A stretch of DNA of 59,811 bases from Candidatus Omnitrophota bacterium (GTDB lineage Bacteria > Omnitrophota > Gorgyraeia > Zapsychrales > Fredricksoniimonadaceae). Both the position numbers and the translations under genes were made by a program. The notes under the pieces are model-generated. The model made no database searches. It had not been told where the DNA came from and saw only the letters and a program-made list of their open reading frames with translations. The DNA lies in assembly GCA_013287965.1 (NCBI GenBank), contig JABDCU010000009.1, forward strand, positions 1 to 59,811. The letters run 5' to 3'. Below, piece after piece: positions 1 through 59,811 of this stretch; position 1 is the first letter of the stretch, and each line of letters opens with the position of its first letter.

Positions 1-1
1 C

Positions 2-526
2 TCCGACATCGTCGGGATCGCCATGGTGCGCGTGTTGTCAGCCGTAATGACGGGCATTATTGTATCCGGCCGCATCGGGGCGTCTTTTGGGGCGGAGCTA
101 GCGATGATGCAGACAAACCAGGAGATCGACGCGTTTAAAACGTTGGGTGTTTCTCCTGTTGAGTTTTTGGTCCTGCCGCGCGTCCTGGCACTGGTCATGA
201 TGATGCCGGTCCTGACCATATACGCGGATTTTATGGGTGTATTAGGAGGCTTTCTTATCAGTGTCGGGATGCTTAACCTTAATTCCGTGGAATATTTGAA
301 TCATACCCAGCATGCCCTGAAATTCAGTTATGTGTGGATCGGACTTATTCACAGTTTTGTTTTTGGTGTGATCATTGCCATTGCCGGGTGTCTGCGCGGC
401 ATTCAGTGCGAACGGGACGCGGCTGGTGTGGGAAGGGCAACTACTTCGGCAGTGGTTACCGGGATCACCGGTATTGTCATTGCAACCGCGATCATCACAT
501 TTATTTGTCAGATATTGGGGGTCTAA
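2..526 (+). CDS. mlaE: MlaE-family ABC transporter permease (5' partial)
   Basis: Frame open from window start; GRIGASFGAELAMM..EIDA motif, LVLPR, GVGRATTSAVV; followed by ATPase and MCE genes. Confidence 0.9.
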   Translation, partial: SDIVGIAMVRVLSAVMTGIIVSGRIGASFGAELAMMQTNQEIDAFKTLGVSPVEFLVLPRVLALVMMMPVLTIYADFMGVLGGFLISVGMLNLNSVEYLNHTQHALKFSYVWIGLIHSFVFGVIIAIAGCLRGIQCERDAAGVGRATTSAVVTGITGIVIATAIITFICQILGV

Positions 527-529
527 GCG

Positions 530-1285
530 ATGGACCCCACCATGCGGCCGGTGATCGAAGTGCTCGATCTTGATCTGGGGTATACCGGCCACACGGTGAT
601 GCGTGGTCTTAATTTTAGCGTGAATAAAGGCGATATTTTTATTGTCATGGGAATAAACGGATGCGGCAAGAGCACCTTGCTCAAAAGCCTGATCGGTCTT
701 AATGCGCCGACTAAGGGTAAGGTTTTATATTCCGGAAAGAGTTTTTGGGAGGAAGATGAAAAAGGGAAAAAGGATATTATGCGGCGTTTCGGGGTCCTTT
801 ATCAAGACGGAGCGCTTTGGAGCTCTTTGACAGTAGGGGAGAATGTGGCGCTTCCTTTACAATTATATACAAAGCTATCCGACCAGCAGGTATGGGAAAT
901 AGTATCGTTAAAACTTTCGTTAGTGGGCTTGGAAGGGTATGGGGATTTTTTTCCTGGGGGAATAAGCGGAGGCATGCGTAAACGGGCGAGCCTTGCACGG
1001 GCCATTGCCCTTGACCCGGATATTATTTTTTTTGATGAACCGTCAGCCGGGCTTGACCCCATCAACGCGCGAAAGCTTGATGACCTGATCCTTGAACTAA
1101 GGGATGGTTTGGGTGCCACGATAGTTGTCATTACGCACGAACTGGCCAGTATCTTTGCCATCGGGAATAATTCCGTATTTCTTGACGCAGAAAGTAAAAC
1201 CATGATCGCAGCCGGTGACCCCAAGGGGCTATTGGCTGGTTCTAAAGATCCCAGGGTCATCCGATTTTTAACGAGAGGGAATTAA
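530..1285 (+). CDS. mlaF: MlaF-type ABC transporter ATP-binding protein
   Basis: Walker A GINGCGKS, signature ISGGMRKR, Walker B FFDEPSAGLDP, H-loop VITHE. Confidence 0.9.
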   Translation: MDPTMRPVIEVLDLDLGYTGHTVMRGLNFSVNKGDIFIVMGINGCGKSTLLKSLIGLNAPTKGKVLYSGKSFWEEDEKGKKDIMRRFGVLYQDGALWSSLTVGENVALPLQLYTKLSDQQVWEIVSLKLSLVGLEGYGDFFPGGISGGMRKRASLARAIALDPDIIFFDEPSAGLDPINARKLDDLILELRDGLGATIVVITHELASIFAIGNNSVFLDAESKTMIAAGDPKGLLAGSKDPRVIRFLTRGN

Positions 1286-1288
1286 AAA

Positions 1289-2005
1289 ATGAGCAGAAAG
1301 GTCAATAAAACAGCGATCGGGGTATTTGTGGTCGGGGCCATGGTAATGCTGATGGTAGGGATAGCGGTTTTTGGTTCAGGGGAACTTTTTAAACGGACGA
1401 CTAAATTTGTTTTATACTTTGACGGTTCTGTTAAAGGTCTTTCCGTAGGGGCACCGGTGATGTTCCGAGGAGTCAGTATCGGTACCGTCAAAGACATCAG
1501 CCTGATCTATGACCCAAAGGCCGGGACCATCATGCTTCCTGTCATTGTCGAGATTGAACAGGACCGTATCAAAGGGGCCCCCTGTTTTGGGGCATTGGGT
1601 GTGGACAAGAAGATGATCGCATTGGGCCTTCGCGGGAAACTTGAAGTGCAGAGTTTTCTGACCGGCCAGCTGATGATCTCATTCGATTTCTATCCGGATA
1701 AACCGGTGAAACTCCGCGGTATCCTCAAAGAGTATCCTGAGTTGCCCACCCTTCCCACTTCTCCGGATATTTTTGAGATCATGGATGAAATACCGATCAA
1801 AGAGATCACAAAAAACCTGGAGTCTGCCACCCAGGGGATCAATCGATTGGTCAATTCAAGCGACCTGCAAAGGAACCTTTACGAAATGCATAGTACATTG
1901 CAGGAGACGACACAGGCTATGCGTTCTGTCAGTTTGCTTACTGAATATCTTGAGCAGCATCCGGAAGCTATTTTAAAGGGAAAATCCGTTATTAAAGGAG
2001 AGTAA
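1289..2005 (+). CDS. MCE/MlaD (PqiB-like) substrate-binding protein
   Basis: N-terminal TM helix; MCE motif FDGSVKGLSVGAPVMFRGVSIGTV; C-terminal LEQHPEAILKGK. Confidence 0.88.
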   Translation: MSRKVNKTAIGVFVVGAMVMLMVGIAVFGSGELFKRTTKFVLYFDGSVKGLSVGAPVMFRGVSIGTVKDISLIYDPKAGTIMLPVIVEIEQDRIKGAPCFGALGVDKKMIALGLRGKLEVQSFLTGQLMISFDFYPDKPVKLRGILKEYPELPTLPTSPDIFEIMDEIPIKEITKNLESATQGINRLVNSSDLQRNLYEMHSTLQETTQAMRSVSLLTEYLEQHPEAILKGKSVIKGE

Positions 2006-2006
2006 G

Positions 2007-2627
2007 ATGAAGCAGATCAAGGTCAAATCCTGTTGGGGTCCAGGCGTTGTGTGCCTTACCTTGGTTTTAAGCGGGTGCATATCTACGTCCATTAGTCCGA
2101 CACCGCGTTTTTATATGCTTCAGGCTATCAATGGAGACCAATCAAGTAAAAAAATAGATATTGCTCCCGGCATGCTTATTGGCATCGGGCCTGTCAAGAT
2201 CCCGGAATATCAGGACAGGCCGCAAATAGTGACCCAGCGCAAAGAAAATACTCTTAAATTTGCTGAATTCGACCGCTGGGGAGAACCTCTTGACCTGGGG
2301 TTGGCGCGTTTGATCAGGGAGGACCTCACGGTCATGCTTCCCGGGGGAAAATTTACCTTGTACCCTTGGAACCCGTCCACTCCGGTTAAATACCAGGTGG
2401 CCGTGGAAATTGTCCGATTGGACAGTGAACTTGATCGTGACATGTTCCTTGCCGTGCAATGGATGGTCATTGATGTGAAAGACCTGAAAACACTGATCAT
2501 CAAAAGGTCCGAATTCCGTGCAGCCGTCATCCCGCAGGATTACTCCGGTTTAGACAAGACGTTAAGCACGGCTTGTGCGTCGCTAAGCAGCCAGATCGCT
2601 GAGGCACTGGCAAAACTTGAAACTTGA
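2007..2627 (+). CDS. PqiC-family ABC auxiliary lipoprotein
   Basis: Lipobox LSGC; GPVKIPEYQDRPQIV and DRWGEPL motifs; operon position. Confidence 0.85.
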   Translation: MKQIKVKSCWGPGVVCLTLVLSGCISTSISPTPRFYMLQAINGDQSSKKIDIAPGMLIGIGPVKIPEYQDRPQIVTQRKENTLKFAEFDRWGEPLDLGLARLIREDLTVMLPGGKFTLYPWNPSTPVKYQVAVEIVRLDSELDRDMFLAVQWMVIDVKDLKTLIIKRSEFRAAVIPQDYSGLDKTLSTACASLSSQIAEALAKLET

Positions 2628-2642
2628 TCCAACATGGCTCCG

Positions 2643-2686
2643 TTATACCTTGGTACAATTGATTCTTTTTTGACCATCCCTAGGAT
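2643..2686 (+). promoter_or_regulatory. Conserved operator + sigma70-type promoter, copy 1
   Basis: TTATACCTTGGTACAA, then TTGATT(2659)-N16-TAGGAT(2681). Confidence 0.8.
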
Positions 2687-2738
2687 AACAACAAGGAAGA
2701 TGTCCGTATAAACCAATAACGAGAAAAGAAGGTGTGCT

Positions 2739-3404
2739 ATGAAAGTAAATTACTTAAAGTTGTTTTTCGTCATGACAGCAGGGATCTTACTTGCTGGTAT
2801 CTCTGCGTTTGCGTCTGTTCCAGTACCAACGGTAAGCCAGGTGCCGGGAAGAGTGATGTGGGTGGATGTTAAGCTCGGGACAATGCAGATCAAGCTTGAT
2901 CAATCCTCCGGTTCAGGAGAAAAAAGAGAATACAGGATCACCCGCTATGAAACCCGCGTCAAAGATCCTTCGGATAAAAAGTTCCTCACCATTGATGATC
3001 TGCGGCCCGGTGAATATGTCACCCTTGACGTGATCGATGGCCAGGCAGATAAGATCATTGCCAAGATCGTTGCTGAATCATTGCAGGCGGCTGATTTTCA
3101 GGTGGCTTCCGGCCAGATCCAAACCATTGACGGGCAGGCAGGAACGCTCACCTTGCAAGAGAAGATGCGCAATGGTGTCCAAGAAGAGAGTAATCTATCG
3201 AGTTTTATCTTTGATCCCAATAATATCGTTGTTCTGCAAAGCCCCAGCATTCAGCCGGTGGCATTAGTACTGAAGCCTGGTGATTCAGTGCAGGTCCAAT
3301 TTGTGCTAAAAGATGAAAAGCAACAAGTATATTCCATTACGTTGTATGCACCACAGCATACAACGACAACCACGGTCACAACAACAACCAGCAGCACACC
3401 ATAG
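2739..3404 (+). CDS. Secreted hypothetical protein with two beta-rich repeats and a Thr-rich tail
   Basis: Signal peptide; two similar units (LRPGEYVTL / LKPGDSVQV); C-terminal TTTTTVTTTTSSTP; SD-like GAAGG upstream. Confidence 0.7.
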   Translation: MKVNYLKLFFVMTAGILLAGISAFASVPVPTVSQVPGRVMWVDVKLGTMQIKLDQSSGSGEKREYRITRYETRVKDPSDKKFLTIDDLRPGEYVTLDVIDGQADKIIAKIVAESLQAADFQVASGQIQTIDGQAGTLTLQEKMRNGVQEESNLSSFIFDPNNIVVLQSPSIQPVALVLKPGDSVQVQFVLKDEKQQVYSITLYAPQHTTTTTVTTTTSSTP

Positions 3405-3504
3405 AGGTCAAGATGATGGACCAAGATTCAGATTGCTGGAGCCATTTGTGGCAGCTTATCAAGGCCAATGTCTTACGATTATTGGGTGACGCCAGGAGAG
3501 ACCT

Positions 3505-4443
3505 ATGAAGAAAATCTTTATAGTGGCGGGTCTGATCGTTATTGGCTTAGTGGGCATCGCCTTTGTTAAAGACCAGGTCATTAAGTCCGTGGTAACAGCC
3601 ATCGCTTCTAATGTCACAGGAGCACCGGTACATATGGATGGTTTTTCAATGGATATTTTCAGCTCAACCATCCATATTACCGGATTTAAAATGGGTAACC
3701 CCAGCGGCTTCCCGGAAGGGGTTCTGGTATCCTGCCCTAAAATAAACGTCATCTATGACAGTGCTTCCCTATTAAAGCAGGACCCTCATTTTTTACTGGT
3801 GGAGGTTGAGCTCAAAGAAATGGTGCTTACCAAGAACAAAGCAGGCAAGCTTAACGTTGATTCGTTAAAAATAGTGCATCCGTCTAAGTCTGCTTCATCT
3901 ACCCCCATGCGGATAGATCTTCTTAATTTAAGCATCGGCAAGATCGTGTACAAGGATTATACGAATGGCCCGGAACCCAGCGTTAAGGTTTTTGATATTA
4001 ATGGGCACAAAAGTTATAAACGGGTTCCCACGGCCCAGCAATTAGCCTTACTGGTGCTTGCAGAGCCCATGAAGGCTGCCGCGATCAAGAATGCTGAAAT
4101 CTATGGGGTTGCCATGTTCACCGGTGTGGCCATGCTGCCTATTGCTGTAGTGGCAACCTTTACAAGCAAAGACAGCGTGGAGCAGGTTGTTGATGCCGGT
4201 TTTGAACACACGTATGAGATCAGTCTTGAGGTAGTAAAGCGCATGGGAACAGTGACTGAACAGGATGAGTCAGGTGGGGCGATCAAAGCCAAGATCAACG
4301 GGTCCACGGTTGCTCTTATACTTAGGAAGGCTGAAGGCAATAAAACCGAAATAACCATTTCCGCACGAAAATACATGCTTCCCCAGCCGGATATCGCTGG
4401 AGGGGTTTTGTATCAGGTCCTTGATAAACTGCAATCCTCTTGA
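3505..4443 (+). CDS. AsmA-like N-terminal domain protein with a C-terminal DUF3568-like domain
   Basis: SD AGGAG; N-terminal TM; AsmA-type GFKMGNPSGFP beta segment; domain calls by eye. Confidence 0.6.
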   Translation: MKKIFIVAGLIVIGLVGIAFVKDQVIKSVVTAIASNVTGAPVHMDGFSMDIFSSTIHITGFKMGNPSGFPEGVLVSCPKINVIYDSASLLKQDPHFLLVEVELKEMVLTKNKAGKLNVDSLKIVHPSKSASSTPMRIDLLNLSIGKIVYKDYTNGPEPSVKVFDINGHKSYKRVPTAQQLALLVLAEPMKAAAIKNAEIYGVAMFTGVAMLPIAVVATFTSKDSVEQVVDAGFEHTYEISLEVVKRMGTVTEQDESGGAIKAKINGSTVALILRKAEGNKTEITISARKYMLPQPDIAGGVLYQVLDKLQSS

Positions 4444-4491
4444 TTATTTTAAAGACCGCAATTTTATCCGTCGATAAATTCAAATCCGGCA

Positions 4492-4535
4492 TTATACCTT
4501 GGTACAATTGATATTATTTCGCCGCTGCCTAGAAT
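4492..4535 (+). promoter_or_regulatory. Conserved operator + promoter, copy 2
   Basis: TTATACCTTGGTACAA, then TTGATA(4508)-N16-TAGAAT(4530). Confidence 0.8.
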
Positions 4536-4593
4536 AAGACCATTGAATCAACAATTTTAGTGATCAAGTACAACCTAAATGGAGGTAGTTCAA

Positions 4594-6744
4594 ATGAAGC
4601 GAATACTTTTTTCCACGTTTTTTGTTGCTGCTGTTGTGGCGGCTTGGTGCACATCAGCCTTTGCTGCGGCGGAGACCATTACCCGTACCGGAGGCGGAGG
4701 TAACCCCTATTCCTCTGAAGCAACCGGTCAGGCTGCGGGTTACTTTATGGCGGATGTAGGTGCTTCATATACCTTGAAGCTCACCAACGGTTTTCCTAAT
4801 ATTTTTACCAACAACTCAGCCGGCCCTTACATCAGTGCCGCTGTTGACACCGACACGGCTAGTTTTGCCAACCTCCTATTTGATACTGGCGACAACGCGA
4901 ACGTGTATGGGACCATTGGTGCTTCAAATCAGTTTTTAGACATCACCCTTACCGGTAGCGCCTCAGTTAATTTTGATGGGACGGTTAATACCACCACGAT
5001 GCATGTCGGAACCGGTACAGCGGACTTCTCAAGCGGGACCACGAACGTCGTATCCGGAGGCTCAACTTTTACTGGTGCTGCTGGTACCGGCACGATTGAT
5101 CTTGAAGCGAATACGGCATTCACAGGCGCTATTACGACCACGACGTCCGGTGCGGGCACGTTGGTGCTCAATAATAATACTACAGTGACTGGCGCAGTCG
5201 GCGGAACTGAGATTGGGGCGATCACCCTTCCCGGGACACTTGTTGACACAACAAGTCCAACCATCATTGGCGCGGTGAACGCCTTTACCTATAATCTGGG
5301 GGTAAACAGGTTGAATGTCCACGGTGCCCTAACGACCGGAGCAGGTGGGAATATCAATACGAGCCTGGCCAGCACGGCGATCTACGGCAACATCGCAGCA
5401 ACGGGAGCCTCAACTTTGGGAACAGCTTTCGTAGTCAATGTGACTCCTTTACAGTTGGTTGACATCCCGGCCGGGACCACGTTTTCTCTCGTCACAGCTC
5501 CGTCCGGCAATGCCCCTGCTGGGACAGTCACATCTTCCGGTGGTTTTACGTTCACCGTTGCGACCCTCGCCGGTCAGTTAACAATAACATCAACAGCCGA
5601 CATACCGGCAGTAATACCACCGGTAGCTGCTGCGGTGGCACCAGCAGTACTAACCATTACTAATCCGTCTCCTGGTTTCGCAACGGTCCAGAATTCAATC
5701 CTTGCTCTCAGCACCCAGGCGGCCGCCTCAGCGCTTGAACAGCTTAGCCCTTTGACTCCGGCTTTGGTAGCGCCTAAGGTGACATTCGAAGGGGCCAGGG
5801 AGTCTCAAAATCTTTGGTTGTCCCGCTTAGACATGTGTGATCAGTTCAGCAGTTTTTATAAAGATGATCCAAGCTGTCAGGAAAACAACCCGCAAAGCGG
5901 TTGGTGGACGAAAGGTTTCGGATATTTTGGTCACCGGAATGACAGGGGAGCCTTCCCAGGCTATGACTCCGTTATTGCCGGTGGCATGATCGCTTACGAT
6001 GTGCCCCTTAATGCTGACACGCGCGCGGGCTTAGGTCTTGGGTATACACGAAGCATCATCAATGGCAAAGAGTTCCGGGATCAGACTACTTTTGACAGCT
6101 ATCGGCCGACGGTCTATATCGGCCATGAGCAGGGGCCATGGTACGTTGATGGCAGTGCGTCATTTGGCTGGAACCAGTATGTAGGCACGCGGGACATTTC
6201 GTTTCCGGGTGTAGCTCGTAGGGCAAACGCCAAGTATGCCGGACAAGATTATACAGCTTATATTAACACAGGGTATCATATTGCCGCTCCCGCGAAATTC
6301 ATCGTGACACCGCTGGTATCGCTTCAATACAGCCGTGTGAACATGAATGGCTACACGGAAACAGGTGCCGGTGATATTGATCTGCATGTGAAGCCCCAGG
6401 GTTATCATTTTCTCGAGTCAGGCTTGGGAGCGAAGGTGGAGCGCCCCTTTAGCTTTCATAAGTGGACAATTATTCCTGATCTGCATGTCAAGTGGTTCCA
6501 TGATTTCATCAACCCGACGATGAAGCAGACGGCGGTGTTCACCACCCAAGGCGCGTCAGCGTTTACAACGCCGGGGTTAAGGACGTCCCGTGAGACCTAT
6601 GATGTCGGTACCGGCCTCACGCTCCTTTCGTGCAAATGCACCAAGAAGTACGATTGGTCGATCGCGGCTGATTACGATTATTTCTGGCGGAGTGACGGTT
6701 ATTCCGCCAATCAGGCGACACTGAGGTTTACACTTAATTTCTAA
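4594..6744 (+). CDS. Autotransporter (type Va) with Gly/Thr-rich beta-helical passenger
   Basis: SD GGAGG before ATG 4594; signal peptide; G/T/N-rich passenger; Pro/Ala linker; barrel (WTKGFG..., ends LRFTLNF). Confidence 0.88.
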   Translation: MKRILFSTFFVAAVVAAWCTSAFAAAETITRTGGGGNPYSSEATGQAAGYFMADVGASYTLKLTNGFPNIFTNNSAGPYISAAVDTDTASFANLLFDTGDNANVYGTIGASNQFLDITLTGSASVNFDGTVNTTTMHVGTGTADFSSGTTNVVSGGSTFTGAAGTGTIDLEANTAFTGAITTTTSGAGTLVLNNNTTVTGAVGGTEIGAITLPGTLVDTTSPTIIGAVNAFTYNLGVNRLNVHGALTTGAGGNINTSLASTAIYGNIAATGASTLGTAFVVNVTPLQLVDIPAGTTFSLVTAPSGNAPAGTVTSSGGFTFTVATLAGQLTITSTADIPAVIPPVAAAVAPAVLTITNPSPGFATVQNSILALSTQAAASALEQLSPLTPALVAPKVTFEGARESQNLWLSRLDMCDQFSSFYKDDPSCQENNPQSGWWTKGFGYFGHRNDRGAFPGYDSVIAGGMIAYDVPLNADTRAGLGLGYTRSIINGKEFRDQTTFDSYRPTVYIGHEQGPWYVDGSASFGWNQYVGTRDISFPGVARRANAKYAGQDYTAYINTGYHIAAPAKFIVTPLVSLQYSRVNMNGYTETGAGDIDLHVKPQGYHFLESGLGAKVERPFSFHKWTIIPDLHVKWFHDFINPTMKQTAVFTTQGASAFTTPGLRTSRETYDVGTGLTLLSCKCTKKYDWSIAADYDYFWRSDGYSANQATLRFTLNF

Positions 6745-6805
6745 ATGATTTTTTCTCCCGGGAGTCGGTGACTACGGCCTAGGAAGCAGTTAGTTGCCTC
6801 TTCTT

Positions 6806-6843
6806 TCTACCCGTCTTGTGTTTCTTAACACAAGGCGGGTAGA
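6806..6843. terminator. Strong hairpin after the autotransporter, possible terminator
   Basis: TCTACCCGTCTTGTGTT-tctt-AACACAAGGCGGGTAGA, 17 bp stem with one G:T pair; no clear plus-strand U tract. Confidence 0.55.
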
Positions 6844-6963
6844 GACATTATCCTTGTATGGTAGGAGCTAAAAGCCTATCATGATGATGTAAAGTCCTTC
6901 TTCATAATACCCTGACTGCTGACAGTAGGGAAAGCAATGTATTTTACAAAAGGTGGGAGTTAA

Positions 6964-7326
6964 ATGTCAGCAAATATCTATATTGTGGATGACGACGAGT
7001 CAGTGTGCCGCGCGCTCAAGACCCTCTTAATGACGTATGATTTTGAAGTAAAAACATTTAATTCGGCCCAAGGTTTTTTTGATAACGTGGCCCATGATGC
7101 TCCCGGCTGTCTGCTTCTTGACATCCATATGCCGGGGACAGACGGGTGGGAAGTCCAGCGCAAGATCCTTGCCTCCGGGTCGACCCGTCCGGTCATTTTT
7201 ATTTCCGCCGAGAAAAAAGACAATGCTTCTGTCCGCGCGCTACAGGTAGGGGCGGTGGGTTTCTTGCAAAAACCCGTTAACGGCCAGACCTTGGTGGACA
7301 TGATCAATGGCGCGTCAAAAAATTGA
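6964..7326 (+). CDS. Single-domain response regulator (FixJ-like receiver)
   Basis: IVDDD, LLDIHMPG, FLQKP. Confidence 0.9.
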   Translation: MSANIYIVDDDESVCRALKTLLMTYDFEVKTFNSAQGFFDNVAHDAPGCLLLDIHMPGTDGWEVQRKILASGSTRPVIFISAEKKDNASVRALQVGAVGFLQKPVNGQTLVDMINGASKN

Positions 7327-7339
7327 CAAAGGGCTATCA

Positions 7340-8848
7340 ATGAAAAAGAAAATAATTGCCGTCACACCAAAGAAGATGAAAAAGCCGTTATTGAAAAAAA
7401 TATCCCGCATCAATCTGGAAGGACAGATCCGTCTGCTGACACGTGATTTGAACGTCATAAAAAGGCAATTAAAGCGAGGGGTCAGCAGGGAGAAGCTCTC
7501 CAAAGAGAAGTTCCGCGGGGAAGTGACCCAGGGCGTAAACAGGGAGAAATTAGGGGCAGATAGAGAAAAGCAGGGAGCAGATAGAGAGAGGCTGGGGGCG
7601 GACAGGGAGAAGCAGGGGGCTAACAGGGAAAAATTAGGGGCAGGCAGGGAAAGGCTTGCGGAAGAGCAATTTCGTTTGCAAACAGATGAAATAGAATTAA
7701 AAGACGGGCAATTAAGGGAAGGGGCAGACAGGGAAAAGCTTGCGGAAGAGCAAATACATATCCGTACTAAAGCGATGGAAGCTACATTCGACGGCATTTT
7801 TATTATCGATGCCCTGAAGCCGGATTTCCCTATTATCTATGCCAATCCGTCTTTTTACCATCTTACCGGTTTTACAAAAAATGAGGTCATTGGAAAGAAT
7901 TATTTCCTGCTTTATGGGGTTGTTGATAATTTGCACGCCCTGGAAGAAATAAAACAAGCCCTGCTTCAAGGAAGGTCTTTTCAGGGGGAGCTGCTCAATT
8001 CCAAGAAAAACGGCGAAAAGTTCTGGAGTTTACTGCGGATAACCCTGGTGCGTGATAAGAATGGGACCGTCACTCATTATGTGGGTAATAAAACAGATAC
8101 CACATTGATGAAACAAAGGAATTTAGAGATCGAAGAACAGCGTGAGGAGCTTTTGCATGTGACACGGGTCGGGAAACTCGCGGAATTTGTCTCGTCTTTG
8201 GCCCATGAGATCAGCCAACCCTTGACCGCCATCCTTTCTTATGCTCAAGCGGCCCAGCGTATGTTAAAGGACAGGGAGCCACAACTGCAGGAGGTCTTGC
8301 AGTATATTATCAATGATGACCAGCGGGCAGCTGAAGTTATCCGCCGCTTAAGGTATTTGTTAAAAAAGAGCAAGCCCACCTTTGAGCTTCTTGATATCAA
8401 TACATTGATCAAAGACACCATTACGCTGATGATGCCCCATATCACGGCAAAGAATAAAGTGATCAAATTCGAATCAGGCAGTAACCTTCCATCTATCCAG
8501 GGGGACCGGATACAATTGCAGCAAGTGCTCCTGAACCTTATCAGTAACAGTTTGGAAGCAATGGAGTCGAGCAATGATTCTCGTGAATTGGTGATCAGTA
8601 CATGCCTCAAGGATGCCGGGACGATCATGGTGAAGGTTAAGGATTCAGGATGCGGCATTCCGGAGGAAAATAAACTTAAGCTCTTCGGTCATTTTTTTAC
8701 GAGCAAGCCGGATGGTTTAGGCATGGGATTGTCTATCAGCCGTTCCATTGTGGAGGCGCATGGCGGCCGCCTGGAGGCAGAGAATAACCCGGATCGCGGG
8801 GCCACTTTTTATTTCACCGTTCCGGTTTATATGAAGAAAGGCCAATGA
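7340..8848 (+). CDS. Cytoplasmic PAS sensor histidine kinase (FixL-like) with heptad-repeat N-terminus
   Basis: PAS IIYANPSF..LTGF; H-box LAHEISQPL; N-box QVLLNLISNS; G-boxes DSGCGI and GLGMGL; no TM; start could be 7307. Confidence 0.9.
   Translation: MKKKIIAVTPKKMKKPLLKKISRINLEGQIRLLTRDLNVIKRQLKRGVSREKLSKEKFRGEVTQGVNREKLGADREKQGADRERLGADREKQGANREKLGAGRERLAEEQFRLQTDEIELKDGQLREGADREKLAEEQIHIRTKAMEATFDGIFIIDALKPDFPIIYANPSFYHLTGFTKNEVIGKNYFLLYGVVDNLHALEEIKQALLQGRSFQGELLNSKKNGEKFWSLLRITLVRDKNGTVTHYVGNKTDTTLMKQRNLEIEEQREELLHVTRVGKLAEFVSSLAHEISQPLTAILSYAQAAQRMLKDREPQLQEVLQYIINDDQRAAEVIRRLRYLLKKSKPTFELLDINTLIKDTITLMMPHITAKNKVIKFESGSNLPSIQGDRIQLQQVLLNLISNSLEAMESSNDSRELVISTCLKDAGTIMVKVKDSGCGIPEENKLKLFGHFFTSKPDGLGMGLSISRSIVEAHGGRLEAENNPDRGATFYFTVPVYMKKGQ
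7538..7663 (+). repeat. Six imperfect 21 bp tandem repeats encoding (N/D/G)RE(K/R)(L/Q)(G/A)(A/E)
   Basis: e.g. aacagggagaaattaggggca / gatagagaaaagcagggagca / gacagggagaagcagggggct. Confidence 0.85.
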
Positions 8849-9465
8849 ATACTTCCATCATCTATATTGTTGATGACGACGCCTCGATATGCAAGGCCAC
8901 GTCCTTATTGTTAAGGTCGAACGGCTTTATCGTTGAGCCCTTTGTCCAGGCATCTGATTTCTTGGCTTTCAAGCATCTTAAGATGCCCGCATGCCTGCTT
9001 TTGGATATCCGCCTTCCTAATATCAACGGGTTTGCCCTTCAGGACATCATGGCCCAACAGGGGATCATTATTCCTATTATTTTTATGACCGGATATGGGG
9101 ACATTCCCATGAGCGTCAAAGCGATGAAGGCGGGGGCGGTCGATTTTCTGCCTAAGCCTTTTACTGAAAAGAAATTAATTGATGCCATCACACTTGCCCT
9201 TTCAAAAAGCAAGGTCCAGAATAAAAAACAAGCCGAGGTAGCAAAAATAAAGCAACGCGTTGACACCCTGTCACCGCGGGAATTGGAAGTTTTTCATTTT
9301 GTGGCCCAGGGAATGATGAATAAGAACATCGCTTCAAAGCGGGGGACTTCCCTGCAAACCATCAAGGTCCACCGCGGCAGGGTCATGCAGAAAATGCAGG
9401 CTAAAACCGTGACCGAACTCATCCACCTTGCCCAAAAAGCAGGCATCACTTCCGCTACAGTCTAA
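8845..9465 (+). CDS. FixJ/StyR-family response regulator (REC + LuxR HTH)
   Basis: IVDDD, TGYGDIPMSVKAMKAGAVDFLPKP, LSPRELEV...TIKVHRGRVMQKM; ATGA overlap with the kinase. Confidence 0.92.
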   Translation: MNTSIIYIVDDDASICKATSLLLRSNGFIVEPFVQASDFLAFKHLKMPACLLLDIRLPNINGFALQDIMAQQGIIIPIIFMTGYGDIPMSVKAMKAGAVDFLPKPFTEKKLIDAITLALSKSKVQNKKQAEVAKIKQRVDTLSPRELEVFHFVAQGMMNKNIASKRGTSLQTIKVHRGRVMQKMQAKTVTELIHLAQKAGITSATV

Positions 9466-9483
9466 TATCTCAAGCAAAGATAA

Positions 9484-9714
9484 TTACGGCACGACAATGG
9501 ACGTCAGGCTGATGTTCTTATTATTCCTGACCACGGTCGCTGTTTGGACCATCTGATAAGCATTTTTTGAAGAAGGAGCCATGTTCGGGCCATTCAAGAT
9601 CACATGTGCCGGTATGGTGACAGAAAGATGGAATGTTGTAGTCGCGCAATAGGCAGGTATGCTTTGCAGGAAGATAACGGTTGTAAGTGCCAACAGGATG
9701 AAAAGTCTTTGCAT
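9484..9714 (-). CDS. Small secreted hypothetical protein
   Basis: SD GGAGG before MQRLF; signal peptide ending PAYC-A; beta-rich mature part. Confidence 0.55.
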   Translation of the reverse strand: MQRLFILLALTTVIFLQSIPAYCATTTFHLSVTIPAHVILNGPNMAPSSKNAYQMVQTATVVRNNKNISLTSIVVP

Positions 9715-9775
9715 TTCGTCCTCCAACTTAAATATAACATATATTCCTTTTCTTTGCCATCCACGTGGGTATTTA

Positions 9776-9819
9776 TTATACCTCGGTACAATTGATTCGT
9801 TTGGACGTGTCCCTAAAAT
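9776..9819 (+). promoter_or_regulatory. Conserved operator + promoter, copy 3
   Basis: TTATACCTCGGTACAA, then TTGATT(9792)-N16-TAAAAT(9814). Confidence 0.8.
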
Positions 9820-9865
9820 ATGAATATGCAGGTAAAAAATTTACTGACTTAAGGAGCGTGACCAG

Positions 9866-10231
9866 ATGTTATTAGCAAAGAAACAGATCTTTATTGTCGA
9901 CGATGATGAGTCCGTGTGCCGTGCCCTTAAATTACTGATGATGACCTACGGGTTTGTGGTGGAGACATTTTCTTCCGCGGAGAAATTCCTGAGCGTGGTC
10001 TCCAACAGCACTCCGGGATGCCTGATCCTGGACATCCATTTGCCGGGGATGAATGGCTGGGACACGAAGAAAAAGCTCATGGAATCAGGCTCCAATCGTC
10101 CGGTCATTATGATCACCGCGGACAAAGAAGAAGGCCTCAAAGAGCGGGCTTTTAAAGCAGGGGCCTTGGGATCTTTGCAAAAACCATTTTATGACCAGCA
10201 GCTGGTTGATCTGATCAATTTGTCTTTTTAA
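9866..10231 (+). CDS. Single-domain response regulator (paralog of 6964..7326)
   Basis: IVDDDESVCRALK shared with the paralog; LDIHLPG; LQKP; SD AAGGAG. Confidence 0.9.
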   Translation: MLLAKKQIFIVDDDESVCRALKLLMMTYGFVVETFSSAEKFLSVVSNSTPGCLILDIHLPGMNGWDTKKKLMESGSNRPVIMITADKEEGLKERAFKAGALGSLQKPFYDQQLVDLINLSF

Positions 10232-10243
10232 GGAAAAGTATTC

Positions 10244-10675
10244 ATGGTAAAAGAAATGATCCGGTTTACGATCGCGGGGACCATTGTCACCGTGGTGGAT
10301 TTCAGTATTTACTATGTCCTGTTCCATTTTTTTCCATATAATGTGTCTAAAGGGGCTTCTTTTGTCTGCGCGGGCATTGTTGGGTACTTGCTTTACAAGT
10401 ACTGGACCTTTAAGAACATCCACCCGTCGCATACCGAAGTGCTTCGTTATGTGTTCATTAATTCTTTAGCTTTGGGGATCAATGTTTTCATCAATCATCG
10501 TGTCCTGAGCCATTGGCCTGGGGCTGTTCTCATGGCCTTGATCACAGCTACGTCATTAACGTGTTTATTTACCTTTATTTTCTTTAAATGTTGGGTTTTT
10601 AAGGTTTCTTTGATAGCAGAGAAGAGAGGTATTAAAAGTGGAGAAAACGATAAAAGCCCTTACCCTGCGACCTGA
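10244..10675 (+). CDS. GtrA-family membrane protein
   Basis: RFTIAG..TVVDF, KYWTF, KCWVF; four TM helices. Confidence 0.8.
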   Translation: MVKEMIRFTIAGTIVTVVDFSIYYVLFHFFPYNVSKGASFVCAGIVGYLLYKYWTFKNIHPSHTEVLRYVFINSLALGINVFINHRVLSHWPGAVLMALITATSLTCLFTFIFFKCWVFKVSLIAEKRGIKSGENDKSPYPAT

Positions 10676-12110
10676 TGATCTTGTTATATTGAATTCAGGA
10701 GAAAAGATAGATCCGCAGGAGTTGGAGAAGTTCTACGCCAAGGTGGCTCCTGTCAAAGAGATCTGTGTTCTCACTGTCTCAGGAATGCATGGTGTCAGGA
10801 AATCAAGGGTCCTATGGGCCATCATTCAGCCGGACCTGGATAGTTTCAGGAAATTTGGCGAAGTGAATTTACGCGCCGTCATTAAGGAAAGATTTGATAA
10901 TGCCTCGCAATCGGTCCCTTTTAATAAAAGGCTTAAAGGTTTTACCATTACCCTTGAGGACCTGCCGCATACCACAGCTGATGAATTAGATAGGCCCGCG
11001 GTCAAGAAAATATATGAAACCAGGGTCATAGCAGGCAAAGAAGGGGCGCTTCCTGTATCAGGAGAGCTTCCAGCAGAGGACCTTTTGTTGACAAAGTCCG
11101 TGGTCGGCATAAGGATCCTGAAATGCCTGAAGCAACAAAGCGGTATTAGAAGACCGATCACGCCGTCGGATTCTTTAGAGCTGGACCTTGGCATAGATTC
11201 ATTAGGCAGGATAGAACTTGCTTCTTGCCTTGAGTCATCTTTTAGCGCTGATTTAAAAGTAGAAACGATCGCGCAGGCCTTTAGTGTCAAAGACCTTATC
11301 CTGGGAATAACAGATGCGTTAAGAGGCGCCAAAGAGATCCCTCCGGAGGACGAAGGGGTGGTTACAGGAGAAGATTATTGGAAAGAACGTTTACAAATAC
11401 TGCCAAAGAAAGAAACCTTGGATATGCTGGAATTGGGAGCTGGTTACTTCGCGTGGCTCTTTCGATTTACTTTAACAGCCGTAGATTTTTTGATCTTCAA
11501 GGTATTTTTTAGGGTCAAGGCAGAAGGTCCTGATAATGTGCCCAAAGAAGGGGCCTATATTTTATACGGCAATCATACGAGTTTTCTTGATGGGCCGGCC
11601 ATCGGTGCCAGTCTGCCGCGTAGACCGGGGTTTCAGATCTTTTATTTTGTTTTCGGTCCGTATTTCTTCAGGCCCTTCGTCAAGAATCGTGTCTTAAGGA
11701 ACCTGGTCAAGATGGGAAGGTTCATTCCTTTTGATTTTTCAACGCATTTTTTGGATGCCCTGCGCAGCTGTTATTTTGTGCTAAAACACGGCAAAGGTTT
11801 GTGTTTCTTTCCGGAAGGGTTACGCAGTGTTACCGGTGAAGTGGGGGAATTTAAAAAAGGCTTTGGCATTTTGGCTAAGGAGACAGGGGCAAAACTGGTA
11901 CCTGTGGCTATAGAAGGGGCCCATGAAGCCTGGCCGAGTACGTCAAAGTATCCCCGATGTCATCCGATCCGGGTGAGATTCGGCAAACCTCTTCTTCCGG
12001 AAGATCTGCAAAAGGAAGGCTTGAGCATGGGCACAAAAGATCCCTACGAAGCCATTTGCCTGGCCGCAAGAAAAGCGCTTATAGAGCTAAAAGAGAAAGG
12101 CACGCCATGA
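10638..12110 (+). CDS. Fusion of an acyl-CoA synthetase C-terminal remnant, ACP and PlsC-type acyltransferase
   Basis: SGEKIDPQELE (AMP-binding C-terminal-like); ACP DLGIDSLG; acyltransferase NHTSFLD and FFPEG; GTG start after GAGG. Confidence 0.8.
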   Translation: MEKTIKALTLRPDDLVILNSGEKIDPQELEKFYAKVAPVKEICVLTVSGMHGVRKSRVLWAIIQPDLDSFRKFGEVNLRAVIKERFDNASQSVPFNKRLKGFTITLEDLPHTTADELDRPAVKKIYETRVIAGKEGALPVSGELPAEDLLLTKSVVGIRILKCLKQQSGIRRPITPSDSLELDLGIDSLGRIELASCLESSFSADLKVETIAQAFSVKDLILGITDALRGAKEIPPEDEGVVTGEDYWKERLQILPKKETLDMLELGAGYFAWLFRFTLTAVDFLIFKVFFRVKAEGPDNVPKEGAYILYGNHTSFLDGPAIGASLPRRPGFQIFYFVFGPYFFRPFVKNRVLRNLVKMGRFIPFDFSTHFLDALRSCYFVLKHGKGLCFFPEGLRSVTGEVGEFKKGFGILAKETGAKLVPVAIEGAHEAWPSTSKYPRCHPIRVRFGKPLLPEDLQKEGLSMGTKDPYEAICLAARKALIELKEKGTP

Positions 12111-13396
12111 ATATTTTATTAATGACCAACACCTATAAGCCATTGGTAGGCGGATTGGAAAAATCCGTGAGCAGTTTTACTAAAGAATATAGAGAAGCAG
12201 GTCATAGGGTCATTATCATAGCCCCTGAATTCCCTGATATGCAGCCTGAAGAGGATGTGATCCGTATCCCGGCGTTCAAGCATTATAACGGGTCAAATTT
12301 CTCTGTGCAGCTGCCTATTCAGGGGACCCTGACAAAGGCTTTGGGGGATTTTCGTCCTCATATCGTCCATTCCCAGCATCCCTTCCTTATTGGGGACACG
12401 GCCTTGCGCATAGCGGCTAAGTATAATGTGCCCTTAGTTTTTACCCATCACAGCTTGTACGAAGAAAATGTCCATTATATGCCGGGTAATATCGAGGCCC
12501 TTAAACGTTTTATGATCGAATTATCAACGGGCTATGCGAATCTGGCTGACCATGTTTTTGCTCCCAGTGAAAGTGTGATGCAGATGTTGAAAGAAAGAGG
12601 GGTGATGACCGCCATTGACGTGGTCCCCACCGGTATTTACACAGAGCAGTTTTCCCGGGGAGCTGGAAAGGCTTTTCGTAAAAGATTTAATATCCCTGCG
12701 GATGCTTTTGTGGTGGGCCATGTGGGCAGGCTCGCCCCTGAAAAGAACCTGGAATTTGTCACGCGCGCTGCTGCCCAATTTCTTAAGAAGGAACCCAGGG
12801 CCCATTTTTTAATAGGGGGTACGGGTCCCTCTGAAGGTTCTATCAAGGAGATCATGGCCCAGGAAGGGCTCACCGACCGTTTACATTTGGCAGGTATGCT
12901 TAAGGGAAAAGACCTGGTGGATGCCTATCATGCCATGGATGTGTTTGTATTCGCGTCACAAAGCGAGACACAAGGCTTGGTCATTACTGAGGCCATGGCC
13001 GCCGGCATCCCTGTGGTGGCTGTTGACGCTCCTGGTGTCCGGGAAGTCGTGAAAGACGGCGTGAATGGCCGTTTACTTGCCCATGAATCAATGGAAGATT
13101 TTGTTGAGGGCCTAGTGTGGTTAAATAAATTATCTGCTCCTCAAGTCAAAAAGATCAAACACGCGTGCAAAGAAACAGCCCAACATTTCTTAATGAAGGA
13201 TTGCGCTCAGAAAGCCTTGAAGATCTATGTTTCACTTGCCACTAATAATGGCTTTTGCCGTCGCCATAAAGAAGAAGGCTTTTGGTCAAAAGCTGTACAT
13301 TCTATCCAGGCCCAATGGGGTACAGCTAAAAATCTGACCCATGCGACAGAAGCCTACATATCTCCAGCCCTTGTTCCGGAGCAAGCCGCTGCATGA
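12107..13396 (+). CDS. Glycosyltransferase family 4 (diacylglycerol glucosyltransferase-like)
   Basis: MNILLMTNTYKPLVGG; HSQHPF; ETQGLVITEAMAAG (EX7E); ATGA overlap. Confidence 0.88.
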   Translation: MNILLMTNTYKPLVGGLEKSVSSFTKEYREAGHRVIIIAPEFPDMQPEEDVIRIPAFKHYNGSNFSVQLPIQGTLTKALGDFRPHIVHSQHPFLIGDTALRIAAKYNVPLVFTHHSLYEENVHYMPGNIEALKRFMIELSTGYANLADHVFAPSESVMQMLKERGVMTAIDVVPTGIYTEQFSRGAGKAFRKRFNIPADAFVVGHVGRLAPEKNLEFVTRAAAQFLKKEPRAHFLIGGTGPSEGSIKEIMAQEGLTDRLHLAGMLKGKDLVDAYHAMDVFVFASQSETQGLVITEAMAAGIPVVAVDAPGVREVVKDGVNGRLLAHESMEDFVEGLVWLNKLSAPQVKKIKHACKETAQHFLMKDCAQKALKIYVSLATNNGFCRRHKEEGFWSKAVHSIQAQWGTAKNLTHATEAYISPALVPEQAAA

Positions 13397-14127
13397 AACA
13401 ATCGGGATATTTAACGACTTCAGACCATCATCGGATCCATTATGACCAATTTAAGGCTGGTCATAAGAGGGTCATCATTATTGCTCATGGTTTTTTCAAC
13501 AGTAAACAGGCCGTTGTTCTCAAGCGGTTGGCAGGATCGTTAAACAATGAATATGATGTTATTTTGTTTGATTTTAGGGGCCATGGCCAAAGCAAAGGAC
13601 TGTTTTATTGGACAGCAAAGGAATATTTAGACCTGGTGAGTGTTGTCGAGTTTGCCGGCAGGAGTTATGAGCGGATCGGGTTGATCGGCCTTTCTTTAGG
13701 GGCAGCCACAAGCATTATTGCTGCCTCCAAGACGTCCTTGATCAACAGTATTATTTCTATCAGCGCTCCGGTGGAATTTACAAAGATTGATTATCGTTTT
13801 TGGGAGCTTAATGTCAAAAATGACCTATTTTATAATTTGTTCGGTGAGGGCAGGCAAGGTAAGGGAGTCAGGCCGGGGCCTTTCTGGTTTAAGAAAGAAA
13901 AACCCCTCGCGGTAGTTAAGAAAACAAAAACCCCCATTTTTTATATTCATGGCGATTCTGATTGGGTCATCCGGTATTGGCATTCGGAGGAGCTTTATAA
14001 AAATACGACGGCTTTTAAACGGTTAAGCATTATTAAAAATGGACCGCATGCTGAGCATCTTTTTCTTGAGCACAAAGATGAGATGCTGCGTTTAATTCGG
14101 GAATGGTTCCGTGAAACTTTGAAGTAA
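13393..14127 (+). CDS. Alpha/beta hydrolase
   Basis: HGF, DFRGHG, nucleophile GLSLG, HGDSD, GPH. Confidence 0.88.
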   Translation: MKQSGYLTTSDHHRIHYDQFKAGHKRVIIIAHGFFNSKQAVVLKRLAGSLNNEYDVILFDFRGHGQSKGLFYWTAKEYLDLVSVVEFAGRSYERIGLIGLSLGAATSIIAASKTSLINSIISISAPVEFTKIDYRFWELNVKNDLFYNLFGEGRQGKGVRPGPFWFKKEKPLAVVKKTKTPIFYIHGDSDWVIRYWHSEELYKNTTAFKRLSIIKNGPHAEHLFLEHKDEMLRLIREWFRETLK

Positions 14128-14134
14128 GGCCGCG

Positions 14135-14178
14135 TTATACCCCAGTACAATTGTTTTTCTTTGTCCCCTCCCTAAAAT
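14135..14178 (+). promoter_or_regulatory. Conserved operator + promoter, copy 4
   Basis: TTATACCCCAGTACAA, then TTGTTT(14151)-N16-TAAAAT(14173). Confidence 0.75.
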
Positions 14179-14231
14179 AAGATCATAAACAATTCACATC
14201 CTTAACAGTAATGCTCAATGGGGGAAAAGCT

Positions 14232-14432
14232 ATGATTACACAAATTGGAGTTGCTTCAGGAGAGATTTTAAATCTGATCGATGAGAAAAAAAGACCGGTC
14301 AGCCTCAGTGAGATTGAATCCCATTTAGAAAATGAAAAGGAATTGACGTATATGAGCATTGGTTGGCTGGTGCGGGAAGGGCATGTGCATTTAGTTAATA
14401 AAGGAAGAGAAAAATATTTATGTAGTTGTTAG
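14232..14432 (+). CDS. Small winged-helix protein (DUF2582-like)
   Basis: IGVASGEILNL...MSIGWLVREG resembles the IG.AAG...AIGWLARE pattern. Confidence 0.75.
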   Translation: MITQIGVASGEILNLIDEKKRPVSLSEIESHLENEKELTYMSIGWLVREGHVHLVNKGREKYLCSC

Positions 14433-14456
14433 AAGGCACATAACAAGGAGGGTTCT

Positions 14457-14615
14457 ATGACAAATCAAAAAGACCGAAAGTTTTGTAAATTTAGCGACAA
14501 GGAGAAAGAATTTTCTAAGTCTATCCATGGTTGGTTAGCTCAATATGACGAAGAGGATGATTTTTTATGTGGGAAGGTTTCGCATTCTTTGCCGGAGTTT
14601 ACGGAAGAAGAATAA
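14457..14615 (+). CDS. Small hypothetical protein, 52 aa (not in ORF track)
   Basis: Strong SD AAGGAGG; MTNQKDRKFCKFSDKEKEFSKSIHGWLAQYDEEDDFLCGKVSHSLPEFTEEE; fills the gap up to the next promoter. Confidence 0.55.
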   Translation: MTNQKDRKFCKFSDKEKEFSKSIHGWLAQYDEEDDFLCGKVSHSLPEFTEEE

Positions 14616-14623
14616 TTCTATCG

Positions 14624-14667
14624 TTATACCCCGGTACAATTGATATTATTTTGCCTTTCCTTAGAAT
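14624..14667 (+). promoter_or_regulatory. Conserved operator + promoter, copy 5
   Basis: TTATACCCCGGTACAA, then TTGATA(14640)-N16-TAGAAT(14662). Confidence 0.8.
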
Positions 14668-14692
14668 AGTATCAGGAAGTTAAAAGGAGTTA

Positions 14693-15565
14693 ATGGGGGT
14701 AAATATGAAAATATTAGGTATTGTTTTAAGTTGTTTGTTGGTAGCTGGTTTTGTCCCTGCTTTTGGGGCAACAGCCCGCAGTTTCGATTTCACTGATGAG
14801 ACTTCCAATGTGCTGGTGCAAAAAGCTTGGGGTGGCTTGACTGCCAAGGATTTAGAGGCAGTAGAAGCCTATGTTAACAAAGTTGACCAGATTTACGCCA
14901 GTAAAGCTGCAACCATGCAGGCGAGCCTTCAAGATTATGCCTCTGGCAGCAATGAGCAGATCTTTAAGTACTGGGCGCTGAACGATGTCAGCACCGCGTG
15001 GTTTATTTTGGGCAAGGCTTATCGTAATGCCGGTAAGAAAGATGAAGCTATCAAGGCCTACACTAAAGTCATCAATGATTTTTCTTATGGCCAGTGCTGG
15101 GATGTCAAAGGTTGGTTCTGGAAACCTGCCCAAGCTGCCAAAGAAGAAATAGCCATGATCCAGTCCGGTTCTAACGTGGATTTCGGTGATTATTCTTCCA
15201 GCACCCTGGTCCAAAAAGCTTGGGGCTCTTTAGCTGCCAAGGATTTAAGTTCAGTAGAGGCGTATGTTAACAAGACGGATGAATTTTATTCCAATAAGGC
15301 CAAAGACATGCAGGCAAGTCTTCAAACTTTTGCCTCCGGCAGCAATGACCAGATCTTTAAATATTGGGCGCTTAATGATCTCGGCACCGCATGGTTTATT
15401 TTAGGTGAAGCCTATCAAAATGCCGGCAAAAATGAACAGGCCACCCAGGCTTACAAAAAAGTCATCAATGAATATTCTTTTGCGCAATGCTGGGACCCTC
15501 AAGGTTTCTTTTGGAACCCCACTGAAGCCGCCCAACAGAAATTAGTGGAATTAGACATTAAGTAG
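14693..15565 (+). CDS. Secreted TPR-like protein made of two tandem ~125 aa repeats
   Basis: Signal peptide; duplicated LVQKAW...QIFKYWALND...AWFILG.AY...QCWD..G.FW.P..AA; start may be 14705. Confidence 0.8.
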   Translation: MGVNMKILGIVLSCLLVAGFVPAFGATARSFDFTDETSNVLVQKAWGGLTAKDLEAVEAYVNKVDQIYASKAATMQASLQDYASGSNEQIFKYWALNDVSTAWFILGKAYRNAGKKDEAIKAYTKVINDFSYGQCWDVKGWFWKPAQAAKEEIAMIQSGSNVDFGDYSSSTLVQKAWGSLAAKDLSSVEAYVNKTDEFYSNKAKDMQASLQTFASGSNDQIFKYWALNDLGTAWFILGEAYQNAGKNEQATQAYKKVINEYSFAQCWDPQGFFWNPTEAAQQKLVELDIK

Positions 15566-15595
15566 AAGGGGTGCGTCAATATAAGTTAAATTAGG

Positions 15596-15622
15596 AAGGT
15601 CGCCTGAAAAGGCCGCCTTTTT
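15596..15622 (+). terminator. Rho-independent terminator
   Basis: AAGGTCGCCT-GAAA-AGGCCGCCTT followed by a T run. Confidence 0.6.
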
Positions 15623-15649
15623 AATTGGGTGGTTTTATTGCCATTTAAT

Positions 15650-15678
15650 TTGACAAATAATCAATATTATGTTATGAT
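15650..15678 (+). promoter_or_regulatory. sigma70 promoter of the trb operon
   Basis: TTGACA-N17-TATGAT with extended TG; SD AAGGAG before trbC. Confidence 0.7.
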
Positions 15679-15718
15679 TCAGCAAAGTTAAAAAGGCGCA
15701 TAAAAAGGAGAAATTGTT

Positions 15719-16033
15719 ATGAAAAAGTTAAAAGTTTTTTTAGTTCTATCCGTGTTGATGATCTTGTTTGTTGGCAATGCATCCGCAACGACAAGCTCGC
15801 AAATTTTAGTGATGTCCAATCAACTGTATCAAATCGCTAAAGATTTAACAACGGGGATGTTCCCGACAGCCATTCTCCTCATCGCGATTGGTTTTTGGGG
15901 CATCGTTAATGCATTCGGAAAAGGCATCGGAGACGGTCTGCACCAGTTAACGAACATAATAGCCGTTGGGGGCATTGTATTCTTTGCCTCTTCCCTATTA
16001 GTCAACGCGGCCATGTTTTCAGCACAAGTGTAA
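15719..16033 (+). CDS. trbC: TrbC/VirB2-like pilin
   Basis: Signal peptide plus two hydrophobic helices; first gene of the trb operon. Confidence 0.7.
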   Translation: MKKLKVFLVLSVLMILFVGNASATTSSQILVMSNQLYQIAKDLTTGMFPTAILLIAIGFWGIVNAFGKGIGDGLHQLTNIIAVGGIVFFASSLLVNAAMFSAQV

Positions 16034-16039
16034 AAAAAT

Positions 16040-16357
16040 ATGATCGATCAAAAAACAAGCACACCGGTATTCCAGAGTTTGACCAGGCCGATCTTATTAT
16101 TAGGAGGGGAGCGGGAGAACATTATTCTTTTGGCTTGTCTCTCACTAAGCTTATGCACTGTCGGCCGGGATTTCATATCGCTTATTTTGGCCGTATTAAT
16201 ATGGACTATCGGGATCATCGCCAGCAAATGGATGGCTAAAACCGACCCCTGGGCCACCAAGGTATTTCTAAGGTCACTTTTATACCGGGATTTTTACGGC
16301 GCGCGGGAGAGGATAAATACGCCCGCGTGTATTTTAAAACGTAGCAGGAAGATCTAA
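16040..16357 (+). CDS. trbD: TrbD/VirB3
   Basis: SLTRPILLLGGERE and MAKTDP motifs. Confidence 0.85.
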   Translation: MIDQKTSTPVFQSLTRPILLLGGERENIILLACLSLSLCTVGRDFISLILAVLIWTIGIIASKWMAKTDPWATKVFLRSLLYRDFYGARERINTPACILKRSRKI

Positions 16358-16358
16358 T

Positions 16359-18752
16359 ATGCTGCCGGTCAAAGAATTCACAGAGGGCCCTGCGGGATTT
16401 CCTTCGCTCATCAATTACTTTGAATTTGTGGATGAGGGCGTTTTGTTCAATCGTGACGGGAGTCTTTTGGGTTGCTTTTACTATTGCGGCCCGGACATGG
16501 ATTCATCCTTAGGTCTGGAAGAAGACCAACTATCTTCCCAGGTCCAGTCGATCTTCCAGAATTTCGGCAATGGCTGGTCCGTGCATGTGGATTTGCTCAG
16601 GGTGCCTGCGATCGAGTATCCTCAAACCCATCATTTTAATAACCCGACTTCCCTATTAATTGAAAAGCAGCGGCGAAAGCAGTATGAGAAGGAAGGCGAT
16701 CATTTTGAAAATATCTATGCCATTAGTTTTTGTTATTTGCCTTCAGTGGTTGAAAAATCCACCCCAAGCCTTGAATTCATTATTGAAGTTTTTAACCAGA
16801 AATTAGGGGAATTCCAGGGAAATATTGCCAATAAAATACATATCAAACGCATGAGCTCCGCAGAGATGATGACCTTTCTTGATCGCTGCATCTGCGGCGG
16901 CAGATCAGAAATACCGGTCCCTCAGCCGCCTTGTTACCTTAATCATTACCTGGGCGCGCATGAGTTCGTAGGCGGCCATGAACCCATGATCGATGATAAT
17001 CATATCGGGGTCATCACACTGACCCAATTTCCTCACGAGAGTTTTGCCGGGATTTTGAATATCCTCTCAACCCTGCCGTTTGAATACAGGTTTTCTTCAC
17101 GGTTCCTTTTTTATGACCCCATTGATGCTTTAGGCATCGTCGAGGAATACCAGGGCAAATACTTGGGGATGAAATATTCTATCGGACAGATGATCATGGG
17201 TGCTTTTGGTAAAGATCCGCGTTTAAACCCTGATGCCGCCAACCGTTCTGTGTTGACGAAAATAGAGGAAACCAGGCAAGCCCAGGAAGCTATCGAAATG
17301 GGCCAAGTCAATTACGGCTATGCCACTTTTGTGGTGGTGATCTTAGACAGCAATAAAGCTGAGTGCAAAAGGAAGATGGAATACATCAGGGATTTGCTCA
17401 ACAACAATTGGTTTCCCTGCATGATCGAAAAAATGAATGCCATAGAAAGCTATCTTGGCAGTTTGCCGGGGGAAACCCTCAAAAATATCCGTAAACCATT
17501 TATCAATACCCGCAATCTGGCGAATATGCTGCCCCTGACCGATGTTTGGACAGGGGCCTTGTATAATCCTTGTCCCTATTATCCTAAAAATTCACCGCCG
17601 CTTTTTTATGCGGCCACCAACGGAACAACTCCTTTCAGGTTCAATGTGCATGTGGGCGATGTCGGGCATACCTTGATACTTGGGCCCACCGGAGCGGGTA
17701 AATCAGTTTTATTGTCCCATATTGCCAATTCAGCGTTGCGCTATGAAGGCGCCCAAGTCTACATTTTCGATAAGGGCCACAGCCAGTTTGTCCTGACCCA
17801 TGCCGTGGGAGGGGAGTTTTACGATATTTTGGGTGATGATGACGATCTATCGTTTTGTCCTTTAAGTAATTTAGAAGATTTGAGTGAGCAGAAATGGGCT
17901 TGCAGCTGGATTGAGCGGATCGTTGCCCTACAGGGGGTTGTCATGGGCCCGGCCATTCGCGCGGCCATTGAAGCAGCCATCCGCGATACCGGCAGATCTT
18001 CTTCCAAGACGCTGTCGGATTTTTATTTAAACCTTCAAAATGACCAGATCAAAGAAGCCCTGAAACCGTTTGTGCAGATCAAAGAGGGCTATATGTCTTC
18101 TCTATTAGATGCCAAGGAAGACGGATTTAAAAAGGGTAAATTCCAGACTTTTGAAATTTCAAACCTGATGGGATTGGATAACAGGCTAAGCACCCCTGTT
18201 TTGCTTTATTTATTTCATAAGATCCAATGTTCCCTTGACGGACGTCCGACCTTTATCATTATTGATGAAGGCTGGCTGATCATGCTACATGAAACGTTCA
18301 TGACCTACTGGATAGAATTTTTAAGGACCATCAGGAAAAATAATGCCTGTGTGCTTTTAGCCACTCAGAGCCTTTCAGATATTGTCAATTCACCCTATGT
18401 CAGTTTTATTAATGAAAGCTGTTTTACAAAGGTCTTTTTGCCTAATCCGGCAGCACGGGAAGCGGACAATAAAAAATTTTATCAGGCCTTTGGCTTAAAT
18501 GAGCGGCAAATTGAGATCATTAGTGAAGCTGTCCGTAAAAAACACTATTACGTGACTAGCCGTGATGTGGGGCATCGCTTGATTGACCTGGGGTTAAAAA
18601 ATTTAGAGCTGGCTTTTTATGGGGCAGGGACATCGCCGCAGGAAAGGCAAAAGGTCAAGGAACTAAGGAAGAATTTCGGGGACAAATGGGTCGCTGAGTG
18701 GCTTAAGGGTAAGGGATTGATTTCAGAAGCCCAAGAATGGTTAAAACTATGA
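16359..18752 (+). CDS. trbE: TrbE/VirB4 ATPase
   Basis: GPDMDS, YLGSLPG, DVGHTLILGPTGAGKS (Walker A), IIIDEGW (Walker B), ATQSLSD, FLPNP. Confidence 0.93.
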   Translation: MLPVKEFTEGPAGFPSLINYFEFVDEGVLFNRDGSLLGCFYYCGPDMDSSLGLEEDQLSSQVQSIFQNFGNGWSVHVDLLRVPAIEYPQTHHFNNPTSLLIEKQRRKQYEKEGDHFENIYAISFCYLPSVVEKSTPSLEFIIEVFNQKLGEFQGNIANKIHIKRMSSAEMMTFLDRCICGGRSEIPVPQPPCYLNHYLGAHEFVGGHEPMIDDNHIGVITLTQFPHESFAGILNILSTLPFEYRFSSRFLFYDPIDALGIVEEYQGKYLGMKYSIGQMIMGAFGKDPRLNPDAANRSVLTKIEETRQAQEAIEMGQVNYGYATFVVVILDSNKAECKRKMEYIRDLLNNNWFPCMIEKMNAIESYLGSLPGETLKNIRKPFINTRNLANMLPLTDVWTGALYNPCPYYPKNSPPLFYAATNGTTPFRFNVHVGDVGHTLILGPTGAGKSVLLSHIANSALRYEGAQVYIFDKGHSQFVLTHAVGGEFYDILGDDDDLSFCPLSNLEDLSEQKWACSWIERIVALQGVVMGPAIRAAIEAAIRDTGRSSSKTLSDFYLNLQNDQIKEALKPFVQIKEGYMSSLLDAKEDGFKKGKFQTFEISNLMGLDNRLSTPVLLYLFHKIQCSLDGRPTFIIIDEGWLIMLHETFMTYWIEFLRTIRKNNACVLLATQSLSDIVNSPYVSFINESCFTKVFLPNPAAREADNKKFYQAFGLNERQIEIISEAVRKKHYYVTSRDVGHRLIDLGLKNLELAFYGAGTSPQERQKVKELRKNFGDKWVAEWLKGKGLISEAQEWLKL

Positions 18753-19444
18753 GATTGCTTATATCACTCATTATAACAATGATTTTTATTCCTATTGCCA
18801 TGGCCCAAGATGTGGCCACCGAGCACACTCAACTTTTGAATAATATTGAACTGGTCACAGCGGATTTACGCCAGCTTCAAAGCCTGGAAAACCAGATAGC
18901 CATGATCAAAAACCAGGTGGAAGGACTAAAGTCCGTGGCATCATATCAAAATAATTTCAGCGACATAGACGCGCTAAGGAATAATTTAGCCAATATCACC
19001 AATCAGGGGGCAGCGTTATCAGGTCAAACTCAAGGTCTATTGACACAAATGCGGCAAGAAATCAGTAATTTGCCGGTCAACGGGGCAATGACTGACAGGG
19101 AAAGTTCCATTGACCAAAGCACGATCAATATCCTTCAGAATTCTTTGAATAGGGTCACCCAGGAAAGGCAAAATTATCAACAGGAAACAGGCGCGGTCAA
19201 TGCCTTGATGGCCAAGAATGACCAGGCCGTGGGGCAGACCCAGGCCTTGCAGACTTCCAATGAGATCGCGGCACAAAGCATCGCGCAAATGCAGTCCACC
19301 CGTGAATTATTAAGCGAAAATATTATTGTGCAAGCCGCGACTGCCATGAGAGACATCCAGGAAAGGCAGGACATGATCAATACCATCAATCAAATGATCA
19401 CCTCCAGCGACAACAGCGACAGCAGCACCAACACGGAGAATTGA
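18749..19444 (+). CDS. trbJ: TrbJ/VirB5-like protein
   Basis: Signal peptide; ATEHTQLLNN; AVGQTQALQTSN. Confidence 0.8.
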   Translation: MRLLISLIITMIFIPIAMAQDVATEHTQLLNNIELVTADLRQLQSLENQIAMIKNQVEGLKSVASYQNNFSDIDALRNNLANITNQGAALSGQTQGLLTQMRQEISNLPVNGAMTDRESSIDQSTINILQNSLNRVTQERQNYQQETGAVNALMAKNDQAVGQTQALQTSNEIAAQSIAQMQSTRELLSENIIVQAATAMRDIQERQDMINTINQMITSSDNSDSSTNTEN

Positions 19445-20595
19445 GCATGAATTCCACCATCATGTCCATATTTAACCAGCTCATCGGGCAATACAGCGGC
19501 AGTATCGCGGGCATACAATCAGGGAGCATTGTGCTGGGCAAGGAATTGTTCAATGCCATAGCGCTTTTGTCCGTCGGTCTATTGGGCATCAACCGGTTAT
19601 TGGTGAAAAATGTTGATATGGTTGATTCCAACATAGAGCTGGTGCGCTGGTTGATCTATCTTAATGTTTTTTATCTTTTCATAACCCAATATGATAATTT
19701 CCTTCCTCTGATCATCAATTCTTTTCAGCAAGCGGGCGCTTATTTGGGCGGCCAGGCCGGCGGATCTTACGCGGTGCCTACTCCGGCGAGCATCATCAAT
19801 AATGGTTTTGCCATCGCCTGGAAAATATTTGTCATCGGTTTAAAACAAACGTTACTTATCAATCTTGGCATAACCATGGTTTCTGTGGTGGTCATCGTGG
19901 TGGTTTTATACTGTTTCGGGATGATCGCCATTGAGCTTTTATTGCTTCAGATCGGCAGCCAGATCATTTTGGCGGGAGGTATTTTTTTATTGGCCTTTTC
20001 AGGACTGAAATGGACCAGGGATTACGCGGAGCGTTATGTGCACACCTTTTTTCAGGTGGGAATAAAAATGCTTTTTATGTATGTACTGGTCAGTATCGGC
20101 TCAGGGCTGACCGCTAATTGGGCCCAAACCCTGGACAATATCCCTCTCAATGAGACGTTCCAATATCAATTTGCGATAGTCATGGCCACCTTTGTTTATT
20201 ATGTCCTTTGCCAAAAGTTGCCTGAGCAAGCCACGGTTTATTTTACCGGCAGGTTTCCCATGGGCTTTAACGTTGTGCCTTCACTGCCGGATATTGTCAA
20301 AGGGGCCTATCGTTTAGGAAAACAAGCGGACGAGGCACATACTAAGTCGGAAGCCGGCAGGCAAGGGTATGACAAAGCCAGTGATGCGGCAAGACAGGCG
20401 GCCATCGCGAGTTTTCAGGCCCAGGGCAAAACAGCAAGCTCCCAGGAAATACAAAATGAAACCGTCAAGACTCTTGGGGAAGCCAGAAAAGCGATGAAAC
20501 AGGCTGAATGGGACAAAGAGGTTGACGATACCGAAGGCGGTAAAATAGCGGAGAGTATTTTAGATAATATTCCTAAGCAAGGCCTTAAGCGATGA
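19441..20595 (+). CDS. trbL: TrbL/VirB6 inner-membrane protein
   Basis: Polytopic; TPASIINNG, LAFSGLKWTRDYAERY, VGIK. Confidence 0.85.
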   Translation: MSMNSTIMSIFNQLIGQYSGSIAGIQSGSIVLGKELFNAIALLSVGLLGINRLLVKNVDMVDSNIELVRWLIYLNVFYLFITQYDNFLPLIINSFQQAGAYLGGQAGGSYAVPTPASIINNGFAIAWKIFVIGLKQTLLINLGITMVSVVVIVVVLYCFGMIAIELLLLQIGSQIILAGGIFLLAFSGLKWTRDYAERYVHTFFQVGIKMLFMYVLVSIGSGLTANWAQTLDNIPLNETFQYQFAIVMATFVYYVLCQKLPEQATVYFTGRFPMGFNVVPSLPDIVKGAYRLGKQADEAHTKSEAGRQGYDKASDAARQAAIASFQAQGKTASSQEIQNETVKTLGEARKAMKQAEWDKEVDDTEGGKIAESILDNIPKQGLKR

Positions 20596-21257
20596 ATTCG
20601 AAAACCACTGATCCCTATATCAAAGCCCGGAAAGAATACGACGAGATCACGCATAACATCAATGCCTCAAAACACAATTGGCAGAGAATGGCCTTTGTGT
20701 TAGGGGCTGCCTTGATCATCAGTATCACGAGCAATATCTTGACGATTGGCAAAGCGCACATAGTCCCGTATATCGTCGAGGTGGATAATTTAGGCAGGGC
20801 GCAGGCCATGAATGAAGCCAGGGAGATGCCGTTAAATGATGAACGGATCATCAAGGCTTTTGTGTATCAGTATATTGATATGGCCCGTTCCGTTATATCA
20901 GACCCGGAGGCCTTAAGAAAAGATCTGGGCCAGGTTTATCAAGAATCCATCAAGTCCGTGCAAAGCAATTTTCTGGATGCTTACTACAAGGAGAACAACC
21001 CCTTTGACTACGCGCAAAAAACAGGTACCCGTCATGTTGAATTCCTGGTTTTTTTAAAAGAAGCTGAGAATACCTATTCGGTGGAGTGGCGGGAGATTGA
21101 ACGGAATTATGATAATCAGGTCTTGGGCGAAGCCCATTATAAAGCGTTGATCTCTGTCATTCAAATCCCGCATACTAATGAGGACCAATACAGGGAAAAC
21201 CCGTTAAACCCATTTGGTTTATATGTGACATCATTGTCGTGGGCGAAATTAATGTAA
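20592..21257 (+). CDS. trbF: TrbF/VirB8
   Basis: PYIKARKEYD, NWQRMA, VPYIVEVD, YSVEWRE, NPFGLYV. Confidence 0.88.
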   Translation: MNSKTTDPYIKARKEYDEITHNINASKHNWQRMAFVLGAALIISITSNILTIGKAHIVPYIVEVDNLGRAQAMNEAREMPLNDERIIKAFVYQYIDMARSVISDPEALRKDLGQVYQESIKSVQSNFLDAYYKENNPFDYAQKTGTRHVEFLVFLKEAENTYSVEWREIERNYDNQVLGEAHYKALISVIQIPHTNEDQYRENPLNPFGLYVTSLSWAKLM

Positions 21258-21340
21258 GGCCGTTAATCTAATAAGAATTAAGGTGTCGGCACTTCGAATC
21301 AGAATTAAATGTAATGGAATTATAAAGAAGGGAGTTTATT

Positions 21341-22300
21341 ATGAAAAATCCAATATATGCGTTGATACTGATGACTTTGGCCTTCAGCGGCTGTGCCAGT
21401 GCCCCTGACAAAACTGACATGAAAGTTGATCAGCCCTTGATCCAATTACCGGCCAATGATCCGGGAACTCAAGTGAGATCAGCGGATAGCGACGATATAG
21501 GTTTTGAAGATACAAGCTTGTCCGCAAAAAGAAGACTGCAGGTCTTGACCAATAGAATGGAGATCGATAAACAGACAGATAATTACATTAATAACGGCCA
21601 GGCCGATGTGATCACCAGGCCTGATGGGACAATATTATTTCCTTATGGCTTGGCCCAAGTCAATTTGACCGCCAAAAGGATGATGTACAGCAAAATAGTT
21701 TTGCAGGAAGGAGAAAAAATAATGTCTGCCGCGGCCGGGGATACCACCCGATGGAATATTTTACCGAGTTATATAGGAAATACCTCCTCGTATACACCGG
21801 TCGTCTTGATCAAGCCGTTCATGGGTGGTTTACAGACAAGTTTGTCCATTATTACCGACAAGCGCGACTACGATATTGACATTCGGTCAGTGGATTCAGG
21901 CGATTATATGCCGCGCATCGGTTTTTATTATCCTCAGGACAGGGCCGATGCCATCAATGTGGGATTGCCTCCGGAGAAGATTGAAAATAATGAGAGCAAA
22001 CAGCCCAAGATCAATATTGAAAACATTAGATACGATTACAGGATCAAGGGCGATCAAAGTCTTAGCTGGTATCCGGCGAGTGTTTTTGAGGACGGCAATA
22101 AAGTGTTTATCAGGATGCCGGACCGTGTGGACCGTTCCCAGCTTCCTGTTTTCATGACCATTGACCACAGCGGCCAGACAGAGGTGGTCAATTACCGCTA
22201 TTTTAAGCCCTATTATGTTGTCGATACAATTTTCGACCAAGGCGTGCTGATCCTAGGGACAGATAAATACAGGCAAATTATAAAATTAGTAAGAATATAA
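21341..22300 (+). CDS. trbG: TrbG/VirB9 (lipoprotein)
   Basis: Lipobox FSGC; FPYG, LQEGE, GDTTRW, ITDKRDY, VFEDGNKVFI, VNYR. Confidence 0.88.
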   Translation: MKNPIYALILMTLAFSGCASAPDKTDMKVDQPLIQLPANDPGTQVRSADSDDIGFEDTSLSAKRRLQVLTNRMEIDKQTDNYINNGQADVITRPDGTILFPYGLAQVNLTAKRMMYSKIVLQEGEKIMSAAAGDTTRWNILPSYIGNTSSYTPVVLIKPFMGGLQTSLSIITDKRDYDIDIRSVDSGDYMPRIGFYYPQDRADAINVGLPPEKIENNESKQPKINIENIRYDYRIKGDQSLSWYPASVFEDGNKVFIRMPDRVDRSQLPVFMTIDHSGQTEVVNYRYFKPYYVVDTIFDQGVLILGTDKYRQIIKLVRI

Positions 22301-22302
22301 GA

Positions 22303-23544
22303 ATGTTTAATCAAACGCCTCAGAAAATTATACAAACTAACCGCCTGCCATTTCTAATTGGGATCATTGTTCTCATACTGGTGATGGGGGTGTTCATGTA
22401 TAAAACCCAGATGAACCAAAAAACAGATATAGTTAGGCCCAAGCCCCGGCAATCCATAGATATTTCTCCTAAGGCCACAGAGACCTCTTGGTTTAATGAT
22501 GAAAAATTCAGGAATATAAGAATTAATAATGAATCTGTCCTGCACAAGCCAACAGCTCAAGAGATCGCCGCCCGGATCATTTCTAAAGAAGATTACTTGA
22601 CCGATTTGGAGATCAAAAAGATCGAGGACAAGAACAGGATCGATGAAAAAAAGCTCGAATTAGAGGCCATGAGGTCCCCGTTGAGTGTGGATGTTCCGCC
22701 CCCGCCCGGGACCAAGGCAGTAAGTAAAGAAAAACAATCAAGCAAGGACGACCTAACAAGCGGTTTGAATGAAATAACGAATATGGTCAGATCAATGACA
22801 GCTGCTAAGATGCCTGCTTTAACGGCACTGGGAGTTGGGTTGGCCGCCAATATCAACAATCAGGATGACAAGCATGCCTTCTTGAAAAAAACTGATCAGG
22901 ATGATGATTATCTCGCAAATTCTAAAAAGAAACCCCGTTCCCCCTATGAAGTTAAAGCAGGGACCTATATACCGGCGGCCCTGATAACCGGGATCAATTC
23001 AGATTTACCGGGGAGTGTTAATGCCCAGGTCACGGAAAATATCTATGACACAGTCACAGGCAATTATCTTTTGATCCCGCAAGGCGCAAAATTAGTCGGA
23101 GAATATAACAGTAATTTGACCTTTGGCCAGCAGCGCGTGCAGGTGGTGTGGAACAGGATCATCTTTCCGGATGGAGCGAGCCTTGACCTTGAAAAAATGC
23201 AGGGCGTGGATATTGCCGGCTTTTCAGGGTTCCATGACAAGGTGGACAATCATTATCTAAGGATCTACGGCAACGCGGTACTGCTGAGTTTAATGGGGGC
23301 CGGCTATGACATTTTAAACCAAAATACCCAGCAACAGCAGGGATACGGAAATCCCCGCGACATTATTGCTGCCAACGTTGGCCAGAAGCTGTCGGATGTA
23401 AGCTCTCAGACCTTACAGAAAAATATGGATGTCCAGCCGACATTGGTCATTGATCCGGGCTATAAATTCAAGATCATCGTCATGAAAGACATGGTGCTGG
23501 AAAATATCCAAGATGCTCAGGGAACACTCTCGTACACAGAATAA
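22303..23544 (+). CDS. trbI: TrbI/VirB10
   Basis: SPYEVKAGTYIPAALITGINSDLPG, LIPQGAKLVG, WNRIIFPDG, DKVDNHY, QPTL. Confidence 0.92.
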   Translation: MFNQTPQKIIQTNRLPFLIGIIVLILVMGVFMYKTQMNQKTDIVRPKPRQSIDISPKATETSWFNDEKFRNIRINNESVLHKPTAQEIAARIISKEDYLTDLEIKKIEDKNRIDEKKLELEAMRSPLSVDVPPPPGTKAVSKEKQSSKDDLTSGLNEITNMVRSMTAAKMPALTALGVGLAANINNQDDKHAFLKKTDQDDDYLANSKKKPRSPYEVKAGTYIPAALITGINSDLPGSVNAQVTENIYDTVTGNYLLIPQGAKLVGEYNSNLTFGQQRVQVVWNRIIFPDGASLDLEKMQGVDIAGFSGFHDKVDNHYLRIYGNAVLLSLMGAGYDILNQNTQQQQGYGNPRDIIAANVGQKLSDVSSQTLQKNMDVQPTLVIDPGYKFKIIVMKDMVLENIQDAQGTLSYTE

Positions 23545-24478
23545 ACTAAAGCAGGACTTAGGCCCGCTTGTCTTATCAGCGCTTTCGGATGACAGGATCT
23601 ATGAGGTCTTACTTAATCCTGACGGGACCCTGTGGGTTGACGGCTATCAGGGGAAACGCGAATATGGAGTGATGTCCGCGGCAGCGGCCAAGAACCTGAT
23701 CAATACAGTGGCGAGTGTGGCGGATGAAATGATCACTTCCAAGAACCCAAGTTTTGCGGGTGAACTCTGGGTGGAGATCGATGAGGAATTCAAATTATTC
23801 CGCTTTCAGGCTTTCATACCGCCGGTAGTGACCTATCCTGCCTTTGCGATCAGAAAACGCGCTGGCCAGGTGGTCCCTTTGCAGGATTACGTTAAAGATG
23901 AGATCATCACCCCGCGGCAGGAGAAAATAATAAAAGAGTCCGTGAACGCAAGAAAGTCCATTTTAGTCGTCGGGGGAACGCAATCAGGCAAAACAACATT
24001 TTGTAACGCAATTTTAGACTGCATCGCCCAAACACATCCGCAAGACCGGGTGATCATCATTGAAGACACGCAAGAGCTTAAATGTAATGTTAAAGACTCG
24101 GTGACCATGCGGGCATCTCCTTCAAAAACCATGAACGATTTGATTTTCGATTCAATGCGCATGAGGCCTGACAGGATCATTATTGGTGAAGTTCGTGGAA
24201 AAGAAGCGCATTCCTTGATAAAATCCTGGAATACCGGGCACCCGGGCGGATTGAGCACTATCCATGCTAATTCCGCTGAAAGCGGACTTTTAAGGTTGGA
24301 ACAATTAATTATGGAAGCAGGTGTGGCCCCTGTGCCTGAAGCGATCGCGGAAGCTGTCAATCTGCTGGTCTTTATAGAGAAGACAAATAAAGGCAAAAAG
24401 GGCAGGCAGGTGACTTCGGTCTTAGAATTGAAAGGGTATGACAAAAAAAAGGGATACTTAACCCAAGAAGCGGGATAA
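23513..24478 (+). CDS. trbB: TrbB/VirB11 ATPase
   Basis: EVLLNPDG, GGTQSGKT, IEDTQEL, RPDRIIIGEVRG, WNTGHPGGLSTIHANS. Confidence 0.92.
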   Translation: MLREHSRTQNKLKQDLGPLVLSALSDDRIYEVLLNPDGTLWVDGYQGKREYGVMSAAAAKNLINTVASVADEMITSKNPSFAGELWVEIDEEFKLFRFQAFIPPVVTYPAFAIRKRAGQVVPLQDYVKDEIITPRQEKIIKESVNARKSILVVGGTQSGKTTFCNAILDCIAQTHPQDRVIIIEDTQELKCNVKDSVTMRASPSKTMNDLIFDSMRMRPDRIIIGEVRGKEAHSLIKSWNTGHPGGLSTIHANSAESGLLRLEQLIMEAGVAPVPEAIAEAVNLLVFIEKTNKGKKGRQVTSVLELKGYDKKKGYLTQEAG

Positions 24479-24960
24479 TGAAAAAATATACATTATTCTT
24501 CATATTGTTTTTGATATTTTCCAGGGCGGGTTTGGGGGCGGACAGCTCCCATGTAAACTATTTCAGTGATTATATTAATTCGCCTAAAGCCCCTGTTGTC
24601 AATGCGGCCGATAACAGTGTCAGCCCCAATAATGCAACGAACAATGAGGTCAGTAAGAATTCGGATGAAACGGGCCCCACTGCGGCATTGCAAGGGATCC
24701 CTGCTCAATGGAAAGCATGCACCATTGATAGTGATTGCACAGCCGGAGTGGTTGATTGCATGTCCTGGCAGCCGCTAAATAAAAAATATTTACATAAGCT
24801 GGTTAAAGATCTGGATCCTTGTTTGTCCTCTGTTGATCCCGGTTTCCAGCCGCAGGCGGTTTGCATTAATAAGGCCTGTCAAACAACAGATAAAAGCACT
24901 GATGTTACATGGGAAGAGTGGCTTAGTGAAATGCGTAAAGTGCCTAAAAACACCCCATGA
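24478..24960 (+). CDS. Secreted cysteine-rich hypothetical protein coupled to trbB
   Basis: TAATG stop/start overlap; signal peptide; six Cys (CTIDSDC..DC..PC..CINKAC). Confidence 0.7.
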   Translation: MKKYTLFFILFLIFSRAGLGADSSHVNYFSDYINSPKAPVVNAADNSVSPNNATNNEVSKNSDETGPTAALQGIPAQWKACTIDSDCTAGVVDCMSWQPLNKKYLHKLVKDLDPCLSSVDPGFQPQAVCINKACQTTDKSTDVTWEEWLSEMRKVPKNTP

Positions 24961-24987
24961 AACTTTTTGATGGTCCGCGTTGTCTAA
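24958..24987 (+). promoter_or_regulatory. Putative ECF-sigma (RpoE-like) promoter
   Basis: TGAAACTT-N16-GTCTAA upstream of 25044. Confidence 0.4.
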
Positions 24988-25043
24988 ATTAATGAAGGGC
25001 AGGCAGTTTTATATGGTAGAATAATTTAGGCAAGGAGATCCAT

Positions 25044-25517
25044 ATGAGAAATGCACTTAGAATATCATTTGCTGTTTTGATCATAAGCCTGTTCATCATG
25101 CGGCCTGCTTCATCTTATGCGGATGGGCACCATGACGGGGATGGGCACAGTCACGATGGGGGTGGTCATGGTCACGATGGGGGTTGGCATGGTCGTGATG
25201 AGGGTTGGCACGGCCATCATGATCATTCCTATATTGGCGTTGGTTTTTCTATGTGGCCGGATGATTATTATTACAGCGCCCCTTATTACCCGCCACCGGA
25301 TGAGGTGCTTGTTTCTCCACCAGTAACGGTAGTCCAGCCGCCGACGGTCATTGAGCCTGAGGCCCCGGATTCATTTACCATTAATATTCCCAATAAGCAG
25401 GGCGGCTATACGGCTGTCACTCTTAGAAGATCAGGAAGCGGTTTTATAGGGCCGCAGGGAGAATTCTACACGCAATTCCCCACGGTCTATCAGTTACAAA
25501 CCATTTACGGAAAATAG
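25044..25517 (+). CDS. Secreted His/Gly-rich, Pro/Tyr-rich protein
   Basis: SD AAGGAG; signal peptide; HDG repeats; YYPPP; C-terminal GFIGPQGEFY. Confidence 0.75.
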   Translation: MRNALRISFAVLIISLFIMRPASSYADGHHDGDGHSHDGGGHGHDGGWHGRDEGWHGHHDHSYIGVGFSMWPDDYYYSAPYYPPPDEVLVSPPVTVVQPPTVIEPEAPDSFTINIPNKQGGYTAVTLRRSGSGFIGPQGEFYTQFPTVYQLQTIYGK

Positions 25518-26959
25518 TGAAACTACCTTCCCATAAAACAAAAATTGTCTGTACGATCGGCCCCGCCTCGTCTTCTTTATCCAAGCTTGAAGGGATGATC
25601 GAAAGCGGGATGAACGTGGCCCGCCTTAACGGCTCGCATGGGGAATTCAAGGAGCACGCCCAAAATATCCGTAATATCCGTGCTGCCGCCTCCAAAATAC
25701 AGCGCATGGTCAGCATCCTGATTGACCTTCCCGGCGTCAAAATGCGCATCGGCATCCTCCGGAATAATTCAGTGATGCTTAAAAAAGGCGGGGACGTGGT
25801 GCTGACGACCAGGAATGTCCTGGGCACCCAGGAGCTCATCCCCGTTGAGTATAAAGAGCTTCCTAAAAGTGTTTCTAAAGGCACGATCATTTTTCTTAAT
25901 GACGGGTTTATCCAATTAAAAGTAGAAAAAATTTCCGGCCGTAATGTGTTTTGCAAGGTCTTGATCGGAGGAAAACTCACGACACATAAAGGGCTTAATT
26001 TGCCCGGAGTGAAATTAAACATCAATCCGATCACTGACAAAGACCTGAAAATAGTCGATTTTGGGTTAAAACACGGGGTCAATGTTTTTGGCCTTTCCTT
26101 TGTTGAGGGCCCTAAGGACATTATTAAAGTCAGGGAATTTGCCCAAAGGAGGGGCCATCATGTTTATTTGGTGGCCAAGATCGAGCGTGGGGCAGCGATA
26201 GAGAATTTTGATGAGATCCTCAAAGCCGCGGACGCGGTGATGATCGCGCGCGGGGACCTGGGTGTTGAGATCCCCATTGAAGAAGTGCCGGGCGTCCAAA
26301 AACGGCTGATCCAAAAAGCCAATATCATGGGGCGTCCCGTGATCACTGCCACCCAAATGCTGGAATCCATGACCCAGAATGTGCGTCCGACCCGCGCGGA
26401 AGTCAATGACGTGGCCAATGCCATTTTAGACGGTACAGATGCCATCATGCTCTCGCAGGAAACAGCCATCGGCGATTATCCCGTTGAAACCGTGCGTATG
26501 ATGGCCAAAATTGCCGTGACCACTGAACGTCAGCGCGATGAGGGGCAGTTGTCCGATGCGGCAGGCAGGCAAATAAGTAACAGGGTCATCCAGAATTGGG
26601 GGTTGACCATTACGGATATCACCGCCTTGAACGCTTTTCGCGTGACACAGGAACTGGATGTCCGTTATATACTGACGCCGACGACCAGCGGGAGCACGGC
26701 CAGGCGGATCTCCCGGTTCAAGCCGCATTGCTGGGTATTGTCTTTTAGCGCGAGCGCCCAGGTTTGCGACTTTTTAAATTTTTCTTACGGGGTACAGCCG
26801 TTCTTTTTAAATAAAAAGATCACCCATGATCCTCATGCGATACTTAAAAATCTTAAAAAATGCCATCTTCTTAAAAAAGGCGATACGGTGATCTTGACCG
26901 AACGCAGATTATCTCCTCATCCAGGGGACACGGATTCATTAGGGATAGTCACTTTATAG
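25517..26959 (+). CDS. pyk: Pyruvate kinase
   Basis: KTKIVCTIGPAS, ARLNGSHG, AKIE, MIARGDLGVE, ATQMLESM, DGTDAIMLS; GTG start. Confidence 0.97.
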   Translation: MKLPSHKTKIVCTIGPASSSLSKLEGMIESGMNVARLNGSHGEFKEHAQNIRNIRAAASKIQRMVSILIDLPGVKMRIGILRNNSVMLKKGGDVVLTTRNVLGTQELIPVEYKELPKSVSKGTIIFLNDGFIQLKVEKISGRNVFCKVLIGGKLTTHKGLNLPGVKLNINPITDKDLKIVDFGLKHGVNVFGLSFVEGPKDIIKVREFAQRRGHHVYLVAKIERGAAIENFDEILKAADAVMIARGDLGVEIPIEEVPGVQKRLIQKANIMGRPVITATQMLESMTQNVRPTRAEVNDVANAILDGTDAIMLSQETAIGDYPVETVRMMAKIAVTTERQRDEGQLSDAAGRQISNRVIQNWGLTITDITALNAFRVTQELDVRYILTPTTSGSTARRISRFKPHCWVLSFSASAQVCDFLNFSYGVQPFFLNKKITHDPHAILKNLKKCHLLKKGDTVILTERRLSPHPGDTDSLGIVTL

Positions 26960-28590
26960 CTGGAGTAGGCATCCACGCGCTGGTCGATCATCCGTTCGAT
27001 AAATCCAAACATGTGCTGACGCACCCTGTCCTTAAGAGGGGAATTGTCCCATTGAAAATTCATCCGGTGCAGGTCGCCGGAAAGGCTGAATTCAAAAGGT
27101 AACGTCCATGCCCCACTGACCAAACCGATCAGCCTGCGGCCAAGGGGAGATTCGCCAAGAAGTTTTTGGGAGAAACGCAGGGAATTACGGCTTGAAACCA
27201 GGTCATCCGCGTCAAGATGGAAAAATCCGCTTAATTCAAAATCTTCCGTGTTCAGCTTCAGGTCATCCAGCATTTTTAGTTTCCCGTTGATCGTAAAACG
27301 ACTGGATATGTCCGCATTGGACACATGGCCCAAAGAGGGCATTTGCAAGGTCTTTGCCATCCACTGTTGGAGATCAGAACCGTTAAAATTACCATGATGT
27401 AATGCTACGCTGCCCGTGAGCTCCATATCTTGCGGTGCCTGCAGCTTGAACTTGCCGGATAAAAGACCATGGCCTGCCATGTCTATCCCTTCAAATTGGC
27501 CCTGACCTTTGACCTGCCAGGGCACGGAAGCGGTATTCAAGAAAATACGTCCATGCAAATGCCCCGCGTATATTTTAGCGGATAAAGCGATGTCTTCCTG
27601 GTCGGGATTAACAAGATGGATGCTGGCCCAAAGGTCCTCAAGAGGGAGCCTGTATTCATTACCATGGATTGAAAAGTTGCTTTGCATCTGTTTTATCCTT
27701 AATTTGAGCAAATGGCCATTGATGATCCGGGCCATTAGGTCTTTGAAAGCCAAATGCGCGTTTTGCAGATCAAAGGTCCCTTTAAACACAAGTCCTTGCC
27801 TGGTATTGTGGGCATAAAAATGCAGGCGGGTATTTTTAAAAGTGACATCAGCCTCGCATTGAAAAAAATCTTGTCTTAAAAAATGCCCGGAGGCAGTGAC
27901 ATTGTCGCCATTAAGGGAAAAGGTGAGTTTTTTAAGGACAATGTCCTTGCCTTGTGCGTTTAAATTCCCATCAATATCCAGGATATAAAACTTGTCATAA
28001 AAAATAAATCCCTTCCAATCGATGCTATGGGCATGCCATCTGCCCCATAGGTCCAGGGAAGACTGGAGGCCCCAAGACCCATGGGCACTGAAGCTGCCTT
28101 GGTCAAGACGAAGGTCCATTTTAAAGCCAATAGGGTCTCCGTTGGCAAGGCCGTGGGGGTAGAATTGTCCGTTAGACACAAGAAGCCGTATATTTTCCGG
28201 GGGAAGCCCTTTGGTCCTTGCGTATATTTTATTGCCGTACCAGACCCAATAATTTTTTAAGGCAGGTAGATCAATGGCCATGCCATCAATGGCTATATTA
28301 TTTAAAACCCCCACCGTTACCCGGGATGCCTGCAGCATAGGGCTTTTTTTATCAGGGCTGAATATTTTTACATTTTTTAAAATAATGGAGTTGGGAAAGT
28401 GGTAATGGACTGTTTCAAAAGTTATTTTTGTTTGGTACCCTTGGCCGATCGCATTGGCAAGGGCCAGGGAATAGGGGGTAAGCCAGCGATTGACCTGGAA
28501 ATCAAAAGCAGTCCCCATCGCACCGGTCACCAGCAGGATGAGGATTGTGTATTTCCATTTAAAGAGAAACCTTTGTAAATAGTTGGCCAT
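26917..28590 (-). CDS. AsmA/TamB-like beta-rich membrane-anchored hypothetical protein
   Basis: N-terminal TM followed by long amphipathic beta strands; start 28590 or 28596; 3' end overlaps pyk by 43 bp. Confidence 0.55.
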   Translation of the reverse strand: MANYLQRFLFKWKYTILILLVTGAMGTAFDFQVNRWLTPYSLALANAIGQGYQTKITFETVHYHFPNSIILKNVKIFSPDKKSPMLQASRVTVGVLNNIAIDGMAIDLPALKNYWVWYGNKIYARTKGLPPENIRLLVSNGQFYPHGLANGDPIGFKMDLRLDQGSFSAHGSWGLQSSLDLWGRWHAHSIDWKGFIFYDKFYILDIDGNLNAQGKDIVLKKLTFSLNGDNVTASGHFLRQDFFQCEADVTFKNTRLHFYAHNTRQGLVFKGTFDLQNAHLAFKDLMARIINGHLLKLRIKQMQSNFSIHGNEYRLPLEDLWASIHLVNPDQEDIALSAKIYAGHLHGRIFLNTASVPWQVKGQGQFEGIDMAGHGLLSGKFKLQAPQDMELTGSVALHHGNFNGSDLQQWMAKTLQMPSLGHVSNADISSRFTINGKLKMLDDLKLNTEDFELSGFFHLDADDLVSSRNSLRFSQKLLGESPLGRRLIGLVSGAWTLPFEFSLSGDLHRMNFQWDNSPLKDRVRQHMFGFIERMIDQRVDAYSSYKVTIPNESVSPG

Positions 28591-29083
28591 TAACATAAAG
28601 TTCTACTTTGTTGATGTAATAAACCAGTTGATGTTTGCGCTGAAAACCCGAAAGGAACTTAAAGTATTTTTTGTCATTAAAAATGAAAATAAGCTGGCGG
28701 AAAGAAGCTGCCTTGCTGCGGTATTCTTTCATATCATCAGGATGCTGCTGGAGTTGGGCTATTTTAATAAGATAGATCAGGGCGATCAGGGCTTCCTGGT
28801 GCTGCGGGTACTTGGCATAAAAATCCTTGAACTCATCAGAAGCTAGGCTCAAGTTGTTTTGCAGGAAATAATACTCTCCCTGGGCAAATGCCGCAGCCAG
28901 GCAATGGGGAGAGCTGGGGCAATCATCAAGGACCCCCCGAAAAGCCATGAAGGCAAAGTCATTTTCTCCCTGTTTGGCTAAACCTACAGCTTCATTCCAC
29001 TCAAGGTCCGCTTCCGAGGCTTCAACACAGGTCACCCATAAAAAACCCTGCAACAATAATGAAAGAATGATAACGTACAGCAT
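28559..29083 (-). CDS. TPR (BamD/YfiO-like) exported protein
   Basis: Signal peptide; AAAFAQGEYYF...FYAKYPQH TPR pattern. Confidence 0.6.
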   Translation of the reverse strand: MLYVIILSLLLQGFLWVTCVEASEADLEWNEAVGLAKQGENDFAFMAFRGVLDDCPSSPHCLAAAFAQGEYYFLQNNLSLASDEFKDFYAKYPQHQEALIALIYLIKIAQLQQHPDDMKEYRSKAASFRQLIFIFNDKKYFKFLSGFQRKHQLVYYINKVELYVNGQLFTKVSL

Positions 29084-29146
29084 AAGACCACCCTGGCCTT
29101 CTTCAATTCAAGTATACCCTATATTGGCTTAACTGCAAGGTGGGTG

Positions 29147-30439
29147 CTACGACGAGGAAAAATTAATTTTTTTAATTGTAAAATAGGTCATGCCAAAAAC
29201 ACCTGCTTCAATGATCGCGGTGGCCATGGCCGCTCCCACGTAGGAAAAAGAATAGATGAAAATAATGATCAAGGGCAGGCCGATGGCGGCCATGGTGATA
29301 TGTATCTTTGAGTAGGCATCGGTTTTGCCGCAGACCAAGAGGAACTGCACGCGAAAAGCATTCGAGCTGATAAAGAAAACAGCAATGAGCAAAAACCTCA
29401 ACGATAGTACTGCCGCGGGATAGGTCCCCCCGCAGACAAGTTTCACTATAAACGGCGCCAGAAGAAAAAACAAGGGCAGGAAGATCAAAGAAACAATGAG
29501 TGTTATCAACTGCACCTGCTGCATGATCTCAAAAGCCCGCATTTTATTCTTATGGAATATTTTGCTAAGCCGCGGGAAGATCGCCTGGGTGAAAGCAAAC
29601 AGCGGGAAGGTTTGCACCGCGTTGGCAATTTTTTCAGCGATGGAATAAAATCCGGTGAGGGTATTATTGGTCAAAAGCCCCACCGCAAAGATGCGGGTGG
29701 CGGTATAGGCGTTGATGGCAACCACGGAAATAAAAACATTCCATCCAGCCTTCAGCTGCCGGCGCAGGTCATTAAGGTGGGGAGGCTGCAAGGAAACTTT
29801 AAAACGGGTAAAAAGGACATATTGCCCTAAAATACCGATGATGAGCGCGGACAAGGAGGTGATGGTCGGCACTAACAGATAGTCGTTGGGCCCATGGATG
29901 AAAAGAAAAATACCAAAGGCATAGGCAAACTCCCCGATGATATTGATCTTGGCTGTGTAGCGCATGCTTTCCGATCCCTGGAAAAACCAGGCGGGAAAAA
30001 GAGTATTGCCGATCACTGCCCCAAAACTCAGCGCGTAGACCATCCAGTCATCTTTGAACCGCGGGACAAAATACACGACCATGCAAAGGACAAGCAAACT
30101 TAAAAAAGCCAGGATGATCTTGATGGTCATGACAGCGGAAATGACATTACAGATCTTGGGCTTATCCTCGTGGCAGAGCGAAATTTCTTTGGTCGCGGAA
30201 ACACTGAACCCATAATCAGTAAGGATCATGAAGTACTGCACAAAGGCCTGGGCAAAACAGATCAGCCCGAATTTCTCAGGGCCGATCACACGGAACAAAT
30301 AAGGCAAAATGATGATCGGAAAAACATAGGTGATCAACTGCAGCCAGGAAAGAGATCTCACATTATGCAAGACCTTGGCGCCTTCAAGGGGATCAACCAT
30401 CCGGTAAGTCTTTTGGACCAATTTAATGAGGGCGTGCAT
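29147..30439 (-). CDS. Wzx-type oligosaccharide flippase
   Basis: LPYLFRVIGPEKFG, TDYGFS, FPAWFFQG, GFYSIAEK, QAIFPRLS. Confidence 0.9.
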   Translation of the reverse strand: MHALIKLVQKTYRMVDPLEGAKVLHNVRSLSWLQLITYVFPIIILPYLFRVIGPEKFGLICFAQAFVQYFMILTDYGFSVSATKEISLCHEDKPKICNVISAVMTIKIILAFLSLLVLCMVVYFVPRFKDDWMVYALSFGAVIGNTLFPAWFFQGSESMRYTAKINIIGEFAYAFGIFLFIHGPNDYLLVPTITSLSALIIGILGQYVLFTRFKVSLQPPHLNDLRRQLKAGWNVFISVVAINAYTATRIFAVGLLTNNTLTGFYSIAEKIANAVQTFPLFAFTQAIFPRLSKIFHKNKMRAFEIMQQVQLITLIVSLIFLPLFFLLAPFIVKLVCGGTYPAAVLSLRFLLIAVFFISSNAFRVQFLLVCGKTDAYSKIHITMAAIGLPLIIIFIYSFSYVGAAMATAIIEAGVFGMTYFTIKKINFSSS

Positions 30440-30518
30440 GAGTTTAATTTACTCTTTACTTAAGTCTAAATAAACACATTTCTTGAGGATTTTTATTTGG
30501 CAGTGATATAATTTTACC

Positions 30519-31742
30519 ATGATCCAATTTCCCAAGAATTTCTACTGGGGTGCCGCGACATCTTCTTATCAGGTGGAAGGTAATAATGCTAACGCGGATT
30601 GGTGGCCTTGGGAGGCCCAAGCAGGCAAAGAAAGGTCCGGCCTGGCCTGCCGGCATTATGAATTTTACGAGAGTGATTTTGACCTGGTCAAAAGTTTAAA
30701 CCACAATGCCCACCGCCTTTCTATTGAATGGAGCCGCATTGAGCCCCGCGAAGGGGAATTTTCCAAAGAAGCCCTGCAGCATTACGTTAATGTGCTTATG
30801 ACCCTGCGTGTGCGGGGCATAGAGCCGATGGTGACCTTGCATCACTTTACCAATCCGATCTGGTTTAGCGAGTCAGGCGGCTGGCTGAACCCTCTTTGTG
30901 TTAAGCGTTTTTTGCGTTACTGTGATTTTGTCGTCAGGGAGCTGTCCCGTCATGTTCATTTTTGGTTTACCATCAACGAGCCTACGGTTTATTTTTCCCA
31001 TGCCTATCTTTGGGGCATGTGGCCGCCCCAGGAAAAGTCGATCTTTAAAATGAAGGCAGTTTGTGATTATCTTAATGACGCGCATATTGAGGCCTACCGG
31101 CTCATCCATAAAATTTATCAGGAAATAAACATTGCCCCGCCTGCTGTCAGCATCGCCCATCATATGCAGGCCATTGTCGGCTGCGATCAAAGTTTAAAGA
31201 ACCGTTTCGCTGTTGCTATAAGAAGGCAATTGTATAACTTGCAGATCCTGGACTATTTAACACGGCATAAAGCCCTTGATTTTATTGGGGTTAACTATTA
31301 TTCACGGCATCTGGCGCACGCGCATAGCTGGTGGATCGGCAATTTGCTGATGGAGACTTGCCAAGAGAAGCATCATCCGCTCAAGAAGAATTCTTTGGGT
31401 TGGGACATTTATCCGGAAGGTTTGGGCACCGTGCTTTTAGACCTTAAGGATTACAAGTTACCGGTGATCATCGCGGAAAACGGCATTTGCACTGGCGACG
31501 ATAATGAGCGCTGGGAATATATCCAAAGCCACCTTAAGAATGTCCACTTGAGCCTGCAACAAGGGGTAAATGTGACAGGCTATCTTTATTGGTCCTTGAT
31601 GGATAACTTTGAGTGGGCCCACGGCTTTGGCCCCAGATTTGGGTTGATCAATATTGATTACAACACGCAGCAAAGGACTGTCAGGGATTCCGCCAAAAAA
31701 TTTGCTGAAGTCTGCAAGACAGGTATTTTAGAAGTTATTTAG
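30519..31742 (+). CDS. Glycoside hydrolase family 1 (beta-glucosidase)
   Basis: FYWGAATSSYQVEG, TINEP (acid/base), IAENG (nucleophile), WSLMDNFEW. Confidence 0.93.
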   Translation: MIQFPKNFYWGAATSSYQVEGNNANADWWPWEAQAGKERSGLACRHYEFYESDFDLVKSLNHNAHRLSIEWSRIEPREGEFSKEALQHYVNVLMTLRVRGIEPMVTLHHFTNPIWFSESGGWLNPLCVKRFLRYCDFVVRELSRHVHFWFTINEPTVYFSHAYLWGMWPPQEKSIFKMKAVCDYLNDAHIEAYRLIHKIYQEINIAPPAVSIAHHMQAIVGCDQSLKNRFAVAIRRQLYNLQILDYLTRHKALDFIGVNYYSRHLAHAHSWWIGNLLMETCQEKHHPLKKNSLGWDIYPEGLGTVLLDLKDYKLPVIIAENGICTGDDNERWEYIQSHLKNVHLSLQQGVNVTGYLYWSLMDNFEWAHGFGPRFGLINIDYNTQQRTVRDSAKKFAEVCKTGILEVI

Positions 31743-31769
31743 TCTCGTCGAAAAAAAATCAATTCTCCG

Positions 31770-31797
31770 TTGACACTCTCCTCAAATGTTATAAAGT
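31770..31797 (+). promoter_or_regulatory. smc promoter (leaderless-type)
   Basis: TTGACA-N16-TAAAGT, 6 nt before ATG, no SD. Confidence 0.55.
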
Positions 31798-31803
31798 GAT
31801 GAT

Positions 31804-34800
31804 ATGTATTTCAGACGCCTGGAAATATTCGGTTTCAAGTCTTTTGCCCAGAAGACCATCTTGGAGTTCCAGCCGGGCATTTCTGCCATCGTCGGGCCCA
31901 ACGGCTGCGGCAAAAGCAATGTCTTTGATGCCATCCGCTGGGTCTTGGGCGAGCAAAGCGTCAAGGAATTGCGCGGCTCCTCCATGGAAGATGTCATCTT
32001 CAACGGCACCGACCAGAAAGCCCCCCTGGGCTTCGCGGAAGTTTCACTCACTTTTTCCAATGAATCGCGTATCTTGCCCATTGACCATGATGAAGTCATC
32101 GTCACCCGCCGGCTCTTTCGTTCCGGCGAGAGTGAATATTTGATCAATAAGAATACTTCCCGTTTAAGAGATATTGTTGAGTTGTTTTTAGGCACCGGTG
32201 TCGGGGCTGAAGCGTATTCGCTCATCCAGCAGGGCAAGGTGGACCTGGTTGTTTCCGCCAAGCCGGATGACCGCCGCGAGATCTTTGATGAAGCTGCCGG
32301 CATCACCAAGTATAAGAGTAAAAAGAAAGAAGCCCTAAGCAAACTTAAAGACACGGAAGACAATTTGCTGCGCATCAATGATATTGTCGTCGAGGTCAAG
32401 CGCCAGATCGCCACCATTGAACGCCAGGCCAAAAAAGCCCAGCGTTATAAAGAAGAATTTGAAGTCCTCAAGAATTATGAACTCATTTTTGCCCGCCATC
32501 AGATGGCCCGCTTTGATGAGGAGAGTCAAGGCATGGCCGCGGCCGTGGGTGCTTTGCAGGCACAAGAACTTGAATTGACCGCCCAATTAGAAGAATTAAA
32601 TAACCGCATTGACAATGAAGCCCTCCAATTAGAAGAGATCGACGAGCGCATTAATGAATTTAGGGCCCAGGACATCCATTTAGAAAATGAAGCAGCCATG
32701 AATACCAGCCAGATCTCTTTTAATGAAGAGCGCCGGCAGGGCATGGACGAGACTTGCCAGCGCCTGCAGGCGGACAAGGCCGCGGCCCTTCTGCGCTGCA
32801 GCACGCACCAGGCCAAGATCGAAGAGATCAAAGGGGCTTTAGCCCGCCTCTCTGAAAATTTATCCGGCCTTCAAGCCAAACTGCAGCAAAAACAAGTTGA
32901 CTTAAGTGTTTTAGTGCACAGCATTGATCAGGCCAAGGCATCCATTGAGCAGGTGGAAAAAGAAATAATGGGCCTCAACGGCCAGCAGGTGCGTTTTAAA
33001 AACCAGCTGACTGAAAATATGAAGCGCACCATGGAAGCCCTGGCGCGAAAGGCCCGTCTGGAACATGAAAATTCCAAGATCAATAATGAAAAAGTCCAGG
33101 TATACCAGCGTTGTGAAGATATCAATGCCTCCATTACCCAAGTGCAAACCCAATTGCAGGGGTTTTGGGCGGATTGCAAGACCCGGCGCCAGGCCTTGGA
33201 AGAACTTAAAAGCCGATTTAGCGCCCAGGAAACTTTGATCGATGATTTGGAGAAAAATCATGTGTTCCTTCTGTCCCAAAAAGAATTCATCCAAAAAATG
33301 CAGGTGCAGTACCAGGACATCCCTGACCCGATCGTGGAAGGACGCTTTTTAGCCACCGTGCGCCCGAGCGATAAACAAACCGGTATCATCGGCAAGATCA
33401 AAAATGTCAGGGTCATTCCAGCCACGGAACAGTCGCGGGAATTGTACGAGATCACCTACGAGACCAAATATGTGGAATTGGATTTGCAGTATTTGGATGA
33501 CCGCATTGCTGTTATCAACGAAAAATTGGCCCAGGCAAAGGGTGTTAAGGTCCAATTAGACGGTCAAATCCAGGAGCAGAATAATTCTGTTGAAGAAGTC
33601 CTTAAAAATATCCAGGAGCAGGAAAAGAAATTTTCCGTCCTGGAGTCCCAGAAAAATGATGTTGAGCTGGAGTCCGGTAAATTGACCGGTGAGTTGGATG
33701 TCATCAGCTCTGAATTTGCTGAAAGCGAGTCTGCCCTGGCTGCATTGAAAGTGCAGGAAGCTGAATTTTCGGCAAGTTTGCAGGGTATCGGCGGGCAGAT
33801 CACGCGCTGCCAGGAAGACATTAAATCCAAACATGGGTCTATTGCTGTCAAGGACCAGGAGCGCCAGGAATTCAATATCACTATCGCCCAACTGGAAGGT
33901 GAATTATTCGCCTTGTCCGATAAACGTAAAGGATTTGAAGAGAATTTGGCCCTGCATACCCAAAATCTTGACCGCGACCTGACAGACATCGCCCGTTTCG
34001 ACGCTGAAAACAGTGAATTGGAAGCTAAGAAAATTAAAATTGGTGAAGACATCATTCTCCTGCAGCAGGCGATCGACGGATTACAGCGTAAAAAAGAGGC
34101 CCTGGCATTGGTCTTAAATGAAGAGTCAGCCAAAAAAGAAGAAATGTCCCGCCGGCTGAATTCTTTACGCAACGGGATCCGCGGCAATGAGGATGAGATC
34201 ATCAAGATCAAAACCGACATGCATCATCAGCAGATGCGCCAGCAGGAAGTGCAGTTCAACCAGCGCGCCCTCAAAGAAAAATTATTGCAGGCCTATAAAA
34301 TAGATTGGGATCAAATTCAAAGTGAACCGCCAGCTGAGGCGCCTCAGGCAACAGAACCGTCCGCTGTACCGGCACCACAACTAAACATCGAAGAACTAAC
34401 CATCGAGATCGACAAACTCAAAAAACGCTGCGAATCCTACGGGGCGGTCAATCTGGTGGCCATTGAAGAGTTTGAAGAGCTCAAGGGCCGGTTCGAATTC
34501 TTGACCAAGCAGCAAAGCGACCTGTTAACGGCCCGCGAGCAGCTGATGTCAACCATCCAGAAGATCAATCGCACCACCCGGCAGATGTTCACCGATACCT
34601 TTGTGAAGGTCAACGAAGAATTTAAGGTTTATTTCCGTATGCTCTTTGGGGGCGGGGAAGCCCAACTAGTTTTGCTTGACCCGGACAATGCCCTGGAATG
34701 CGGTATTGATATCGTGGCCAGGCCTCCGGGCAAAAAATTGCAGAATATCAGCCTCATGTCCGGTGGTGAAAAAACCCTGACCGCTATTGCCCTTATTTTT

Positions 34801-35145
34801 GGGGTGTTTAAAGTCAATCCCAGTCCTTTCTGCGTTTTAGACGAGATTGATGCTGCCCTGGATGAGTCTAATGTGGGCCGTTTTGCAGGCATGCTCAAGG
34901 AATTTGCTAAAGTTGCCCAGTTTATCGTTATTACCCACAATAAAAGCACCATGTCCGCGGCTGATATCATGTATGGGGTCACCATGCAGGAGCGGGGAGT
35001 GTCGCGCATCGTGTCCGTCAAATTCAACGAGTACAAGGCCCAACCCAAATTGGCGCCTCACGTTACGAACAGTGCGGACGAAATAAATCAACCTTCTGCG
35101 CAGTCGAAGCAATTGGGCCTTTTGGCTGCTCCAGCCGCTGTCTAA
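31804..35145 (+). CDS. smc: Chromosome segregation protein SMC with an atypically small hinge
   Basis: GFKSFA, GPNGCGKSN, IQQG, DEAAGI, long coiled coils, GAVNLVAIEE, MSGGE, LDEIDAALD, ITHN. Confidence 0.93.
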   Translation: MYFRRLEIFGFKSFAQKTILEFQPGISAIVGPNGCGKSNVFDAIRWVLGEQSVKELRGSSMEDVIFNGTDQKAPLGFAEVSLTFSNESRILPIDHDEVIVTRRLFRSGESEYLINKNTSRLRDIVELFLGTGVGAEAYSLIQQGKVDLVVSAKPDDRREIFDEAAGITKYKSKKKEALSKLKDTEDNLLRINDIVVEVKRQIATIERQAKKAQRYKEEFEVLKNYELIFARHQMARFDEESQGMAAAVGALQAQELELTAQLEELNNRIDNEALQLEEIDERINEFRAQDIHLENEAAMNTSQISFNEERRQGMDETCQRLQADKAAALLRCSTHQAKIEEIKGALARLSENLSGLQAKLQQKQVDLSVLVHSIDQAKASIEQVEKEIMGLNGQQVRFKNQLTENMKRTMEALARKARLEHENSKINNEKVQVYQRCEDINASITQVQTQLQGFWADCKTRRQALEELKSRFSAQETLIDDLEKNHVFLLSQKEFIQKMQVQYQDIPDPIVEGRFLATVRPSDKQTGIIGKIKNVRVIPATEQSRELYEITYETKYVELDLQYLDDRIAVINEKLAQAKGVKVQLDGQIQEQNNSVEEVLKNIQEQEKKFSVLESQKNDVELESGKLTGELDVISSEFAESESALAALKVQEAEFSASLQGIGGQITRCQEDIKSKHGSIAVKDQERQEFNITIAQLEGELFALSDKRKGFEENLALHTQNLDRDLTDIARFDAENSELEAKKIKIGEDIILLQQAIDGLQRKKEALALVLNEESAKKEEMSRRLNSLRNGIRGNEDEIIKIKTDMHHQQMRQQEVQFNQRALKEKLLQAYKIDWDQIQSEPPAEAPQATEPSAVPAPQLNIEELTIEIDKLKKRCESYGAVNLVAIEEFEELKGRFEFLTKQQSDLLTAREQLMSTIQKINRTTRQMFTDTFVKVNEEFKVYFRMLFGGGEAQLVLLDPDNALECGIDIVARPPGKKLQNISLMSGGEKTLTAIALIFGVFKVNPSPFCVLDEIDAALDESNVGRFAGMLKEFAKVAQFIVITHNKSTMSAADIMYGVTMQERGVSRIVSVKFNEYKAQPKLAPHVTNSADEINQPSAQSKQLGLLAAPAAV

Positions 35146-35226
35146 AAAAATAATGACATTATTTTATTTCGTGTATAAATTGATTATTTTCAGTTAGTTA
35201 CGTTACATGTAAGAGCAAGCGCTTCC

Positions 35227-35255
35227 TTGACAGCCCCCTGGCCGCATGTTATACT
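35227..35255 (+). promoter_or_regulatory. sigma70 promoter of the cvpA-dnaG-rpoD operon
   Basis: TTGACA-N17-TATACT with extended TG. Confidence 0.7.
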
Positions 35256-35280
35256 TGCCCATAGCTCGTAGAATAAAATT

Positions 35281-35853
35281 ATGATAACACATTTAATTAA
35301 AACCATTAATTGGGTCGATGTGGCTTTGGCTTTTTTGTTCATACGGATGATCTTTGTCGGTGTTAAAAGCGGTTTTATTGCTGAATTTTTTAAGTTTTTA
35401 GGGGTTGTAGCAGCGGTCTTTGTCAGCCTTCATTTTTATAGCTTTTTGGCCGCGTGGGCAGCCCAGAAAACCAATTTTTCCCAGGATTATTGGGATTTGG
35501 CGGTATTTGCGAGCCTTTGGCTTGGCGTAACGTTTTTTTTCAAGCTTCTTAGAAGCGGTATCCTGATTCTTTTTAAGGTGGAGACCAACCATCAGGGATT
35601 TGATAAGTACGCGGCAGGTGTGGTGGCGATCGGCCGGGGAATTTTAGTGTGCAGTTTGACGATCTTTTTGGTCTTATTGGCCAATAAGCCGGCCCTGACG
35701 CGCATGACCTTGCATTCTTATGGTTATAAAATAGCCGGACGCGCGGCGGTTGGCACCTATAGTTTTTTGTATAATAATTTGGTCGATAAATTATTTACGG
35801 GTGAGCATTACAATACCGCTGCAGCTCAAGTTTTGAATCCGGTTGGTAAGTGA
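35281..35853 (+). CDS. cvpA: CvpA-family membrane protein
   Basis: NWVDVAL...GVKSGFIAEFF...DKYAAGVVAIGRG. Confidence 0.75.
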   Translation: MITHLIKTINWVDVALAFLFIRMIFVGVKSGFIAEFFKFLGVVAAVFVSLHFYSFLAAWAAQKTNFSQDYWDLAVFASLWLGVTFFFKLLRSGILILFKVETNHQGFDKYAAGVVAIGRGILVCSLTIFLVLLANKPALTRMTLHSYGYKIAGRAAVGTYSFLYNNLVDKLFTGEHYNTAAAQVLNPVGK

Positions 35854-35854
35854 T

Positions 35855-37633
35855 ATGGGATTGATCCCGAATGATGTCATTAATCAGGTCATTGAACGCA
35901 GCGATATCGTTGAACTGATCGGCAATTATACGGCCTTAAAAAAAGCAGGCCGTAATTTTAAAGCTCTTTGTCCGTTCCATAATGAGAAAACACCGTCCTT
36001 CGTGGTCAATCCGGACAAGCAGATCTTTCATTGCTTCGGGTGCGGTGTCGGCGGTAACGTAGTCGGCTTTTTGATGCGCCAGGAACATTTGGAATTTCCT
36101 GAGGCAGTACGGTTTTTGGCCAACAAAGCCGGAGTGGTTATCCCCGACGACGAATCAACCGCTCCAAGCCCGTCGCGGCAGCTGCGTGAGGATATCCTGA
36201 AGGTCAACGGGTTGGCAGCGGATTTTTTTCATGGTATACTCTTAACGAACCACGAAGCTGATGTCAAATCCGCCCGGGAGTATCTTAAAGCCAGGGGAGT
36301 TAATTTAGAAACGGTCAAGAAATTTCAGTTGGGTTTTGCGCCCAATGAGTGGGACGCTCTTTTAAAATATTTGAGATCTAAAGGGGTCAGCGAAGAGCTG
36401 ATCGCCAAGGCAGGATTGATCATTGCCCGTGAGGGCAAAAGCGGATTTTACGACCGTTTTCGCAATCGCATTGTATTCCCGATCCTTGATGTTCAAAACC
36501 GCCCGGTGGCCTTTGGCGCCCGGGCCATGAAGGATGACGACGGGGCTAAATACATCAATTCGCCGGAGACTGCGGTTTACACTAAAGGCCAGCATATGTT
36601 CGGCCTGCAGCTGACCAAGGGCGCGGTCGGTAAATTAGACAAGATCATCGTGGTAGAGGGTTACATGGACATGATCATGCCCTTTGTCCACGGAGTGGAA
36701 AATATAGCGGCATCTTTAGGCACGGCGCTGACCGTTGATCAGATCAGATTGGTCCGCCGCTATACGCATAATGTCGTCATGCTCTTTGATACAGATGCCG
36801 CCGGACAATCAGCGATCGTGCGCAGTCTTGATCTGCTGATCGACGAAGGCATGAATGTGCGCGTGGCGAGGCTGGCTCAGGATGAAGATCCAGATTCATT
36901 CATCCGTCAGCAAGGCACAGAGGCCTTTAACGCGCGTGTTGAGAACGCTTCGTCGCTGTTGGATTTTAAATTTGACTGGCTTGAGCGCCAACATGACCCT
37001 AAGACAGCTGAGGGCAAAGCAAAGATAGCCCAAGAATTGCTTGGTACGATCGCACGGTTTAAAAGTGAAGTGGCTAAGTATGAATTGACCAAGAGCCTGG
37101 CCCAAAAGATGGATATCCCTGAAGGGGTATTGCTTAAGCAGGCAGGTCAGGTAAAAGATAAATTCGCAGGAGCGCCCCTGGCGGTCGCCCGTAATGAGGC
37201 AGAAACAAAAATATCCGCCTCAGCGTCAACCGGTCAGGAATTACTGCTGGCCTTATTCTTAAAAGACCCGGCATGGGTCAAGGCCGCGCGGGAGCATATC
37301 GGGCCTGAAGATTTTCCTGACGGCCTGGTGCGTCAGGTGGTAGAAGCCATTTGGTCATTGGCCAATGAAACAAGCGATTGGTCGACCAATGATCTTTTAG
37401 TACGTTTAAATGATGAGGCGGTACAGAGTTTGGTAACACGTCTTATCAGTATTGAAGAAGGGAAATTAATTGATCCGGCACGGATCTTCCAGGACTGCAT
37501 CGGGAAGATCCGGCAAGAAAAACAAAAGAAAGCCAGAGGCCGCCTGGTGCAAGCCATCCGTCAGGCAGAGGCTTTGAAAGATAAAGAAAAAGCAGACCAG
37601 CTTACAGAAGAGTTAAATCAGTTGTTTAAGTGA
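35855..37633 (+). CDS. dnaG: DNA primase
   Basis: CHC2 zinc finger [16 protein letters not shown]; DRFRNR; KYINSPET; TOPRIM EGYMD, FDTDAAG, DPD. Confidence 0.97.
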
Positions 37634-37640
37634 GGTATTT

Positions 37641-39254
37641 ATGAAAGAACCGATCAAAGAAAAAGAGCCAAAAGACCCCAAGGACCTTCAAGGTGATTTG
37701 GACAAGTTAGTGACGCTGGGCAAAAAGAAGGGCTTTTTGACCTATGAAGACGTCAACGAAACCTTGTCCGATGCCATTGATTCGTCCGAGGACATTGACC
37801 AGGTCTTTGACGTTCTCGACGGACAGGACATCAAGGTCGTTGATTCCGGTGAAGAGACGCCTGTGATCGCTGAAGAAGCGGTGGAAGAAAGCCGTGAGCA
37901 GCAGGTGCGCCGCTTGCGTGAGGAGAACAAGGAAGATGATGTTTATTCCGACAAGTTCATTCCTCTGGATGACCCGGTGAAGATGTATTTAAAGCAGATG
38001 GGTTCCATCCCGCTTTTGACCCGTGAGGAAGAGATCGCGCTGGCCAAACGTATCGAAGAAGCGGAATTGCGTTTCGCGGAATCTTTATTCAAGACATATT
38101 ACGCGCGTAAAGAAGCTTTAGCCATCATCAATCAGGTTTTGAACGATGAGATCAATGCCGAAGACGTGATCAAGGATGAATTGGAACGCCGCGGCCGTTT
38201 AATGAAAGACCTGGCCAAGATCCTCGAGCATGTGCGCCATACAAGGGTAGGTTCTGATATTTCCGCTAAATCCATCGCAGAATTCAAATTGACCTCCACC
38301 ATCAATGAGGAGATCGTCATCAAGATCTCTGATCTGATCGGCAACATTGAGCGTGTGGAGCGGCACTTGAAGGTCAAGAAACTGCCGGCCAATGCCGCGG
38401 AGTTCAAGCGCCAGTCGATCGCCTTGCATAAAGAATTAGGCGAGCCGGTGGAAAAGGTCAAAGAGCAGCTGCGCGAGATCAAGACACGCCAGTCGCGTTT
38501 CAATAAAGCCAAAAAATTGCTTGTTGAGGCGAACTTAAGACTGGTCGTGTCCATCGCTAAAAAATATATCAACCGTGGTTTGTCTTTTTTGGATTTGATC
38601 CAGGAAGGCAACATGGGCCTGATCCGTGCCGTCGAGAAATTCGAATACAAGCGCGGTTATAAATTCTCTACTTATGCGACATGGTGGATTAGACAGGCCA
38701 TCACGCGTTCCATCGCGGACCAGGCGCGCACCATCCGCATCCCGGTGCATATGACCGAGACCATCAACAAGATCATCCGTGTCTCGCGCGTTTTCGTGCA
38801 GGAATATGGCCGTGAGCCATCCGCGCAAGAGATCGCCAAGGAAATGCGTCTGCCGGTGACCAAGGTCAAAGAAATTCTAAAGATCTCCCAGGTGCCGATC
38901 TCCTTGCAGACACCGATCGGGGACGAAGGGGACACGCATTTCGGGGATTTCATCGAAGATAAAAAAGCTGTTTCTCCGGCGAATGCGACCTTGCATTCCA
39001 TGCTCAAGGAAGAGATCACCTCAGTGCTCTCGACTTTGGATGACCGTGAGCGCAAGATATTGGAATTGCGTTTCGGGATCATGGACGGGACTTCTCGCAC
39101 CCTGGAAGAGGTGGGAGCGGAATTCAACGTCACCCGTGAGCGTGTGCGCCAGATCGAATCCAAGGCCTTGCGCAAACTGCGCCATCCGACACGTTCCCGA
39201 CGCATCAAGTCCTTTTTGGACATGGCGGCCAAAGAAGCCGAAGCCACTATTTAA
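37641..39254 (+). CDS. rpoD: Primary sigma factor sigma70
   Basis: [55 protein letters not shown]. Confidence 0.97.
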
Positions 39255-39275
39255 TATCAGCGCTATTCATCGCAG

Positions 39276-39452
39276 GTCTGTATAGATAGGTATTATGTAT
39301 TTGGCACGGAATATTTTCGCCGTCTGCTTCGGTTTACAATAAATCTGTTTTATAGCAGCATTAGTATATGAACAGATTTATTGTAAAGCCTCGCAGACAT
39401 TTGGCGAAAAATTCCTGATTGTGCCAAATACATAATACCTATCTATACAGAC
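39276..39452. repeat. 177 bp long bulged palindrome (MITE/REPIN-like or structured RNA)
   Basis: Perfect 32 bp terminal inverted repeat GTCTGTATAGATAGGTATTATGTATTTGGCAC plus internal complementary blocks. Confidence 0.85.
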
Positions 39453-39463
39453 ACGCAATTAAC

Positions 39464-40141
39464 ATGCCTAACATTAATTCTCAAATCGCTCTAGTGATCA
39501 CCGACCACGAAACTAATGCCCAAATCAAGAATTTGGGCGTTGGTTTACTTGAACTGCGCGCGGACCTGTTTAAAAAATTAGACCCTGCCTACATTGTTGC
39601 TCAGATCAAACACCGCAAACTCTTAAGAATTCCATTATTATTGACCCTGCGCAATCAGAAAAAAGAGGGCGCTGTAAAAGTGTTTTCCGATGAGAAGAAG
39701 TGGCAAATTATCTCCGCTGCTTTGCCTTTGGTGGACATGATCGATATTGAGCTAAGTTCGCCCTTGTTAAGAAAAGTTTTGGTCTTGGCCCGTCAATTAA
39801 AGAAAAAGGTCATTGTTTCCAGCCATCATCTGCAGGGCATGCCGCACGATTTGGGATCTATTTTCAAAAAGTCTTTAAGCACAAGGGCTGATATTGTGAA
39901 AATTGCAGCCAAGGCGAATTCTTTTGATGATGTGATGACGATGCTTGAGTTTACCCATCGTCATCATAAGCATCCTTTGATCACCATGTCCTTGGGGCCT
40001 TTGGGCACCATATCGCGTCTGGTCTTGCCGGCCGCGGGGAGCCGTTATACCTATACCTTCCTTAATAAGCCAACAGCGTTGGGTCAAGTTGATGTTAAAA
40101 CTCTCAAGTCTCACATGAAGATTTATTATCCTCATGAGTAA
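39464..40141 (+). CDS. aroD: Type I 3-dehydroquinate dehydratase
   Basis: ELRAD, LLTLR..KEG, IDIEL, SSH, DIVKIA, MSLGPLG.ISR, ALGQ; ATG 39464 lies just after the palindrome. Confidence 0.85.
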
Positions 40142-41675
40142 AATCCTCGACGCAAAGTACTCCCAGGAAGAAATCCAACAATGCATCAACCTGCTTGATG
40201 ATCTGGTTAAGAACAGCGTTGAGCTGGCCCATCTGACCAAAGAACAGAGGATCGCCATCCTCAAGGCCGCGGGAGAAATTTCCCGTCCTGACCGTGACGA
40301 GATCCGCAAACGAAAAAAGGACAGGATCCGCCTTAAAAAACAGCGCATTGATGATCATGAGCGCAAATTGCGCAGGGCAACAGGGATCCGCGCCGCACGT
40401 GAGAAAACTGTATTTAAAGCGCCCAAGGCCATTTTACACGCAGATGAAAGATCAGCATTCCTGGAACAGGAATTAATAAATCCGCGCGCCTGTTATATCT
40501 GCAAGGCCTTTTTTACCAAGGTCCATTTTTTCTATGACACCATGTGTCCGTCTTGTTCTGAGCTTAATTATGCCAAACGTTTCCAGACGGCTTCACTCGA
40601 GGGACAGGTTGCTCTGATCACCGGGGCGCGTTTAAAGATCGGGTATCAGGCGTCTCTCATGATGTTACGCGCCGGGGCACACGTCATTGCTACGACGCGT
40701 TTTCCCGTTGATGCAGCCCTGCGCTATGGCCGTGAAGAAGATTTTCAAAAGTGGGCACGCAAGCTGGATATTTATGGATTGGACCTCAGGCATACGCCCA
40801 GCGTTGAGCTTTTTTGTAATTATGTTGAACAAAAATATCCCCGTTTAGATCTATTGGTCAATAATGCCGCGCAAACAGTGAGGCGTCCGCCGGGTTTTTA
40901 TGCGCATCTGCTGGCTAATGAATCGCTTCGGGCTAAAGACCTGCCGGCAAGCGTACAGCCTTTGCTTGAGAATTTTGAAGCCTGCAAAGCCAAGGTGATG
41001 TCTGGCGTTGCCTCCGTCAATTCCTTAGCTCCGGCACTAGCTTGGGATGGGACAAGGCAGGGCATTGGGTTAAGCGCCTCTGCAAAACTCTCACAGATCC
41101 CGTACACACACGATCACACCTTACAAGTCCAACAAGTTTTCCCTCAAGGTAAATTAGATGCGGATTTACAGCAAGTGGATATGAGGACAATGAACAGCTG
41201 GCGTTTAGGCATTGGGGATATCCCCACAGCTGAGATGATAGAATTGCAACTGGTCAATGCCATCGCCCCGTTTGTTTTGTGCAATAAACTTTGCTCCATG
41301 ATGAAAAAGGAAAACACCGGGCAAAAACATATTGTGAACGTCTCTGCCATGGAAGGGAAATTCCATCGTTATACAAAAACTGACAAGCATCCGCATACCA
41401 ATATGGCCAAGGCTGCGCTCAACATGCTGACGCATACATCAGCCAGTGACCTGGTCAAGTATGGCATTTACATGAATGCGGTGGACACCGGATGGGTTAC
41501 CGACGAGGATCCCATTGCTTTATCCGCGCGCAAGCAGGAAAACCATGATTTTCAGCCGCCTTTGGATATTGTGGATGGGGCAGCCCGTGTCTGCGACCCG
41601 TTCTTTCACGGCATCAACACAGGCACGCATTGGTGCGGCAAATTCCTCAAAGATTACTTCCCCGTTGATTGGTAA
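40134..41675 (+). CDS. SDR-family oxidoreductase with an N-terminal Cys motif
   Basis: CYICK..CPSC; [11 protein letters not shown]; NNAAQT; [11 protein letters not shown]; AVDTGW. Confidence 0.85.
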
Positions 41676-41870
41676 CTATTCGTTTTCTCTTTGAACATCC
41701 AGGGTAATGATCTCTTCTCCCCGTATGTGCAGACGCACAACGATCGGAGCGCAGCAGACCTCGCAATCCACCACAAATTCCTGATGGGCGCCGCCGCTGA
41801 CATCAACCAATAGCTCATTGGTCTCACCGCAATAAGGACAGAGAAAACTCTCAAATTCTTCCAAAGACAT
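41676..41870 (-). CDS. CPXCG-motif cysteine-rich protein
   Basis: CPYCGE...DCEVCCAPI. Confidence 0.8.
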   Translation of the reverse strand: MSLEEFESFLCPYCGETNELLVDVSGGAHQEFVVDCEVCCAPIVVRLHIRGEEIITLDVQRENE

Positions 41871-41879
41871 GACTTTATC

Positions 41880-43520
41880 CTATTTTGTCCGGTGCTTATC
41901 GGTGACCCAGAATTCCAGGTATTTGCCGAGCATCAGCCGGGTCTGGGCGTGCAGGGCGGGAAGCGCACTGAATAAAACCAGGATCAAGGGCACCATCAGC
42001 CATTCAAAGGCATGGCCTATTTTTAATAGCCAGCGGTGGCGCGTCTTTGTCTTGGGCAGAAGGGACAAGGACAGGACAATGGTGATGCATACCGCAAAAA
42101 ATCCCAGGGAAAAGATCGTATTGGCGATATCAGGCACATTGTAATAAACCACTGAAGAGCTAAATTCCCGTCGGGCAAAAACAACCGGAAGCCAGCCGAT
42201 GAGCGAGAGGATGAACCCCGAAGTGGCCCAGGAAAGGTGCCCTTCAAAAAGTTTAAACCCGAGGCGCAGCCGTTGATACAAAGGGATTTTTTTTGATTTA
42301 AGAAAAGCCCGTGTTACGATCGGAAAGTTTTCCACTCCCCAGGCCCAGCGCTGTTTTTGTTTATAAACATTTTGAGCTGTCTGCCACCAATTATCAGCGC
42401 AGACAACATCCATGGATAGCGTGACATACATGGGAACCACCCGGTATTGGCCGTCATAGTGGATATAAGCCTTCCAAAAGATGGCCGAGTCGTCCGAGAT
42501 CATGTCCACCGGCCAGTAATCCACGTCAACCAGTGCTTTGAAACTCATGCTATGGCTGGAGAAGGTGACTAATTTTTCAGGGTTGGTGGCTTCGATCAAG
42601 AGAAAAAATGAAGAACCTGTTTCTACGACACGGGCAAAGCCGGGCACATTCCATATATTGTTGTGGTAAACCGGAATGGGCTGGAAACTGGCGCGCAGGC
42701 GGTCCGGGCAGACCATAAAGTGATAGGTCAGGCAGGCAAAATAATTAGGACTTACGACGGTGTCCGCGTCAAAACAGGAAACAACCACGTTTTCAAAGTG
42801 TATTTGACGGTTTTGGAAAAACGCCGCGGATTCTTTGGCAGCACTAGTGACATTGGCCCCTTTGACCCGGGCTTCTCCCGGTACCGCGGCCGGATGCATG
42901 ACGGTGAAACAATCAAAAAAGACGTTTTTGTATTTTTTTACCAGTTCAATGACGGCCTTTTGGACCAATGGGGCCGCACGTTCTTCCAGGGCGAAGACAA
43001 TGACTATTTGCTTGAGCGGAAAGTTTTGCCGGCTGATGGCTTCAATGGCAGGCTCCAGGATATCGCGGCCTTCTTTGATGACCGGAAATAAAACTAAGTG
43101 ATAAATATTCCCGGACGCCGGCGGCAGGTCCTTGCTGGTGAGAAGTTTATCCAATTGATCCAGGTGGATCTTGTGCGAAGCACGCTGGCGCCAGTGACGG
43201 CCGAATTTTTTAGGCCTGATTTTTTCTAAATAGGGACCCAAGTCATCGATGCCTTGGATGCGGTGCATCCAGTTTGTCTTGCTTTCAATATTCAATTGTA
43301 TGTAGGAAAATACCAGAAAAATGGTGGAATACATGATCCTCATGATCCAGGAGAGATAAAAAGCCACAATAAGGATGGCCGCGCTGAAGGGAAAAAAGAT
43401 CGAAAGGAAGACCAGCCCCAACAAAATTGTCCAACTGCAGGCGCCGGGCAGTATTTCAAGAAATCTCTGTAGCTTGGCCGCTCGAGGTTTTAGGTCCTCT
43501 TTAGAATAATGGAATTTCAT
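41880..43520 (-). CDS. Glycosyltransferase family 2, processive membrane type
   Basis: KGAN, FDADT, ISDD, QKQRWAWG; flanking TM helices. Confidence 0.85.
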   Translation of the reverse strand: MKFHYSKEDLKPRAAKLQRFLEILPGACSWTILLGLVFLSIFFPFSAAILIVAFYLSWIMRIMYSTIFLVFSYIQLNIESKTNWMHRIQGIDDLGPYLEKIRPKKFGRHWRQRASHKIHLDQLDKLLTSKDLPPASGNIYHLVLFPVIKEGRDILEPAIEAISRQNFPLKQIVIVFALEERAAPLVQKAVIELVKKYKNVFFDCFTVMHPAAVPGEARVKGANVTSAAKESAAFFQNRQIHFENVVVSCFDADTVVSPNYFACLTYHFMVCPDRLRASFQPIPVYHNNIWNVPGFARVVETGSSFFLLIEATNPEKLVTFSSHSMSFKALVDVDYWPVDMISDDSAIFWKAYIHYDGQYRVVPMYVTLSMDVVCADNWWQTAQNVYKQKQRWAWGVENFPIVTRAFLKSKKIPLYQRLRLGFKLFEGHLSWATSGFILSLIGWLPVVFARREFSSSVVYYNVPDIANTIFSLGFFAVCITIVLSLSLLPKTKTRHRWLLKIGHAFEWLMVPLILVLFSALPALHAQTRLMLGKYLEFWVTDKHRTK

Positions 43521-44317
43521 AAGTTAGGTTCTTTGTTTGAAGTTTTAAACCTCAGTGCTTCAGGGATAGGGATATCCACTATGGGGTGGACCGGTAAAAT
43601 TTGGATTTCGGATAAGAAGCCGGCTTCATCCAGATAAAAAAGCTCCCCGCTTTTTTCATCGAAATACATCTTTGTTCCAGGTTTTGAACTGGTTATATCA
43701 TACGCTTGCAAGCCGCCAAAATCTTCTTTAATGCGCAGCTGGACCCATTTTCCCTTTTTAGTCAGCAGGTCTTTATTGTCGTTAATAAGAAATACCTCCG
43801 GAGCAGGGAAAGAAGCCCGCGCATTCAACAGATCATTGCTGACCTCTTTGATGAGGGGTGGATTTTCTTTTAAATTGATCTGGAAGTGGTGTGTGGCTGA
43901 GACAGCGATCAACATATCATCAGCAGCTGGGGTGATGTTTTGAAAGGGCCGGTCGGAGATCCTTTTGATCGGCCATTCCTGGGGGATGAGCAGGGTGTTG
44001 GCCAAAACAGTCGCTTTTTTGCCGACAATGGGGATGTTCATTTCCCAGTCGTTATAGCCGCTATGTTCAATGCGGATAAAATGTTTTCCCGGGGCCAGGT
44101 CTCTGATGGCTGTCGGTGTTTTTTGATGGGCCCTGCGGCCGTCGATGTAAACGGTCGCGTCCGGCGGGTTGGTGGAAACATAGACCAGGCCGGTCTTCTC
44201 CAGGTGATGTGTCAAAGGGTTGATGACAAAGCCCAGCATGCGGGCCACGATCAAGGGGCATAAGACCAAGTATATAACGGCAAAAATATAGAATATGATC
44301 TTCCTAAGCAAAAGCAT
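43517..44317 (-). CDS. PEGA-domain membrane protein
   Basis: TM then TGLVYVSTNPPDATVYIDG..TP..LAPGKH..GYNDW; ATGA overlap with GT2. Confidence 0.8.
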   Translation of the reverse strand: MLLLRKIIFYIFAVIYLVLCPLIVARMLGFVINPLTHHLEKTGLVYVSTNPPDATVYIDGRRAHQKTPTAIRDLAPGKHFIRIEHSGYNDWEMNIPIVGKKATVLANTLLIPQEWPIKRISDRPFQNITPAADDMLIAVSATHHFQINLKENPPLIKEVSNDLLNARASFPAPEVFLINDNKDLLTKKGKWVQLRIKEDFGGLQAYDITSSKPGTKMYFDEKSGELFYLDEAGFLSEIQILPVHPIVDIPIPEALRFKTSNKEPNL

Positions 44318-44370
44318 GGTTTCATCATAACAAGTTGAATTATGATTTTCAAGGGGTTAGAATAAAGGTC

Positions 44371-45693
44371 ATGAATGTAAGGATTTTTATTTTGGTCTGT
44401 TGGTGCGTTTGTTTTGCCTCCGGTGCTATGGCGCAGGGGAGCAGTCAGATGCCGGTCCCTCTGACCTTGAAAGAGGCCCTGCAAAGTGTGGATAGTATTA
44501 ATTTTCAAGTAATGATGGCCAATGCCCGGCTCCAACAGGCCATTGCCCGGATATCCCAAGCGCAGTCGGACCTGCTTCCTCACGTCGAGGGACTTGTCAG
44601 CGGCGGCCGTCAGACCACGGACCTGCGTTCCCAGGGCGTACAGTTCCCGGGGGTCGGGCCGCATGTAGGCCCGTATAATAATTTTGATGCCCGGGCCCGC
44701 GTGACCATCGCCCTTTTTGACCCTTCAGCTTTTGAAAGGTTTCAAGCGGCTAAAAAGGGTGCCAATCTCTCCCAGGCAGAGTTGGAGAAAACACGTGAAG
44801 ATATTTTGGCCTTGGTGGCGACCTTGTTTATTGATGCACAGCGTAAGCAGCAGACGGCCGGGTTTATGAAAACCCTTTTGGACCGTGACCAGATGGCCTA
44901 TGATCTAAGTGAAGATAGCCTGAACCAGGGCACAGGGACTGTATTGGATTCTAATAAATTTAAATCAGACCTGGAGCAGACCAAATATTTATACGATCAG
45001 GCCAAACTTCAAGCGCAAGAGGCTTGTCTTGATCTGGCAGCCGCCTTGCAGCTGCCTTTGGGCAGGCCCTTGGTCTTTATCGACGATAAATATTTCACGG
45101 ATGCGTTGGAGAAAAACGCGGCCATTGATTTTAATAATGCGGCCAATGCTGATACGGCGCTGGCTTCTTCTCAGTTAGAGGCCCGTCAAGCTGATCAGAA
45201 AGCCGCTGTCGCGGATTTTTTGCCGAAGGTATCAGGCAGTGCTGACTATGGCCGCTTGGGTGAATCTCCGGGCCATGGCAGTAATACATACTCTATTGGT
45301 TTGAAGGCAACTGTTCCTCTTTGGGAAGGCGGAGAAACCCAAGCCAAGCTCAAAGAAGTGAAAGGTGAGATCGAAGAAGCGCAGATGGCCCTGCTTGATG
45401 CCGGCCAGCAGCAACGGGTGAATGTAGCCAAGGCCCGCGCTGCCATTGAGGAGGCCGACGATCTAAGGCAGGCTAAAGCCCAGGAACGCCAGACTGCCCA
45501 GAGAGCTTTGCTTATTGCTTTCCATGCTCAGGCAACCGGCAGTGGTACCGCGTTAGCCGTGATACAGGCAAAAGCGGACCTGGCAACAGCGGAAGATGGA
45601 TACAATGAGGCCCAGGCCGCTTGGGTGATGGCACACATTGACGTGCTTCATGCCCAAGGACGATTAAGGGAATTAGTTAAACAAGGAGAATGA
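44371..45693 (+). CDS. TolC-family outer membrane efflux protein
   Basis: Signal peptide; LTLKEAL; SDLLP and ADFLP repeats; VPLWEGG. Confidence 0.88.
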   Translation: MNVRIFILVCWCVCFASGAMAQGSSQMPVPLTLKEALQSVDSINFQVMMANARLQQAIARISQAQSDLLPHVEGLVSGGRQTTDLRSQGVQFPGVGPHVGPYNNFDARARVTIALFDPSAFERFQAAKKGANLSQAELEKTREDILALVATLFIDAQRKQQTAGFMKTLLDRDQMAYDLSEDSLNQGTGTVLDSNKFKSDLEQTKYLYDQAKLQAQEACLDLAAALQLPLGRPLVFIDDKYFTDALEKNAAIDFNNAANADTALASSQLEARQADQKAAVADFLPKVSGSADYGRLGESPGHGSNTYSIGLKATVPLWEGGETQAKLKEVKGEIEEAQMALLDAGQQQRVNVAKARAAIEEADDLRQAKAQERQTAQRALLIAFHAQATGSGTALAVIQAKADLATAEDGYNEAQAAWVMAHIDVLHAQGRLRELVKQGE

Positions 45694-46364
45694 TCGTGCG
45701 AGTTTTCATAGGAATATTGGCTGTCATTTTCATTTGCGGCTGCGGCCAGCAAAAAAATATCAAGAACATGACCTTCTCAGGGACAATGGAATTGACCGAG
45801 CATGTGCTGGGCGCCAAGACAGCCGGGCGCCTGACAACGCTTAGTGTGGATGAAGGTGATCTTGTCAAAAAAGGCCAGCTCCTGGCGACCCTGGACCGTT
45901 TTGAGCAAAGTAAAAAAGATTTTGACCGCGTCGGTGTCCTTTATAAGAATGGCGGTGCTAATCAGCAGTCTTTGGAATATGCCCAATTGACCATGGAAGA
46001 CCAGGAGATCATTGCTCCGATAGACGGTGTTGTTTTGATCAAGGATGTTGAAACAGGCGAGATCATTCCTGCCGGCGGAGGGGTGGTCGTTATCGGGGAT
46101 ACGCATGACCAGTGGATCAAGATCTATGTATCCGAAGACATGGTGCATCAGTTGAGCATTAACCAAAAGGCATCCATCGCGGTGGATGGCAGCAAGGAAA
46201 CGTACAAAGGCCATGTGACCTTTATTTCCGACAAAGCTGAATTCACGCCGCGCAATGTGCAGACCCCGGAAGAGCGCGTCACCCAGACCATCGCCGTTAA
46301 AATTACCGTTGATGATCCTGATGAAAATCTTCACGCGGGTGTTGCCGCGGATGTGAGATTTTAA
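45690..46364 (+). CDS. HlyD-family periplasmic adaptor (short lipoprotein)
   Basis: Lipobox ICGC; VDEGDLVKKGQLLA; IAPIDGVV; AEFTPRNVQTPEER. Confidence 0.88.
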   Translation: MIVRVFIGILAVIFICGCGQQKNIKNMTFSGTMELTEHVLGAKTAGRLTTLSVDEGDLVKKGQLLATLDRFEQSKKDFDRVGVLYKNGGANQQSLEYAQLTMEDQEIIAPIDGVVLIKDVETGEIIPAGGGVVVIGDTHDQWIKIYVSEDMVHQLSINQKASIAVDGSKETYKGHVTFISDKAEFTPRNVQTPEERVTQTIAVKITVDDPDENLHAGVAADVRF

Positions 46365-46365
46365 A

Positions 46366-47334
46366 ATGCCTGACATTGCGATTAGCGCGGATAAATTGAC
46401 CAGGAAGTTTGGAAAGTTCACCGCGGTCGATGAAATTTCTTTTGAAATTCCCTACGGGTCTATTTTTGGTTTTTTGGGGGCCAATGGCGCGGGTAAAAGC
46501 ACCACCATCCGCATGCTCTGCGGTATTTTAGCGCCCAGCAGCGGTACGGGCAAGGTGGGCGGCTTCGACGTGCAGACCCAGCCGGAGCAGATCAAGACGG
46601 TCATCGGGTATGTTTCCCAGCGCTTCAGCCTTTATTCAGACCTGACTGTCATGGAAAACCTGCTTTTTTACGGGCAGATCTACGGCCTCGAGGGTACTGA
46701 TCTTTCTGTCCGCATTAAAGAAGTTTTGACCCTGAGCGGCTTGGACCATTTTCGTGATCGTCTTTCAGGTGAGCTTTCCGGGGGATGGAAACAAAAATTG
46801 GCCATCGCCAATTCCATCCTGCATAAACCCAAGATCATTTTCCTGGATGAGCCCACCGCGGGCCTTGACCCTTTGTCCCGCCGGGCCATTTGGGAACTTT
46901 TATATCAATTGGCTGAAGGCGGCACGTCTTTGTTCGTGACCACCCATTATATGGAAGAGGCCGAGCGCTGTAATACCATTGCTTTTATCAGCAACGGTAA
47001 AATATTAAAAATAGGCCAGCCCACCCATTTAAAACAGGAGCTTAGCCGGCAGATCCTGGAAGTGGCTTGCCGGCCTTTGATGAAAGCGTCGCGCATTTTT
47101 TCAAAATTAGAAGGTGTCCGAGGGGTCACGGTCTATGGCACCACCTTGAACTTGAACGTCAGTGACCAGAAAGCAGTGGAAGCGCGCGTGAAGGATGCTG
47201 CTGGCAAAGAAGGGGTGGAGATCAGCTCTATTAAACCCATCCCTGCTTCGCTGGAAGATGTGTTCTCTGATTTAGATACTAACCATGTCATTCCCGCGAA
47301 AGCGGGAATCCAGGGGACCGAAAGTAATGCGTAA
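46366..47334 (+). CDS. ABC exporter ATP-binding protein (YbhF-like)
   Basis: GANGAGKS, LSGGWKQ, LDEPTAGLDP, TTHYMEEAE. Confidence 0.92.
   Translation: MPDIAISADKLTRKFGKFTAVDEISFEIPYGSIFGFLGANGAGKSTTIRMLCGILAPSSGTGKVGGFDVQTQPEQIKTVIGYVSQRFSLYSDLTVMENLLFYGQIYGLEGTDLSVRIKEVLTLSGLDHFRDRLSGELSGGWKQKLAIANSILHKPKIIFLDEPTAGLDPLSRRAIWELLYQLAEGGTSLFVTTHYMEEAERCNTIAFISNGKILKIGQPTHLKQELSRQILEVACRPLMKASRIFSKLEGVRGVTVYGTTLNLNVSDQKAVEARVKDAAGKEGVEISSIKPIPASLEDVFSDLDTNHVIPAKAGIQGTESNA
47285..47313. repeat. REP/dRS3-like palindromic repeat, copy 1 (in-frame in CDS)
   Basis: ATGTCATTCCCGCGAAAGCGGGAATCCAG, identical to 50269..50297. Confidence 0.85.
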
Positions 47335-48430
47335 CATCAAAGCTGTTGCTTATAAAGAATTCATCCAGGTCTCGCGAGACCGCCGCACCTTGATGCTGCT
47401 TATCCTGATGCCCATCATGCAGGTGATGATCTATGGCTATGGCATCAACACCGATGTCAAGCATCTACCTACCTATGTGTATGACCAGGACCGTACGTAT
47501 TTAAGCCGGCGCCTGGTTGATTCCTTTACCCAAAGCGATTATTTTACGGTCAGGACCCAGGCGAAGTCCCTTGCCGAAGTGTATTCGGCCCTGGATAAAG
47601 GTTTGGCCCAGTCAGCTTTGATCATTCCGCCTAATTTTACCGGGGACTTGCTCAAGAAAAAAGGTGCCCAGGTCCAAATGATCATTGACGGCACAGACTC
47701 CACTCCGGCGACGGTGGCGCTTAATTCCAGCCAGGCCATCATTAATGCTTTCATGCAGCATGAAGGACTGATCCCTATCCAAGTGCTTCCCATTGATTTC
47801 CGTCCGCGGCTTTGGTATAACCCTGACCTTAAAAGCACATATTTTATGCTTCCCGGATTGATCGCTCTGGTCCTGCAGTTTTTGGTCCCCATGATCACCG
47901 CCACGGCCATTGTGCGCGAGAAAGAAAGGGGGAATATCGAACAGCTTTTAGTGACCCCTATCAAACCTTATGAGTTGATCTTAGGGAAAATAATCCCTTA
48001 CATAGCCATTGGTGTCGTCATCGCTACCAGTATCATTACAACCATGCATTATCTTTTTGTGGTGCCCATCCATGGCAGTATTGTTACCCTGTTTTTTATG
48101 ACCTTGATCTATTTGGTCGTATGCTTAGGGATAGGGCTGTGGGCTTCGACGGTAGCGGACAATCAGCAGCAAGCCTCACAACTAGTCATGTTTTTAGCCA
48201 TGCCTTCGATCCTGCTTTCAGGTTTTATTTTTCCCAGGGAATCCATGCCCATCTGGGTCAAGGACATCAGTTATCTTATCCCCATGACGTATTTTTTGCA
48301 GATCGTCAGAGGCATTATCCTTAAAGGGCTGGGGTTCTTTGACCTGATCGGTCAGGTCTGGCCTTTGCTTTTGATGGCAGTCCTGGTCATTGTTTTTAGT
48401 ATTCGACGTTTCTCCAAAAGGATGGCTTAG
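47327..48430 (+). CDS. ABC-2 exporter permease (YbhR/S-like)
   Basis: KEFIQVSRD, WYNPDL, REKERGNIEQLLVTP, LLSGFIFPRESMP. Confidence 0.92.
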   Translation: MRNIKAVAYKEFIQVSRDRRTLMLLILMPIMQVMIYGYGINTDVKHLPTYVYDQDRTYLSRRLVDSFTQSDYFTVRTQAKSLAEVYSALDKGLAQSALIIPPNFTGDLLKKKGAQVQMIIDGTDSTPATVALNSSQAIINAFMQHEGLIPIQVLPIDFRPRLWYNPDLKSTYFMLPGLIALVLQFLVPMITATAIVREKERGNIEQLLVTPIKPYELILGKIIPYIAIGVVIATSIITTMHYLFVVPIHGSIVTLFFMTLIYLVVCLGIGLWASTVADNQQQASQLVMFLAMPSILLSGFIFPRESMPIWVKDISYLIPMTYFLQIVRGIILKGLGFFDLIGQVWPLLLMAVLVIVFSIRRFSKRMA

Positions 48431-49323
48431 GCAGGTTCGATATGCACCAGCACATCAGCAATGCCTAAAGAAGATGTGATGAGTGCGTCTTTGACGTCAT
48501 GGGCGATAGCATGGGCTTTATGGACCGGCATATCTCCGTTGACTTCCACATGAATATCCACGAATAAGCTCAGTCCGCTTTTGCGTACCCGGCATTTTTC
48601 AATAGCGGCAACTCCCGCGACCCGTCCAGCGATGCTGCGGATGGTCTCCTCGGTCTCAGGATTAGGGGCATAGTCCATGATCTCTTTGACGGTTGCCTTA
48701 AGCATGTTAATGCCGTTAAAAAGGATGATCCCGCTGGCTGCCAGGGCCGCCCAGTCATCCGCGCTTTCATAACCCTTACCGCCGATAATGGCAATGGATA
48801 TGCCGATAAAGGCAGCGGCCGATGTCAATGCATCCGAGCGGTGATGCCATGCCTCTGTTTTGAGCGAAAGGCTGTTGACTGATTTTCCGACGGAAAACAA
48901 ATATCTAAAGAGGACCTCTTTGGCGATGATGACCACCACGAGGACGACCAGGGTAAAGACCGCCGGGGTGTGATGGGGCTGCATGATGTCAAGGGTGCTT
49001 TTGACCGCAATGCCGATACCTGCCATCAAAAGCATCAAGGATACGGTCATCGCGGCCAAGGATTCCGCCTTGCCGTGGCCGTAAGGATGGTTTTCATCCG
49101 CGGGCAGGGAACTGATCTTGATGCCTCCTAAAACCACCGCCGATGAAAAAATATCCATGGTAGACTCAATGCCGTCTGCCATCAAGGCGTAAGAATTCCC
49201 TAAAATACCGGTGATGATCTTAATGGCCGCGAGGATGACATTTGAGGAGAGCCCAACCAGCACCGTGCTGACACCGCGGTCAAAACGGTTTAGGGGCTTA
49301 TGGTTATTGACGGATCTAAGCAT
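48427..49323 (-). CDS. Cation diffusion facilitator (FieF-like)
   Basis: SYALMADGIES, HPYGHGKAE, HHRSD, DVLVHIEP. Confidence 0.92.
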   Translation of the reverse strand: MLRSVNNHKPLNRFDRGVSTVLVGLSSNVILAAIKIITGILGNSYALMADGIESTMDIFSSAVVLGGIKISSLPADENHPYGHGKAESLAAMTVSLMLLMAGIGIAVKSTLDIMQPHHTPAVFTLVVLVVVIIAKEVLFRYLFSVGKSVNSLSLKTEAWHHRSDALTSAAAFIGISIAIIGGKGYESADDWAALAASGIILFNGINMLKATVKEIMDYAPNPETEETIRSIAGRVAGVAAIEKCRVRKSGLSLFVDIHVEVNGDMPVHKAHAIAHDVKDALITSSLGIADVLVHIEPA

Positions 49324-49341
49324 TTGAATATAATAGCACAA

Positions 49342-49812
49342 ATGAGCAATCAGGTAATTTCTTTTGATTATGTGTTAACAGCCAAGGCTGGCCAAGTGAT
49401 CGATGCTTCCGCCAAGGGCAAACCGTTGATATTTATCTCCGGCTTGGGACAGATCATTCCGGGCCTGGAAGTTATTTTGTTGGCCATGGAGCCTCTCCAG
49501 AAAAAAACAGTGACCATCGAAGCCAAAGAAGCTTATGGAGTTTATGATGAGGCCTTGGTCTTTAAAGTCGACCGTTCCAAATTACCTACTGCGGAATTTC
49601 AAATGGGCGATATGTTTGAAGTAGGCGAGGGGGATCGGCTTTCCCCTGTCAGCATCACTGCCATCAACGGTGATGAAATTACCCTGGACGGTAATCATCC
49701 TTTGGCCGGAGAAGACCTGACCTTTGCGGTTGAGATCGTTGCCAAGAGGCCAGCCACTGCCGAAGAATTGGCCCACGGCCATGTGCATGGGGCCGGCGGC
49801 TGTCACCATTGA
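49342..49812 (+). CDS. slyD: FKBP-type peptidyl-prolyl isomerase SlyD
   Basis: GQIIPGLE, EAYG, DGNHPLAG..LTF, His-rich tail HGHVHGAGGCHH. Confidence 0.92.
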   Translation: MSNQVISFDYVLTAKAGQVIDASAKGKPLIFISGLGQIIPGLEVILLAMEPLQKKTVTIEAKEAYGVYDEALVFKVDRSKLPTAEFQMGDMFEVGEGDRLSPVSITAINGDEITLDGNHPLAGEDLTFAVEIVAKRPATAEELAHGHVHGAGGCHH

Positions 49813-51014
49813 AACCTATGCGGTATCAGCGCGCGCTTATCCTGGTCCTTGTCGGGTGGTATTTGGTCCTGGCCCTGGGGCATTATTTCAATCAGCGTCC
49901 CTTGTGGAACGATGAGCAGTGCGTTTTAAATAGTATCATCCAATTAAAGCCGGCTTCTTTGTTCTCCCAGCCTTTGTTAAGCGACCAGGCCTTTCCCCGT
50001 TTATATTTGTGGTGTATCCAGCAATTCACTCAGCCTTTTCATCAAAATCTTTTGAGCCTGCGGCTGTTTTCTCTGATGGCCATGATCGGGGCTTTTTTTG
50101 TTTGGCTTAAAGTAGCCCGACGGGTATTGAGCCATTCAGGGAACCTGGTCCTATTTATCGGCTGTTGGTGCGCTTCCATGCCTTTGGTCTATTATGCGGC
50201 TGAGCTAAAGCCGTACAGCATGGATGTTTTGGCCGCAGGTCTGATAGTTTTGTTCTTACTAAATAGTAATGTCATTCCCGCGAAAGCGGGAATCCAGTAC
50301 AATGCAATATTATTCTTTTTACCCTTGCTTGGCCTGGCGTCCTATCCTGCGCTTTTTCTTCTTTTACTGCCTTTGTACAATTTGGTCCGTGACTGTGTAG
50401 ACAAGCGCCGCTGGCTTCCCGAATTGTCCCTTTTTTTAGGGAGCTATCTATTGGTGCTGGCGCTAGTTTATTTTTTCGATTTTCGCGTCAGCGCGCATTA
50501 TCTTTTAGAAGAATTCTGGCATGATTATTTTATTTCTCTGCATTCCATGAAAGACTTTTTAGGGACATTGGGCAAGGGCATGAATAATTTAATTGCCCGT
50601 CGCTTTGCCGAGAGCCCCCGGTGGGTCAAGGTGCCGTCCCGCATTTTTATAGGCTTGGGGGTTGGATATATGCTCGTGGCGTTCTGGGGGCAGTTTAAAA
50701 AAGACCGTTTTGTCCTGCGTTCGATCGTACCGATTTCCTTGGCCATGTTTTTGATGCAACTGGTATTGGCTGTTTTGCGGGTTTATCCTTTTGCCGTGCC
50801 GCGGATGTCCTTATTTTTTACGCCCTTGCTTTTATTGATAACGATCATGGGCATTCATTTCATCTACCAGCAGCATCAGGCCGTGGGGAGAATCCTTCGT
50901 ATTATTTTTGCCGGGTATTTGATCTTTGTTTCGTTTGGGATCGCTTCGGACGTGTTTATAAAAGGGGACTTAGGCGCGGAGTCAACACTTTATGGCCTTA
51001 AGCATCTGCTATGA
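49809..51014 (+). CDS. GT-C-like polytopic membrane glycosyltransferase
   Basis: RPLWNDE, LRLFSL, YAAELKPYSMD, YPF..R; many TM helices; start 49809 (TTG) or 49818. Confidence 0.65.
   Translation: MKPMRYQRALILVLVGWYLVLALGHYFNQRPLWNDEQCVLNSIIQLKPASLFSQPLLSDQAFPRLYLWCIQQFTQPFHQNLLSLRLFSLMAMIGAFFVWLKVARRVLSHSGNLVLFIGCWCASMPLVYYAAELKPYSMDVLAAGLIVLFLLNSNVIPAKAGIQYNAILFFLPLLGLASYPALFLLLLPLYNLVRDCVDKRRWLPELSLFLGSYLLVLALVYFFDFRVSAHYLLEEFWHDYFISLHSMKDFLGTLGKGMNNLIARRFAESPRWVKVPSRIFIGLGVGYMLVAFWGQFKKDRFVLRSIVPISLAMFLMQLVLAVLRVYPFAVPRMSLFFTPLLLLITIMGIHFIYQQHQAVGRILRIIFAGYLIFVSFGIASDVFIKGDLGAESTLYGLKHLL
50269..50297. repeat. REP/dRS3-like palindromic repeat, copy 2 (in-frame in CDS)
   Basis: ATGTCATTCCCGCGAAAGCGGGAATCCAG, read as VIPAKAGIQ. 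Confidence 0.85.
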
Positions 51015-52665
51015 TCTTTTTTGCAAAGGCCACAGAGGTCTTGATGTCATAGTAGAAATGGTCTTCACCGAGCATCTTTATAATTCCCGCTTCTTTCATC
51101 ACCTTCAGCGGCTGGGCTTGCACTCCTGAAAAAATAACTTCCATTTTGCTTTTCTTGGCCTTGCGCAACAGATCATCCAGGGCGCTAAGACCTGTGGCAT
51201 CCATGGCAGGGACAAAGCGCATGCGCAGGATCAGCACCTTGGGGCGGCGTTTCATCTGGCTTAAGGTGTCCCTGAATTTATCCGCAGCGCCGAAAAAGAA
51301 TGGCCCATTGATCTCAAAGATCTCGATGCCCGGAGGCACATTGATGGCATCCATCATTTCCGGGTCAAGCACCCATTCATCAGATTCACTGCCTTGATTA
51401 AGATATTTGACTTCGGTGACTTCCATCATGCGCTTCATGAATAGGAAGGCCGCGAGCACGATCCCCACTTCAATGGCCACGGTCAGGTCCACCAATACTG
51501 TTAACAGGAAGGTTGTGAGCAATACCATGATGTCGCTCTTGGGGCTGTGGAATAATTTGGCGAACATGGACCATTCGCCCATGTTATAGGCCACCAGCAC
51601 TAAGATGCCGGCTAATGTTGCCATCGGGATCAGGGAAGCCCATTGTCCTAAGAAGAGAAATAGGACCATTATTGTCAAGGCGTGCACTATCCCTGAAATG
51701 GGAGTTTGTCCGCCGTTCTTGATATTGGTCGCGGTGCGGGCAATGGCTCCGGTGGCGGGTATGCCGCCAAATAAAGGAGAGGCAAGATTCGCGATCCCCT
51801 GAGCAACCAATTCCATGTTGGAGCGGTGGCGCCGGCCGGTCATCCCATCGGCAACAACAGCGGAAAGCAGGGATTCGATCCCGGCTAACAAGGCAATGGT
51901 CAAGGCCGGACGCGACATTTTGACAATAAGGTCCCAATCCATGTGAGGGATGTGAGGGGCCGGAAAAGAATGTGGTACGCTGCCAAAACGTGTGCCGATG
52001 GTCTGCAGAGGCCAATGAAAAAAATGGGCGATGCCCGTCGTTACCAGGATGGCGATCAGGGGACCGGGCAGGCGGTCAGTGACCTTACGCCAAAACAGGA
52101 TGATCAACACCGTAACAACGCTGGTAGCGACGGCATAGATGTCAAAAGCAGGGATGTTTTGGGCATAGGCGATCCATTTGTCTAAAAATCTTTCGGGCGT
52201 ATGGGCTAAATGGAGCCCAAAAAAATCAGGGACCTGGGAGGTAAAGATAATGACGGCGATGCCGCTGGTAAAACCAATGGTCACGGGAAAGGGGATGAAT
52301 TTGATGACGTCTCCCATTTTGGCGATGCCCATGATGATGAGCATCACTCCGGCCATAAGAGTTGCCAGGCACAGGCCGTCATAGCCGTATTTTTGGACAA
52401 TGCCAAAGACAATGACGATAAAGGCACCCGTGGGCCCGCCAATCTGCACCCGGCTGCCGGAAAAGGCTGATATCAAAAACCCCGCGATCACCGCGGTAAT
52501 CAGGCCTTGCTCGGGTTTGACGCCTGAGGCAATGGCAAAGGCAATGGACAAGGGCAGGGCCACGATGCCAACGATAATGCCGGCCCAAAGGTCTTGTCCG
52601 AAGAGTTTAGCGGTGTATCCTTCCCTTAAAACAGTGACTAATTTTGGTTCAAACTCACGGTTCAT
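50998..52665 (-). CDS. SulP-family anion transporter with STAS domain
   Basis: GIVALPLSIAFAIASG, QIGGPTGAF, TGAIARTATNI, STAS GPFFFGAA..DATG. Confidence 0.95.
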   Translation of the reverse strand: MNREFEPKLVTVLREGYTAKLFGQDLWAGIIVGIVALPLSIAFAIASGVKPEQGLITAVIAGFLISAFSGSRVQIGGPTGAFIVIVFGIVQKYGYDGLCLATLMAGVMLIIMGIAKMGDVIKFIPFPVTIGFTSGIAVIIFTSQVPDFFGLHLAHTPERFLDKWIAYAQNIPAFDIYAVATSVVTVLIILFWRKVTDRLPGPLIAILVTTGIAHFFHWPLQTIGTRFGSVPHSFPAPHIPHMDWDLIVKMSRPALTIALLAGIESLLSAVVADGMTGRRHRSNMELVAQGIANLASPLFGGIPATGAIARTATNIKNGGQTPISGIVHALTIMVLFLFLGQWASLIPMATLAGILVLVAYNMGEWSMFAKLFHSPKSDIMVLLTTFLLTVLVDLTVAIEVGIVLAAFLFMKRMMEVTEVKYLNQGSESDEWVLDPEMMDAINVPPGIEIFEINGPFFFGAADKFRDTLSQMKRRPKVLILRMRFVPAMDATGLSALDDLLRKAKKSKMEVIFSGVQAQPLKVMKEAGIIKMLGEDHFYYDIKTSVAFAKKIIADA

Positions 52666-52762
52666 TATATATTCCTTTTTATTTAGAATATGCTATACTC
52701 TTGTAAATTTCACGTAATTTTTATCGTATTATCATTTTGTTAGGTTAAAAAGGGACAATAAT

Positions 52763-54298
52763 ATGCGCGCCGCCGTTATAGATATCGGTTCTTCTTCCAT
52801 CAAGCTTTTGATCGCGGAAAGCCACGGGGAAGATGTCAAGATCATCGAATCACTTAAAAATGTGATCCCTTTGGGCAAGCACGTCTTTATTAAAAACCGC
52901 ATCCCTCAAAGTATTATAAACCAAACTGCCGCTGTATTACAGAAATACAAAGATTCCTTAAAAGAATATGATGTCCAGAATGTCATGGTCATTGCCACGA
53001 CAGCCGTGCGCGAATCGCGTAACCGGGATATTTTCCTAGATACGGTCCTGCGCAAGACCGGTTTTAAAATTGATGTTTTAAATGCGGGGGACGTGGTTTA
53101 TTACATTGATTATTTCTTGAGCCATAAATTAAAGAAGACCTATCCGGTGGACAAGAAAAACCTTTTGATAGCGGAGTTAGGTGCCGGCTCTCTGGACATC
53201 TCGGTGATGGAAAAGGGGCTGACGCTCATGAACATCGGTTTTCCCATCGGAACGCTGCGCTTATCACAATTCATGGAAACCCTGGATGGTTCCCTGCAGG
53301 AAGTGCATGAAGCGACCGAAGAGTATATCGAGAATGAAGTTTTTTTCTTAAAGAAGAACAATGCCAATTTGGACATTGACGACATCATCCTCATTGACGA
53401 GAATTATTCAGTTTTTATCCAGAATGTACTGCCCAATAAACGCCGTGATTCGGATTTCTTCAAATTCAAGGCCACTGAAGCCCAGGAATTGCTGACGCGT
53501 TTAAAGCAGATGAACGTTGAAGAAATTGCCAATACCTACAGTGTTCCCACGGACATTGCCTCGACCATCACAGGCTTTGCCATCATCCTTAACACCTTGT
53601 TCAAATTCAATAAGAATGAGTATGTTTACATCCTCGAGGCTTCTCTGTCCGAAGCCATCCTGGCGCATTTATTGTTTAAATTCGACATGGAGGAGGGTGA
53701 CAATAAGCTAAGCCAGCTGGTGTCAGTGGCGCATTTTCTTTGCCGTAAATACGGCATGGACTTAGACCACTTGAAACACGTAGCATCCATGACAGAGCAG
53801 CTTTTTGACGCTTTCAAGGACATCTTGGGTTTGGAAGAGAAAGACCGTTTGTATCTTCTTCTGGCTTCTTATCTGCACGATATAGGGATGTTTGTCAATA
53901 ACCGTTCGCACCACAAGCATAGCGAATACATCATCAGCTCTTTGAATTTATTCAGGCTCACCGAGCACGAGATCAATATCATCGCCTGTATTGCCCGCTA
54001 TCATAGGCGTTCAGCGCCTTTAAAGACCCACTTGTTATACAATTCTTTGGCATCTGCCGAGCAGATCCTGGTGCAGAAATTAAGCGCTCTTTTACGCATC
54101 GCCAATTCTCTGGACCGTTCGCATAAGCAAAAGGTCAAAAAGCTGGAAGTCAAATTCAATGCCGCAGGGGATGCGACCATCGTGGCGTATACGCACGAGA
54201 ATTTCTTGTTGGAAAAAGAGAACTTTTTGGAGAAGAAGGAACTGTTCGAGGAGATTACAGGTAACAAATTGACGTTGACAGTAAGGACTCAGGATTAA
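52763..54298 (+). CDS. ppx: Ppx/GppA-family protein with C-terminal HD domain
   Basis: AVIDIGSSSIKL, IATTAVRE, GTLRL, LHDIG, HHKHS, RYHRR; upstream of ppk1. Confidence 0.85.
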   Translation: MRAAVIDIGSSSIKLLIAESHGEDVKIIESLKNVIPLGKHVFIKNRIPQSIINQTAAVLQKYKDSLKEYDVQNVMVIATTAVRESRNRDIFLDTVLRKTGFKIDVLNAGDVVYYIDYFLSHKLKKTYPVDKKNLLIAELGAGSLDISVMEKGLTLMNIGFPIGTLRLSQFMETLDGSLQEVHEATEEYIENEVFFLKKNNANLDIDDIILIDENYSVFIQNVLPNKRRDSDFFKFKATEAQELLTRLKQMNVEEIANTYSVPTDIASTITGFAIILNTLFKFNKNEYVYILEASLSEAILAHLLFKFDMEEGDNKLSQLVSVAHFLCRKYGMDLDHLKHVASMTEQLFDAFKDILGLEEKDRLYLLLASYLHDIGMFVNNRSHHKHSEYIISSLNLFRLTEHEINIIACIARYHRRSAPLKTHLLYNSLASAEQILVQKLSALLRIANSLDRSHKQKVKKLEVKFNAAGDATIVAYTHENFLLEKENFLEKKELFEEITGNKLTLTVRTQD

Positions 54299-54463
54299 AC
54301 AGGTTTTGGAAACAATTTTTGAAGACCACTGTTGTCCCGCCAATCTTCGACACCGATTCAAAAACACAGCCCGAAGGGCGTTGTGTTTCTGAAAGATTAG
54401 AAAAGATTGGCGGAAAAAGACAACTCGTGGTCAAAAAAATTCGTTTCCAAAACATGTTTCATC
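54293..54463. repeat. 171 bp long bulged palindrome filling the ppx-ppk1 gap
   Basis: Terminal arms pair at 19/21; inner blocks GACCAC/GTGGTC, GTTGTC/GACAAC, CCGCCAATCTT/AAGATTGGCGG; apex GCCC-GAA-GGGC. Confidence 0.8.
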
Positions 54464-54464
54464 T

Positions 54465-56498
54465 ATGAATAATACTATGGAAACTAAAGAGAAATTTATA
54501 CATCGCGATCTAAGCTGGCTGGAGTTTAACCGCCGGGTCTTGGAAGAGGCTGCTGATGAACATAATCCGCTTTTAGAGCGCATTAAATTCCTGGCTATTT
54601 TTACCAGCAATCTCGACGAGTTTTTCATGGTCAGGATGTCAGGGGCCCATAAGCTTTTGGCTTCCGGTTACAATAAGCGCGACCAATTTGGTTTTTATCC
54701 CCAGGAACTCTTCGCGGAGATCAAAACACGCACCGACGATCTGGTGAAGAAATTCTATGAGGTCTATGAAGGCCCTATCAGGGACGCTTTGGAAAAGGAA
54801 AAGATCTATATCAAAAAACCTGAAGGCTTAAGTCTGGAACAAAAAAAATACGTGCAGCGTTTTTTTGATACCACTCTTTATCCGATCATCACCCCCATGG
54901 CGGTCGATGGCGGCCATCCTTTTCCGGTGCTGCCTTCGCGTACCATTGCTTTCGCGGCCAACATCATCCGTTCTGAAAAAAACCATCTGGCCATTATTCC
55001 CATCCCGAAATCCGTGCCCCGTTTATTGAAAGTCCCGGCGGAAGGCGAGGAGTCGGTGTATGTGCTGACGGATTATCTGATCAAAGAGAATTTGGGGCAA
55101 TTTTTTAAAGGTTATAAGATCCAGGATGCATCGATCTTCAGGGTGCTGCGTGATAGTGAGCTGGAAGTTGATGAAGGTTTTGCGCCGGATCTCCTTAAAG
55201 CCCTGGAGAAAGAACTGAAAAAGCGCTCGAGCGCCAAGGCGGTGTATTTGCAGATGCAGGAAGGGACAACGCCGGAGCTTTTGGAGGTTTTGTGTAACGG
55301 GATTGATTTTCCCAAAGAAGAGGTGGTGTTTACCGCCTCGGACCTGGACCTGAATTTTCTTTACGACCTGTCCGCGTCAACGGACAAGCCGCAGTTGCGT
55401 TTCTCCAGCTTCACACCTGCCAAATCCGTTTATGAGAATATTTTTGATAAGATCAAGGATGAGGATTTTATTATCCACGTGCCTTTCCAGTCTTTTATGC
55501 CGACCTGTGAACTCATCGCTGCGGCGGCCAAAGACCCGGATGTTTTAGCTATTAAGATGACGCTTTATCGCACCAATGAGGATTCAGCCATTATCAAGGC
55601 CCTGATGGAGGCAGCCAAGAACCGTAAGCAGGTCACGGTGGTCGTTGAGATCAAGGCCCGGTTTGAAGAAGAAAAGAATATCCAGTGGTCGCGCGAATTA
55701 GAGCAGGCCGGCTGTCACGTGATCTATGGGATCGCGGGCCTTAAGATCCACTCAAAGATGAGCTTGATTGTGCGCAAGGAAGAAGGCCGCATCCGGCGTT
55801 ACGTGCATTTATCGACGGGAAATTACAATGAAAAAACAGCCAATGTTTACACGGACATCGGGTTTTTTACGTGCAATGATGATTTTGCCCGCGACATCGC
55901 GGATGTGTTTAACGTCATCACCGGCTATTCCCTGCCCAGTCCCTGGAAAAGGGTCATCTCATCCCCGCATGACCTGCGTAAATATTTCTTTGACCTGATC
56001 GACAAGGAGATCGAAAACCAGCAGGCGCACAAGAATGGTTTGATCATTGTCAAAATGAACGCCCTGGAAGATGTCCAAATTATTGAGAAATTGTACGCGG
56101 CTTCCAATGCCGGTGTTAAGATCAGGATGATCGTGCGCGGTGTTTGTTCCCTGGTGCCGGGGGTGGAAGGTTTAAGCGAGAACATTGAAGTGCGCAGCAT
56201 CGTGGGCCGTTTCCTGGAGCATTCACGTGTTTTTTATTTTAACAATAATGGTAATGGCCGTGTCTTTTTGTCGTCGGCAGACTGGATGACCCGTAATTTT
56301 GACCGCCGCATTGAGCTTTTGTTTGAGATCACCAAGCCTGAGATCAAATCTCACGTGCAGTTTATCCTGGACAGCTATTTAAAAGACACCCGTAAAGCCA
56401 GGGCTTTAAGGAGCGATCGCAGTTACAGCCGCATTAAAAAAGAAGGCGGCGCGGCTTTTGACGTGCAGGAATATTTTATCAATCATTATACAAGATGA
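54465..56498 (+). CDS. ppk1: Polyphosphate kinase 1
   Basis: RDLSWLEFNRRVL, NLDEFFMVR, IKMTLYR, LKIHSK, HLSTGNYN, GRFLEHSR, SADWMTRN. Confidence 0.97.
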   Translation: MNNTMETKEKFIHRDLSWLEFNRRVLEEAADEHNPLLERIKFLAIFTSNLDEFFMVRMSGAHKLLASGYNKRDQFGFYPQELFAEIKTRTDDLVKKFYEVYEGPIRDALEKEKIYIKKPEGLSLEQKKYVQRFFDTTLYPIITPMAVDGGHPFPVLPSRTIAFAANIIRSEKNHLAIIPIPKSVPRLLKVPAEGEESVYVLTDYLIKENLGQFFKGYKIQDASIFRVLRDSELEVDEGFAPDLLKALEKELKKRSSAKAVYLQMQEGTTPELLEVLCNGIDFPKEEVVFTASDLDLNFLYDLSASTDKPQLRFSSFTPAKSVYENIFDKIKDEDFIIHVPFQSFMPTCELIAAAAKDPDVLAIKMTLYRTNEDSAIIKALMEAAKNRKQVTVVVEIKARFEEEKNIQWSRELEQAGCHVIYGIAGLKIHSKMSLIVRKEEGRIRRYVHLSTGNYNEKTANVYTDIGFFTCNDDFARDIADVFNVITGYSLPSPWKRVISSPHDLRKYFFDLIDKEIENQQAHKNGLIIVKMNALEDVQIIEKLYAASNAGVKIRMIVRGVCSLVPGVEGLSENIEVRSIVGRFLEHSRVFYFNNNGNGRVFLSSADWMTRNFDRRIELLFEITKPEIKSHVQFILDSYLKDTRKARALRSDRSYSRIKKEGGAAFDVQEYFINHYTR

Positions 56499-57451
56499 AC
56501 TATTACATCGGTCTCGACATAGGCGGTACCAAGATCGCCGGGGCTTTGGTTTCAGCCTCGGGCAAGGTCCTGACCCGCACCAAAACATCCACTCCCAAGA
56601 AGGTCAAGCCCAAAGATATTTACACTTGTATAACTGATGCCATTGATGAGCTGGTCCATTCGGGTGGTGTTAAATACGCGTATATTAAAGGTATCGGGGT
56701 TGGTGTTCCCGGTATTGTGGACACCCGTAATAATCATATTTTGGCAGCTCCGAATATCGCGCTTACCGGTTTTCCTTTAAGTGCTTCGTTAAAACGTAAA
56801 TTTCGAATGCGGGTGGTGATGGCCAATGATGTCAATGCCGGGCTTTTAGGAGAAGCTTGGCTGGGTGCTGCCAAAGGACTATCGCATGTCATTGGTATCT
56901 TTCCGGGTACCGGTGTCGGAGGGGCGGTCATCAGCGACGGTAAATTGCTTTTAGGCGCCCAGGGTGCTGCCACGGAATTGGGCCATGTGATCGTGAGCAT
57001 CGATGGACCGCTGTGCCATTGCGGCAATCGCGGGTGCCTGGAAGCGCTGACCAGCCGCTGGGCCATTGAACGCGATATCCGTTTGGCTGTCAAAGCCGGA
57101 CGAAAGACGATCATTGCCAAGCTCAATGACGGCAAATTGGACACGATCAAAAGCAGGGTTTTAAAAGAAGCGCTGAGTAAAAATGACGCGGTGGTCAAAT
57201 CAGTCATTACCAAAGCCGCGACCGTTTTGGGCAAGACAGCTGTTTCTTTAAACCATACTTTTAATCCCCAGGCTATTATTTTTGGCGGGGGGGTGATCAA
57301 GGCCTGCGGGGACTTTATCCTGCCTATTGTAGCCAAAGAACTTAACGCAGACCCTTTCTTTAAAAAGTTCAACACCTGCCGCATTTTACCCTCCAAATTA
57401 GGGGACGACGCCGTACTCCTGGGCGCCGCCCGCTTAGTCCAACAGCCCTAA
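56495..57451 (+). CDS. ROK-family sugar kinase (glucokinase-like)
   Basis: GLDIGGTK, NDVNA, GTGVGG, ELGH, CHCGNRGCLE, GGGV; ATGA overlap with ppk1. Confidence 0.9.
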   Translation: MNYYIGLDIGGTKIAGALVSASGKVLTRTKTSTPKKVKPKDIYTCITDAIDELVHSGGVKYAYIKGIGVGVPGIVDTRNNHILAAPNIALTGFPLSASLKRKFRMRVVMANDVNAGLLGEAWLGAAKGLSHVIGIFPGTGVGGAVISDGKLLLGAQGAATELGHVIVSIDGPLCHCGNRGCLEALTSRWAIERDIRLAVKAGRKTIIAKLNDGKLDTIKSRVLKEALSKNDAVVKSVITKAATVLGKTAVSLNHTFNPQAIIFGGGVIKACGDFILPIVAKELNADPFFKKFNTCRILPSKLGDDAVLLGAARLVQQP

Positions 57452-57508
57452 GCTCCAAAACAGCTTTGCCTTGTTTTCCTTTATACAATATGGCATACTT
57501 CCTATATC

Positions 57509-59811
57509 ATGCGGAAAATACGAAAAGCCATTGCCATCGTTGTTTTGGCGGCTTTTATTACAACTTCGGCCCATAATCCGGCTTATGCCCAATTATCCCA
57601 GGAGCCTTTACCTGCGCCTGGGATAATGATTCATTTAAGTCAGGAATTTACGCCTGCGCATTTGACGGGTTTGACCATCCACCCGGACAATGCCCTTCAA
57701 TTCGATTTTCTCATCCACCGCGGGGATGAGCCTTTAACTGGTCCTCAAAAACGGCAAGAATACAAAAAATTAGTCAAATATTTCCTCGCTTCATTGACCA
57801 TACCTGATGAAGACCAGTGGGTCAACTTGTCTCCCTATGAAAAGGACCGTATTATCAAGGATGATTTTGGCAAGACCGAAATGGGCCGTGACCTTCTGAG
57901 TCAAGATTACATGCTCAAGCAAATCACTTCAAGTTTGATCTATCCGGAAGATGGTCTGGGCAAGAAATTTTGGGAAAGGATCTACGAGCGCGCTTGGAGC
58001 GAATATCACACCACTCAAATTCCAGTGAATACTTTTAACAAGGTCTGGATTATCCCAGACCAAGCCATTGTCTATGAAAGCGGCAATACCGCCTATATCC
58101 TCAAAAGCCATTTAAAGGTGATGTTAGAAGAGGATTATTTGTCACTTCAAAAACATAACAAAAATAACACCCACTCCATCGACTCCCAGACTATCCGTGA
58201 AATAGTCCTTCCGGCATTAGAGGAAGAAGTTAACGAGGGCAAGAATTTTTCAAACTTGCGGCAAATGTACAGCGGAATGATACTTGCGACTTGGTATAAG
58301 AAAGCTTTGAAAGAGTCCCTTTTAGGAAAAATTTACGCGGACAAAGCCAAGGTCAAGGGTGTTGACCAAGATCCAAAAACCAATGAGGTCATTTATCAGC
58401 GATACTTGAAAGCTTTTAAAAAGGGTGTGTTTAATTATATCAAAGAAGACGTGGACAAATACACCAATGAAGCTATTGCAAGGAAGTATTTCTCCGGTGG
58501 TTTTACGAAAAATACTTTGGTTGATGGAGCAATGATTGTCGTTAAATCTGGGGACAGGGAAACACATTTTTTAAACCCAGAGGAATTTGAAAATGCCAAA
58601 AGAGAAGGATTGAAGTCGGATATTGTATACGTTGTTTTGAACAATTTTTCTAATACTTTAAAGGATGCGTTAGCAGGGCACGGATGGTATCTAAAAGGCG
58701 ACGGCCCCGACGCGGCGATGAGGGCTGATGAAGTGACGGAGATCCAAAGATATGATGAAGAAGTGGTGGGGAGATTAGGTCCCAAGGAAACCGGCCATGC
58801 TTGGCAAGGATATAAAATGGGGGAGATAACTTTTTTTGGCCTGCCATTTAAAGAGGGGATGAATGCGTATGTCTTAGGCATAACATACAAGGGAAAGGAC
58901 CGACGGCTTGTGATTGTCCCAGGTTCCTCAGATCAACTTTCTTATATGCTCGTTCAATTATATCAGGACGGGAATTGTCGGCGAGATATGAAGAGTTTAT
59001 TGCGTCAGGGGAAAACGGATGATGATTTAGCGGACTATTTGGTCAATAGGATTCAAAAGATCATGCAGGTAAATGCTTTTCATAATGGATTTGAGAGTGG
59101 GGTGTTGCGTCAATACGATGATGCTTTGTTAGAAAATGTGTTTCAGAATGTGATGAAGGTTGTTGAAAAAGCGGGGCAGGAAAGGCGTGATTTGATTACC
59201 TACCATAATCCTTATCATTGGAACGAACTTTTACATTTTATTGATGAGTATGTCAAAACACAACCGCTTTCCCAGCAAGCAATAAGGCTTTTACGGGAAG
59301 CTGTATACCGCCATGATGAAGGTTATTATTCAATGCGGACGCCCCACGAGCAAGACAAGTGGCTTTCAGACGGACATGAGAACGTAGCGATGAAAAGGGT
59401 TAAAACAGAAGCTCCTTGTTTTGAAACAGATATTGTCGCATTTTTAATAGACCACACAAAGGTAATTTTTGACCGTCAATTCAATACAGATACATTGAAG
59501 AAACCTGATCTGCCTGCCATCGATGAAATGATGCAGCGTGAGAAGGATGTTTATCTGGATATTGTTGAAAAATTAAATAATGGAAGAAGGGCGTTGAAGG
59601 ATTCTACAATGGATTTTTTGAGGGTGAATTTTCCTCATTGGAGTTCCGAAGATCTGCCTTTTGAAGACCTGCCTTTAATCCGAGATATTCTTGTGGGAGC
59701 CAGGATGATCGCTGTGGCTGACATATACGGCCATGACAGGAATATGGTTCCACTGACCGTCGGCCTGTGGCGGGAATTTGATGTGGAACGAAATCCCGCA
59801 AAACAAGCGAC
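57509..59811 (+). CDS. Large exported multidomain protein (3' partial, at least 767 aa) with an HD-type phosphohydrolase module
   Basis: Manual translation finds no stop from ATG 57509 to the window end. MRKIRKAIAIVVLAAF.. signal peptide; leader domain LVKYFLASLTIP..WVNLSPYEKDRII..GRDLLSQDYMLKQIT..RKYFSGG; then YHNPYH, HDEGY, GHE, IAVADIYG. Confidence 0.85.
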   Translation, partial: MRKIRKAIAIVVLAAFITTSAHNPAYAQLSQEPLPAPGIMIHLSQEFTPAHLTGLTIHPDNALQFDFLIHRGDEPLTGPQKRQEYKKLVKYFLASLTIPDEDQWVNLSPYEKDRIIKDDFGKTEMGRDLLSQDYMLKQITSSLIYPEDGLGKKFWERIYERAWSEYHTTQIPVNTFNKVWIIPDQAIVYESGNTAYILKSHLKVMLEEDYLSLQKHNKNNTHSIDSQTIREIVLPALEEEVNEGKNFSNLRQMYSGMILATWYKKALKESLLGKIYADKAKVKGVDQDPKTNEVIYQRYLKAFKKGVFNYIKEDVDKYTNEAIARKYFSGGFTKNTLVDGAMIVVKSGDRETHFLNPEEFENAKREGLKSDIVYVVLNNFSNTLKDALAGHGWYLKGDGPDAAMRADEVTEIQRYDEEVVGRLGPKETGHAWQGYKMGEITFFGLPFKEGMNAYVLGITYKGKDRRLVIVPGSSDQLSYMLVQLYQDGNCRRDMKSLLRQGKTDDDLADYLVNRIQKIMQVNAFHNGFESGVLRQYDDALLENVFQNVMKVVEKAGQERRDLITYHNPYHWNELLHFIDEYVKTQPLSQQAIRLLREAVYRHDEGYYSMRTPHEQDKWLSDGHENVAMKRVKTEAPCFETDIVAFLIDHTKVIFDRQFNTDTLKKPDLPAIDEMMQREKDVYLDIVEKLNNGRRALKDSTMDFLRVNFPHWSSEDLPFEDLPLIRDILVGARMIAVADIYGHDRNMVPLTVGLWREFDVERNPAKQA

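Follow-up and report, generated by a model that had tools for sequence, protein, structure and literature searches.

A recurrent palindromic operator-promoter motif in Omnitrophota and its putative FixJ/StyR-type regulator

The 59,811-base window analysed here (the whole stretch of DNA, of which the motif loci form a part) carries five copies of a promoter that incorporates a palindromic site. We consider it probable that each repeat is a composite operator-promoter, the dyad serving as the putative binding site of the REC-GerE regulator encoded at 8845..9465 in its phosphorylated, dimeric form, which would activate transcription together with a PAS kinase and receiver feedback. The motif is a switch common to many uncultivated Omnitrophota, well supported and mechanistically ordinary.

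Operator-promoter copies in the window and their targets

The window was scanned with TTATACCNNRGTACAA. Exact matches, with zero mismatches, were found on the + strand at 2643, 4492, 9776, 14135 and 14624, as the original prediction had it, and no further + strand site was present in the window at up to two mismatches, in agreement with the claim that the remaining 45 kb holds no copy. The scan returned nine matches in all, four of them being the same palindromes read in reverse. The chance expectation was 0.36 (SD 0.63), and nine matches were reached in 0 of 100 shuffles. Directly 3' of every site lies a −35 box of the form TTGWTW (TTGATT, TTGATA or TTGTTT), separated by exactly 16 bases from a −10 box of the form TARRAT (TAGGAT, TAGAAT or TAAAAT), so that the predicted architecture is present at all five sites. 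A generic promoter scan independently listed three of them (4508-4535, 9792-9819 and 14640-14667). The five repeats are real copies of one promoter. Pfam matches also bore out the first description of the downstream genes, namely a signal-peptide protein, an autotransporter, a REC-GtrA row, a winged-helix protein and a TPR protein. The features of the locus are as follows.

2643..2686, + strand: operator-promoter copy 1, with dyad TTATACCTTGGTACAA, TTGATT, 16-bp spacer and TAGGAT; 5' of the secreted-protein gene at 2739
2739..3404, + strand: 221-aa protein with a signal peptide, belonging to no family; target of copy 1
4492..4535, + strand: operator-promoter copy 2, 5' of the autotransporter gene; also in the generic promoter scan
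4579..6744, + strand: autotransporter (beta-domain, 5e-54); target of copy 2
6877..6908, + strand: degenerate autoregulatory operator-promoter remnant 5' of the REC-kinase-regulator operon; left half-site lost, CATAAT −10-like box kept
6964..7326, + strand: single-domain receiver, first gene of the signalling operon (Pfam Response_reg, 8.6e-27; acceptor Asp kept)
7307..8848, + strand: sensor histidine kinase with one LOV-like PAS, HisKA and HATPase_c; repeat-rich N-terminus
8845..9465, + strand: REC + GerE (LuxR-type HTH) response regulator of the FixJ/StyR subfamily, 206 aa; proposed dyad binder
9776..9819, + strand: operator-promoter copy 3, between the regulator gene, which it directly follows, and the REC-GtrA-acyltransferase-GT4-hydrolase row; also in the generic promoter scan
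9866..10231, + strand: second single-domain receiver, behind copy 3
10244..14127, + strand: GtrA, PP-binding+acyltransferase, GT4 glycosyltransferase and alpha/beta hydrolase genes, co-directional with the receiver at 9866
14135..14178, + strand: operator-promoter copy 4, with A at dyad position 10; 5' of the DUF2582 winged-helix gene
14211..14432, + strand: 73-aa DUF2582 winged-helix protein (Pfam, 2.8e-9); target of copy 4, not the binder
14624..14667, + strand: operator-promoter copy 5, 5' of the TPR gene; also in the generic promoter scan
14693..15565, + strand: TPR protein with signal peptide; target of copy 5

The same GtrA-acyltransferase-GT4-hydrolase row follows the cassette in three relatives (G002, G011 and G035). 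Single-domain receivers are the gene family most often driven by the motif in related genomes, and the receiver at 9866..10231 is a probable feedback element. Since the commonest targets across relatives are these receivers together with small stress-type membrane proteins, the term 'envelope-remodelling', first used for the regulon, is too narrow. Type IV secretion genes were considered as further regulon members and rejected: a strong promoter-like site at 15650-15678 (11/12 matches plus TG) belongs to virB2 itself, and no VirB2, VirB3 or VirB4 homologue was present in any of the 20 motif loci from relatives.

Distribution of the motif and of the regulator cassette

Twelve promoters of the same architecture were found on 6 contigs of the 1.52-Mb assembly (69.5% complete), and none in a reversed-genome control. 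The seven copies outside the window lie on contigs C3, C4, C15, C21 (two) and C31 (two). Thus the regulon is not confined to the cluster, and the notion of a local regulon was too narrow; the number five applies to the window alone. The copy on C4 is adjoined by a tmRNA, which was found by Rfam and missed by ARAGORN. Related genomes carry up to 43 motif copies, and across a phylum sample of 401 Omnitrophota genomes the exact motif was found in 37 and a backward control pattern in none.

The candidate regulator at 8845..9465 has the domain composition of the NarL/FixJ class, with Response_reg (4.4e-24, residues 6-115) and GerE (1.5e-17, residues 140-196) both above their Pfam cut-offs. The DDD, LLLDI and KP columns were invariant in an alignment of the three receivers; we take these to be the acidic pocket, the acceptor Asp and the conserved Lys of receivers, all of which the regulator keeps. 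The system had been called FixLJ-like. This stands in so far as the best NCBIfam name is FixJ for the regulator and FixL for the kinase, but neither protein reaches its family: the regulator scored 199.1 bits against the FixJ equivalog (NF006900, cut-off 255), and the kinase 200.5 bits, over residues 141-508 only, against the FixL equivalog (NF041777, cut-off 850). Moreover, the kinase PAS best resembles LOV/PAS_9 types without the cysteine, not a haem PAS. Where the LOV Cys motif is expected the kinase reads GKNYFLLYG, and its G259 orthologue GQNYFLFYG; a GXNCRFLQ-type motif with the adduct-forming Cys is the LOV photoreceptor signature. With the photoactive Cys absent and LOV-type NCBIfam matches far below their cut-offs, the kinase does not qualify as a LOV photoreceptor. 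No membrane segment was noticed by eye in the sequence of the kinase (7307..8848), which is apparently soluble.

The predicted link between this regulator and the motif gained support from gene arrangement. The eight relatives examined all carry a dyad 5' of the REC-kinase-regulator operon, with unchanged spacing to a −35/−10 pair. The present genome has lost the dyad before its own regulator operon, where all aligned relatives keep the palindrome. Twenty loci with motif clusters were fetched from relatives, and 12 of them encode a regulator orthologue (68-82% identity), always accompanied by the kinase; the cassette is the only gene set common to motif clusters from different families. In one relative (G007) all three motif copies found lie within about 3.5 kb, around and just 5' of the cassette.

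Co-occurrence was strong. Among 41 close genomes, the motif was present in all 19 that have the regulator, and the regulator was absent from all 18 that lack the motif, three of which are 94%-complete genomes of the same genus; the other four (72-90% complete) had one or two motif copies, at up to one mismatch, without the regulator. In the 401-genome sample, with the regulator called at a minimum of 61% identity, the exact motif was found in 29 of the 30 genomes with the regulator, and the 30th (G357) has a one-mismatch copy right after the regulator gene. Most other genomes have neither.

The original prediction would be contradicted by genomes that carry the motif and lack the regulator, and such genomes do occur, as a minority. 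No regulator was detected at E ≤ 1e-45 in 8 of the 37 genomes with the exact motif, and on follow-up six of the eight (G350, G253, G065, G338, G256 and G266) had none at E ≤ 1e-25. The serious case is G350, 98% complete, which has five exact copies plus further variant copies with the full promoter architecture; all 49 candidates were scored without yielding an orthologue at E ≤ 1e-25, and the two GerE proteins that it does encode differ in the recognition helix. The other five genomes have one exact copy each, within about 4 kb of contig ends in draft assemblies. In G259, with eight exact copies, the regulator gene is reduced to a 63-aa HTH remnant, and in G379 it is in two pieces. Motif, regulator and targets move together in linked clusters, and related genomes do not count as independent cases, so that co-occurrence alone cannot separate the regulator from another linked factor. 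Near more distant regulator homologues (46-53% identity; loci L074-L079), four loose patterns revealed no related dyad, the one match in L078 having no promoter context.

Proposed mechanism and alternative readings

In the model that we prefer, the 18-bp dyad A-TTATACC-NN-GGTAcAA-T would be bound by a dimer of the phosphorylated regulator. The last base of the dyad is at the same time the first of a sigma-70-type −35 box (TTGATT), and the −10 box (TAnAAT) lies 16 or 17 bp 3' of the −35 box. For a transcription start ∼7 nt past the −10 box, the dyad would be centred near −42.5, where the dimer would touch RNA polymerase and activate it. The class-II-type geometry is inferred from the position of the −10 box, and the value of −42.5 would apply only if the start is indeed 7 nt after that box. 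The kinase would phosphorylate the regulator upon some signal. The receivers at 6964 and 9866 may serve as phosphate sinks or kinase inhibitors, and the receiver at 9866, if switched on by the regulator, would provide negative feedback.

The same regulator could instead act at the dyad as a repressor, or in a dual role, blocking RNA polymerase until a signal releases it. The promoters are compatible with repression too, because their −35 and −10 boxes are fairly good (4/6 and 5/6 matches), nearer to consensus than those of many activator-dependent promoters. The one-base overlap of dyad and −35 box also suits a repressor, as does the retention of many intact copies without an intact regulator in G350 and G259, a loss that would be easier to tolerate if it merely derepressed the targets. 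However, the usual optimum for the −35/−10 spacer is 17 bp, and most copies (72/127) have a shorter one of 16 bp. The dyad before the regulator's own operon in 8/8 relatives fits positive feedback, with negative feedback possible too. StyR, the best solved relative of the regulator, offers a parallel for either role: according to PMC2442086, its phosphorylated form also represses from other sites, whereas the position just 5' of the −35 box seen here matches its activating STY2 site at about −40. Repression appears fairly unlikely. It is unlikely, too, that another DNA-binding factor recognizes the dyad, with the cassette merely a conserved member of its regulon. Such a factor would account for the motif without the regulator in G350 (five exact copies) and in the five one-copy genomes, and physical linkage inflates the co-occurrence figures. 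Yet the one-copy cases lie close to contig ends of drafts, no other DNA-binding gene is consistently linked to the motif, and the cassette alone is shared by clusters of different families.

Two further readings concern who reads the sequence. The whole 45-bp block might be the promoter of a dedicated alternative sigma factor, with the palindrome incidental. The dyad and TTGATT hardly vary among 127 unique sites drawn from many genomes. Conservation is moderate for a C just 5' of the −10 box and for a T-tract in the spacer, two features that a dedicated sigma factor could explain. In addition, the targets include ymgE-type and DUF1328 genes, which are stress-sigma-dependent in Salmonella (table of PMC5437024). 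On the other hand, the best-conserved stretch lies 2 to 22 bp 5' of the −35 box and has dyad symmetry, which sigma factors do not read. The −10 box also floats by one base, with 72 sites having it at position 39 and 39 sites at position 40, as is expected of a separate sigma-read element and not of one rigid long site. Sigma counts were alike in motif-bearing and motif-free genomes, with 4, 3 and 3 Sigma70_r2 matches in G008, G022 and G031, which have the motif, and 4 and 4 in G006 and G010, which do not; G022 has only a primary-size sigma (559-aa frame), a 301-aa sigma and one weak match inside a giant frame. A dedicated sigma factor is therefore unsupported and very unlikely. The idea that the DUF2582 protein behind copy 4 is itself the binder is hardly credible. 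It is a small winged-helix protein with the motif before its own gene, as for an autoregulator, and is encoded by the only other DNA-binding gene of the cluster, but its distribution does not follow that of the motif: orthologues (>60% identity) were found in only 6 of 41 genomes including G000, and of the 19 close genomes with the regulator, all of which carry the motif, 13 gave no match. Orthologues were likewise not found in G007, G031 and G035, which have both motif and regulator, whereas five genomes without the motif (G025, G026, G032, G034 and G040) contain weak relatives.

The motif makes a regulon predictable from sequence alone: it comprises an 18-bp operator, a regulator-kinase pair as candidates, and targets that can be listed for any genome of the class. 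The physiology behind the signal thereby becomes testable in metatranscriptomes or with recombinant proteins. Omnitrophota are uncultivated, and among the papers listed in a literature search on their response regulators and two-component systems there were incidental mentions only.

Relation to known regulatory systems

The best solved relative of the regulator is StyR of the Pseudomonas StyS/StyR system (1yio, E 2.4e-46, residues 5-198), likewise a REC + GerE protein, followed by FixJ (5xso, E 1.6e-40). TodS/TodT and TmoS/TmoT are sister systems of StyS/StyR. StyS/TodS-type kinases are large double kinases, unlike the simple one-PAS kinase found here, and StyR serves an aromatic-catabolism operon, whereas the targets here are stress, surface and signalling genes. 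The operator had not been recognized as a described site, but a precedent exists in the StyR/TodT box, ATAAACN4GTTTAT, given in PMC5874301. Both are 16-bp inverted repeats with four bases between AC and GT (ATAAAC-N4-GTTTAT and TTATAC-CNNG-GTAYAA). By sequence the site here, TTATACCNNGGTAYAA, differs from the StyR/TodT operator as quoted there, its half-site agreeing at four of six bases and differing at two. The same paper names K175, V176 and H179 as the StyR residues in contact with DNA; Lys and Val recur in the regulator, with Gly in place of His179 (two of three contacts; 22 orthologue helices were listed). StyR-P activates the styA promoter from the STY2 site at about −40, and phosphorylation drives its dimerization and binding (PMC2442086).

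A further likeness to FixL/FixJ lies in feedback. In Caulobacter, FixT is a single-domain feedback receiver induced by the FixL/FixJ system (PMC7078487 and bioRxiv 10.1101/2024.02.05.579008), and the single-domain receiver here is likewise predicted to be induced by the system. The FixJ sites reported in PMC4999443, TAAGTAATTTCCCTTA and the SELEX motifs GTAGTTTCCC and GTAMGTAG, are unlike the dyad. A second-tier regulator of the fixK type, as in FixL/FixJ systems, was not seen here.

A response-regulator dimer on a palindrome beside the −35 box would be a conventional mechanism. Dimers with GerE-type HTHs bind a palindrome that adjoins or overlaps the −35 box in the case of LuxR and TraR at lux and tra boxes and of DosR (DevR) at its boxes. 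LuxR and TraR are ligand-gated, not phosphorylated; DosR recognizes a 20-bp box of another sequence, and the DosR kinases sense through GAF-haem domains. The DosR palindrome switches on scattered stress and dormancy genes in mycobacteria. By analogy, we tentatively suggest that the REC-kinase-regulator cassette and its dyad may act as master switch for a general-stress or dormancy-like response within one Omnitrophota class, a switch that in this genome would also have come to cover surface proteins and enzymes modifying lipids or glycans. A FixJ/StyR-type regulator would then fill, in a DosR-like manner and with feedback via induced single-domain receivers, the role of stress sigma factors such as RpoS, EcfG and SigB.

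Anatomy and genomic spread of the element

A search of the window for the palindromic operator TTATACCNNRGTACAA gave five exact copies, against a chance expectation of 0.36, and no further site at up to two mismatches. Each copy is followed by a −35 box (TTGATT, TTGATA or TTGTTT), exactly 16 bases and a −10 box (TAGGAT, TAGAAT or TAAAAT), with a start codon 50 to 110 bases further downstream. The original prediction of five such elements, with no copy in the rest of the window, was thus confirmed as written, and a generic sigma-70 scan independently recovered three of the five. The copies and surrounding genes, the latter from a Pfam survey of gene content, are:

2643, + strand, operator copy
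2739, 221-aa signal-peptide protein
3505, DUF748/AsmA-like protein
4492, + strand, operator copy
4579, autotransporter
6964, receiver
7307, PAS-HisKA-HATPase kinase
8845, REC-GerE regulator
9776, + strand, operator copy
9866, second receiver
10244 onward, GtrA, PP-binding+acyltransferase protein, GT4 glycosyltransferase, alpha/beta hydrolase
14135, + strand, operator copy
14211, 73-aa DUF2582 winged-helix protein
14624, + strand, operator copy
14693, TPR protein
15719 onward (15719-18752), VirB2, VirB3 and VirB4 of a type IV secretion system

As listed, the acyltransferase (10638-12110) and GT4 (11957-13396) reading frames overlap by 154 bases, and the real start of the GT4 frame probably lies 3′ of the listed one. 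The type IV secretion genes were not counted as regulon members, because they have their own strong promoter-like site (15650-15678; TTGACA, 17 bp, TG-n-TATGAT) and no VirB2, VirB3 or VirB4 counterparts were found in the motif clusters of relatives. In two relatives, G379 (locus L059) and G303 (L062), a motif copy lies directly 5′ of an MlaE-ABC-MlaD-auxiliary lipoprotein operon. Since the window starts within the same Mla-type operon (530-2627), an additional copy may sit just beyond the contig start.

The regulon had been proposed to be local, which was not borne out. In the whole assembly (1.52 Mb, 50 contigs, 46.7% G+C, 69.5% complete), of which the window is contig C9, the same architecture occurs 12 times, and the predicted regulon therefore extends beyond the window; the seven other copies lie on contigs C3, C4, C15, C21 (two) and C31 (two), and a reversed-genome control gave no matches. 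One non-window copy precedes a gene for a small signal-peptide protein, one a Transgly_assoc (YeaQ/YmgE-type) membrane protein gene, and several precede genes for proteins of no family. The C4 copy drives an alpha/beta-hydrolase gene that begins just past a tmRNA gene (locus L070, C4 6878-7326, − strand). This tmRNA, matched by Rfam (165 bits) though not detected by ARAGORN, ends 4 bases ahead of the motif copy. A 21-base version of the motif matched 118 stretches in a scan of named genomes; among the 80 matches listed, 57 are labelled Candidatus Omnitrophota/Omnitrophica, 20 'uncultured Planctomycetales', and three are single matches in other taxa, by our estimate about the chance number.

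Unique sites compiled from the present assembly and from loci fetched from relatives, 127 in all, gave an 18-bp dyad, A-TTATACC-yn-RGTAcAA-T (positions 0 to 17). Its sole constant asymmetry is position 14 (for example 2656, 4505 and 9789 in the window), where symmetry predicts T and the sites have C in 104 cases and T in 23. A T here would make a perfect TATAAT within the operator; T is more frequent before the regulator operon itself (five of eight relatives) and sometimes yields TGnTATAAT, possibly a basal promoter. Positions 17-22 read TTGATT, followed by a T-tract at 26-28, and 72 sites have a −10-like TAnAAT beginning at position 39, 39 sites at position 40. The −10 box thus floats by one base, as expected of a sigma element read on its own, and this speaks against a single long and rigid recognition site. 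The dyad centre would lie at −42.5, provided that transcription starts ∼7 nt after the −10 box.

Association of the dyad with the regulator

The regulator is encoded in an operon, here called the cassette, with the kinase and the receiver at 6964. For a co-location test, 20 motif clusters were fetched from relatives. The cassette was present in 12 of these, spanning ten genomes, two of them of other families (G031 and G035), with regulator identities of 68-82%. All three copies found in G007 lie within ∼3.5 kb, surrounding the cassette and immediately 5′ of it, and in all eight relatives examined a dyad stands before the cassette's first gene, at the standard distance from a −35/−10 pair.

The genomes compared in the co-occurrence counts that follow are related and so not independent, and there is physical linkage between motif, regulator and targets. 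Among 41 close genomes, the motif was present at up to one mismatch in 23 (a backward control pattern gave four matches in all), the regulator (E ≤ 7e-50) occurred in 19, each with the motif, and it was absent from all 18 motif-free genomes, three of which belong to the same genus and are 94% complete. Across 401 genomes of the phylum, with seven candidates per genome scored in the regulator search, the exact motif occurred in 37, all of one class (control pattern, none), and a regulator with ≥61% identity in 30, 29 of which carry the exact motif; the thirtieth, G357, has a one-mismatch copy directly 3′ of the regulator gene. The motif is missing from four genomes whose only homologues are 48-54% identical; in these proteins the residues just ahead of the recognition helix differ (TEKT versus LQT).

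The predicted co-occurrence was less strict in the other direction, with the regulator not found at E ≤ 1e-45 in eight of the 37 motif-bearing phylum genomes. No regulator was found in G253, G065, G338, G256 and G266, each with a single copy that in most cases lies close to a contig end; nor was it found in four drafts (72-90% complete) among the 41 close genomes, with one or two copies. In G379 the regulator gene is in two pieces beside a motif copy (C32:493444-494044). G259, with eight exact copies, has after an intact kinase a 63-aa HTH remnant whose receiver domain is lost, the N-terminal codons running into a stop (L053, 7700-7990). Both genomes retain several intact motif copies. G350 (98% complete) has five exact copies plus variants with the full promoter architecture, yet a search of the assembly in which every candidate was scored gave no regulator orthologue; the recognition helices of its two GerE proteins are different, and one of these proteins has an orthologue in the motif-free G010. 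In its locus L055 (C28:630000-649999), five motif promoters precede genes for small membrane, lipoprotein-like and DUF883-like proteins.

The DUF2582 winged-helix protein was rejected as the binder and is instead a target, its distribution not tracking the motif: orthologues of >60% identity were found in only six of the 41 genomes, this one included, and are missing in G007, G031 and G035, which carry both motif and regulator. Reading of the element by a dedicated sigma factor is unlikely, as G008, G022 and G031, which carry the motif, have 4, 3 and 3 Sigma70_r2 matches, and G006 and G010, which lack it, have 4 each. The fairly good −35 and −10 boxes would suit repression by the regulator, but this is less likely than activation, which is favoured by where the site lies and by how the closest characterized relative behaves. 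The element is a real, strongly conserved operator-promoter, and the dyad is very probably the binding site predicted for the neighbouring FixJ/StyR-subfamily response regulator. Co-location, the dyad before the cassette and co-occurrence support the original assignment to this protein, while G350 and the other motif-bearing genomes in which no intact regulator was found count against it.

Ahead of the window's own cassette operon, the dyad kept in all eight relatives is degenerate (6877-6908; TATACCTAGGTATAAT in relatives, CATGATGATGTAAAGT here), with the flanking bases and a CATAAT box retained. In this genome, autoregulation of the regulator may have been lost.

Content of the predicted regulon

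Targets were selected by script, taking for 111 sites in the fetched loci the ORF that comes next, and were assigned to Pfam families; many matched none.

Pfam families of first ORFs
Response_reg (mostly single-domain receivers): 22 ORFs
Transgly_assoc: 4 ORFs
DUF3309: 3 ORFs
DUF1328: 3 ORFs
DUF6515: 3 ORFs
TPR: 3 ORFs
MlaE: 2 ORFs
VIT1: 2 ORFs
Autotransporter: 2 ORFs
BON: 2 ORFs

According to the accessible text of PMC5437024, RpoS-controlled small proteins of Salmonella include ymgE (transglycosylase-associated motif) and ytjA (DUF1328), which by analogy suggests a general-stress flavour for the regulon. The proposal of envelope remodelling holds in part: in this genome the regulon also takes in surface and lipid- or glycan-modifying genes, whereas the targets in relatives are mostly receivers and stress-type families. 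All three receivers here, including that of the regulator, retain their phospho-acceptor residues, and the single-domain ones would act as phosphate sinks or inhibitors. FixT of Caulobacter, in the part of the literature accessible, is a receiver feeding back on FixL, and is resembled by the motif-driven, proposed-induced receiver here.

Comparison with FixL/FixJ and StyR/TodT

The N-terminus of the kinase is rich in repeats, its one PAS domain resembles LOV domains, and no membrane segment was noticed by eye. Where the LOV motif GXNCRFLQ would stand, the kinase reads GKNYFLLYG, so that a role as a flavin photoreceptor or a haem sensor is improbable. The first 77 residues gave no domain match. 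Near-identical charged decapeptides of the form REKLGADREKQGAD follow one another through residues ∼70-118 (window 7514-7661), with one weak sub-cutoff match (FAZ1_C, residues 78-110). Of the predicted FixLJ-like system only the domain order stands, as kinase and regulator score 200 and 199 bits against FixL and FixJ cut-offs of 850 and 255; the FixJ sites in the accessible part of PMC4999443 are also unlike the dyad.

The best solved relative of the regulator is StyR (1yio, E 2.4e-46), followed by FixJ (5xso). The accessible text of PMC2442086 describes phosphorylation as triggering StyR dimerization, and StyR-P as activating from the high-affinity STY2 site, ∼−40 from the start. StyR-like regulators (TodT, TutB, TmoT) may recognize ATAAACN4GTTTAT, and StyR Lys175, Val176 and His179 face the DNA, according to the accessible text of PMC5874301. 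The recognition helix, nearly invariant across 22 orthologues, is TIKVHRGRVMQKM compared with TVKVHRHNIMQKL in StyR; it retains the Lys and Val and has Gly in place of His179. The dyad had been thought to lack a recognized precedent, but the StyR/TodT box, as far as the accessible text gives it, shares its 16-bp layout and spacing, the half-site here being TTATAC rather than ATAAAC. The system is a newly found member of a familiar kind of switch, and not a new mechanism.

Follow-up and report, generated by a model that had tools for sequence, protein, structure and literature searches.

The window, 59,811 nucleotides of Candidatus Omnitrophota DNA, is an entire contig (G000:C9), at the far end of which lies one long open frame on the plus strand. 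Starting from an ATG at 57509, it runs for 767 codons to 59809 and is stop-free up to the window end, in line with the uninterrupted frame of at least 767 codons claimed in the earlier note; since the window is the whole contig, the gene has been cut by the assembly. The motifs listed in that note (RKYFSGG, DGAM, DAAM, YHNPYH, RHDEGY, GHE, VADIYG and LWREF) each lie where it had placed them. The features along the frame are the following.

57509..57589, plus strand: Sec-type signal peptide (aa 1-27), with a basic n-region, a hydrophobic core and an A-x-A site, AYA/Q (aa 25-28), as read from the translation
57590..58501, plus strand: conserved head (aa 28-331), recognised from paralogs, invariant columns and database relatives
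58481-58501, plus strand: invariant RKYFSGG (aa 325-331), the end of the head
58523..58534, plus strand: DGAM, first putative junction tag (aa 339-342), 8 residues past the head
58535..58708, plus strand: 58-aa spacer between the tags (aa 343-400), for which a search found no relatives
58709..58720, plus strand: DAAM, second putative junction tag (aa 401-404; GAC GCG GCG ATG), exactly where the tblastn match to a paralog on contig C26 begins
58721..59068, plus strand: orphan cargo module A (about aa 405-520), Pfam-negative, with two relatives
59081..59809, plus strand: HD-superfamily, class I-PDE-like domain (aa 525-767), about 35 residues short of its end, with YHNPYH at aa 565-570, RHDEGY at aa 601-606, GHEN at aa 622-625, VADIYG at aa 736-741 and LWREF at aa 753-757
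59204, 59216, 59312-59317, 59375 and 59720, plus strand: predicted metal ligands H566, H570, H602-D603, H623 and D738, chosen for their invariance

The frame is almost certainly an assembly-truncated member of a family of carrier proteins, whose complete members run from a signal peptide and a conserved head through variable cargo to a conserved tail. The contig end falls within the cargo, before any tail. The closest cargo homolog (P0122) has 851 aa and carries the conserved tail. When the last 1,012 bases were compared with the other contigs, the sole match was a 76% paralogous stretch on C26, and the region of P0122 that follows its HD-like domain, used as a query, retrieved tails and no continuation of the frame. 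Homologs of aa 401-767 were absent among the proteins of 421-1343 aa searched, as was any relative among the metagenome contigs searched. Rfam gave 0 matches over 54000-59811, and a promoter and terminator scan was uninformative.

The signal peptide proposed in the earlier note has a Sec-type layout, and the same basic, hydrophobic and A-x-A arrangement is common to the N-termini of all aligned paralogs. That note had also assigned the leader to a large family of Omnitrophota paralogs, and the genome bears this out: tblastn found 24 further copies of the head at 45-66% identity in 1.5 Mb, and an alignment of 23 heads has 71 invariant columns. The leader is multi-copy and set in variable architectures. 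Altogether the family occupies about 115 kb (38,455 codons, 25 paralogs) of a 1.52-Mb, 70%-complete assembly. More than 3,470 database relatives of the head were found (best E 2e-172), named only Candidatus Omnitrophica or 'hypothetical', and for one head homolog (P0024) Atlas returned only 'hypothetical protein' clusters from Omnitrophota (score 0.90). Among the phylum genomes sampled, 15 of 151 contain the head, and its copy number is high in the family and order to which the window belongs. Pfam has no match to the head, and its predicted structure (pLDDT 72.5) matched nothing in the PDB at E<=0.001 with Foldseek (best E 0.09) and reached a best Z of only 3.6 with VIA-align over 48,161 chains. 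Rows for ClyA and NheA were weak, at prob < 0.1. Around the 25 paralogs, an ABC-type exporter lies near only 3, and neither a dedicated protease or exporter gene nor a small neighbouring gene was found to recur.

Members of the family span 0.5-3 kaa, and Pfam finds different enzyme families across the paralogs (enolase, ACP, MutS ATPase, histidine-kinase ATPase, GGDEF, TIM and HAD_2), which agrees with the variable, normally cytoplasmic enzyme cargo suggested previously. The cargo modules look like whole captured genes, and some have a degenerate appearance, the matches to TIM and HAD_2 beginning at profile positions 71 and 46, respectively. The genome also encodes a separate housekeeping enolase, which scores 434 bits where the cargo copy reaches 296; TIM turned up in this 70%-complete genome as cargo alone. 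Cysteine makes up 0.098% of residues in the genome's own paralogs and 0.073% in 120 homologs, compared with 1.14% for the remaining long ORFs; of 145 members, 75 are Cys-free, and in 20 family genes from 6 other genomes the value is 0.052%. This roughly 12-fold depletion in the cargo favours real export. With 2 Cys in 767 aa (0.26%), the window ORF is depleted less strongly than the family on average (0.07-0.10%).

DxAM is about 20-fold enriched in the family. The 25 paralogs (38,455 aa) contain 62 DxAM where 200 shuffles gave 3.7 (maximum 10), the 120 foreign homologs contain 264 where 100 shuffles gave 11.8 (maximum 23), and family proteins carry 1.61 per 1000 aa versus 0.099 in the genome's other ORFs of at least 150 aa. 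In this lineage the tags read [D>N]-x-A-M, and the first DxAM of 120 homologs falls mostly at aa 340-420. The earlier note had proposed that DxAM sits at domain boundaries, and its placement agrees: of 50 homology-block starts, 30 have a tag no more than 15 aa away (7.6 +/- 2.4, maximum 14, in 300 randomisations), only 24 of 276 tags lie within homology blocks (43.4 +/- 4.3 expected), and none of 37 [DN]xAM lies inside a Pfam match (5.8 expected), which is to say that the motif is enriched at junctions. In one case, NKAM, the M sits 5 residues ahead of position 3 of the Enolase_N profile. Internal hydrophobic, signal-like segments begin 0-35 aa past the tag in 20 of 54 cases (4.2 expected), and RRxFL Tat-like peptides follow several tags. 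These data support DxAM as a real junction marker whose M is placed at the start of a captured module. Within the window ORF, the boundary between module A and the HD domain carries no tag, and an NVAM (aa 625) falls inside the HD domain.

The codons of the tag are constrained beyond the residues they encode. At 101 tag sites in this genome, Ala is GCG in 61 (24.1 expected) and the third base of the x codon is G in 52 (23.8 expected); 6 other genomes repeat the pattern, with GCG in 31 of 53 (12.7) and third-base G in 32 (12.4). A is also over-represented after the tag ATG (53 of 101, 31.6 expected). GAT and GAC are used equally at the tag Asp, the DNA flanking the tags is not conserved, and no excess of Gly, whose GGY is just as close a mutational neighbour, is seen at position 1. 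Where position 1 is Ser, its codon in this genome is AGY at 25 of 25 sites, a single transition away from AAY or GAY; a Ser-AGY rule was set aside, as it was not replicated elsewhere (of 3 SxAM sites, 2 are TCA) and is concentrated in a few internally duplicated proteins. Three simple readings of the tag were likewise rejected: a peptide-only tag, dropped once the synonymous bias was found; a pure DNA recombination site in its simple form, given the unconserved flanks and equal use of GAT and GAC; and internal translation initiation as the main reading, since words resembling Shine-Dalgarno sites are depleted there, preceding 0.10 of tag ATGs when the fraction is 0.40 for real starts and 0.21 for other internal ATGs. 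Judged from these codon statistics, the tag is neither purely a peptide signal nor purely a DNA site and combines residue-level constraint with synonymous-codon bias, a bias that fits a role at the level of nucleic acid at least as well as it fits a protease site. DxAM was seen only in genomes of the same family among those sampled, and the earlier view of it as intrinsic to the carrier system does not hold, because 8 sampled genes from 4 other genomes keep head and tail and have no DxAM; the tag is therefore not needed for whatever head and tail do. In these DxAM-less lineages no substitute junction tag stands out.

These observations bear on the first alternative to a processing site, namely that the tag is only the DNA-level footprint of cassette capture or module duplication, in which a recipient end (GAY NNG GCG) was joined to the ATG of a donor gene, and has no post-translational role. 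The synonymous bias and its repetition in other genomes speak for such a scar, as do the Ser codons of this genome, the restriction of the tag to one lineage and the position of M at module starts. Against it, D, A and M persist in paralogs sharing only 45-66% identity, the equal use of GAT and GAC, the unenriched GGY Gly and the unconserved flanks are not what it predicts, and the Ser-AGY pattern is found mainly in a few duplicated proteins and is unseen elsewhere. We consider a scar and nothing else rather unlikely, although a capture origin is compatible with an additional processing role.

The tail is a block of about 65 aa (GGIDxN...), and a tail HMM matches the C-terminus of 19 of the 20 paralogs with an assembled 3' end; Pfam, run over the tail-bearing paralogs, reported no family there, Por_Secre_tail included. 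A model of the head-tail complex of one paralog (L012) scored 0.78, against 0.00 for the best of 3 controls, on a scale where 58 of 80 solved complexes and 2 of 110 mismatched pairs attain the docking mark. The docking runs had at least 49% of contacts in common and a partner pLDDT of at least 48, figures obtained with our own alignments and for a tail whose own fold is uncertain (pLDDT below 50 in one run). The conserved tail is thus predicted to dock on the head, the model being equally consistent with docking in cis and in trans. The proposal that the 300-aa leader directs export fares less well: the short Sec signal peptide would serve for that, and the head is predicted to dock the tail.

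If the two ends do pair, the pairing might act as a handle that anchors uncleaved multi-enzyme chains on the producer's envelope, or links them head to tail into fibres, so that they would act on the surroundings and enter no partner cell. Such surface display would draw on the docking model that passed its controls, on Sec export together with the Cys purge, and on the lack of injection machinery recurring beside the genes. It is harder to reconcile with cargo such as enolase, ACP, MutS ATPase, histidine-kinase ATPase and GGDEF, which need cytoplasmic cofactors, and the docking model does not tell cis from trans. On balance we think it unlikely.

The same cargo, made up of cytoplasmic enzyme types dependent on ATP or NAD, invites a further alternative, in which the chain is an operon in one frame: a cytoplasmic polyprotein or multi-start message, divided at the tag ahead of export, whether by a cytoplasmic protease, by ribosomal skipping or by internal initiation at the tag ATG. 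Modules would then sort individually, those that bear a signal, lipoprotein or Tat peptide of their own being exported while the enzymes stay inside. The M of the tag at captured-module starts would suit this, as would the 20 of 54 signal-like segments that begin just past a tag, the Tat-like RRxFL peptides after several of them, the excess of A after the tag ATG and the occurrence of TIM as cargo only. However, a Sec signal peptide opens every member, Cys is depleted 12- to 20-fold in the cargo, for which cytoplasmic proteins would have no reason, and Shine-Dalgarno-like words are rarer before tag ATGs than before other internal ATGs; in addition, there is a separate, better-scoring housekeeping enolase, and the modules have no stop codons between them. 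We regard this arrangement as improbable.

The cargo preserved in the window consists, as far as its sequence can tell, of the 58-aa spacer, the orphan module A and a PDE-like HD domain that retains all the predicted metal ligands. Module A has no Pfam match and only two relatives, one on C26 (G000:C26:671-1039, 47% identity by tblastn) and P0123 (E 7e-20), whose first 12 residues equal the C26 frame directly past that contig's own DAAM. Homologs of the HD domain run about 35 residues beyond the last residue of the window. The pattern H..H..HD..H..D (H42, H46, H78, D79, H99 and D214 of alignment A3) is invariant in 14 sequences of 24-47% identity, and the predicted structure (pLDDT 86.7, pTM 0.88) has as its best VIA-align match PDE9A (2yy2_A, Z 11.5, rmsd 3.5, 176 aligned residues), followed by LmjPDEB1 (Z 11.0) and PDE7A (Z 10.7), values to be read with the caveat that helical models with Z below about 13 may share only a common arrangement and no kinship. 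Class I PDEs hold ranks 1-11 of that comparison, 24 chains have Z of at least 8, and HD enzymes dominate among the matches listed. From this model, the fold of the C-terminal domain is very likely of the HD type. Foldseek gave no match at E<=0.001, no Pfam family was matched at E<=1 (neither PF01966 nor PF00233), NCBIfam gave none above cut-off, and a sequence profile of A3 run against the PDB matched only cNMP-binding domains, which lie beside the HD-like domain in homologs and occur in 4 of the 14 proteins with that HD-like domain. The domain is too divergent for the curated Pfam and NCBIfam HD models, and the HD phosphohydrolase cargo put forward in the earlier note is Pfam-negative, yet its conserved residues and predicted fold agree with that assignment.

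A YHNxxH start motif is typical of class I PDEs, and the window domain resembles these enzymes in its all-helical fold and in the order H-N-x-x-H, then HD, then a distal D. The class I signature is HD-x-x-H-x-G-x-x-N; it is not kept here, where the sequence reads HDEGYY and the second His is missing. Because of this, and because PF00233 gave no match, we do not file the domain under the class I PDEs of that family. That it is a helical scaffold or pseudoenzyme would accord with the missing Pfam, NCBIfam and Foldseek matches and with the degenerate look of the TIM and HAD_2 cargo, but is doubtful given metal ligands invariant at 24-47% identity and the predominance of HD enzymes, class I PDEs foremost, among the structural matches listed.

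We favour, with modest confidence, an account in which the window ORF encodes an Omnitrophota-restricted, Sec-exported modular carrier with a PDE-like HD domain as cargo. The chain would leave the cytoplasm via Sec, and its Cys-purged cargo, free of disulfides, could then perhaps undergo further translocation or display. The GGIDxN strand of the tail may dock on the surface of the head formed by the invariant WVNLSP and NKVWI, a tentative step by which the two constant ends would become one sorting or anchoring handle. The tag might serve as a lineage-specific processing site that frees modules starting at M, and the HD/PDE-like enzyme may then hydrolyse a phosphoester signalling nucleotide outside the producer's cytoplasm, whether in the periplasm, at the surface or in a partner cell. 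Processing at DxAM, export, localisation and delivery to another cell are all things that we infer from sequence. A bolder version of this modular-carrier account, which we hold to be a long shot, is codon-precise gene capture in one Omnitrophota lineage, in which whole genes would be taken at their own start codon behind a templated GAY-NNG-GCG, the tag doubling as cut site, with a head/tail clasp formed in cis or between molecules and release outside or in a partner cell.

Parts of this architecture recall known systems. MARTX toxins are single exported chains with several unrelated effector modules between constant delivery regions and with short processing sites. The carriers are alike in being multi-module exported chains with constant regions and short inter-module sites, at which processing is here an inferred property; they differ in that RTX repeats and the cysteine protease domain are absent from the Pfam families found (24 members, E<=0.001), in having a Sec signal instead of type I secretion, and in carrying whole housekeeping-type enzymes. 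Polymorphic toxins have junction motifs such as VENN in CdiA and PxxxxDPxGL in Rhs proteins, and resemble the carriers in that a short junction motif lies between a constant N-terminal part and C-terminal cargo that can be swapped, whereas the carriers have several tags, a constant C-terminal tail, no recurrent small neighbour and cargo that is not toxin-like. Type IX secretion cargo combines an N-terminal Sec signal with a C-terminal sorting domain, and the likeness extends to highly varied passengers that share a conserved C-terminal block of about 65-80 aa, but Pfam is silent over the carrier tail, and a 300-aa head is present that is predicted to bind it. In flagellin, a hypervariable middle is flanked by constant N- and C-terminal segments that pack against each other, just as the carriers have constant ends that are predicted to pack and a variable middle; in contrast, no flagellin family is among the Pfam matches of the carriers, export is by Sec, and the middle consists of several complete enzymes.

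Omnitrophota are widespread, tiny and probably host-dependent bacteria, whose long exported multi-enzyme proteins have drawn notice before but no explanation. In the sections consulted, Nielsen & Lui 2026 (10.64898/2026.06.07.730766) describe long signal-peptide proteins tiled with cytoplasm-type domains (HATPase_c, methyltransferase, GNAT, HAD, HD, starch synthase and receiver), and West-Roberts et al. 2023 (10.1101/2023.11.21.568195) propose cleavage into several products, stating that the cleavage points are unknown. As portrayed there, these giant 'multi-enzyme' proteins come from the same phylum and share a signal peptide and cytoplasm-type domains with the family analysed here; they have at least 10,000 aa, as opposed to 0.5-3 kaa in the carrier family. 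Head, tail and junction tag are not described in the sections consulted of both preprints, and a literature search found no description of any of the three, so that the carrier family is apparently undescribed.

With thousands of members of 0.5-3 kaa and a defined head, tail and tag, the carrier family offers a tractable entry point to these proteins. Should the tag be a cut site, it would supply the cleavage points named as missing in 10.1101/2023.11.21.568195, and giant and modular proteins could be split computationally and searched for in metaproteomes; should it be a capture junction, it would represent a new way of making fusion genes. The gene-capture version, if true, would give bacteria a means of turning any Cys-purged cytoplasmic enzyme into deliverable cargo. 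The Cys purge and the predicted head-tail clasp are testable leads toward an as yet unknown route of export or display. The PDE-like HD domain, often adjacent to cyclic-nucleotide-binding domains, is itself a rare, uncurated branch: a search of 1.84 billion representatives gave only 21 relatives at E<=0.001. The genome's one giant ORF (on contig C20, at least 10,517 aa) contains only 3 DxAM.

Translation confirmed an ATG-started frame of 767 codons on the plus strand (57509-59809) that stays open to the window's last complete codon, as the earlier note had claimed; because the window is the entire contig C9 of a 1.52-Mb source assembly (50 contigs, 69.5% complete), this ORF is cut by the assembly. 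The landmarks read from it were likewise all located: a signal peptide with a putative cleavage site between AYA and Q at aa 25-28; the RKYFSGG that ends the conserved N-terminal head (aa 325-331, nt 58481-58501); the DxAM tags DGAM and DAAM at nt 58523 and 58709; and the segments YHNPYH, RHDEGY, GHEN, VADIYG and LWREF within aa 565-757. Minus-strand ORFs opposite are short shadows (60-151 aa), and Rfam gave no match over 54000-59811. Directly upstream on the same strand lie two ORFs, named from our own reading of their translations, which overlap by 4 bases (ATGA), the second ending 57 bases before the carrier start codon:

54465-56498, plus strand, polyphosphate-kinase-like ORF
56495-57451, plus strand, ROK-type sugar-kinase-like ORF

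A tblastn search of the same genome turned up aa 1-335 at 24 more loci (45-66% identity) and detected a single locus, on contig C26, that matches aa 401-521. Together the 25 paralogs amount to 38,455 codons, in frames of 464 to at least 3,114 aa if a 283-aa contig-end fragment on C19 is set aside; several run into contig ends, which probably explains the assembly break at this gene. The head alone (aa 28-340) gave 3,470 matches at E≤0.001 in a 5.8-billion-protein collection, among proteins of 421-1343 aa, with 66-83% identity for the best 120 of them. The source names of these relatives are 'hypothetical' or Candidatus Omnitrophica bacterium and no others, and their precomputed Pfam domains (receiver, HATPase_c, DnaJ, PrmA, HEAT, TPR, LysM, HTH, LMW phosphatase, PP2C) all lie in the middle, or cargo, and vary between proteins. 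Family membership and architecture are established. Across the phylum, a head profile detected the module in 15 of 151 sampled genomes (14 of the 124 of high quality) and not in the other 136; copy number is high in the window's own family (2/2 genomes), in two more families within its order (3/3) and in one further genome, and the remaining head-positive genomes hold 1-3 copies each.

No dedicated neighbour gene was found beside the 25 paralogs; mutually related ABC-exporter-like genes (G000:C13:35063-36976, C16:19649-21313 and C22:14390-16075) lie within 5 kb of three of them, too few to be named as a partner. Two members, G000:C11:14147-20666 and G000:C19:1-8799, are split, the head ORF ending and a long cargo-plus-tail ORF continuing in another frame (with an overlap of about 95 bases on C11), for which a frameshift, a pseudogene and an assembly error are all possible explanations. 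One frame of at least 10,517 aa, open at both ends and with only 3 DxAM, spans the whole of G000:C20 (31,796 bases); it is a giant gene of another kind than the carrier family.

Pfam domains at E≤0.001 were found in 10 of 23 scanned paralogs, always in the middle: HATPase_c, starch-synthase domain, GNAT, ankyrin, HEAT, cNMP-binding, HAD, GGDEF, methyltransferase, two MutS_V, five PP-binding and PEPCK_N, with TIM, GAPDH-N, DeoC aldolase and an entire enolase together in a single protein. Two of these loci are:

G000:C10:1-9343, minus strand, L013, at least 3,114 aa, with TIM, GAPDH N-domain, DeoC-type aldolase and complete enolase in a single cysteine-poor, putatively exported chain (3 Cys)
G000:C34:3939-6873, plus strand, L024, with five PP-binding (acyl-carrier) matches, four SAAM, plus a PEPCK N-terminal piece, truncated where the contig stops

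The cargo enolase has a separate housekeeping copy on C31 as a control, new to this work: the two are 49% identical, share the stretch SHRSGETED and score 296 (cargo) versus 434 bits (C31). TIM was found as cargo only, in a genome that is itself incomplete (~70%).

Cysteine accounts for 0.098% of residues in the paralogs, 0.073% in 120 homologs and 0.052% in 20 genes from other genomes, against 1.14% in other long ORFs of the genome, and is absent altogether from 75 of 145 family members. Such a purge, here established, is typical of passengers kept unfolded or disulfide-free in an oxidising periplasm, and it is the main argument that the carriers are really exported. One main rival, that the cargo is a cytoplasmic 'operon in one frame', has this purge against it; we favour Sec export, which would be followed by a further step requiring disulfide-free cargo. 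Long Omnitrophota proteins with cytoplasm-type domains tiled behind signal peptides have been described (Nielsen & Lui 2026, 10.64898/2026.06.07.730766; West-Roberts 2023, 10.1101/2023.11.21.568195), and the portions of these two sources available to us, supplements aside, carry no mention of carrier head, tail or tag; a literature search found no description of them either.

In the copy studied here, the cargo consists of a 58-aa spacer between the two tags, an orphan module A (about aa 405-520) and the HD-like domain. An exhaustive search with aa 340-767 against 1.84 billion representatives returned 21 matches at E≤0.001, of which 20 match aa ~530-765 and the remaining one, P0123, aligns with module A (about aa 411-520). 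P0123 is a 280-aa database gene call whose first 12 residues are those directly after the DAAM of the following frame:

G000:C26:500-1519, plus strand, 340-aa frame with DAAM tag, module A copy and tail, no head upstream in frame

Relatives of the HD-like domain sit mostly within other long proteins (851-7,391 aa), a few standing alone at 241-529 aa, and three of the 21 matches carry the head (P0122, P0125, P0134). H566, H570, H602-D603, H623 and D738 are invariant in a 14-sequence alignment, whose homologs extend the domain ~35 residues past the window end; a cNMP-binding domain occurs in 4 of these 14 proteins, and the profile places it downstream of the HD-like part. The domain was modelled confidently (pLDDT 86.7, pTM 0.88). 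Foldseek gave no match at E≤0.001, its top rows nonetheless being PDEs and HD proteins, and VIA-align against 48,161 chains gave 24 at Z≥8, with class I PDE catalytic domains at ranks 1-11 (PDE9A: Z 11.5, rmsd 3.5, 176 aligned), followed by PPX/GppA, HD hydrolases, YhaM, HD-GYP, Rel, PhnZ, SAMHD1 and Cas3-HD. The aligner warns that a helical model may score this high against unrelated chains; we accept HD kinship, and regard the HD-type fold as established, because the list is uniform and the ligand motif is present. From sequence and model, the C-terminal domain is read as a predicted active, divergent, PDE-like HD phosphohydrolase, a cargo new for a carrier and not filed under PF00233 or PF01966. 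This enzyme would act outside the producer's cytoplasm; surface display without delivery is another of the main rival readings. The closest homolog, P0122 (851 aa; 43-48% identity in the HD-like domain), runs head, DFAM, HD-like domain, about 120 aa, DPAM, tail, and on this layout the studied gene may need only ~200 more residues, or may continue. The fold matches include PPX/GppA C-terminal domains (Z 9.3-9.7), and a polyphosphate-kinase-like gene lies upstream, which may be coincidence.

A tail block of ~65 aa (GGIDxN ... PVI..I.P) closes 19 of the 20 paralogs with an assembled 3' end, the exception (C4:56867-60574) having a divergent version. It also terminates the second ORFs of the split C11 and C19 members and four leaderless fragments (C3, C23, C26, C37), and is present in most foreign homologs among the sequences listed; the studied ORF runs out before any tail. 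The head has no match in Pfam or NCBIfam, and its model, of moderate confidence (pLDDT 72.5, pTM 0.66), found no PDB counterpart with Foldseek (best E 0.09) and at best Z 3.6 in VIA-align against 48,161 chains, although such an absence does not prove the modelled fold new. Short repeated in-frame peptides (VIPAKAGIQ, SLRGSVTTE and RFRGNDK among them) occur in variable head loops, at about columns 260-300 and 360-390 of the paralog-head alignment, in L006, L008, L009, L017, L019, L022 and L023; the studied ORF's head has none.

Because both ends are constant, we docked head against tail, using those of the complete paralog L012 as separate chains with family alignments supplied. The pair scored 0.78, and none of 3 controls rose above 0.00; 58 of 80 solved complexes reach the docking mark, as do 2 of 110 mismatched pairs. 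Runs had at least 49% of contacts in common, and with a partner pLDDT of only at least 48 the tail fold is uncertain. The predicted interface joins tail residues 10-28 (the GGIDxN strand) to head residues 77-85, 106-114, 154-169 and 228-243, including the invariant WVNLSP and NKVWI segments. The model supports binding of tail by head, leaving cis and trans undistinguished, and in this new head-tail model the two may form a handle.

DxAM occurs 62 times in the 25 paralogs (3.7 in shuffles, maximum 10) and 264 times in the 120 foreign homologs (11.8, maximum 23), 106 of which have at least one copy. The family carries it at 16 times the density seen in the genome's remaining ORFs, a background that still includes unrecognised family fragments. 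Position 1 is enriched for D (20-fold), N (9-fold) and S (3.5-fold), and positions 3 and 4 admit only A and M, respectively. When gapped 3-/4-mers were scanned without bias over 12 genes of two same-family genomes, which carry 2-8 DxAM each, D.AM ranked top (40 versus 1.3 expected, 12/12 genes); eight genes of four other-family genomes lack DxAM and any substitute tag, yet keep head and tail.

The first tag falls mostly ~10-90 residues after the head, and the tail is often directly preceded by one. Local homology blocks between cargo regions numbered 125; compared with 300 randomisations, 30 of 50 block starts (7.6 ± 2.4, maximum 14) and 31 of 88 ends (13.0 ± 3.3) lay within 15 aa of a tag, and tags were rarer inside blocks (24/276 versus 43.4 ± 4.3); none of 37 [DN]xAM sites fell within Pfam matches (5.8 expected). 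The tag's M lies where captured modules begin, which, with these now established boundary statistics, is new. The C26 match to the studied ORF starts exactly at DAAM, and NKAM in the C10 paralog ends 5 residues ahead of Enolase_N profile position 3. On C34 the best-scoring of the five acyl-carrier-domain matches (aa 654-721) stops 4 residues before the SAAM at aa 726, and the sequences that follow SAAM tags one and two both resemble the N-terminus of a stand-alone acyl carrier protein. Exceptions in the studied ORF are the untagged boundary between module A and the HD domain, and an NVAM inside the latter. Internal hydrophobic segments, many resembling signal, lipoprotein or Tat peptides, begin 0-35 aa after a tag in 20 of 54 cases (4.2 expected; 145 family proteins). 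The main rival for the tag, a pure capture scar, would leave it without a post-translational role; we favour processing at the tag, which might supply cleavage points of the kind stated to be unknown where cleavage of long proteins was proposed (West-Roberts 2023, 10.1101/2023.11.21.568195).

The DNA flanking tags has no conservation, and the tag Asp is encoded as often by GAT as by GAC. Ser at position 1 is AGY at 25 of 25 sites here, mostly in few internally duplicated proteins, a pattern not seen in the sampled genes of other genomes. SD-like words precede 0.10 of tag ATGs versus 0.40 of real starts. Across 101 cargo sites the Ala codon is GCG at 61 (24.1 expected), the x-codon has G as its third base at 52 (23.8) and A directly follows the ATG at 53 (31.6). 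This synonymous-codon signature, new like the restriction of the tag to one lineage, recurs in six other genomes, whose sampled genes supplied 53 sites (GCG 31 versus 12.7, G 32 versus 12.4, A 30 versus 16.0).
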